From Antedon mediterranea (taxonomy: Eukaryota; Animalia; Echinodermata): a stretch of DNA of 64,000 nucleotides. The notes beneath the pieces were generated by a model. The model was not told where the DNA came from. It saw only the letters and a program-made list of their open reading frames with translations, and made no database searches. Shown here in pieces: positions 1-64,000 of this stretch (position 1 is its first letter; every line of letters begins with the position of its first letter). Position numbers and translations under genes: made by a program. The stretch spans positions 18,055,237 to 18,119,236 of the forward strand of contig NC_092672.1 in assembly GCF_964355755.1 (NCBI RefSeq), written 5' to 3'.

Positions 1-47
1 TATAATATTAACTACTATATTAGCACTTTTTGCGTTTCATAGTTTTT

Positions 48-238
48 AGAGGCCGAGTTGACGGATTAGTTTTTGGCCGAGTTGACGTGAGGCCGAGTTG
101 ACTTGAGGCCGAGTTGACGTGGGGCCGAGTTGATGTGGGGCCGAGGTGACGTGGGGCCGAGTTGACTTGGGGCCGACTTGACGTGGGGCCGACTTGACTT
201 TGGCCGAGACGGTTTAGGGCCGAGTTGGATCGAAACCC
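48..238. repeat. Tandem 15-16 bp GGCCGAGTTGACGTGG-type repeats, probably the subterminal array and terminus (..GAAACCC) of a Mutator/foldback-like element
   Basis: About 11 degenerate GGCCGAGTTGAC copies ending in TTGGATCGAAACCC; the other end is not in the window. Confidence 0.55.
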
Positions 239-299
239 AACAGTAACATTTTAGTAGTATTGACATTGACAAAATATATTAAAATTGAACGTAATTTGT

Positions 300-1360
300 A
301 AAGTTAAAAGTGAATTTCTCGCCGTCGCCATTCCAGAATCGAATGCGTTCGATCTTCATGACAATGACAATGATTCTTTATTTCTTTATCGACCCTTTTT
401 CAGGGTATGAAAGAACATTCTTTCAATCTTATACAGAAACAAACTAAACACTTCCAGACATAAATATTTGGTCTTAAACATAATTGATGATATATCGAAA
501 AGCAACATCTAACTAAAACAAATACAAAATATTATGAATAAATTTAGCTAAGTTTGATATTTTTTGGGGGAGATCTGGTATTAGAAACGACAGAAACAGA
601 CACGGTGGTGGTGTTCTGATAGCATGCAAAAATTCCATAGATGTAATACCTGTGGACATTGACACAAATATTGAGATTCAACTGGCTGAAATCCGAAACT
701 CGAAACATCCGAATAAAATGTATAAGTGGAAAAAATACAGAAAATTTAGTAACGCATTGCGTGAAACTACGAGAAAGTCTCATTATGATTACGGTACCTC
801 CATAATCTTAGTTTAGGCTGTAAATTTAATCCTAAACGATTTTGGTCATATGTTAAGAAAAAACGAAAATGTGCAACAGAAAGAAAGTATATTTACACGG
901 CAATATCATAGATTCAGATTTAAATGCTACTAAAGCATTTTCGATATATTCTCAGTCTAATTTTACTGAAGATAATGATGATTTCAATGTAAGAAACGAA
1001 ACATCTTATTGTAATCACAGTGAAATTGTCTTACCTTTAACTAGTATTTTCATCAATAGGGATCCAATGTTCCGTGCCCTGTTATCTTTAGATACTAATA
1101 AATCCCCTGGACCCGATGGGATTACCCCTATGATGTTGAGTATGGCTGCACCTGTTGTATCCACAATTTTGCTTAAGATTTTTCAAATGTCCCTTGACCA
1201 AGGCATTGTGGTGAAGGAATGGAAATTGGCCAATGTTGTGCCAATTTTTGTTGGTAAAGTTCTAGAACGTATTGTGGCTGATAATTTTTTATTTCATCTT
1301 CAATGTAATGCGTTTGTTAGTCCTGTACAGCACGGGTTCTATCCTGGAAGATCTTGTGTT
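300..1360 (+). mobile_element. Degenerate CR1/L2-type LINE ORF2, 5' part (endonuclease remnant and RT N-terminus)
   Basis: RNDRNRHGGGVLIA at ~580-625; KSPGPDGI, WKLANVVPIF and QHGFYPGRSC in ORF 869-1390; 5' limit approximate. Confidence 0.85.
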
Positions 1361-2520
1361 AGTAGTATAGTTCCCCGTTCAGTCCAATGAATAATTCATA
1401 AATTAATTAATGAATATTAATATATTAATTATGAGTGTACTATTTATGAATAATTAATTAGGGGGTAGTTTTATGAATATTTAATAATTAAAATGGTATT
1501 ATTTTTTAATAAATGAATAAATTAATTTGTTTAGCGATCTCAGTCCAATGAAGAAGTAATAAGATGTTTTAATATTCATGAATATTAATATATTTTTATT
1601 AATATGAGGGGTGTTTTAATGAATAATTAGTAAATGAGTGATAGTTTTACGTATAATTTTTAAACGTAATACATGTATTACATGATGTTTAAATAAATAT
1701 TTACATTTAAATATTAAAGACAATGTGCTTACCTTCATTGAGAAGTCTGATGTACAGTTTAATGAATAAAATCCACAAGTTTAATCAGCTTTGATTACTG
1801 TTTTTTATGTTTGTATAAGGAATCATAACATCAATTCGCTGTCTTTCCATGGAATTAGTTTACATGTGAGGCGTGGACAGGTCATTTTTTGTAATTCTGT
1901 GATTTTAGCGGGTATGTGACGTCATCCGGCAATGAACCAATAAGATTCCTTATAAGCATAATGCTAATGAAATTAGAATTCGTTGTCCTTGTTGAGATAT
2001 TCAAAGATATTAAAAGTTATTTAATTATTTTATTAGTTTTTTATCCTTTTGTTTTTTCGTTTAGTTAAATAACCGCATTATTTTTTAAGGGTATTCCTTC
2101 AATATATAAAGATGGTAATAAATAAATAAATAAATAAAAATTAAAAATAATGTGCTTACCTTCATTGAGAAGTCTGATATTATAGTATATTTTAATGAAT
2201 AAAATCTACAAGTTTAATCAGCTTTGATTACTGCTTTTTTTATATGTTTGTATAAGAACAAAATCATAACATCAATCCGCTGTCTATTTTTTCAAATCCT
2301 GTGATTTTAGAGGGTATGTGACGTCATCAGGCAATGAACCAATAAGATTCCTTATAAACATAGTGCTAATGAATTAATCTACCAATCATAATTCGTTGTT
2401 TTTGTAAGCGTAGCGATCTCAGTCCAATGAATAAGTAATGAGATGTTTTAATATTCGATCGTGAATATTAATATATTTTTATTAATATGAGAGTGTTTTA
2501 ACGAATACTTAGTAATTGCG
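1361..2520. repeat. Left terminal region with internal direct duplications (probable original TIR)
   Basis: AT-rich ATGAATA-rich end; ~1533-1640 repeated at ~2411-2520; ~1722-1990 repeated at ~2149-2400; inner limit of the original TIR cannot be fixed. Confidence 0.6.
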
Positions 2521-2704
2521 TTGGTATTTATTCTATGAATTATTGAATTAAGTATGATATATGTAAATTGTTTTATTTTTAACACGGTACCTGATTTACT
2601 ATATATATATACAGATTGTTAATTTGAAAACAGTACAGTTTTCCTGCTTTAGATTTTTAACATTTAGTCATCTGTTCTTTATCCTGCTGTTATTATCTAT
2701 CAGG

Positions 2705-3397
2705 ATGAATTCTACTCAAAATCAATCCGGTAGTAAGAGAGTTTTTTCTTCTTCAAAAGGACAGAGTCCTGTATCTAATCGAGTAAAGATACACAAAGTT
2801 TCACATCAACACGGCACAGCAGTACCTTCAAATTGTATGACGTGTTTAATGGCGATTCAACCTCCACCTCCAATGAACGTTGATTTCAATAATGTATCTA
2901 ATACTGAAGAAGACGAACATTATAGATCGAGAATAATTTCTGAAGAGGAGAGGATTGTATACGACGACACGTCATCGGTAGTTGACTACCACCTATTTCT
3001 GGCAAGAAAATCCGATGTAGAAGATGAGGTAGAAGATGAGGTGTTTGCAGAAGAGTACCTGAACCCTGTGCTGGAGGCGGAGATTAAGAAAGAAACTACC
3101 GAACTTGAGTACAAAGAAATAATGAGAACAATTGAGAAGGTTTTCATAGAAGAATTTATGTTCATTCTGAAGGACATGGTTGAACGTTATAACTTTCACG
3201 GCTCAAGATATGAACAACTCTTAACATTTTTTCGACCAATTCTGGCATTGAAACTTGTGGACAATAGCGCTACCCATTTTGAATGGGCGCTAAACTACTT
3301 TCATTTACGTTGTATCAATGTTGATGCGTTCGATAAAGCCATAAAGTTGATTACAAATGATTCAGAGCTTTTTAATAAGATTCTTTACCAATTGTAA
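2705..3397 (+). CDS. Orphan Polinton cargo protein, ~230 aa (acidic middle, helical C-terminus), left copy
   Basis: Open frame from first ATG 2705 (the track starts at TTG 2624); TATA-like run at ~2599-2611; duplicated in the right arm with 2 aa changes; no family recognised. Confidence 0.6.
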   Translation: MNSTQNQSGSKRVFSSSKGQSPVSNRVKIHKVSHQHGTAVPSNCMTCLMAIQPPPPMNVDFNNVSNTEEDEHYRSRIISEEERIVYDDTSSVVDYHLFLARKSDVEDEVEDEVFAEEYLNPVLEAEIKKETTELEYKEIMRTIEKVFIEEFMFILKDMVERYNFHGSRYEQLLTFFRPILALKLVDNSATHFEWALNYFHLRCINVDAFDKAIKLITNDSELFNKILYQL

Positions 3398-3652
3398 TTT
3401 GTACAAATTTAAAATAATATCTTAACACTTTTTTAATTAATGTTACATAATTTTATAATTCTTATTTCTTTTCGGTAAATTTATTATTATTATGGTTATA
3501 ATTTATATTGAAATAGAATGCGTGTTAAAATAAAGGTTGTGTTTTTTTCTTTTAAAAGCAACAACAACAAAAATGAAATTTGATCTTTGCGTGTTATTTA
3601 AGTATTTGATTTATTTTTTTAATTTTCATTTGGGTGAATGAGGGTAATGAAT

Positions 3653-3876
3653 ATGGATGAGTACTTAAGAAAAGTATATTAAGATCCTAAGCATCCTGAT
3701 AGTTTTGGTGGTGTGGACCGACTTTATCAAAATGTAAAAGACGATTTAAATATTACCAAGAGACAAGTTCAAGACTGACTGAACAAGCAATACATTACAC
3801 ACATCCATACAACGTAAATTCAAACAAAACTGGGTACTTGTAAGTGCTATTGATGAACAATAGGGAATGGATTTGG
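3653..3876 (+). pseudogene. Polinton integrase N-terminal remnant, left copy
   Basis: MDEYLRKVY*DPKHPDSFGGVDRLY...ITKRQVQD*LNKQ then RKFKQNWVLVSAIDEQ*GMDL, resembling the Polinton integrase YYDP..SFGG / WL..Q / IDEQWQADL region; contains stops. Confidence 0.8.
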
Positions 3877-4060
3877 AAAAATAACGTGTATAAAATTTGA
3901 TTCAGACAAACTGTTTGCAAAATCAAAGGTTTGACTCTAGATTTCCAAAAATCAAAGGAAGTCAATTTTGAAATAGTTGGTAGCATGGTACGAGGAATCG
4001 GACTGGAAAAAATAACAACAACTAATCCTAACAAAATAACCCGTAAACCAAAATCTCACT
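3877..4060 (+). pseudogene. Protein-primed family B DNA polymerase C-terminal remnant, left copy
   Basis: KNNVYKI*FRQTVCKIKGLTLDFQKSKEVNFEIVGSMV...NPNKITR resembles the Polinton pPolB KNY..CKxKGITL..INF..NP.KI.R tail. Confidence 0.7.
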
Positions 4061-5151
4061 TAATATTTATTTTGTATTATAAATTTGTAAAAGTAGTTAC
4101 CCTATTTTAATTCATGGTAAATTTATTTTTCGAATTAATTTAATTTGTTTTATTTTCTGTTGAATTTTTATTATTATTATGTTTGTAAAGTGTATTGCAA
4201 TAGATTTGTTTAATAAAATAAATTAATTATGTTTTGACTTAATTTATGTCAGTGTAAATTTGTAAAAGTAGTTTTCCTATTTTAATTCATGATAAGTTTA
4301 TTTCTTGACTTTACTTAATTTTTTTCTTTTCTGTTGAAGTAGAATGTGTATTGAAATACATTTTGTTTTTAACATCAACAACAAAAAATGAAATTTTATC
4401 TTTGCGTGTTGTTTAATTCGTGTATGATGTTTTTCTAATTTATTTAAAAAAAAAAAAAAAAAAGAAAACAAGTTTTTGAATTTGTTAAATGTAATTGCAA
4501 ACATACAAAATAAATGATTGCGATTAAAAATTATATTTTGTAAAGTGTATTACAATAGAATGTGTATTGAAATACATTTTGTTTTTAACGTCAACAACAA
4601 AAATGAAATTTGATCTTTGCGTGTTGTTTAACTCGTGTATGAAGTTTTTGAATTTGTTAAATGTAATTGCAAACATACATATTAAATGATTGTGATTAAA
4701 AATATTCTGTTTACTTTTTATTTTTTATTTTAAACAGTAGTATTTTTAACAGTAGTTATATTTTATATATAATAAGTAATATTACAAAAATAAACATACA
4801 AAATGTATAAAGTATAGACTTATTAAATTTAAATACAATTTCTTTTTTTCAAAATGAATTTCATTTTATACGTGTTTTCAATTTTAAATCTTTTAAGAAA
4901 GACACAATACGTACTGATATAAAAACGCACACAAAAGGAAACAAATTTGAGACGCACGGTTTGTAACGACACTTTCAATAAGAAGGCATATTATAAATGT
5001 ATTTTTACAAAATTTATAAAGTAAATGTTTATTATTGAGAAATATACATTTTAGATAAATGATAACACATCTAAAAGTAATTAGAGAGATCAATACAATA
5101 TGGTGTTCATAATAATTTGTTTTGATGACTAGACGAAACATCTGAAGACAT

Positions 5152-5716
5152 TCAACGAAAAACAAGCGTTAACACCATACCAGTCACTAAAAATGCCACT
5201 GCTTTGAAAAAAACATCTCCCTTCCTACACAGAGACAAATTCTGAACGAAAATAATAAATAAAAATAATTAGTAAACAAAACACGCGCATTATAAATAAA
5301 ATGAATAATTTAAGAATATTTGTTAAACTACCCACGAACAAAAAACGAAACATACTAACCGACTCATCGTCATTACGAAGTTCAAATAACGAAAACTTTT
5401 CCTTGAAAAATCCACAGGAGACACGTTTTACATTTTCTAACTGCAATTCAGTGTCACATTGTGTCGCAACACATGTACATACAACGAGTCCTGTCACAAG
5501 TCTGCCGACGTTTATTTTTCTATCGCTCATCATTTGTTCTAATACATAATACAGCGCTTCCAAAGAAATATCTTTACACAATTCTAACACATTAAAATTG
5601 TTTTCCAACTCTTTACAAGCACGAATAGTACTCTGGAGGATGGGTGAATCCAAAACAACTAACCCCGTCAATTTATATTCAATGTATGCTAAAACTACTT
5701 CCTCTAAATCAACCAT
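5152..5716 (-). CDS. Bcl-2-like protein, spliced (exons 5716-5360 and 5241-5152), 148 aa, left copy
   Basis: Mirror of 7140-7704; BH4-like EEVVLAYIEYKL, BH3-like IRACKELE, BH1-like EQMMSDRKINVGRLVT, C-terminal TM in exon 2. Confidence 0.7.
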
Positions 5717-6251
5717 AACGCTCGACAAAACAAATGATAATGGATGTAATTACCAAGAAAGTTACAACTTAAAACCTTTATTTTTGTTTTTAAAAGAAGT
5801 TGTAACATAGAAACTAATTTTGTCCGGAAATGTGTTTTTATTATTTATGTGATTTATTTGTGTTTAGAAAGTTACAACATTAACATTTAATTTGGTAAAA
5901 AAATGTGAATAACCCATTGTTCCGACAGAAGCTAATGATATTTACAAAGGATGACACACTTTGAATAGAATAAATACCGTATAACATAATTAAATTTTGT
6001 CAAGATAGTTGTCAAAAATAAATAAAATATATTATACTGAATTTACTTTGTACATTTATTTAATTTAGGCCGTAATTAGGTTTATTGTTCATTTATGATT
6101 GTGAAAAAAAAAAAAAATACATACTAATAAAACAGCATAGGCCTATAAAAAAAGTAAAAAAAAAAATAATGATTCAGTGTTATAATTTTATTTACCTGTC
6201 ATTATGTTAATAAAACATATTTAAATTTAATTTATGTCATGTTAGATATAT

Positions 6252-6466
6252 TTTCAAGGACATTTGTTACATACAAATAATTTTGTAAAGAAATTTGTTA
6301 CATAAGATAAATTTGTTAAGAAGTTTGTTTCATAAAAATATTTGTGAAGATAAATTTGTTACATAAAAATAATTTTGTAAAGAAATTTGTTACAAAAATT
6401 TATTTTTTACAAGAAGTTTGTAACAGAAAATTATTTTGCAAAGAATTAGTTGCATCAATTGATTTT
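6252..6466. repeat. Non-palindromic central spacer made of degenerate TTTGTTACATAAAAATAATTTTGTAAAGAAA-like direct repeats
   Basis: Arm complementarity ends at 6251/6467; repeated TTTGTTAC/TTTGTAA units. Confidence 0.7.
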
Positions 6467-7139
6467 ATATATCTAACATGAAATAAATTAAATTTAAATA
6501 TGTTTTATTAACATAATGACAGGTAAATAAAATTATAACACTGAATCATTATTTTTTTTTTTACTTTTTTTATAGGCCTATGCTGTTTTATTAGTATGTA
6601 TTTTTTTTTTTTCACAATCATAAATGAACAATAAACCTAATTACGGCCTAAATTAAATAAATGTACAAAGTAAATTCAGTATAATATATTTTATTTATTT
6701 TTGACAACTATCTATCAAAATTTAATTATGTTATACGGTATTTATTCTATTCAAAGTGTGTCATCCTTTGTAAATGTCATTAGCTTCTGTCGGAACAATG
6801 GGTTTCTTTTCTTTGATCATGTAGATTTCCAATTTCAATCCATTTCTATATGTCTAATCTGCAATCATTAATTTCCGTTCGCTCTTTTTTTGTTTATAAA
6901 ATCTCTCACTATACTAAGGATTAAAAATTACAATCGGCTCCGTATATTCACATTTTTTTACCAAATTAAATGTTAATGTTGTAACTTTCTAAACACAAAT
7001 AAATCACATAAATAATAAAAACACATTTCCTGACAAAATTAGTTTCTATGTTACAACTTCTTTTAAAAACAAAAATAAAGGTTTTAAGTTGTAACTTTCT
7101 TGGTAATTACATCCATTATCATTTGTTTTGTCGAGCGTT

Positions 7140-7704
7140 ATGGTTGATTTAGAGGAAGTAGTTTTAGCATACATTGAATATAAATTGACGGGGTTAGTTG
7201 TTTTGGATTCACCCATCCTCCAGAGTACTATTCGTGCTTGTAAAGAGTTGGAAAACAATTTTAATGTGTTAGAATTGTGTAAAGATATTTCTTTGGAAGC
7301 GCTGTATTATGTATTAGAACAAATGATGAGCGATAGAAAAATAAACGTCGGCAGACTTGTGACAGGACTCGTTGTATGTACATGTGTTGCGACACAATGT
7401 GACACTGAATTGCAGTTAGAAAATGTAAAACGTGTCTCCTGTGGATTTTTCAAGGAAAAGTTTTCGTTATTTGAACTTCGTAATGACGATGAGTCGGTTA
7501 GTATGTTTCGTTTTTTGTTCGTGGGTAGTTTAACAAATATTCTTAAATTATTCATTTTATTTATAATGCGCGTGTTTTGTTTACTAATTATTTTTATTTA
7601 TTATTTTCGTTCAGAATTTGTCTCTGTGTAGGAAGGGAGATGTTTTTTTCAAAGCAGTGGCATTTTTAGTGACTGGTATGGTGTTAACGCTTGTTTTTCG
7701 TTGA
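7140..7704 (+). CDS. Bcl-2-like protein, spliced (exons 7140-7496 and 7615-7704), 148 aa, right copy
   Basis: ATG 7140; BH4/BH3/BH1-like motifs; donor GTTAGT 7497, branch-like TACTAAT 7582, acceptor TTCAG 7614; exon 2 reads NLSLCRKGDVFFKAVAFLVTGMVLTLVFR* (tail anchor). Confidence 0.7.
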
Positions 7705-8795
7705 ATGTCTTCAGATGTTTCGTCTAGTCATCAAAACAAATTATTATGAACACCATATTGTATTGATCTCTCTAATTACTTTTAGATGTGTTATCATTTA
7801 TCTAAAATGTATATTTCTCAATAATAAACATTTACTTTATAAATTTTGTAAAAATACATTTATAATATGCCTTCTTATTGAAAGTGTCGTTACAAACCGT
7901 GCGTCTCAAATTTGTTTCCTTTTGTGTGCGTTTTTATATCAGTACGTATTGTGTCTTTCTTAAAAGATTTAAAATTGAAAACACGTATAAAATGAAATTC
8001 ATTTTGAAAAAAAGAAATTGTATTTAAATTTAATAAGTCTATACTTTATACATTTTGTATGTTTATTTTTGTAATATTACTTATTATATATAAAATATAA
8101 CTACTGTTAAAAATACTACTGTTTAAAATAAAAAATAAAAAGTAAACAGAATATTTTTAATCACAATCATTTAATATGTATGTTTGCAATTACATTTAAC
8201 AAATTCAAAAACTTCATACACGAGTTAAACAACACGCAAAGATCAAATTTCATTTTTGTTGTTGACGTTAAAAACAAAATGTATTTCAATACACATTCTA
8301 TTGTAATACACTTTACAAAATATAATTTTTAATCGCAATCATTTATTTTGTATGTTTGCAATTACATTTAACAAATTCAAAAACTTGTTTTCTTTTTTTT
8401 TTTTTTTTTTAAATAAATTAGAAAAACATCATACACGAATTAAACAACACGCAAAGATAAAATTTCATTTTTTGTTGTTGATGTTAAAAACAAAATGTAT
8501 TTCAATACACATTCTACTTCAACAGAAAAGAAAAAAATTAAGTAAAGTCAAGAAATAAACTTATCATGAATTAAAATAGGAAAACTACTTTTACAAATTT
8601 ACACTGACATAAATTAAGTCAAAACATAATTAATTTATTTTATTAAACAAATCTATTGCAATACACTTTACAAACATAATAATAATAAAAATTCAACAGA
8701 AAATAAAACAAATTAAATTAATTCGAAAAATAAATTTACCATGAATTAAAATAGGGTAACTACTTTTACAAATTTATAATACAAAATAAATATTA

Positions 8796-9203
8796 AGTGA
8801 GATTTTGGTTTACGGGTTATTTTGTTAGGATTAGTTGTTGTTATTTTTTCCAGTCCGATTCCTCGTACCATGCTACCAACTATTTCAAAATTGACTTCCT
8901 TTGATTTTTGGAAATCTAGAGTCAAACCTTTGATTTTGCAAACAGTTTGTCTGAATCAAATTTTATACACGTTATTTTTCCAAATCCATTCCCCATTGTT
9001 CATCAATAGCACTTACAAGTACCCAGTTTTGTTTGAATTTACGTTGAATGGATGTGTGTAATGTATTGCTTGTTCAGTCAGTCTTGAACTTGTCTCTTGG
9101 TAATATTTAAATCGTCTTTTACATTTTGATAAAGTCGGTCCACACCACCAAAACTATCAGGATGCTTAGGATCTTAATATACTTTTCTTAAGTACTCATC
9201 CAT
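8796..9203 (-). pseudogene. Fused integrase N-terminal / pPolB C-terminal remnant, right copy
   Basis: Mirror of 3653-4060; keeps IDEQWGMDL (TGG) where the left copy has TAG. Confidence 0.75.
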
Positions 9204-9458
9204 ATTCATTACCCTCATTCACCCAAATGAAAATTAAAAAAATAAATCAAATACTTAAATAACACGCAAAGATCAAATTTCATTTTTGTTGTTGTTGCTT
9301 TTAAAAGAAAAAAACACAACCTTTATTTTAACACACATTCTATTTCAATATAATTTATAACCATAATAATAATAAATTTACCGAAAAGAAATAAGAATTA
9401 TAACATTATGTAACATTAATTAAAAAAGTGTTAAGATATTATTTTAAATTTGTACAAA

Positions 9459-10151
9459 TTACAATTGGTAAAGAATCTTATTAAAAAGCTCTGAATCATT
9501 TGTAATCAACTTTATGGCTTTATCGAACGCATCAACATTGATACAACGTAAATGAAAGTAGTTTAGCGCCCATTCAAAATGGGTAGCGCTATTGTCCACA
9601 AGTTTCAATGCCAGAATTGGTCGAAAAAATGTTAAGAGTTGTTCATATCTTGAGCCGTGAAAGTTATAACGTTCAACCATGTCCTTCAGAATGAATATAA
9701 ATTCTTCTATGAAAACCTTCTCAATTGTTCTCATTATTTCTTTGTACTCAAGTTCGGTAGTTTCTTTCTTAATCTCCGCCTCCAGCACAGGGTTCAGGTA
9801 CTCTTCTGCAAACACCTCATCTTCTACCTCATCTTCTACATCGGATTTTCTTGTCAGAAATAGGTGGTAGTCAACTACCGATGACGTGTCGTCGTATACA
9901 ATCCTCTCCTCTTCAGAAATTATTCTCGATCTATAATGTTCGTCTTCTTCAGTATTAGATACATTATTGAAATCAACGTTCATTGGAGGTGGAGGTTGAA
10001 TCGCCATTAAACACGTCATACAATTTGAAGGTACTGCTGTGCCGTGTTGATGTGAAACTTTGTGTATCTTTACTCGATTAGATACAGGGCTCTGTCCTTT
10101 TGAAGAAGAAAAAACTCTCTTACTACCGGATTGATTTTGAGTAGAATTCAT
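9459..10151 (-). CDS. Orphan Polinton cargo protein, ~230 aa, right copy
   Basis: Mirror of 2705-3397 with A>T and M>I differences. Confidence 0.6.
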   Translation of the reverse strand: MNSTQNQSGSKRVFSSSKGQSPVSNRVKIHKVSHQHGTAVPSNCMTCLMAIQPPPPMNVDFNNVSNTEEDEHYRSRIISEEERIVYDDTSSVVDYHLFLTRKSDVEDEVEDEVFAEEYLNPVLEAEIKKETTELEYKEIMRTIEKVFIEEFIFILKDMVERYNFHGSRYEQLLTFFRPILALKLVDNSATHFEWALNYFHLRCINVDAFDKAIKLITNDSELFNKILYQL

Positions 10152-11496
10152 CCTGATAGATAATAACAGCAGGATAAAGAACAGATGACTAAATGTTAAA
10201 AATCTAAAGCAGGAAAACTGTACTGTTTTCAAATTAACAATCTGTATATATATATAGTAAATCAGGTACCGTGTTAAAAATAAAACAATTTACATATATC
10301 ATACTTAATTAAATAATTCATAGAATAAATACCAACGCAATTACTAAGTATTCGTTAAAACACTCTCATATTAATAAAAATATATTAATATTCACGATCG
10401 AATATTAAAACATCTCATTACTTATTCATTGGACTGAGATCGCTACGCTTACAAAAACAACGAATTATGATTGGTAGATTAATTCATTAGCGCTATGTTT
10501 ATAAGGAATCTTATTGGTTCATTGCCTGATGACGTCACATACCCTCTAAAATCACAGGATTTGAAAAAAATAGACAGCGGATTGATGTTATGATTTTGTT
10601 CTTATACAAACATATAAAAAAAGCAGTAATCAAAGCTGATTAAACTTGTAGATTTTATTCATTAAAATATACTATAATATCAGACTTCTCAATGAAGGTA
10701 AGCACATTATTTTTAATTTTTATTTATTTATTTATTTATTACCATCTTTATATATTGAAGGAATACCCTTAAAAAATAATGCGGTTATTTAACTAAACGA
10801 AAAAACAAAAGGATAAAAAACTAATAAAATAATTAAATAACTTTTAATATCTTTGAATATCTCAACAAGGACAACGAATTCTAATTTCATTAGCATTATG
10901 CTTATAAGGAATCTTATTGGTTCATTGCCGGATGACGTCACATACCCGCTAAAATCACAGAATTACAAAAAATGACCTGTCCACGCCTCACATGTAAACT
11001 AATTCCATGGAAAGACAGCGAATTGATGTTATGATTCCTTATACAAACATAAAAAACAGTAATCAAAGCTGATTAAACTTGTGGATTTTATTCATTAAAC
11101 TGTACATCAGACTTCTCAATGAAGGTAAGCACATTGTCTTTAATATTTAAATGTAAATATTTATTTAAACATCATGTAATACATGTATTACGTTTAAAAA
11201 TTATACGTAAAACTATCACTCATTTACTAATTATTCATTAAAACACCCCTCATATTAATAAAAATATATTAATATTCATGAATATTAAAACATCTTATTA
11301 CTTCTTCATTGGACTGAGATCGCTAAACAAATTAATTTATTCATTTATTAAAAAATAATACCATTTTAATTATTAAATATTCATAAAACTACCCCCTAAT
11401 TAATTATTCATAAATAGTACACTCATAATTAATATATTAATATTCATTAATTAATTTATGAATTATTCATTGGACTGAACGGGGAACTATACTACT

Positions 11497-12670
11497 TGTG
11501 TTACACAAGCTTCATCCATATACCACGAATGGTCCAAAATATTAGATGGTACGAACCCACCAGTCGTCGATGCTATATTCCTTGATTGGGAAAAAGCATT
11601 TGACCGTGTGAGTCACCCTAAACTATTACGTAAGCTCCACAATTTTGGTCTATGTGGTCCAATTTTGAAATGGATGGGCTCCTTTCTTACTGATCATTGC
11701 CAACAGATTGTCCTAAATGGACTGATATCTGACCGTACGCCTGTTGTTTCAGGTGTACCTCAATGGTCGGTACTTGGCCCATTACTTTTCAACTCGTTCG
11801 TTTTTTACCTCCCTATGTCGATCAACTCTCAAAATATGACAATATGCCGACGATACGGTGGTGTTTAGGTCAATTAGATGTGAATATGATGCGATATTAC
11901 TTCAAAAAGATCTAGATAACATCGATGAATAACATGATGAGACTTAATGCTAAAAAATGCAAAGTTCTCCATATTACTCGCAAACGTAATCCCATTCATG
12001 CTCGTTATCATATTCACACTAATGACCTTCAGGCAGTTACCTCCTACAAATATCTTGGTATTCACTTTGAAAGCAATCTCTCTTGTCAACGCATGTGTCC
12101 GCAATTACCACAAAATATCTCCAAATTGTCGGATTCATAAAGCGTTTAGTGATATTTAACGACCCTGTAGTTTTGATGAGGCTTTTTAACGGTTTATGTA
12201 GGCCCATACTTGAGTATGCTGCCCCTGTTTGGGTGCCTCATCAAAAACAACATATTACTAGCATAAATAAACCTCTTCGAAGGATCACAAAATTGTGTGC
12301 TAAGGGCGATTACGAGCAACGGCTTGAACATGGACCAGAGAGTGTGTTTTCTCAGTATACTTTTTATTATGAAATGTTTGTATGGTCGAATTGATCTTAA
12401 TATTCATGATTTTAATCCAAGATATTCCGAATCAGTTATTTTTAAACACAAATATGCCAGAACCAATTCTTTTAAATATTCATTGTACACTACTTTTCCC
12501 CGTGTATGGCAAGAGATTCCTAATTATATTAGAGAACATTCTTTATTTAGTTTTAACACATTTGTGACAGCTCTCCGGTCTTATGTCAGGCAACTTTAAA
12601 CTTTTTATTTTTTTATCTTTAAACTATCATTTTTATCTGTACATAATATTTATATATATATATATATATT
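11497..12670 (+). mobile_element. CR1/L2-type LINE ORF2, 3' part (RT core and C-terminus, frameshifted)
   Basis: DAIFLDWEKAFDRVSH, SGVPQWSVLGPLLF, YADD, LNAKKCKV, YKYLGI, RPILEYAAPVW. Confidence 0.88.
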
Positions 12671-12753
12671 TTAGATTCAATTTTAATGATTGTTCAATTT
12701 GATGCCTCGCAATTTTTAAATTTTTATATCTTTGTATTTTGAATGTTCAAGTG

Positions 12754-14471
12754 CGGTTCTAGGACACCTACCCCCTAGACAGTTACCCCCCGGATGTTTA
12801 CCACCCGGACAACTACCCCCTTAGGACAACTACCCCCCGGACAACTACCCCCCGGACAACTACCCCCTTAGGACAACTACCCACTTAGGATAACAACCCC
12901 CCGGACAACTACCCCCCGGACAACCACCCCCTTAGGACAACTACCCCCTTAGGATAACTACCCCCCGGGTAACTACCCCCCCGGTCAACTACCCCCCGGT
13001 CAACTACCCCCGGTCAACTACCCCCCCCCCCCCCCCCCCATCCAAAAGTAGACAAATATATAGGACCGGTTTCTGTAAAAATGAAATCATCTGTTTTTAA
13101 CGGGTGTTTCGAAACTAGAGACCCGAGACCAGAGACCTGACACGAGACCCAATACGAAAAGGGAGACCTATATTTGGGTCTCCCTTTTCGTATATTAGGG
13201 TCTCCCTTTTCGTCTAGTGTGGTCTCTCTTTTCGTATAGTGGGGTCTCCCTTTTCTTATAGTGGAGTCTCCCTTTTCTTATAGTGGGTCTCCCTTTTCGT
13301 ATATTTGGGTCTCCCATTTTGTATATTTGGGTCTCCCTTTCGTATAACTGGGTCTCCCTTTTCGTATATTTAGGTCTCCCTTTTCGTATATTAGGGTCTC
13401 CCTTTTCGTATAGTGGGGTCTCCCTTTTCGTATAGTAGGGTCTCCCTTTTCGTACGTGGGTCTCCCTTTTCGTATATTTAGGTCTCCCTTTTCGTATTGG
13501 GTCTCTGGTCTCTGGTCTCGGGTCTCTAGTTTCGAAACACCCGTTTTTAACCGATTATTCTGTTTAACAGCACGCTAGACCCTAGATGCGCTAGATTTAA
13601 AGTACCGTATTTAATGAAAAAACGGCCTGGGCTGTTTATTGTTTAGGTGGTTTTTAGGTGGACATTTATTGGAAGAAAGTTGTTTATTCAATGGGAGGGG
13701 GTATAATCTAATGGAAATAGACGCCGATTATTCCATATGATGTTTCATGGGAGTGACATGGTCACCGTTTATTTGAGGGGAATTTATTTAAAGATCGACG
13801 TTTATTCGGTGAGTGAACATTGAGGTCAAATATCAAAAGTGATATTATTCTTCAAGTGTACAAAAATACATATAATTATGACAAATTTGAGACAAAAATT
13901 AATTCTTTTAAGACCAGTAGTTATCGAAGCATTGTCCTGACGCAAAAATTATTATTATTAGCGAACCCAGTCTTTACAGTAAATACAGGGAGTACTATAT
14001 AATACGTTCGACTATCCTATTATCATGTGTGACAATCTTCAGTTTATACCAGGCTATATTTATGTTCAATCTTTTACTTTTGTTTACAATGGTGAATAGT
14101 AATTCGTCAAAGTAACGAATTAAAATATAGTTATTAATTCCTATTATACACTGTTGCAGAGTCAGGTTGTTGAATGGTCTGGGTGGTTAGGGTGTTCTAA
14201 AGGGATAGTTTTCTGGGTGGTAATTGTCCGGGGGGTAATTGTCCGGAGGGTAATTGTTCCTAGGGGGTAATTGTCCGGGGGGTAGTTGTCCAGGGGGTAG
14301 TTGTCCTAAGGGGGTTGTTGTCCTAAGGGGGTAGTTGTCCGGGGGGTATTTGTCCGGGGGGTAGTTTTCCTAAAGGGGTAGTTGTCCTAAGGGGGTAGTG
14401 GTCCAGGTGGTGGTTGTCCGGGGGGTAGTTGTCCGGGGGGTAAATGTCCAGGGGGTGAATATCCGGATACG
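12754..14471. mobile_element. Foldback-type non-autonomous DNA element with inverted arrays of GGACAACTACCCCC subterminal repeats
   Basis: C-rich array 12760-13040 mirrored by G-rich array 14200-14460; TSD not resolved. Confidence 0.65.
13102..13542. mobile_element. Mutator (MuDR)-type MITE nested in the foldback element
   Basis: TIR GGGTGTTTCGAAACTAGAGACCCGAGACC; 9-bp TSD GTTTTTAAC (13093-13101, 13543-13551); internal GGGTCTCCCTTTTCGTATA repeats. Confidence 0.8.
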
Positions 14472-14966
14472 AAAATTAATGACTGTTCGAATACTAAAAC
14501 ATCCTTAGAATATCTATAATTATCACACACTAAATTAGAAAAAACATTATGACGCCATTCCTGTTTTGAGATGTCACTCAATCGGAGATTACTCTTTTTT
14601 TTTTTTCTCTTTTGTGGCGCAAACACCACTTTTATTCACATTCATATTATCTCATATTACATAAAATCGTATTATTTAACTTGTAAATGTCGTTACAGTT
14701 CATAAGTAACATTTTTACATATATGAATTCTGTATTACTCCTTTTTTCATTAATTTTCGTATATTTTGTTATACACTTGACAGGATCATCATTGTCATCT
14801 ATCCCGTTTTAAAATAGTTCACACATTTTCATTTGTTTGTTTTCATTTTACAACCCGGATTATACAATATATTTATATACATGATAAAAAAAACAATAAT
14901 AACTCAGTACCACCAGTAACCCGTATTACTGTAATTCTTTTTCGGTTAATCGTATCAAATTAGAAA

Positions 14967-17900
14967 TTATATTATCATAATCTTATTTCTTAAAGCTACC
15001 CATTTTTCTATACTTGTTTCTTTATTGTTATATGTTTCACATTCAATGTTATATAACATATTGCTTTTAAATGAATTCCATAAAGATTTACCCACTGGCT
15101 TATTTAGTGCAGATAACATTTTTATTCTATAAATAGTAAATGCTGCAAAAGTGTAAATATAATCTATTAGCTTATCTCCCGTTCCTAGTATTAATTGTTT
15201 AAATGATATATTATTGTGATTTAAACTTACAAAGATACTAAGCATTTTCCTCCAATATTTCTGAATAAATCTACAACTAAAAAACAAATGATTTTCATTT
15301 TCAATTTCTCCACATTTGTCACACGTTTGTGTTTCCTTAACTTTCCACTGATACAGCCGTTTGTTGGTAGGCAGTATTCTATGTAACATCTTATAATTGA
15401 ATTGTGCTAGTTTCTTATCTTTCATTTTACATACTTTCCGTAACCAAGAAGTTTTCCAATCAATGTTGTTATCATTGAAGTACTCTTCCCATTTTAGTTG
15501 TGACATTGGAATAATGAAATATTCTTTCACAAACCATGAGTATATTAGTTTGGTAGTATTAATCTCATACTTGGTCCCAACTAATTCATCATTATCATCA
15601 CAATTGAAAATATCTACCTCCTTAATAATACGTTTCCATTGAATTGGTATTGCCTTAATAATGCACAAATACTCATTTAACCAGTTTGTTTTACATTGTA
15701 GTTTCACCAGTATTTCGTTTGATGTTAAAAAAGTGTTCTTATTAACAATGTCTTTAATACTGATAATGCCACTGTCAATCCAATGCTTGTAGAAAAGCGA
15801 TTTTTTTTTTTAGTTTAACGTAGTGGTTTCCCCACAGTTGCTCATTCATTATATCGTTATAAGTTTCAGGGTTTTTTTTAGAGATTCTGTTATAATTTAT
15901 GTAGGCTTTTATCATATTTTTGTAAAACAGTGGAATTTTATCAGAATTAACATCAATAATGTTATAACATGACATATTAAGTAAAACATTAACATCACAT
16001 ATTTTTTTAATATAATACATTGGAATATTTTTCCATTTAGCACCATCATCATTCATAATTCTTTTTAACCAGCCACACATGAGTGCGTTAACATGAAGAG
16101 TAAAATCAGGCATTTTAATGCCTCCCATCTCAACATCACCAATTAGAGTTTTTCTTTTTATCTTTTCCCTTTTATTGTTCCAAATAAAATTATATATTAG
16201 ATTTGTAACTTGTGTATATACATATTTTGGAACATCAGTGATATTTGCAGCATATGTTAATTTAGATAGTGCAAGAATTTTCAGGATTATTATTCTACCA
16301 AAAATTGAGAGATTTCTAGCATTCCATTGTTTTAAAGTCTTTTCTAGCTCTATTAATTTAACATCCCAGTTTTTTCTGGTACATTCTTCTGTATTATATC
16401 CTACATATATGCCTAAAATTTTGATCGGGTGTTTTACCCAATTTAATTCTAAAGGTCTATCTATTCTGTTCTTCCATTTACCAATCCAAAAAGCATTGGT
16501 TTTTTTTTTTATTTAGTGTCATTCCAGATACTTCACAAAAACGTTCAATTACACTGACTGCTGACTTAATACTTTTGTCATTACCAACATACAAAACAGT
16601 ATCATCGGCTAATTGGCTTATTCTAGCTTCTATGTTATTTTCATTATTTGGAAGTTTAATACCCTTATAGTCATCTTTGTTTCTTATTCTAGATGCCATT
16701 ACTTCAACCACTAAAATGAATAACAGAGCAGATAGAAGACAACCTTGTCTAATACCTCTTTCCATTTTAAAATTGTTTGAAACCCAACCATTGTTAACTG
16801 TGACACATTCAACGTTATTGTATAATACTTTTACCCAGTTACAAAAGAACATTCCAAAGTTAAACTTTTCTAGAACATTGAACATAAAATCTCTACTAAT
16901 AGAGTCAAAAGCCTTCTTAAAATCTACGGTAATTATTGCCCCTTCGATATCATTACACTCTGTATAATAAAGCAGGTCTTCTATTAACCGAATGTTTTCA
17001 CCAGCGAAACGGCCTTTTATATAACCTTTTTGGTCTGAACTTACTATTGATTTAATAACCATTTTAAGTCTGTTACTTAATACATGTGCAAGAATTTTGT
17101 AATCGGTGTTTAAGAGGGTAATGGGACGCCAATTATTCAAATTTTCTCTTTCTCCATCCTTGAACAAAAGGGTGATTACACCTCGTTTTTGCGAAAAGGA
17201 TAATTCTTGAGAATTATAACTTTCATTTAACGCATCGCAAATTAAATGTTTAATATTATTCCAAAAGAACACATAAAATTCAACACTTAGACCATCCGAT
17301 CCAGGTGTTTTATTTTTTTCCATCATTGAAATGGCCTTTTTACATTCATCAATAGTGACGTAACCTTCACAATTTTCTTTTTCTATTTCTGAAAGCTTGT
17401 TTATAGTAGAATTACAAAGGTATTTATTAATTTTTCCAGGGTTTATAACATTTTTTGCGTATAAACCTTCGAAATGTTGTATTTGTTCCTTTAAGATATC
17501 AATTGGGCTCGTTGCTAAGCTCCCATCTTTAGTAATTAAACTTTTTATGTGTTTCTTTTTACTTTTGGATCTTTATAACCCAAGAAAGTATTTTGTATTC
17601 CGCTCGCCTTCCTCTATCCATTTTACTCTGGACCTAATTTGCGCGCCTTTTGCTTCTACATTATAAATGTTTTCAAGCTCTATTTTTTTGTTTTCAATTT
17701 TATTTTCAATGGTTATATCACAATTTTGAGTATTCATAATTGTTTCATTTAAGTTTTTTATTTGTTTTTGTAATTTTTCTTTCTTTTTATTCTGGTTTTT
17801 ATTTTTTTGTTTTCCGTATGCAATTGAAAATTCTTTTATTTTTGTTTTTACAAGCTCCCATAACAAACTTGCACTTACAGGTTCTCTATTATTTTTTAGT

Positions 17901-18730
17901 ATTGAAACATCAATTATTTTAATTACTAATTTTGTAAATGTTTCATCTTTCAGAAAGCTATTGTTGAACATCCATAAACCAGGACCGCGTATTTTTTCAT
18001 GCAAATCTATTTTAATTGATACCGCCTGGTGATCTGTGAGAATGGCTGGACGAATGTCACAGGCTAAAACATCTCCATTTGAAAAGAGATCTTCTGATAT
18101 TAACCAGTAATCCAGCCTACGGAAAATGTTGTTAAATCTCTTACGCCACGTAAATTGTCGCTTATTCATGTTTTTGGATCTCCAAATATCATTTAAATTT
18201 AAATTTTTCATTAGGTTTTTAATCGTAAAAACAGATTTATCAGACCTATTTGCGCTACCTTTTTGGTCAATGTCACTATTCATGATGCAATTCAGATCTC
18301 CACCTAGAATGATAGAATTACCCTTCCCTCCATCAAAGTCATTGTAACATTTGTGTATGGTCCTAAAGAATGCACTTCTATTTTTGCTTTCATTAGGAGC
18401 ATAAATATTTATAATGTCCAATTCCTTTTCATTTATCATTAAATTAAGAAATATATATCTTCCATCAATATCAGTTAACTTTTTAACAATTTTGCATTCA
18501 AGACCTTTTCGTAATAGTATCGACACTCCTCTACTATGTGAATTACCTATACTATGGATCGCTTCACCTTCCCAAACAAAGTTTGATTTATTAATAATCT
18601 CATTTGTTAGATGGGTTTCCTGAAGCAGACATATATCCGCTTTTTGATCTTTTACCCATTGGAATAGCTTATGTTGCTTATTTATATTTCTAGCTCCTCT
18701 AACGTTTAGTGTTATACAATGTAAATTCAT
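14967..18730 (-). pseudogene. Tx1/L1 ORF2 (APE endonuclease, RT, zf-RVT) with one in-frame stop and two homopolymer frameshifts
   Basis: TLNVRG, LQETH, GGDLN, RLDYWL, TDH; KTPGSDG, WRPITLLN, DFKKAFD, QLADD; CDKC...HLFFSC; TAA at 17573-17575; shifts at ~16505 and ~15805. Confidence 0.9.
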
Positions 18731-18795
18731 AAGATTAGAGTAAAGAGCTTCCTAGGGAAATTACAATATTTAGAATACATATTATTAAGATTAAA

Positions 18796-20121
18796 TTACT
18801 TGTTTTTGTTTCTCTTTCTTAAACTTCTTTTTTCAATACTCTTTGTTTTTTCTTCTGTCCTGCCTTCATTTCCGGACTGTTCCTTCAGATCTCTCGCTGC
18901 TTTCTTGTTTGTGCTAACACTTTTACTTTTTTGCATACTTTTTTCAAAGTAGTCAGTTACCTTCTTCTGTTCATGCTCCTCTCTTTCCCCAACTTCCTGC
19001 TCCTCTCTTTCTTCAGCTTTCTGGTACTTTCTTCCCGGTACTTCTTGTTCCTCTCCTTCTTCAACTTCCTCCTCCTCTCTTTCGTCCACTTCCTGCTCTT
19101 CTCTCTGCTCCTCTCTGTCATCATCTTTCTGCTCATTTTGGTTTGTGTGTTGTTCTATAGTGATCACACTTGTTTCTTTCTGCGCATTTTCATCATCTGA
19201 TGATTCACTACTTCCATCAATACTAAACACTTCATCATGTGTTTCTGTATCAGATTGTACCGTAGCTCTTTTCCCGTAGTGGTTATCGTTAGCATTACTA
19301 TTTTTTGGGTTTTCAAAGTTAAAAACCGATTCCCAAACTTTATTAATGTATGCACCAGGTGAACCAGATGATGATACATTATGCGCTTCAACATTACATC
19401 TGTCCCTAGTATGCCCTGGTAAATGACACTTGAAACAGATTATATCAGCTTTGCATTGAAAAGCTAAATGCCCAGTCTTTGTACATTTGTTGCATTTCAC
19501 TTCCTGACCGTCATGAAAAGCCCGTGCTCTAAAACCATTTATTATTATCTGTCTTGGTATAGGCGATTTTAGCTTTTCTACAACGACAGCTCTGTCACCG
19601 TTTAGCCAGCTGGTTAATTGGCCATTAACCCTTATTTTTAGCCTTGTAACATCTCCTATTGGTTTGCATCCTAGCGCTTTCAACTTGCTAGCAATCTCTA
19701 CGTCAGCAACCGATAATGGTATATCCTTTATGACTATTCTCGTTGTTTCCATGTTGTTGTATGCCAAATAAGGATTTTTATCATGAATTGTAATATTACA
19801 ATTCCTAATGTTTAGTCCATTCGTAATTAGTTTCACTCTATCATTTCTATTATTTAGATAAATTCGCCATAGGTTCCGTATTTTTTGAACACCTATTATA
19901 CTTTCTGCAGCAATTATTTTTAGTAGGGCTATACATAGGTCTTCATCTTTGAAAAAGCTTTTTCCTGTTGGTATTTGATCAGCCTTCAAAAAGATTGGCT
20001 TCACTACACTACGTTCTTTGTTTACTGTTTGCCCGTTCATCCTGCTGATTTCGTCACCGTCAGCCTGTGCAGCACTGTACATTCCTTTGTTAGTCCCGTT
20101 TCTATGGGTTTTTGACGCCAT
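18796..20121 (-). CDS. Tx1/L1 ORF1 gag-like protein with two CCHC zinc knuckles
   Basis: 441 aa; CNKCTKTGHLAFQC and CFKCHLPGHTRDRC; acidic C-terminus. Confidence 0.88.
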   Translation of the reverse strand: MASKTHRNGTNKGMYSAAQADGDEISRMNGQTVNKERSVVKPIFLKADQIPTGKSFFKDEDLCIALLKIIAAESIIGVQKIRNLWRIYLNNRNDRVKLITNGLNIRNCNITIHDKNPYLAYNNMETTRIVIKDIPLSVADVEIASKLKALGCKPIGDVTRLKIRVNGQLTSWLNGDRAVVVEKLKSPIPRQIIINGFRARAFHDGQEVKCNKCTKTGHLAFQCKADIICFKCHLPGHTRDRCNVEAHNVSSSGSPGAYINKVWESVFNFENPKNSNANDNHYGKRATVQSDTETHDEVFSIDGSSESSDDENAQKETSVITIEQHTNQNEQKDDDREEQREEQEVDEREEEEVEEGEEQEVPGRKYQKAEEREEQEVGEREEHEQKKVTDYFEKSMQKSKSVSTNKKAARDLKEQSGNEGRTEEKTKSIEKRSLRKRNKNK

Positions 20122-22649
20122 TGTTTGGCTTTCACCGGGCTTAGACGTGAACGATATACAAATTGTTTTTTCCTAGTATTTCTTTCAGGTAAAAACTTCC
20201 ACCTTAACAAAGACTTGGTTTAACTTGACTTATTCACTATATTATACTCACTTAGAAATCAATCGAGATTTAGAAAACGTCAAATTTTAACCGTATTTCA
20301 GGAGCTGTAATAAACTATACCTTGGTTAAGTAAAATCACAACGCCCGGAGATTACTCTTTGCTAACCATTTTTTATTAAAATTATCGAAATCATTTTTTT
20401 TTTGTCTTGTGTGGGGTTGTCCCACTTTTATTATAATTCTGTGTTTTATATGTATATATATATATATATATTATATATATAAAAACAAAGGTACATTTGT
20501 AACAATTAATTATTTGCATGAATATTTCTCTTTCTATTGTATATTACTACGATTTTTACAGTGTTAAAAGTAGTTAAATTGCAGGCATATTTACATAAAA
20601 AGATGATTGATTTCAATATAAAACCATATGCTTTCATTTACAATCTTAAAAAAGATGGTAATTAAAATATAAAGATAAAACATGGTAATAAAATTCTGTG
20701 AACTGTCATTGAAATCGTTCTTATAAAATCTTGTTCATGTTCGGGCAGAGAGGCTATAAACTCAGAGAAGGCGTATAAAATATCATCCCTTTTCACCCAG
20801 ACAAAAAGGATGAGATGAAAAAAGATGAATGCAAAAGTTTGAAAACTAGATAATAAGGATGATAGCATAGGATGATATTTAAATGAAAACCCTAAGCACT
20901 GTGCAAGTCCAAGATGCCAATTTGGCTCTGTGTGCATGTGAGACGCTTCATACCCGATGTCATCTTATTATAATACTACTTCAGTGTACAAAAAAAAACA
21001 ATATTGCATTTTAGAAAATATGAAAAAACACTTCATACAAATTATATTCATGCTATCAATTGTAGCAGAGTTTCTTTTTTTGCACCCCATTTACGTTGTG
21101 TCTTAATTAAGTTACACATAATATGTTCATTTTCTAATAGATTTTTAACTTCAGCAGTGAAAAGAATCCAGATCTTTTTTTTATCATCTTTATCATTTCT
21201 TCCAGCTTTGGATATTATGTGTACCTTGTATATACAGAATAAAAACAGAGAAATCAATTCATTTACAATATTGTTTTTTGTTCCTGTAACAATTTTAAAC
21301 TAAGTAATATTATCTTCAGCTGGAAAGCAAACAGCCAGCACATCTTTAAATTTGTGCCATGTCCATTGAATGGCATTGCATTCAAACAGCATGTGTTGTT
21401 CACTTTCTATCTGATTTATACAATTGTCACATAAATTGTTTTCTGCTAGATTCCATAGTTTTAATCTTTTTTTACACGGTAATATTCGATGTAGGAGTTT
21501 AAAGTTGAATTGAGCAACTTTACTATATGTTTCATCTTGTATACCTTATAATACCATACTTTATTCCAATCTATTTCTACGTTATTTAGCTCACATTCCT
21601 ATTTTTTTTTTGTGAACCTGGTTCACTGGAACAGTTGTTTATAAATATTTATAGTAGATAGATCCTTTAATGTTCGTATGCAACAATGAATCATTATTGC
21701 CTACATCTTGATTATTTGTATTGTCTTTTCTAATAATTTCTTTCCACTCATTTGGTATGGCATTCATAAGCTGTAAATATTCAATTAAATCATTATGTTT
21801 TTTATACAAATTTGAAATTATTTCCCCTGCAGTACATACTCTATCATTTATAAATATATCACCAATTGTTTTATAATCAGAATATAACCATGATTTGAAG
21901 TACAATGATTTATTGTTAGATAATATAAACTTATTTTCCCATAATTGCTGATTTTTTATTTCTATTAAAGTTGTTGGTTTTGGATACACAATATTATTAA
22001 ATTTTACTACAGCATTAATCATGTTCTTGTAGAATGTAGGCATATCTCTCAAGTTAGCATGATCATGTACATTAAGTTTAGTACTTTTTATTGTATATTC
22101 AATTGGGTGAAGGAAATATTTTGGTATGCATTTCCATTTACCTGGATCTGGACCTAACAGTCGCTTGACCCAATTTAGTTTAAGTTATTCAACCACAGAG
22201 CTAACATCTGGCATGTTTAAACCACCTTCTTTAATATTTTTAATTAAGGTTGTTCTCTTTATCTTTTCTCTTCTATTTGTTTAACTATATCTTTTGGAAC
22301 ATCAATTATACTTGCGTTATATATAAACTTACACAAAGCAAGTGTTTTAATAATAGTGATTTTACCAAAAAATGTAAGATTCCTTCTTTTCCATAAGTTT
22401 AATACATTTTCTAGATTGGTAATATTTTTGTCCCAGTTTCTCTTCTCACATAAATGCTTATTGTAACCTACATGGATTCCTAAAAAAGGGTTCACTAGTC
22501 CATGTAATATCTAATGGTCTTGAAACACTATTTTCGTTTTCACCAATCCACATACCATTTGTCTTTTTTCTATTTAATTTTAACCCTGAAACACTACAAA
22601 ATGACTCAATCTCATTCAAGAAATATTTTAAACTACCTTCATCATGTGA

Positions 22650-23440
22650 AACAAGGCCAACAGCCATTAAGTCGCGTGCTACAATGCATAGTGATACCGG
22701 ACCGACAGACCGACAGACAGACCGACAGACCGACAGACAGAGAGACCGACCGACCGACATAGTGAACTATACTGACCGAAATTACTGAACATGTTTAAAA
22801 ATGTTGAAATGTTTAAAAACATTTATTTTTTTAAAATTTACACGTGCGTAGCCTGTCACTTTCGACGTGCTCGTATAACGTAATTTCGAGTTGAAAAGTA
22901 AGTCAAGAAAACAGAAATCGGGCAAAAAGAGTGCGTGATAACATTTAACGCGCAGTGCGCGCGCAAAAATATGCGCACTCATGGCAATTTTGTAAACGCT
23001 TAAAATTGCCTGAAATGTACTCTTATTTCATCGAAAATAAATTTTGAAAATGTTAAGCGCGCGTACGCATGCGTTACATGCGCTACGCACGTAATTGTAT
23101 TGCCATATGATGATTTATGCCCTGAAATTTATGAGTACCAAATTTTATTTAATTGTGATTCATGGTTGTGAAGATATGATTACAAATCGTGCGTAGACCG
23201 CGTAATTTTTTATTGCGCACCGTGAAAACATAACCACATTGATTCCTGGCCATAAGGAATATACTGTGAAAAATTGACCTAGCTAGATTAAACTGATATC
23301 AAGATAAGGTCAGAAAGCGATAAAACGCATAGTGATACCGGACCGACAGACAGACAGACAGACCGACAGACCGACAGACAGACAGACAGACCGACCGACC
23401 GACATAGTGAACTATAGAGTCGCTTCCACGCGACTAAAAA
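22650..23440 (-). mobile_element. Non-autonomous Helentron-like (DINE-1/HINE-type) element, copy 1
   Basis: 5' TTTTTAGTCGCGTG, sub-TIR GTCGCGTG/CACGCGAC, (CTGT/CGGT)n microsatellites, 3' hairpin GGCTGTTGGCC then TTGTT; inserted in a T-run. Confidence 0.72.
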
Positions 23441-23983
23441 TTACGGTGTCATCCGCTAATTGAGCAATTTTAACGATATTATCATCATCATCGTCAGTGC
23501 TATTAGGTAACGTAATTCCTATACATTTAGGATTATTATTATTTCTGACATTTACTGCCATTATTTCTTATACCAGAATAAATAGCAAAGCAGATAATGG
23601 GCAACCTTGCCTCACGCCACATTCCATTTTAAACTTTTCTGACAACCATCCGTTGTTTTACTATTGCACATTCTGTTTCTTTATACATAACCCTTATCCA
23701 TTTGATTTAAAACCTTAAACAGTAGTATTCTGTCTATTGAATCGAAAGCTTTCGCATAATCAAGAAAAACAACAGCACCTGTCATATTGCTTTTGTGTAG
23801 TTTAGTATGTCATTTACCAGTCTTACATTTTCTCCTCCAAACCTTTTTTTTACATATCTTTTTTGATCTTCATTTCATCCTATCACATTTTGTAGTCTGT
23901 TAGCTAATACATGGGCTAATATTTTAGAATCGACATTAAGAAGAGTAATCGGTCTCCAGTTTTCTATGTTTTCTCTTTGTCAC

Positions 23984-24786
23984 TTTTTAGTCGCGTGGAA
24001 GCGACTCGTATAGTTCACTATGTCGGTCGGTCGGTCTGTCTGTCGGTCTGTCTGTCGGTCTGTCTGTCTGTCTGTCGGTCCGGTATCACTATGCGTTTTA
24101 TCGCTTTATGACCTTATCTTGATATCAGTTTAATCTAGCTAAGTCAATTTTTCACAGAATATTCCTTATGGCCAGGAATCGATGTGGTTATGTTTTCACG
24201 GTGCGCAATAAAAAATTACGCGGTCTACGCACGATTTGACGAAATCACGTTTGTAATCATATCTTAACAACCATGAATCACAATTAAATAAAATTTGGTA
24301 CTCATAAATTTCAGGGCATAAATCATCATATGGCAATACAATTACGTGCGTAGCGCATGTAACGCATGCGTACGCGCGCTTAACATTTTCAAAATTTATT
24401 TTCGATGAAATAAGAGTACGTTTCAGGCAATTTTAAGCGTTTACAAAATTGCCATGAGTGCGCAGATTTTTGCGCGCGCACTGCGCGTTAAATGTTGTTG
24501 CGCACTCTTTTTGCCCGATTTCTGTTTTCTTGACTTACTTTTCAACTCGAAATTACGTTATACGAGCACGTCAAAAGTGACAGGCTACGCACGTGTAAAT
24601 TAAAAAAATATAAATGTTTTTAACCATTTCAACATTTTTAAACATGTTCAGTAATTTCGGTCAGTATAGTTCACTATGTCGGTCGGTCCGTCTGTCTGTC
24701 GGTCTGTCTGTCTGTCGGTCTGTTTGTCTGTCTGTCCGGTATCACTATGCATTGTAGCACGCGACTTAATGGCTGTTGGCCTTGTT
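23984..24786 (+). mobile_element. Non-autonomous Helentron-like (DINE-1/HINE-type) element, copy 2
   Basis: Near-identical reverse complement of 22650-23440. Confidence 0.72.
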
Positions 24787-25194
24787 ATATATTTGGTTTA
24801 TTATACATCTTTTTTGTGTTGTAGATAACTTTCCATTATTATAGTTTTAGTTCAAAGAATCACATAGGATATGTTTTAAATGGTTCCAAAAAGTGCGATA
24901 AAATTCTACAATTGGGCCATCAATACCTGGACTTTTATTTCATTTCATTTTAAAAATCGTTTCTGTACATTCATCAACAGATAGAAGACCTTCACATTTT
25001 TCCTTTTCTTCATCAGATAAAATGTTAAAATATGTATTGTTTAGGTATTTATTCATTAACATTCACAGGTACATCTTTATTAGAATAAAGGTTTTTATAG
25101 AATATAACCTCTTCTTTCAAAAGTATATTTAGCATTTCTTTTTAATACAGTGTTAATTTGTTTTCATTTTGCTTTAGCTTTTTCTAATCATCAA

Positions 25195-27250
25195 TATCAT
25201 TACACATTTGGGGCATACCACAATTTTACATTTAGAATTTTGCTATAGAGTCCATTGTGAGAGATAAATACCATGATCATGTAATTTTTTTAGCAACCTG
25301 AACATAATATTTGACAATTTGCTTTGTTTGCTACTTATTAAGCGTACCCAAAACTGTAACATTCTTTTATCAATTACTAATTTAATATTTACTCCATCGA
25401 CTTCACCATAAACCATGCAATTTGCAGTGGATTTATTAGGTTTTTTGAGAATATGCTTTAAAAATTTTCTGTAAAAGACCTCGATCTGATCAAGCTTTTG
25501 GAATCCCCAAACTTCGCAACCATATACCAAAATTGGCAAAACGAGCTGGTCAAACAGTTCACACACAATGTCTAACGGAAGATTTAATTGTTTGGCTTTT
25601 GTTAAAGATGTATTGTCCCTTGAAACACAAAAAATGAAAAAAAAAATATTCTAAATTTAAATTGGCCATATCAAAGTAATATTAAAGTTATTCACTTTAA
25701 GTCGAAAATTCGAGCCAAAAACAACAGTTTACGTAATTAACAGGTAAATTAATTAGATTACATTTCGTCTGAGAAATCGTCGCAAGTGAAAGTAAACAAA
25801 GATTTCAAACCATGAGTATGCATTATGCATGATGCTAATTAGGATTGTTTACAACTCATCACGGTTGAGAAGGTGTTTTCACACAGATCGCGAGGAAGTT
25901 TTATGATTATGCATACAGAGTAGCCAAACAAGCGCATTGCATTATGGGATATGTTTTGATTGAAAACTTTGACTGGAAGTCAAAGTTATTTTTTGAACAA
26001 AAAAACATCTGTATTTCGGTTAAATTTTTTTTTTTTTGACTAATTTTTGGTGGAAGTTAATAACTATTATGATACTTCAAAATGACCCACTTTTTTTCGA
26101 AATGAAAAAAAAAAATTTTTTTTTAATTAGTCAAAGGGACAATACATCTCATACTGTACATTAATTGCTCTTTTGGCTTGTGTTACTTGCTTGTCAATAG
26201 CTTTAATAGTTTTACATTTTTACAGTATTTTTAACTTTTTATCTTGAATCTTTATTAAATTAGTCATTAAAATTAAAGGTTGTCCCTAAATGACCTTTAT
26301 AGTAACGACTAACAGATATCTCTATGAGGATGTATCTGTAAGTTTTATTTATTTTTATTTATTTATTATCATATATTTTTGTTGTTCTGTTTTTATTTTT
26401 GTAATTTATATATATTGTACATACAGTTTACGTATTATGTATTTTCATACAGATCTAATTAATTAATTAGTTTACATTTTGTTTTGATGTTATGTGTTAG
26501 TATTTAGAACTTTGTAGCTTATGTTATTTGTATTTTGTCTGTAAAATGGATGCACCATTAACTGATAATGTGTGCCACCGATATAAAGGTGATTCCTGTG
26601 AATAAAAAAAAAAAAAAAAAAATTCAAAATCATCAAGGTAAATCGCAAACAAAAGTGGTGACAAGTTTTCCCCTTGTCGTATTCCAACATTAGGGCCTAC
26701 ATGGAAAACAATCGGAAATTAAACCATTCAATTTGACACAAGACTTGGCCGTTACATACATATAATATATAACATTAATAACTTTACCGTTTATGCCACA
26801 TGAAATTAATTTGCATGCTCCGCAAAAAAGATCTATCAACTAAGTCGAACGCTTCTTATATCGAACGAAGGTGCAGGTATTATGGGCGATGAACTATTAA
26901 CAACCTTTTGTGTTTGTTTAAATATACAGTAGTTCAATTATGGAGTGTGAAACTAGAATATTATAATTAGTTGAGTACCCATCCCTAAATCCTGCTTGTT
27001 CTTCGCCCATAATACCTGCACCTTCGATATAAGAGAGTCGATTGTTAATAGTTGCCGTAAACAATTTCCCCATACAGCTAAGTAGGGTGATCCCTCGATA
27101 GTTATCAGGATCATTGGGGGAGCCCTTCTTTTTGTATAGGCACAATTCCGATGCACCAGTCTTGTGGCACTACACCCTAATCAAGAATCAAGTTAAATAA
27201 TCGAGTAATTGTTTCAATTAATTCCATCTAAGTATTTGTTGATTATGTTA
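25195..27250 (-). mobile_element. Fragmented LINE RT of a further family
   Basis: LFDQLVLPILVYGCEVWG (25243-25566); DPDNYRGITLLSCMGKLFT and EEQAGFR (26918-27145). Confidence 0.75.
25606..26149. mobile_element. MITE with TIR AGATGTATTGTCCCT (possibly Kolobok-type)
   Basis: Inverted termini; TTAA on the left only; the LINE frame resumes across it; similar terminus at ~51958. Confidence 0.6.
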
Positions 27251-29563
27251 TCAACGGTATCAACAGTAACAAAACGAACGCGTTCATCCGCCGTGTCTAG
27301 TGTACGGTTGCTGAATTCCGCCAAAGAAAACATTTATTTTATAATAATACGGCGTTATAACGCCGTAATTAGGGCGTCATAACGCCCTAATTATACAATC
27401 CGTTCACACGTACATGCGCAGTACATTAACAAACCTTTAGAATCTATTCAATATCATACATAACGGAAACAACAAATATTGATTCATTCATGTCACGATT
27501 ATTATATATCCCTGGTTCTCTATTTTTCATCCTGTATATCAATGATATGCTGATGACATATCTATTTTTAAATAAAAAATCTTAACTATCTGTATGAAGA
27601 ACTTAAATTAATAAAATAATAAATTAAATAAAATAAATCAATCAATCAAATGCTTTATGGACGAAACAAGCTTATAGGCCTACAACCTTCCCAAATGTTT
27701 AATGACATTGAGATTCAACTGGTAGACCTTGTTAAGTTTCTTGGTGTATTGACTCTTATTTAAGCTGCTGGAAACATCAAATACATTATTGCAGATGATA
27801 AGGCTATCCAGATTTGTACCTCAAAGTATTCTCCAAAATAGTAATAATGATTATCGAATAGGGCCTATTTATAAAGCGCTCTTTACCGAGCGCTTTAGTC
27901 TCACAGCGCTACATGAAAAGAATAAGTTTTGAAATAGAGTGAGTTCAAGAGAGATTCCACGCTAGAAGTGAAACACTGTGATCTTGTATTACAAAATATT
28001 CAATGATACTTCGGAAATAGATCCAGTATCGAGAATGGGCTGTAGTGGGACATAATAATGGTTTAGGTTCGTGATATGTGGAGAGCAGTTCCATGGAAAA
28101 GGTTGCAATCTTGTAGGCCTACTACTGGATGCGCTTGTTTACCGGCAACCAGTTACCTAGCTTTCCATACTTTTATCATTGTAACATTACTTGGGGCATG
28201 CAATATTTATTACATTCCCACGAAAGTGGTTTCCCTTTTTTTCTAAGTAAGATTATTTTCCTAATTGCTATTGATATCTACGAACAGCAGCATTTCTAAA
28301 CTGGTGTCGGTGTCTTCTCTAGGCTTGCAAACGCATTCGATACCGTACATTTCTACATAAACTATAAAATATGATATATATAAAATATGCCTTTTCAACT
28401 TATTAAAGCTCCTTATCTAACCTCTATAACCTAAAATGTACCATGATGTACGTTTTATTTATCAATCATATTCTTTGTATTATGTTAAAATTTAATTTAA
28501 ACCAATTAGGCAGCTATGCATAAAGGAAACATACAATGTATAGTTACCTAATGTATCCTCATTTGCGAACGTTGTATCTATATTGTATTAATATTATAAT
28601 TATTGAAATTTTTTTTTTTTTTTTGGGTAGAAAAATAAAATTTAACATTGAACTTGCTGACTAAACTCTTTATAATACTGGATAATACAAGAATATCTCT
28701 TGTTGCTAAAAAAAACCAATTTCTCTTCTAACACAATCCCTTAGGTTGATGTAAAAGCGCATAGAACCTTCTGGAGTAGTTGGGATCTCCCATTCGTTGA
28801 ATATGATTTTATTGAAATAGTATTCAAATATAGATCACGATGACATGGGTATTGGTCTTTAAATTTACTTGATTCTTTACAAAGGTCTATTCTCCTCTGA
28901 TCTACCAGCTTGATGTGATCCTTGCTGTGATAAACCTGTGGCAGCTGAAACTTCACTAGAGGGCGTCCATTGGTAACATAGTCCAGAGCCATATATATAT
29001 GGCTCTGACATGGTCCTACTTAGACCTTCTTATCAAATGAGTGTCCCATCTCCGCTGTTCTATCAAGATCATACTGCATAAATGTAAACAATGATAATTA
29101 TAAATACATAATTTACAATCTAAATCCAACGTATTACAAGCTTGAAACCGAATAAGCGAGGTTCTCTAGTTCCGTACTACACAGTGATTGTTTCTCAGAA
29201 ATGGCATCCATGTATTTCAATATAGCTAATAATTATTTAAAAAATGCAATATCTTTTTAACCAGAAGCTGTACAGTAGGTATGGTATATGAAGGTGTGTT
29301 GAAATGTGTGTTGTGATCATGGAATACTATAAGTACATTAGCTAGATTGACATTGAGATAAAAATAAATCTAATGTAGCCTATAATTAAACTACTACATT
29401 CATTTAGTTAAAATTTGAAAGCGTTCTTTTTATGGAAAAAAACCCATAAATTAACAGACAACCACAATTGACATGCCTTCTATTTTAATGCTTATAAATG
29501 ATTTTCTACATCTACATGAAGATGGCAGATGATCAACAGGCATTATGAATGTCTGTATCTGTA

Positions 29564-29987
29564 TGCGACAAACACCTTCCTGGTTGTCGTTGCACGCAGG
29601 TCGGTGTCTGATGTGCTGCGACAAACACCTTCCTGGTTGTCGTTGCACGCAGGTCGGTGTCTGATGTGCTGCGACAAACACCTTCCTGGTTGTCGTTGCA
29701 CGCAGGTCGGTGTCTGATGTGCTGCGACAAACACCTTCCTGGTTGTCGTTGCACGCAGGTCGGTGTCTGATGTGCTGCGACAAACACCTTCCTGGTTGTC
29801 GTTGCACGCAGGTCGGTGTCTGATGTGCTGCGACAAACACCTTCCTGGTTGTCGTTGCACGCAGGTCGGTGTCTGATGTGCTGCGACAAACACCTTCCTG
29901 GTTGTCGTTGCACGCAGGTCGGTGTCTGATGTGCTGCGACAAACACCTTCCTGGTTGTCGTTGCACGCAGGTCGGTGTCTGATGTGC
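29564..29987. repeat. 8 x 53-bp perfect tandem repeat at a LINE 3' end
   Basis: Unit TGCGACAAACACCTTCCTGGTTGTCGTTGCACGCAGGTCGGTGTCTGATGTGC. Confidence 0.95.
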
Positions 29988-30452
29988 AGCAGTTATATTA
30001 AATAGTGGACGGTGGATCAGGTCGTTAATGTTTATTTGTTCAAGTTCGGATTTGACGGTCTTGGTATTTGGAGCATCGCGGACTTTGAAAGGCAAATTGT
30101 TCCATTCAGGGATCGTTTTGGGAGACAATGAGTGACGATAACAGTCTTTGTTAGCAGGAATAAAATCGATCGTTAGCGAGGGCGTCAGTCTGTCTTGTCT
30201 TTATACCTGTAGATGTATACTTGTAGATGCTTTGCGATAATTCTGGATATTGTTCGGTGTTATGTTGTGAGTTTCTTTGTAGAGTGTGACAAGTCTTGAT
30301 TTTGCTCTTCTTTCATGGAGGCTTTCCCAGTTCAGATCCTTCAGAATGTGTGTGATGCTTGAATCGCGACTGTAATCTCGGACTGTGAATCTAGCAGCTC
30401 AGCTCTGTTCTTCTTATAGGATTCTTGCTGGGGATCCCAGATGGCAGAACAG

Positions 30453-32070
30453 CAGTGGTGGCGCCAGCGGGGGGGCTACGGGGGCTCTAGCCCCCTCGTC
30501 GGGGAGCCTAGCCCCCCCGTCGGGGAACACGGGTACTTTTTGTCGGGGAATATAATATACAGTAAAAAATGTTCGCGTTCACTTCATATAGCTTCAGCGC
30601 CTAGAAAACCACGTTCCATTGACCGTGTGAGTACGTCAGAGGGCTATTATGCACTTTTATGCATTCATTTATTGCCAGCGATCTAACTTACTACTAAACA
30701 TTAGCTAGGTACGCACTTGTCTGGCGGTATCCCTTTGTACGAATCGTTCAACGTTGGGTCAACACGCGTGATATCAAGTTCCATCCAGGGACCAAAATGT
30801 GTAATGTAGTTATTTTCCAGGCGAAGTTTACCGACGGTTACCGAAGGGAACACGGGTACTTTTTGTCGGGGAATAAATTATAATATACAGTAAAAAGCGT
30901 TCGCGTTCACTTCGTAGCTAGCTTCAGCGCCTAGAAAACCGCGACGTTTCATTGACCGTGAGAGTACGTCAGAGTGATATTATGCACTTTATATGCATTC
31001 ATTATTGCCAGCGATCTAACTTACTCCTAAACAATAGCTAGGTTCGCACTTGTCTGTCGGTATCCCTTTGTACGAATCGTTCAACGTTGGGTCGAGACGC
31101 GTGATATCATGTTCCATCCAGGGACCAAAATGTGTACTGTAGTTATTTTCCAGGCGAAGTTTACTGACGGTTACGTCGTGTACTGCGTCGACGTACGTTA
31201 CACTATAGCAGCAAAAACGAATTATGTTAATTGTTCGTATGTTCACCAATTTTTTAATTTACAAGTAACCTTCTTTACCGTGGGGCACCTAAAATAAATT
31301 TTTCATCCATTACTAAACAAAAAAACATGCCATTTTCGCTTAGCCAACATCTTATTATAGCTAAGTTATTACATTTTCAATGTCCTGTATGTCATGAATT
31401 TCTCACCACTCGGAAGTCCAGATGGTACGCACGCATACACTTGGGAGGAATAAACTTATTTCCCTGACTGAAAAAGGTCTACGCTTGCGTTTTTTAAGCC
31501 TCTAGGCCTGATGTTTCCAAAGTATAAAATGCTATTTTTTGAAGACCTGCAGCTCTAGTTTTAAACAGTTTCTTAGCTCAGCCCCAACAATAAAGCTGGT
31601 CATATTTCGAAGTACAAGAAGTGCATTTTCCGGGACCTAACATCTCTATTTTTCAAACATTTCATAGCTCAGTCACAACCATGATAGGGACTTATATATT
31701 TTGTTTCATGTTTTGAAGTATAATAAGTTCAATTTCCGGGACCTCCAACTCTATTTTTCTAAATTTTCTTTGAACTTTTATTTTTTAAATTGAAAAATAT
31801 GGATTGAAACAGTCATCGCGCATCGTTTTTTTGCACGCAGTATTTTATTTATGCATTATAAAAAATGGAAAAAATGGCTACCCTAAATCTGATTAAAATG
31901 ACCTCAAATGACGCTAGAACGCGTTGCTTCCGGGGGCTTCGCCCCCTGGACCCCCACCGGGGGTCCTTGGCGGCCCCCTGGCCCCAGCCTAGTGATGCTC
32001 GCTTCGCTCGCATAGCCCCCTCGTCGGGGAATGTAGCCCCCGCGTCGGGAAGATCCTGGCGCCACCCCTG
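30453..32070. mobile_element. Non-autonomous hAT DNA transposon (1.6 kb)
   Basis: TIR CAG(T/G)GGTGGCGCCAG; 8-bp TSD CAGAACAG (30445-30452, 32071-32078); internal ~325-bp tandem duplication. Confidence 0.88.
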
Positions 32071-34029
32071 CAGAACAGTATTCCAATCTTGGTCTAACCA
32101 ATGTTTAATTTGTAGGCAATGGATTTTGTGTTTTTATTATAGAAGTACAGATTTTTTTTCAGCAAACCTAGCATACTGTTAGCTTTGGATGCTATTTGGT
32201 CTATGTGTGTCGACCACTTGAGATACCTAGCATACTGTTAGCTTTGGATGCTATTTGGTCTATGTGTGTCGACCACTTGAGATCAGAGCTTAGTTTCACT
32301 CCCAAATACGGATAATGCACTTCTTTTAATTTCAAGTGTCCCATGGAGTATTCAGATTTAATCGGTTTCTTCTTGTGGGTGATAGTCATAGCGTACTAGC
32401 ATTTGGACGCATTTAATGACATTTGCCAGTCGCTTTCCCATTTGCTTATTCAAAACATTTGCTTTATCAGCTGCTGATGAATATGTTCCTTCGGTTGAAT
32501 TCCAATATGCCTATTTTCTGTTCCTTTGTCTCTTCTGACAAGAGTAGGATATCCTCCTATCTTTTCGACTGCTTTCAAGAAGAAACCTCCAATATACGTT
32601 GGGTCATTTGTTGTGCTGTTTGCCTCAAGCCATTAGTTTTCTTGAAAATCCATCAATGCATCCATTAATACCAATGCCATAGGCCTACCGCGCATGTAGC
32701 TTACATGTGAACGGATTTTAGGCCTACTATAATTAGTTCGTTATAACCCCGTAGGCTATTTACGGTGTTATAACGCCGTATTATGGCGTTATAACGCCGT
32801 GTTAGGGCGTTATAACGCCGTATTAGGGTGTTGTACGCCGTATTAGGGTGTTATAACGTACACAAATACAAAATGAAAATGACGCACAGAATTAATGAAG
32901 GCTATTTTTATCAAAACAAGGTTTAATCGGATGCGAAGACCTGCATATTCCAAAAATGTCGATTTACTAAAGGAAAGAATCTTTAAAGAAAATCCTTGTT
33001 AATACGCTATTTTGCCGCCGAAATCAAACACGTCATGGTTGCCGTTTCATACTGGAAGAAAAATTCTATTCTAGCGAGTGCATTTTAACAATACATTAAA
33101 ATTGACTGAAGAACATTGAAAGTAGCCGACCTGATTGACAAGCGGATCGTGAAACCAACAAGCCATTTTACCTATTTTGTAGGGCTATGATAAAATTCCA
33201 CGTTTACTTTTATTGTATGTTTTGTTATGTTATTAACATAACAAAATGTATGTACCGTTTTTGCCATACGAAACATGATTAAAACATAATAACCGTAATG
33301 AAAGAAATCGCGCAATCGATTGGTGTATTTTTGTGTACCAATTTTTTTAAGATGTCGTACATTTTTCTCCAGAGATGCGTAGACAGAAAATGTGAGAAAA
33401 CTCTTGACTAAAAATTACAATTAACACAATCATTTTTAATTGGTTATCCGCCCTTGTTATTATTGTAATTAGGCTATAATGACGTAAGTTACGCGCGATT
33501 TTATGAATTGCTGGTATTTAACATAGGTCGATAAGATAACCCGTACAAAAATTTAAATTGAAACAAAGCGTAAATTTATGTCATGCGCTAACTATCTGTG
33601 GAAAAAAAAATGACCCAAAAGTCAGAGCCATATATAGAGAGAGTTACGGCATTGCGTTCACGGATTTTAGAAAGTCACGTGGTGTGCACGCCGGCCATGT
33701 TTGTGTCCAACTATGCCTATGTAGCGTATGAAGTCGAGTCATTTGCTTAAAAAATGTATAACATTCACAAGGCTTTAAATATCGAATTTAATATCAAAAC
33801 AATCAATTTTTTTAAAGGTTTCTGTTAGAATAATAACGGAGTTACTGCGAACATGATTTTAAACAACAAAATGTAAAAACAATGCATTACTATAGAGAAT
33901 CGCTGTACAAACTAAACGCGTACGCGTAGAGTGTGCATGGAGCGCACAAAGCCATTTATTGGAAAGAGTCGGAAATTGAATGGATTAAAGCTAATCCATT
34001 CAATGTCGAAACTCTCTCTCTGCCAAAAG

Positions 34030-34160
34030 TGGGCCGATAGCGCCCTCTATAAAACAAAAGACACGTGTGTACGTGAGACGTCCCTCTCTCTCACCACCAC
34101 CCGCCGCCGCCGCCACGCTCTTGCTTCTTTCCCTTTCCTTTTTGTCAAACAACATGTAGC
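34030..34160 (+). promoter_or_regulatory. Candidate FTSJ3 promoter
   Basis: GC-richer patch; CTCF-like TAGCGCCCTCTA; E-box CACGTG at ~34062; pyrimidine tract; possible non-coding exon 34239-34290 (AG..GTATGT). Confidence 0.4.
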
Positions 34161-34633
34161 CTAGGCCTAGTTGGCGTCTGTGCGATTATTAAATCATCTA
34201 CAAATACAGTTTTCCAAATTAATATTGTATTCCTTTAGGGTTTATGTGGTGTACGGATTCTTAGGAAGTTGTTAACCATCCTCGTTTAACGTATGTATGT
34301 TTGAGATTTACTAGGCCTAGGCTAGACTCTCTAGTAGGCCTAGCTAGCTAGGCAGTTATTAGGCTAGCCTAGTAGTAGTAGTAGTATAGCTGAGTTTCAA
34401 AACCAAGACTTGTGGTGGGCCAGCAGTGCGTTGTGTGAATGTCGGGTTGATTACCAATGCGTGTGGACGATTGGGCCCAACGTGTTTAGACGTAATTCCC
34501 ACGGACGGGTAGACTACGCAATTCATGTAGTTTAATTGGCGCTAATTAATAATGTAGGCTAGTAGTTTATTTATTAAATTCTCTTTAGTTAGTTTATTCA
34601 TTATTGGGAAACGAAAAATACAGTGTTATATTT

Positions 34634-35060
34634 AGGCCGCTGGAATACATTACATGGTTCTCGTCGGCGCCCGCTTGCGATTTTAGGCCCCGCACCCAAA
34701 AAGTTCATCTTTCATCTTTGTGTATTTGTTAAGAAAAATCAGGGGTAAATATGGGAAAAGTACAAATTTTGTTATATTTTCATGAAAATCTGACTCACCT
34801 CCCGCCGATCGTGAACACTCAAACAATTGTGTATGTGATCGCACGATTTTGCAACATAAAGTGTGTATGTTAATCGTCGCGGACCGCCATCAATCTGTAT
34901 TTTGAGCCTCAGTCTGAAACCAAGTGTTCTAGTAGTCCGGGCGGTGAGCGTGTGTTTGAACATTACGGTTATTTCACCTAATTAAAATACTGTGATGAAA
35001 GATGAACGTTGACAAAAATCAAGTGATGACGAGAACCATGTAATGTATTTCCAGCGGCCT
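34634..35060. mobile_element. MITE with ~32-bp TIR AGGCCGCTGGAATACATTACATGGTTCTCGTC
   Basis: Inverted termini seen directly. Confidence 0.7.
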
Positions 35061-35149
35061 TATAGGCCCTATCCTAGGCTATATCTATTCTCACTAGCCT
35101 ACGACGATGAAAATCATTTTATAATGTTTCTTGTTTATTTATTTTGCAA

Positions 35150-35250
35150 ATAAAGTTTAGCACTGTACTGAATTAAAGTTTAGCACTGTACTGAGTTAAA
35201 GTTTAGCACTGTACTGAATTAAAGTTTAGCACTGTACTGACTTAAAGTTT
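35150..35250. repeat. ~4 x 23-bp tandem repeat
   Basis: TAAAGTTTAGCACTGTACTGAAT units. Confidence 0.85.
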
Positions 35251-35975
35251 CAGAAACACTTTCTTTCAATTAGACAGTGGTTTAGGTATTTGTAACCATA
35301 TGAACTGGATAAAACCTTCTCATTTTTGCTGTTTGAGCAGTTTTAGGATAATAATAAATTAAGTGCATGTTCTAGAAATAGAACGCCCTTGTCGGTAATC
35401 AGGATTTGGTCTAAATTGAAAACTGATGAGCACAAGTTGTGGCTCGGTCATACAGGACTTGAGGGTCTCCTACCCTATTAAAGAAACTGAAATTCATAAA
35501 GTGAATAACTGTGTTCTTAAGTTAGGGAAAAAAGGAATCCCCGGTCAGCAAAAACACATAACTGTTGTTGAAGAACTGCCATTGAAGGTGCAGCTCCGAT
35601 AAGGTTATAACTACTTAGTATAAAAAGGATATGTTGGCTTACTTTCCGGGCTTAATCGTATTTAGTTTTATTGGTCTATAGACTTATCTAATAATACTAA
35701 TAGTACTATAGGATGGTAAAAATGTTTATTAATAAGTTGTTTCTTGCATACATATAAATGTTGTCTATAAAATAAAAATATTAACTAATTGCGTCCTTGG
35801 GTACCGTCGAGTCTAGCTTCTACCAGCTAGACCCCAGTACTTGGCTAGACCTAGAGTAGTAGTAGGCCTAGTACATAATAGGTCTAAGTAGCCTATTAAT
35901 TACTCCCTGAGCAGATGATTACTAATTGTTTTGATTGAATTTTAAGCTTGATATCAAGATTACAGGTATTTGAAA

Positions 35976-63445
<27,470 letters not shown>

Positions 63446-63643
63446 GTATTTTGGGTTGTTGGGTAGGGAATATGGCAAACAATTTCTACATTATTTTAAT
63501 CATAAAACTAGGGATTTCTTTAGAAAGAAATAGATTAATGTTGCTCATTAGAATGCTATTAGCATCTACCTCTGAGCTAGAAAGTGAAACTTAAAATTGT
63601 TAGTTTATTGAAATGAACATAATGTTATATGTATGTTGAGGAA

Positions 63644-64000
63644 ATTATTAGGATTGGTATTACAACCTATTATTAAGATTGGTATTACAACCTATTATTA
63701 GGATTGGTATTACAACCTATTATTAGGATTGGTATTACAACCTATTATTAGGATTGGTATTACAACCTATTATTAGGATTGGTATTACAACCTATTATTA
63801 GGATTGGTATTACAACCTATTATTAGGATTGGTATTACAACCTATTATTAGGATTGGTATTACAACCTATTATTAGGATTGGTATTACAACCTATTATTA
63901 GGATTGGTATTACAACCTATTATTAGGATTGGTATTACAACCTATTATTAGGATTGGTATTACAACCTATTATTAGGATTGGTATTACAACCTATTATTA
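63644..64000. repeat. ~14 x 25-bp tandem repeat running to the window end
   Basis: Unit TATTAGGATTGGTATTACAACCTAT. Confidence 0.95.

What the first reader, a model, noticed from the sequence alone, without database searches (positions are those of the whole stretch)
1361..11496. A 10-kb fully palindromic Polinton/Maverick derivative integrated as a unit: candidate copy-back defective DNA-virus-like element
Seen: AGTAGT/ACTACT ends, a 6-bp TGTGTT TSD, and two ~4.9-kb inverted arms around a 215-bp spacer. Excising it restores the LINE frame (HGFYPGRSCV|TQASSIYHEWSKILD...DAIFLDWEKAFD). Known: a 6-bp TSD, AG termini, integrase and pPolB define Polintons, whose TIRs are normally no more than about 1 kb around 15-20 kb of unique genes. 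Inference: one end of a deleted Polinton was copied back on itself during protein-primed strand-displacement replication. That gave a molecule with two functional origins/integration ends and no capsid, ATPase or protease genes, mobilised in trans like a defective-interfering or satellite genome.
Basis: partly seen in the sequence, partly recalled or inferred. Interest (0 to 1): 0.92.

Follow-up and report, generated by a model that had tools for sequence, protein, structure and literature searches.

The report
Mirror-image gutted Polinton with Bcl-2 gene
This is a real, recently inserted 10-kb mirror-image element derived from a virus-like Polinton transposon that has lost its working replication and integration genes but keeps a predicted cell-death-control (Bcl-2-like) gene in each arm, and it likely spreads by borrowing the enzymes of an intact relative.

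Summary
Positions 1361-11496 have AGTAGT/ACTACT ends, an exact 6-bp TSD inside a LINE frame, and two 4.9-kb arms (12 differences in 4,551 bp) around a 215-bp loop. The right arm also has a 141-bp piece that the left arm lacks. Each arm holds a broken integrase 5' stub next to a polymerase 3' stub, an open Bcl-2-like ORF and an open orphan ORF. Public-run contigs show a multi-copy family in at least three organisms. In organism A the dominant form already has the integrase-polymerase deletion, so it likely amplified with a helper. The two arms are closer to each other than to those relatives. This copy's centre junction was seen in none of 4 runs, and in relatives the 'loop' has about the same depth as the arm. 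So the centre is private: either a trimmed centre of a family-wide palindrome (favoured) or a fresh fold-back. No helper and no spanning read could be examined. I found no printed description of fully palindromic Polintons. The scan has noted this architecture in six earlier unverified notes on other genomes. Verdict: new variant of non-autonomous Polinton; copy-back origin plausible, not shown.

The parts
1355..1360 (+). left target-site duplication TGTGTT, in frame in a LINE reverse-transcriptase ORF
1361..5910 (+). left outer arm, begins with the (AGT)2 end motif
1361..2582 (+). sub-terminal region with reiterated blocks; a 12-bp motif from the terminus occurs 3 times per arm (1380, 1541, 2420); candidate origin repeats (inferred)
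   Evidence: 6 matches in the window, 0.48 expected, 0 of 100 shuffles; internal repeats
2705..3397 (+). ORF A, 230 aa, open, no known relative; mirror copy 9459-10151 (-), 2 amino-acid differences
   Evidence: no hits
3653..3875 (+). broken integrase 5' stub (about 77 codons; stops and a frameshift; catalytic core absent); mirror 8981-9203 (-)
3904..4047 (+). protein-primed DNA polymerase B 3' stub (about 48 codons); mirror 8809-8952 (-)
   Evidence: 41-44% identity to pPolB C-termini, best E 5.7e-7; best E in 10 shuffles 0.007; one search identifies the L005 ORF as DNA_pol_B_2
4029..4794 (.). AT-rich internally duplicated blocks, related to 3342-3625
5225..5716 (-). Bcl-2-like ORF, 163 aa, open, with a hydrophobic C-terminal helix; identical protein in the mirror copy
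5911..6251 (+). left inner arm
6252..6466 (.). 215-bp loop with a 31-bp quasi-palindromic tandem repeat; in relatives it behaves as arm sequence
6467..6804 (-). right inner arm; the private junction shares 2 nt (6467-6468) with the relatives' continuation
6805..6945 (.). 141-bp segment kept in the right arm and missing from the left; present in relatives
6946..11496 (-). right outer arm, ends with (ACT)2
7140..7631 (+). mirror copy of the Bcl-2-like ORF
11497..11502 (+). right target-site duplication TGTGTT, followed by the rest of the LINE RT frame

Best explanation
The element is a young insertion of a multi-copy, non-autonomous Polinton derivative that was likely doubled into a palindrome by fold-back during protein-primed replication in an ancestor of the family, and is likely copied and integrated by a helper Polinton's polymerase and integrase. 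Step 1 (shown): a large deletion removed nearly everything between the integrase 5' end and the pPolB 3' end, leaving a terminus, ORF A, the two stubs, a Bcl-2-like gene and AT-rich repeats. Step 2 (inferred): a displaced single strand folded back near its far end and was extended on itself, giving the same terminus at both ends. Such a strand re-forms a duplex origin by snapping back along its whole length, so the palindrome perpetuates itself. Step 3 (amplification shown; helper inferred): the deleted form multiplied in trans while the two accessory ORFs stayed open. Step 4 (TSD shown): this copy integrated as one unit into an old LINE. Step 5 (inferred): this copy's centre was trimmed at a 2-nt microhomology, and its left arm lost 141 bp.
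For: One exact 6-bp TSD with (AGT)2 ends and an in-frame LINE on both sides. The same end motif and a 6-bp TSD flank a full pPolB-ATPase-integrase element, L005. Integrase and pPolB stubs lie side by side, and an X1 contig of depth 221.6 with 1 other letter bridges them (3827-4057), against rare variants at depth 5.7-12.3 in that run. Of 17 listed element sites where every X1 contig differs from the left arm, both arms share the window's letter at 14 (only 40 of 233 rows were shown), so the arms were copied from each other recently. In X3 the depth at the terminus (7,888 at 1420) is about that of the inner arm (6,823-7,924 at sites covered by one or two contigs), not double as for a short TIR around unique DNA (weak, summed depths). 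Stubs have 3 shared disruptions in about 125 codons and the two ORFs none in 393 (P about 8e-5 if they are of equal age). Panhandle formation by displaced strands is the standing model for protein-primed replicons (PMC11886824, passages).
Against: The right centre junction and the 141-bp deletion were seen in none of the 4 runs laid on the centre, so no independent record shows a palindrome. The loop has about arm depth in X1 (219.5 against 227-234) and X7 (3,735-5,390 against 4,132), which fits a linear, non-palindromic family equally well. In X1 the terminus-to-inner ratio is about 1.3-1.5 (326.9 against 214-253), and in X7 the terminus is far below the inner arm (720 against more than 12,000), so the depth argument is not consistent across runs. 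No helper was found. PMC11886824 says direct evidence for panhandles is still lacking.
Confidence: 0.5

Rival explanations
1. Private copy-back: the family is a linear deletion derivative with ordinary short TIRs, and only this copy's lineage folded back at 6468 onto 6251, producing a one-off palindrome that then integrated.
For: The centre junction is private and has only 2 nt of microhomology. Relatives run on past 6468, and loop depth is about arm depth. The loop repeats are quasi-palindromic and can pair.
Against: Terminus depth is not double the inner depth in X3 or X1, and the sub-terminal 1461-2830 stretch is lower still (about 100 against 214-253 in X1).
Confidence: 0.25
2. Gradual TIR growth plus central deletion: the parent had gene-bearing TIRs of more than 5 kb around a unique core, and this copy lost the core. 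No single fold-back is needed.
For: About 2-kb TIRs that contain duplicated capsid and protease genes are reported in butterfly polintons (10.1101/2025.02.07.637071, passages). An internal deletion gives the same junction.
Against: The arm contains the fused remains of both integrase and pPolB, so it looks like a whole gutted genome that was doubled, not an enlarged end.
Confidence: 0.12
3. Palindrome made in place: a normal derivative inserted first, and chromosomal repair or gene conversion later copied the left part over the right.
For: It explains a private centre that is absent from other samples.
Against: It needs a 5-kb conversion that ends exactly at the terminus. Nothing in the flanks is duplicated or inverted, and the LINE stays collinear.
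Confidence: 0.08
4. Assembly or library artefact (fold-back read or mis-join).
For: No record spans the element, and neither private junction was seen in 4 runs. The best runs hold only 0.58-0.61 of the sampled words.
Against: A fold-back read would give identical arms and a mirrored left flank. Here the arms differ at 12 sites plus 141 bp, at 3 listed sites the right arm matches the relatives and the left does not, and the right flank continues the LINE in frame after an exact TSD.
Confidence: 0.05

Closest known systems
Polintons / Mavericks (vertebrate survey PMC8097293, passages and section 7 read; nematode survey 10.1101/2023.08.22.554363, passages)
   Same: (AGT)2//(ACT)2 ends, 6-bp TSD, integrase and pPolB ancestry, accessory genes near the ends.
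   Different: Published TIRs are 46-1,447 bp (vertebrates) or 100-1,500 bp (general) around 13-25 kb with core genes. Here the inverted arms make up about 96% of 10.1 kb and no core gene is intact.
polB-less and gene-bearing-TIR polintons of butterflies (10.1101/2025.02.07.637071, passages and section 13 read)
   Same: Mobility after loss of polB; genes duplicated inside the inverted repeats.
   Different: Those TIRs are about 2 kb around a unique gene-bearing middle. Here the arms are 4.9 kb around 215 bp, and the integrase is dead as well.
Adintoviruses with Bcl2 or IAP accessory genes (PMC8502044, passages; supplementary figures not seen)
   Same: A Bcl-2-like gene in a Polinton-type element.
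   Different: There it accompanies a full viral gene set. Here it is one of only two open genes and is present twice.
Copy-back and snap-back defective viral genomes; self-complementary AAV; adenovirus symmetric defective genomes (search listing for the RNA viruses; the rest recalled)
   Same: Same terminus at both ends, internal loss, dependence on a helper.
   Different: Those are transient products of infection. This is a chromosomal insertion belonging to a multi-copy family in several species.
Foldback transposons (FB, Galileo; recalled)
   Same: Long inverted arms with internal tandem repeats.
   Different: The ends, the TSD length and the gene remnants are Polinton-type; no cut-and-paste transposase is seen.

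Membership tests
Polinton/Maverick (autonomous) | 6-bp target-site duplication | tested here: met
   TGTGTT on both sides
Polinton/Maverick (autonomous) | (AGT)2 or (AG)3 end motif | tested here: met
   motif as in PMC8097293 section 7
Polinton/Maverick (autonomous) | intact retrovirus-like integrase | tested here: not met
   only a broken stub matching residues 1-77 of an rve protein whose Pfam core starts at 71
Polinton/Maverick (autonomous) | intact protein-primed DNA polymerase B | tested here: not met
   only about 48 codons matching residues 849-895 of a 970-aa pPolB frame
Polinton/Maverick (autonomous) | packaging ATPase, protease and capsid genes | tested here: not met
   349 ORFs from 63 related loci gave 38 matches, all in the two stubs. 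The ATPase among those ORFs was named by Pfam; capsid and protease ORFs were not named. No long ORF is left unaccounted for except ORF A.
Polinton/Maverick (autonomous) | TIRs of about 0.1-1.5 kb around a long unique core | tested here: not met
   4.9-kb arms, 215-bp loop
Non-autonomous Polinton derivative | Polinton ends and ancestry without working enzymes | tested here: met
Non-autonomous Polinton derivative | amplified after loss of the enzymes | tested here: met
   an X1 contig bridges the deletion at depth 221.6 against 5.7-12.3 for rare variants; depth is only a rough guide
Non-autonomous Polinton derivative | an autonomous helper sharing the ends exists in the host | not testable with these tools
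   no genome held; the terminal pattern was absent from viral contigs
Copy-back defective genome | centre junction made by fold-back from a non-palindromic parent | tested here: inconclusive
   private junction with 2-nt microhomology; parent layout beyond 6468 unresolved
Copy-back defective genome | replicates or is packaged with a helper and interferes with it | not testable with these tools
   needs biological material
Bcl-2 family protein | Bcl-2 profile or fold match | tested here: inconclusive
   Pfam Bcl-2 E=2.5e-4, 22 bits, below the 31.4 cut-off. Atlas best hits are Bcl-2 clusters at 0.92 with 212 shared features, but recognition is below threshold. The only PDB sequence hit is fowlpox FPV039 at E=0.38. 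In Foldseek 7 of the top 10 are Bcl-2 family, none at E<=0.001, from a model of pLDDT 50.
Bcl-2 family protein | C-terminal membrane anchor | tested here: met
   19-residue hydropathy 2.78 from residue 135; confident helix in the model
Bcl-2 family protein | binds BH3 partners and alters apoptosis | not tested

The most novel reading that the evidence does not exclude
Animals carry a widespread, undescribed class of germline-fixed copy-back satellites of Polintons. A gutted half-length genome is doubled into a self-complementary palindrome, which gives it a ready snap-back origin and a length closer to what a helper capsid packages. It outnumbers its helper and keeps a Bcl-2-like gene under selection to protect the cell in which it is copied.
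Probability: 0.3. Interest if true: 0.82.

Novelty: new variant of a known kind. Interest (0 to 1): 0.62.

Why it matters
In the papers read here, Polintons are characterised mainly in silico. A mobile, almost fully palindromic derivative is what strand-displacement replication with fold-back predicts, so it is a sequence record of the intermediate and makes the panhandle model testable by comparing copies. Surveys that require both integrase and pPolB (PMC8097293, nematode preprint) would miss such families. Retention of a Bcl-2-like gene after loss of every replication gene suggests the satellite contributes something during helper-driven replication. Ten-kilobase palindromes are also potential fragile sites and sources of hairpin RNA.

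Tried and rejected
No host genome was available, so other TSDs, the empty site and a helper could not be sought directly. Terminal 29-mer in viral contigs: 0 matches. Bcl-2-like ORF: no hits at E<=0.01 among 47 candidates, none among 1.84 billion representatives at E<=0.001, none of 425 metagenome candidates. ORF A, searched from its second residue: none of 117 candidates, no usable Atlas hit, only a Pfam hit at E=0.058, and a model of pLDDT 41 that was not fold-searched. P0003 in viral contigs: 0 loci. The 63 metagenome loci show no DNA similarity to the arm and no match to either ORF, and among those of 7 kb or more the longest inverted-repeat match was about 1 kb. No RNA holder is listed (X5 is only guessed to be RNA), so expression is untested. 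I considered the inner 894 bp as a separate piggyBac-like MITE and rejected it: there is no TTAA or other direct repeat, and relatives join it to the 141-bp segment. The opposite-strand joint at 6252/6467 in all four runs looks like proof of a palindrome but is only the left arm running into the loop, so it is not counted as such. My two notebook entries say 'no pPolB'; searches corrected that. Kapitonov and Jurka 2006 is not held, and Repbase and Dfam entries could not be searched.
Full report
Observation. The element runs from 1361 to 11496 (10,136 bp), starts AGTAGT, ends ACTACT and is flanked by TGTGTT on both sides. The outer arms (1361-5910, 6946-11496) differ at 12 places in 4,551 bp, or 0.26% (95% interval 0.14-0.46%). 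The inner arms (5911-6251, 6467-6804) differ by four small events. They enclose a 215-bp loop with a 31-bp tandem repeat. A 141-bp piece (6805-6945) lies only in the right arm. The duplicated hexamer is in the same LINE reading frame on both sides, and the right flank carries an RVT_1 match.

Anatomy of an arm, from the end inward. First come 1.2 kb of reiterated blocks, in which a 12-bp motif from the terminus recurs three times (6 matches in the window against 0.48 expected). Next is ORF A (230 aa, open, no relative found). Then comes a broken integrase 5' stub, 73% and 64% identical over residues 1-52 and 50-77 to an rve-domain protein (P0003). It is followed within 30 bp by about 48 codons of a pPolB C-terminus (41-44% identity, best E 5.7e-7; best E in 10 shuffles 0.007). 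P0003's relatives in metagenome contigs sit in ordinary Polintons: L005 has pPolB, an A32-type ATPase, an rve-chromo integrase, 668-bp TIRs, the same end motif and a 6-bp TSD. Of 349 ORFs from those 63 loci, all 38 matches to the left half of the element fell in the two stubs. Further in, on the opposite strand, lies a 163-aa ORF. Four weak lines of evidence agree that it is Bcl-2-like: Pfam E=2.5e-4, below cut-off; Atlas 0.92; a fowlpox Bcl-2 as the only PDB sequence hit at E=0.38; and 7 of the top 10 Foldseek rows from a poor model. It ends in a hydrophobic helix. The stubs carry 3 disruptions shared by both arms in about 125 codons, and the two ORFs carry none in 393. If they are of equal age that has a probability of about 8e-5, so selection on the ORFs is likely.

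Family. Fifteen public runs from four coded organisms and one unlabelled study hold part of the left half; the best hold 0.58-0.61 of the sampled words. Five runs were laid, all contigs: X3, X1, X5 and X7 on 700-6470, and X1, X5, X7 and X10 on 6250-7120. Organisms A and B cover nearly all bins, and organism C covers 23 of 30 bins of the centre. In X1, single contigs along the arm have depth 214-253 while rare variants have 5.7-12.3, which points roughly to tens of arm copies; the tool warns that depth is no copy number. One X1 contig (3827-4057, depth 221.6, 1 other letter) bridges the integrase-polymerase deletion, so the gutted form is the one that multiplied. Loose ends at 5911 in X3 and X1, and at 5902 in X7, show that relatives have the 141-bp segment, so the left arm lost it. 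Of the 40 variant rows shown (of 233), 27 lie in the element and 17 are fixed in X1. At 14 of those 17 both arms share the window's letter; at 3 the right arm agrees with X1 and the left arm differs. The arms are thus each other's nearest relatives and have diverged a little since.

Results against a simple reading. The join from arm into loop is seen in all four runs, but that is only the left arm read onward. The join from loop back into the mirror arm is not seen. At 6496 the whole depth in X1, X7 and X10 comes from the left-type contigs, and the loop-end contigs of X1, X5 and X7 stop matching at 6468 (table 8 was cut; 204 rows not shown). Loop depth is about arm depth in X1 and X7, not half of it. 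In relatives, then, the loop is ordinary arm sequence that runs on, and this copy's centre is private, with 2 nt shared across the junction. Contigs drop rare forms and the source individual is probably not among these runs, so this is not evidence of artefact. It does mean that no independent record shows the palindrome. Whether relatives are longer palindromes or linear elements rests on a weak ratio: terminus against inner arm is about 1 in X3, 1.3-1.5 in X1 and far below 1 in X7, where 2 is expected for short TIRs around unique DNA.

Mechanism. I favour (0.5) a family-wide palindrome made by fold-back in an ancestor, copied and integrated by a helper, with a centre trimmed in this copy. 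The deletion, the amplification and the unit integration are shown. The fold-back, the helper and the trimming are inferred. Displaced strands of protein-primed replicons are proposed to form panhandles that restore terminal homology, though direct evidence is lacking (PMC11886824, passages). A private copy-back from a linear family (0.25), TIR growth with core loss (0.12), conversion in place (0.08) and artefact (0.05) remain. The artefact is unlikely because a fold-back read would give identical arms and a mirrored flank rather than the rest of the LINE.

Comparison with what is known. Published TIRs are 46-1,447 bp in vertebrates (PMC8097293, passages and section 7) and 100-1,500 bp in general (10.1101/2023.08.22.554363, passages). 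About 2-kb gene-bearing TIRs and mobile polB-less polintons are reported in butterflies (10.1101/2025.02.07.637071, passages and section 13). Bcl2 homologues are noted in adintoviruses (PMC8502044, passages; its supplementary figures were not seen). Passages of PMC6431247, PMC3014272, 10.1101/2024.01.15.575659 and PMC1864894 showed no palindromic Polinton. Searches (listings only; 25 of 60, 25 of 51, 20 of 21, 13 of 14 and 30 of 308 shown) surfaced none either. Subscription papers, Kapitonov and Jurka 2006 and Repbase were out of reach, so a deposited but undiscussed family is possible. The element fails membership as an autonomous Polinton and meets it as a non-autonomous derivative.

Earlier notes of this scan. 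Six AI notes describe palindromic elements with Polinton ends in other genomes (five of 13-17 kb, one on the end module of such a palindrome), one with Bcl-2 in each arm. No look-alike sequence was indexed. I did not test them and do not count them as support. The size-matching idea in the novel case comes from e1-7882696, and the pointer to PMC8097293 from e1-9997940.

Verdict. A real, young and unusual insertion; a new variant of non-autonomous Polinton with selected-looking cargo. The copy-back origin is plausible but unproven, and is directly testable in the host assembly. The host is presumably an animal (inferred from the LINE types and the Polinton); I did not determine it. Interest 0.62.

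Noticed in passing
window 14970-20172 (-): A second, largely complete non-LTR retrotransposon (zinc-knuckle ORF1, endonuclease, RT, zf-RVT) broken into several frames.
   Followed up: partly
window 22650-24786: Another inverted-repeat element with arms of about 800 bp at 94% identity around about 540 bp that looks by eye like a LINE fragment.
   Followed up: no
window 40268-42679: Near-perfect 55-bp tandem array of about 44 units; 53-bp arrays at 29564-29990 and 46684-47836 and a 50-bp array at 63644-64000. Their clean resolution suggests a long-read assembly.
   Followed up: no
window 45696-46064 (+): Exon-like frame matching the FtsJ methyltransferase family; the only host-gene piece recognised.
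   Followed up: partly
window 12760-14466: Nested inverted elements with 15-16-bp and 22-bp tandem repeats in their arms.
   Followed up: no
window 6717 (runs X7 and X10): In organisms B and C some contigs leave the inner arm here for other sequence (in X10 at depth 20.4 against 10.7 for the window-like form), so relatives have at least two inner layouts.
   Followed up: no
window 1461-2836: The sub-terminal stretch has a third to a half of the inner-arm depth in organism A, and several skips and reiterations in organism B: subfamilies differ mainly in this block.
   Followed up: partly
L005:384-15912: An apparently complete 15.5-kb Polinton (668-bp TIRs, pPolB, ATPase, rve-chromo integrase, 6-bp TSD) on a metagenome contig.
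   Followed up: partly

Follow-up and report, generated by a model that had tools for sequence, protein, structure and literature searches.

The 64,000-nucleotide window from Antedon mediterranea, by which we mean the whole stretch of DNA that was analyzed, contains a palindromic derivative of a Polinton/Maverick element that carries two outward-facing copies of a Bcl-2-like gene. We consider it probable that this gene stems from DNA-level capture of a pro-survival gene of the host, that it likely encodes a tail-anchored apoptosis inhibitor, and that it is kept by an element living as a helper-dependent satellite. The element and its insertion site comprise the following parts:

1355-1360, plus strand: target-site duplication, left copy, TGTGTT (6 bp)
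1361-11496: non-autonomous Polinton/Maverick derivative, 10,136 bp, with AGTAGT...ACTACT ends and about 96% inverted arms
1361-5911, plus strand: left outer arm, 4551 bp
5911-6804: inner offset palindrome, arms of about 340 bp with 7 differences in 342 columns
6262-6445: 31-bp tandem array at the center of the inner palindrome
6805-6944: unique segment, forming with the inner palindrome the spacer between the two Bcl-2-like genes
6945-11496, minus strand: right outer arm, 4552 bp
11497-11502, plus strand: target-site duplication, right copy, TGTGTT

Membership in the Polintons/Mavericks is indicated by the AGTAGT-type ends, the inverted repeats and the 6-bp target duplication, as (AGT)2//(ACT)2 ends with a 6-bp duplication are those of autonomous vertebrate Mavericks (PMC8097293). 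Together with relics of an integrase and a polymerase (below), these features bear out the Polinton context proposed in a prior sequence-only reading of this DNA. The outer arms differ at 12 of 4552 columns (99.7% identity), and the insertion is therefore expected to be recent. The element sits in a LINE reverse-transcriptase frame that resumes on both sides. All four sequencing runs (4/4) have contigs that lack the element and cover the right flank starting at 11495; in X1 the loose end is left-flank sequence. These element-free contigs fix the insertion point, but because the flank is a LINE they may represent other LINE copies and do not demonstrate insertion polymorphism. An Rfam search of the element gave no match, and its terminal 17-mer was absent from viral_contigs.

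Assemblers can create near-perfect inverted repeats, and no contig of the runs spans the whole element. Nevertheless, we give very little credence to the palindrome, and hence the second gene copy, being an assembly artefact, as the Polinton motif is present at both ends with a matching duplication, the LINE frame continues on either side, the arms are not identical and the center is asymmetric over 1033 bp. Positions 7140-7704 are the exact reverse complement of 5152-5716, letter for letter, and thus identical divergent copies do flank the center, as had been noted. There are indeed two copies of the gene, but they lie in opposite arms of a palindrome spanning the whole element and are not, as was claimed, a gene duplication; since they follow from the palindrome, they provide no evidence of selection for dosage.

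The only ATG-started ORFs of at least 100 aa in the element are the Bcl-2-like gene, an ORF of 230 aa and the mirrors of both. No capsid, ATPase or protease gene was found among these ORFs, and an intact protein-primed polymerase B and integrase are absent, a 48-codon and a 54-codon relic, respectively, being all that is left of them:

2705-3397, plus strand: 230-aa ORF with a coding-type base pattern, function without assignment (mirror 9459-10151, minus strand)
3653-3814, plus strand: relic of a Polinton integrase N-terminus, truncated, two in-frame stops (mirror 9042-9203, minus strand)
3904-4047, plus strand: relic of a protein-primed DNA polymerase B C-terminus (mirror 8809-8952, minus strand)

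The integrase relic has 73% identity to a PF00665 protein over 96% of its 54 codons (E 1e-16), and neither the relic nor this relative had a locus in viral_contigs. In tblastn the polymerase relic matched ORF ends in Polinton loci at 38-45% identity, with a best E of 1e-6; two of these ORFs belong to PF03175. The 230-aa ORF differs from its mirror at 3 codons. It had no relatives in the protein search (0/160 candidates) and no match in Atlas, NCBIfam or PHROGs, and no fold was assigned to it, its model (pLDDT 52) having no structural match with Z >5.3. A relationship to U2AF65 was dropped owing to the weakness of the match (E 0.55). The ORF is barely covered in run X10, an observation that carries no evidential weight.

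The Bcl-2-like gene and its mirror are laid out as follows:

5152-5241, minus strand: mirror copy, predicted exon 2
5242-5359, minus strand: mirror copy, predicted intron
5360-5716, minus strand: mirror copy, exon 1
7140-7496, plus strand: exon 1, 119 codons, helices 1-6, BH1 N69-V70-G71-R72
7497-7614, plus strand: predicted phase-0 intron, 118 nt
7615-7704, plus strand: predicted exon 2, 29 codons and stop, hydrophobic C-terminal tail anchor
7823-7828, plus strand: candidate polyadenylation signal AATAAA, considered weak because position 7828 differs in all four runs

Unspliced, the frame reads through to a stop at 7629-7631, giving 163 aa, as had been recognized. The proposed alternative, removal of 7497-7614 to give a tail-anchored product of 148 aa (119 + 29, phase 0), agrees with the splice signals, the base pattern and the indels in related copies, and splicing is predicted on these grounds. 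The intron starts with GTTAGT and ends with TTCAG; TACTAAT, at 7582-7588, has its branch A 27 nt from the acceptor. The gene structure goes beyond what chance would be expected to produce. By codon position (1/2/3), GC content reads 0.46/0.28/0.34 for exon 1 and 0.45/0.34/0.34 for exon 2, whereas the intron read in frame is flat (0.23/0.23/0.21). When the 400 nt that follow the donor were dinucleotide-shuffled, a branch, an acceptor and a tail-anchor exon appeared in 25 of 2000 cases, by criteria chosen after the real case was seen, and an ORF of at least 119 aa arose in 3 of 300 shuffled arms. Conditional on splicing, the protein has a C-terminal tail anchor, with a 17-residue hydropathy of 2.14, basic flanks and an end one residue before the stop.

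Related copies of the gene are present in four other runs, with both exons open in the main contigs, which carry four organism labels. The 5 listed indels within the gene all fall in the intron (among 12 rows listed of 14). The read-through frame is broken in contigs of X5, X10 and X7 by insertions (7 nt, 8 nt) and a deletion of 1 nt, while in one contig from X11 two insertions within the intron total 9 nt and keep it. All four runs have contigs in which the read-through stop is altered, with exon 2 still open in its frame. We regard the predicted 118-nt intron as well supported by its base pattern, these indels and its position at the BH2 boundary (below). It is highly improbable that the gene lacks an intron and encodes the 163-aa read-through protein, which would end in a hydrophobic tail of its own: the 118 nt are open in frame and hydrophobic (17-residue mean 3.1), and no spliced junction was seen in the contigs of the runs, none of which is on record as RNA, but the base pattern is non-coding, the frame and its stop are disrupted in the related copies, and T-rich introns would be expected to yield hydrophobic frames by composition. 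Run X11, guessed to be RNA, is probably DNA, as its contigs contain the intron.

The sole Pfam match of exon 1 was PF00452 (E 1.2e-4), whose 23 bits are below the curated cut-off of 31.4; it spans residues 36-100 on profile positions 15-79. In Atlas, a language model, the top match was a Bcl-2 cluster (0.94, 223/256 features shared), the ten best family matches were all (10/10) of the same family or clan (recognition 2377), and the second set was the poxvirus Bcl-2-like family (0.92). A PDB sequence search returned a single match, fowlpox Bcl-2 FPV039 (E 0.18), with the BH1 motif aligned. A single-sequence model of exon 1 only (pLDDT 42, pTM 0.30) had Bcl-2 proteins as its top 6 of 48,161 chains (Z 6.2-6.7, rmsd 4.1-5.2, 102-113 aligned) and as 15 of its best 50, and Foldseek ranks 1-13 were all of the Bcl-2 family, with no match at Z 8 and none at a Foldseek E of 0.001. 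With this weak model a viral Foldseek search gave nothing below E 0.4. As a control, the model of the 230-aa ORF, which is equally helical, had 0 Bcl-2 rows among its best 50. The fold check that had been suggested was thus answered in part, with Pfam falling short of its threshold and the structural comparison of a low-confidence model favoring Bcl-2 proteins. Taking the structural and Atlas matches together, we are confident in predicting a Bcl-2 fold for the exon 1 product.

The conserved motifs are only partly retained. The BH3 consensus has a Gly-Asp pair, which is lacking in the segment IRACKELE that had been likened to BH3. The BH2 GGW is missing, as had been reported, residues 115-119 at the aligned place being N-D-D-E-S. 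In BH1, N69-V70-G71-R72 aligns to the FPV039 motif and keeps three of the four residues of NWGR, with Trp replaced by V as stated earlier. The retained Asn and Arg are those that contact BH3 ligands, and in mouse a Bcl-2 protein whose BH1 is degenerate bound no pro-apoptotic partner (PMC5691656).

Residue 115 of the model aligned with Bcl-xL 186, Bcl-2 193, BAX 156 and BAK 175, positions that we take as the opening Gly of GGW; by the Pfam offset, the PF00452 profile ends at residue 121. On these two results the intron, which follows residue 119, lies no more than about two codons from the BH2 boundary, and the predicted gene therefore has two coding exons that meet at BH2, given our assumed GGW numbering. 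This is the layout of the pro-survival Bcl-2 genes, in which the boundary at BH2 is conserved and the tail is on the last exon, while Bax, Bak and Bok genes have 4-6 exons (PMC8998228). The shared layout points to a host gene captured as DNA, and of the description "viral-type" only the short divergent sequence fits. It also bears on whether the protein could be a pro-death Bax/Bak-like toxin that makes the element addictive, with the 230-aa ORF as antidote. BAK and BAX did form the top three rows in a second-look alignment, tied within 1 Z with pro-survival proteins, and the precursor of one toxin-antidote element is described as having been cargo of nematode Mavericks. Against this are the two exons, the "BH3" without Gly-Asp and the fact that nothing links the 230-aa ORF to the Bcl-2-like gene, and we think this reading very unlikely.

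No relatives of the protein were detected in the collections searched. There were none among 47 candidates from a protein search over 5.8 billion sequences, nor among 13 stretches of viral and 457 of metagenome contigs, and none in phages, NCBIfam or PHROGs. Similarly, tblastn and phmmer over 963 frames of 63 Polinton-integrase loci gave no relative (best E 0.11-0.52), and 62 ORFs chosen from 306 listed in such loci had no Bcl-2 Pfam match.

The related copies also inform on selection. The listed substitutions (40 of 77 rows) include 7 synonymous and 11 non-synonymous changes, 6 of the latter in exon 2, and give a dN/dS of ~0.53 that is indistinguishable from neutral (p 0.14). Frequent stops or a dN/dS near 1 had been named as evidence against a functional gene; the exons are open, but the ratio is not distinct from neutrality. 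The gene might instead be a silent or neutral passenger that formerly served an autonomous virus and owes its intact state solely to the youth of the family. This would be consistent with that ratio, with the recent insertion, with the minor copies deleted through exon 1 (depth 145-292 versus several thousand in X4) and with the lack of any RNA record among the runs. We nonetheless judge this improbable, as the integrase and polymerase have decayed to relics while the Bcl-2-like gene is open under all four organism labels, the listed indels are confined to the intron, and a more distant paralog in two runs has the same start codon, is in frame and, read by eye, has conservative changes over codons 39-47.

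Our favored reading remains a captured pro-survival gene. An autonomous ancestor would have taken up a two-exon host gene as DNA, which kept the BH2 intron while its sequence drifted and GGW was lost. A fold-back deletion product would then have lost nearly all core genes, and the resulting palindrome may move with the integrase and polymerase of intact Polintons, with one arm serving as template for the other so that the two stay alike. The tail would anchor the protein in the membrane of mitochondria or the ER, and a groove lined by N69, G71 and R72 may bind the BH3 helices of the host's Bax/Bak or BH3-only proteins. Death caused by integration, hairpin DNA or helper-virus activity would be damped, so that carrier germ or stem cells persist along with the element; we infer such protection of carrier cells. 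It is unlikely that the fold acts instead outside apoptosis, in innate-immune signaling or autophagy as for several poxvirus proteins. The second Atlas set and the loss of BH2 and the BH1 Trp would fit such a role, and vaccinia B14, A52, A46, A49 and K7 are described as using this fold to counter NF-kB, with Beclin 1 a reported binding partner of some viral Bcl-2s; the retained BH1 N, G and R, the predicted tail anchor and the pro-survival exon layout argue otherwise.

More tentatively, and with the odds somewhat against it, palindromic Polinton satellites may constitute a class of selfish element that has discarded its replication genes and keeps under selection a captured pro-survival gene with its ancestral BH2 intron, as a germ-line "survival cassette" that, through a block on apoptosis, repays the helper virus or skews competition among cells, the intron outlasting its motif as a record of DNA-level capture. 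If the gene works as proposed, a transposon unable to copy itself still invests in control of host cell death, which would be a clear test of selection on Polinton cargo at the level of the carrier cell.

Bcl2 and IAP homologs have been reported in adintoviruses (Starrett et al., 2021; PMC8502044), with Bcl2 labelled three times in their Fig. S2, and a Bcl-2 gene in such elements is consequently not the novelty that was earlier thought possible. What is shared is a Bcl-2-like accessory gene in a Polinton-type element; theirs are in elements mapped with core genes, and the main text does not mention splicing, whereas ours is in a palindromic relic without working core genes and has a predicted intron. 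Vertebrate Mavericks (Barreat and Katzourakis, 2021; PMC8097293) have the same ends and 6-bp duplication, but inverted repeats of 46-1447 bp in place of 4.55-kb arms, and seven or eight intronless core genes in place of relics and cargo with a predicted intron. The nematode Maverick cargo genes wasp and krma (Widen et al., bioRxiv 2022.07.12.499685) are, as described there, likewise host-derived, intron-containing and near a terminal repeat; they concern proteases and kinases in largely complete elements. In insect polintons (bioRxiv 2025.02.07.637071) genes are also reported as doubled by lying in inverted repeats, and polB-less copies as still mobile, but those repeats are of ~2 kb with hexon and adenain and do not make a whole-element palindrome. 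The planarian Burro/GYPSM1 (PMC6431247) is similarly described as a transposon with a BCL2-like domain, although an LTR retrotransposon with the domain within its polyprotein. While Bcl2 in adintoviruses and intron-bearing Maverick cargo were already known, we found no description of a palindromic non-autonomous Polinton form, nor of this combination in a whole-element palindrome, in the literature seen. Among cellular genes, Bcl-2, Bcl-xL, Bcl-w, Mcl-1, A1 and the basal-animal homologs (PMC8998228) share the exon layout, the BH1 N-x-G-R and the overall fold; the element's gene is much shorter, has 3-13% structural identity, lacks the BH1 Trp, GGW and a clear BH3, and is on a mobile element. 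The viral mimics (adenovirus E1B-19K, avipox FPV039/CNP058 and herpesvirus M11) have in common with it a short divergent Bcl-2 fold. E1B-19K, the comparison offered by the sequence-only reading, is linked to the protein only as a language-model neighbor. To our knowledge these viral genes are intronless, and two reviews on viral Bcl-2 proteins do not mention the word intron. The retained BH2 intron would show how a viral-style Bcl-2 mimic originates, as host DNA that entered a nuclear integrating element and was then eroded.

As the sequence-only reading had described, the Bcl-2-like gene is present in two identical copies (5152-5716, reverse-complemented, is the same sequence as 7140-7704), and its predicted 118-nt intron starts with GTTAGT, carries TACTAAT 27 nt before its end and finishes in TTCAG. 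The second copy is the other arm of a palindrome, and the two genes face outward in the element. Translation of both predicted exons gave the 148-residue spliced product proposed earlier; without splicing, the frame encodes 163 residues. The features concerned are as follows.

1361-11496, palindromic Polinton/Maverick derivative, a 10,136-bp insertion starting AGTAGT and ending ACTACT
7140-7496 (+), exon 1, 119 residues by translation
7497-7614 (+), predicted intron
7615-7704 (+), proposed exon 2, 29 residues and a stop by translation
2705-3397 (+) and 9459-10151 (-), 230-aa ORF, one per arm, with coding-type base pattern

The predicted protein very probably has a Bcl-2 fold, a conclusion drawn from all tests jointly, none being decisive alone. 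In a Pfam search of exon 1, PF00452 was the sole match (E 1.2e-4), though at 23 bits it lay below the 31.4 cut-off. A protein language-model neighbour search (Atlas) ranked a Bcl-2 cluster first (0.94; PF00452 in 30% of its members), followed by a poxvirus Bcl-2-like cluster (0.92) and an E1B-19K/Bcl-2 cluster (0.90). The sole sequence match in the PDB was fowlpox FPV039 (E 0.18), whose BH1 motif aligned with N69-V70-G71-R72. The single-sequence model of exon 1 was poor (pLDDT 42). Against 48,161 chains its best six matches were all Bcl-2 proteins (Z 6.2-6.7 over 102-113 residues), as were 15 of the 50 best matches listed, compared with 0 of the 50 best listed for a control, the helical model of the 230-aa ORF. 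In Foldseek, Bcl-2 family proteins took ranks 1-13, none of them significant. Strict membership of the Bcl-2 family fails on the Pfam cut-off and on BH2: we agree with the earlier statement that the BH2 GGW and the BH1 tryptophan are absent. The segment proposed as BH3 exists, but without the Gly-Asp pair that the BH3 consensus includes. No relatives of the protein were found in protein, viral and metagenome contig, phage or Polinton-locus collections.

Indirect support for the predicted intron is good at the sequence level. For GC content by codon position (1/2/3), exon 1 has 0.46/0.28/0.34 and exon 2 has 0.45/0.34/0.34, whereas the intron is flat at 0.23/0.23/0.21. A branch site, acceptor and tail-anchor exon arose together in 25 of 2000 shuffles, and the chance of finding a GTNAGT donor within seven codon boundaries is about 1.5%, both by criteria set after the real case had been seen. 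Related contigs, approximately 95-98% identical, cover the gene in four sequencing runs with four organism labels, and all contigs over the gene carry the intron; no spliced junction was seen in these runs, none of which is on record as RNA. The five indels inside the gene, among 12 of 14 indel rows listed, are all intronic, although indels accumulate easily in AT-rich introns regardless; three gap letters in exon 1 of one low-depth diverged contig also count against the intron. An unspliced product would accord with one contig of run X11, in which two insertions total 9 nt, but every one of the four runs has contigs with a changed read-through stop and a still open exon-2 frame. This alternative is highly improbable.

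Most informative of all is the place of the intron. In the structure alignment, model residue 115 aligned with Bcl-xL 186, Bcl-2 193, BAX 156 and BAK 175, which we take to be the first Gly of GGW; the place of the GGW Trp is therefore approximately residue 117. By the Pfam offset, the PF00452 profile ends at residue 121, and the predicted intron lies directly after residue 119. According to the available text of PMC8998228, a structure of two coding exons is shared by the pro-survival Bcl-2 genes of animals ranging from sponge and placozoan to mouse: exon 1 stops at the Trp of GGW in BH2, and exon 2 encodes the membrane tail. Bax, Bak and Bok genes have 4-6 exons. A host gene captured as DNA is, we infer, the best explanation for a pro-survival exon layout that is kept while GGW has eroded.

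The element is flanked on both sides by TGTGTT, a 6-bp target duplication. Its arms differ at 12 of 4552 columns, and about 96% of the element lies in inverted arms because the 1033-bp centre too holds a palindrome, a second and offset one, with a 31-bp tandem array. Each arm has relics of an integrase N-terminus (54 codons, two stops; 73% identity to a PF00665 protein, E 1e-16) and of a polymerase B C-terminus (48 codons; matches in Polinton loci with E as low as 1e-6, two of the ORFs there being PF03175). From these ends, the duplication and both relics, we class the element by sequence as a non-autonomous Polinton derivative. It splits a reverse-transcriptase frame, open on both sides, that we take from its motif to be that of a LINE. 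In each of the four runs, contigs extend over the right flank but lack the element, and one such contig shows the left flank as a loose end; because the flank is a repeat, these contigs fix the insertion boundary, not polymorphism. The feature is real, and an artefact is most improbable. An X10 contig joins 6717 and 9142 on opposite strands, which suggests that the centre is rearranged otherwise in a related copy, and a form without 8203-8693 is present in X1, X4 and X10. The 230-aa ORF has a CxxC, a proline run, an acidic stretch and a helical C-terminal half, and neither a relative nor a fold match was found for it in sequence and structure searches. Upstream of it are a 13-nt motif with CCAAT, three times (1379, 1540, 2419), and two TGACGTCA sites (1917, 2319).

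In every run the main contigs have the Bcl-2-like gene open, next to core genes reduced to relics. X1 and X11 (same organism label) also contain a more distant paralogue, which covers 7140-7252 in frame with a shared start codon; at codons 39-47, read by eye in loose contig ends, L46 and C47 are kept and 41, 43 and 44 show conservative changes. On the other side, 7 of the listed exon substitutions are synonymous against 11 non-synonymous (18 exonic among 40 of 77 rows listed; dN/dS ~0.53, p 0.14), and minor copies have deletions in exon 1. Purifying selection on the gene is suggested, and a neutral passenger gene is unlikely.

The reading we favour, with somewhat better than even confidence as a whole mechanism, is a helper-dependent element with a tail-anchored, BH3-binding apoptosis damper. 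Judging from its ends, the element would move by the integrase and polymerase of intact Polintons, and its outward-facing genes would yield a tail-anchored protein (C-terminal tail hydropathy 2.14) that may bind BH3 helices via its groove; in avipox and cellular proteins, the Asn and Arg of this groove make contact with the ligand (PMC5691656, in part). Such binding would damp apoptosis in cells with an active element or helper. A non-apoptotic modulator with a Bcl-2 fold (cf. excerpts of PMC5691641 and PMC11209288) seems doubtful, and a pro-death toxin very unlikely.

Elsewhere in the window are a LINE at 14967-20121 (-), with zinc-knuckle ORF1, endonuclease and reverse transcriptase in several frames; a second, diverged LINE copy, in pieces, at ~21639-25057, with an 800-bp inverted duplication at 22650-24786; nested inverted-repeat elements at 12760-14456, foldback- or MITE-like, whose arms have tandem 15-22-bp subrepeats; a 500-bp imperfect palindrome (76%) at 49164-49666; and five tandem arrays, several nearly perfect.

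29564-29987, tandem array, 53 bp
40268-42679, tandem array, 55 bp
46684-47807, tandem array, 53 bp
58247-59203, tandem array, ~38 bp
63644-64000, tandem array, 25 bp

In two metagenome loci, C2H2 zinc-finger ORFs adjoin Polinton core genes (L013:1738-2319 (-) and L017:1174-1698 (-)).

Bcl-2 cargo in adintoviruses and intron-bearing Maverick cargo are already known. The possible novelty raised for the former falls to Bcl2 homologues, with IAP homologues, in adintoviruses (Starrett et al., 2021, PMC8502044, available text and Fig. S2 labels), and most mammal-associated adintoviruses carry anti-apoptotic genes or candidate oncogenes (bioRxiv 2024.03.25.586562, in part). The available portions of other sources describe intron-bearing cargo in nematode Mavericks (bioRxiv 2022.07.12.499685), doubled terminal-repeat genes and mobile copies without polB in insects (bioRxiv 2025.02.07.637071) and planarian Burro retrotransposons with a BCL2 domain (PMC6431247). 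A literature search that left bioRxiv supplements and subscription journals outside listed no paper on a Polinton derivative that is palindromic over its whole length. Compared with vertebrate Mavericks, as described in the available text of PMC8097293, the end motif and 6-bp duplication are the same, whereas inverted repeats of 46-1447 bp in intact elements there contrast with the 4.55-kb arms at 1361-5911 and 6945-11496 here. The predicted two-exon layout and BH2 boundary are like those of cellular pro-survival Bcl-2 genes, with the GGW motif eroded. The earlier likening to a viral Bcl-2 mimic holds for the proposed action, but not for the gene layout, which is of host type.
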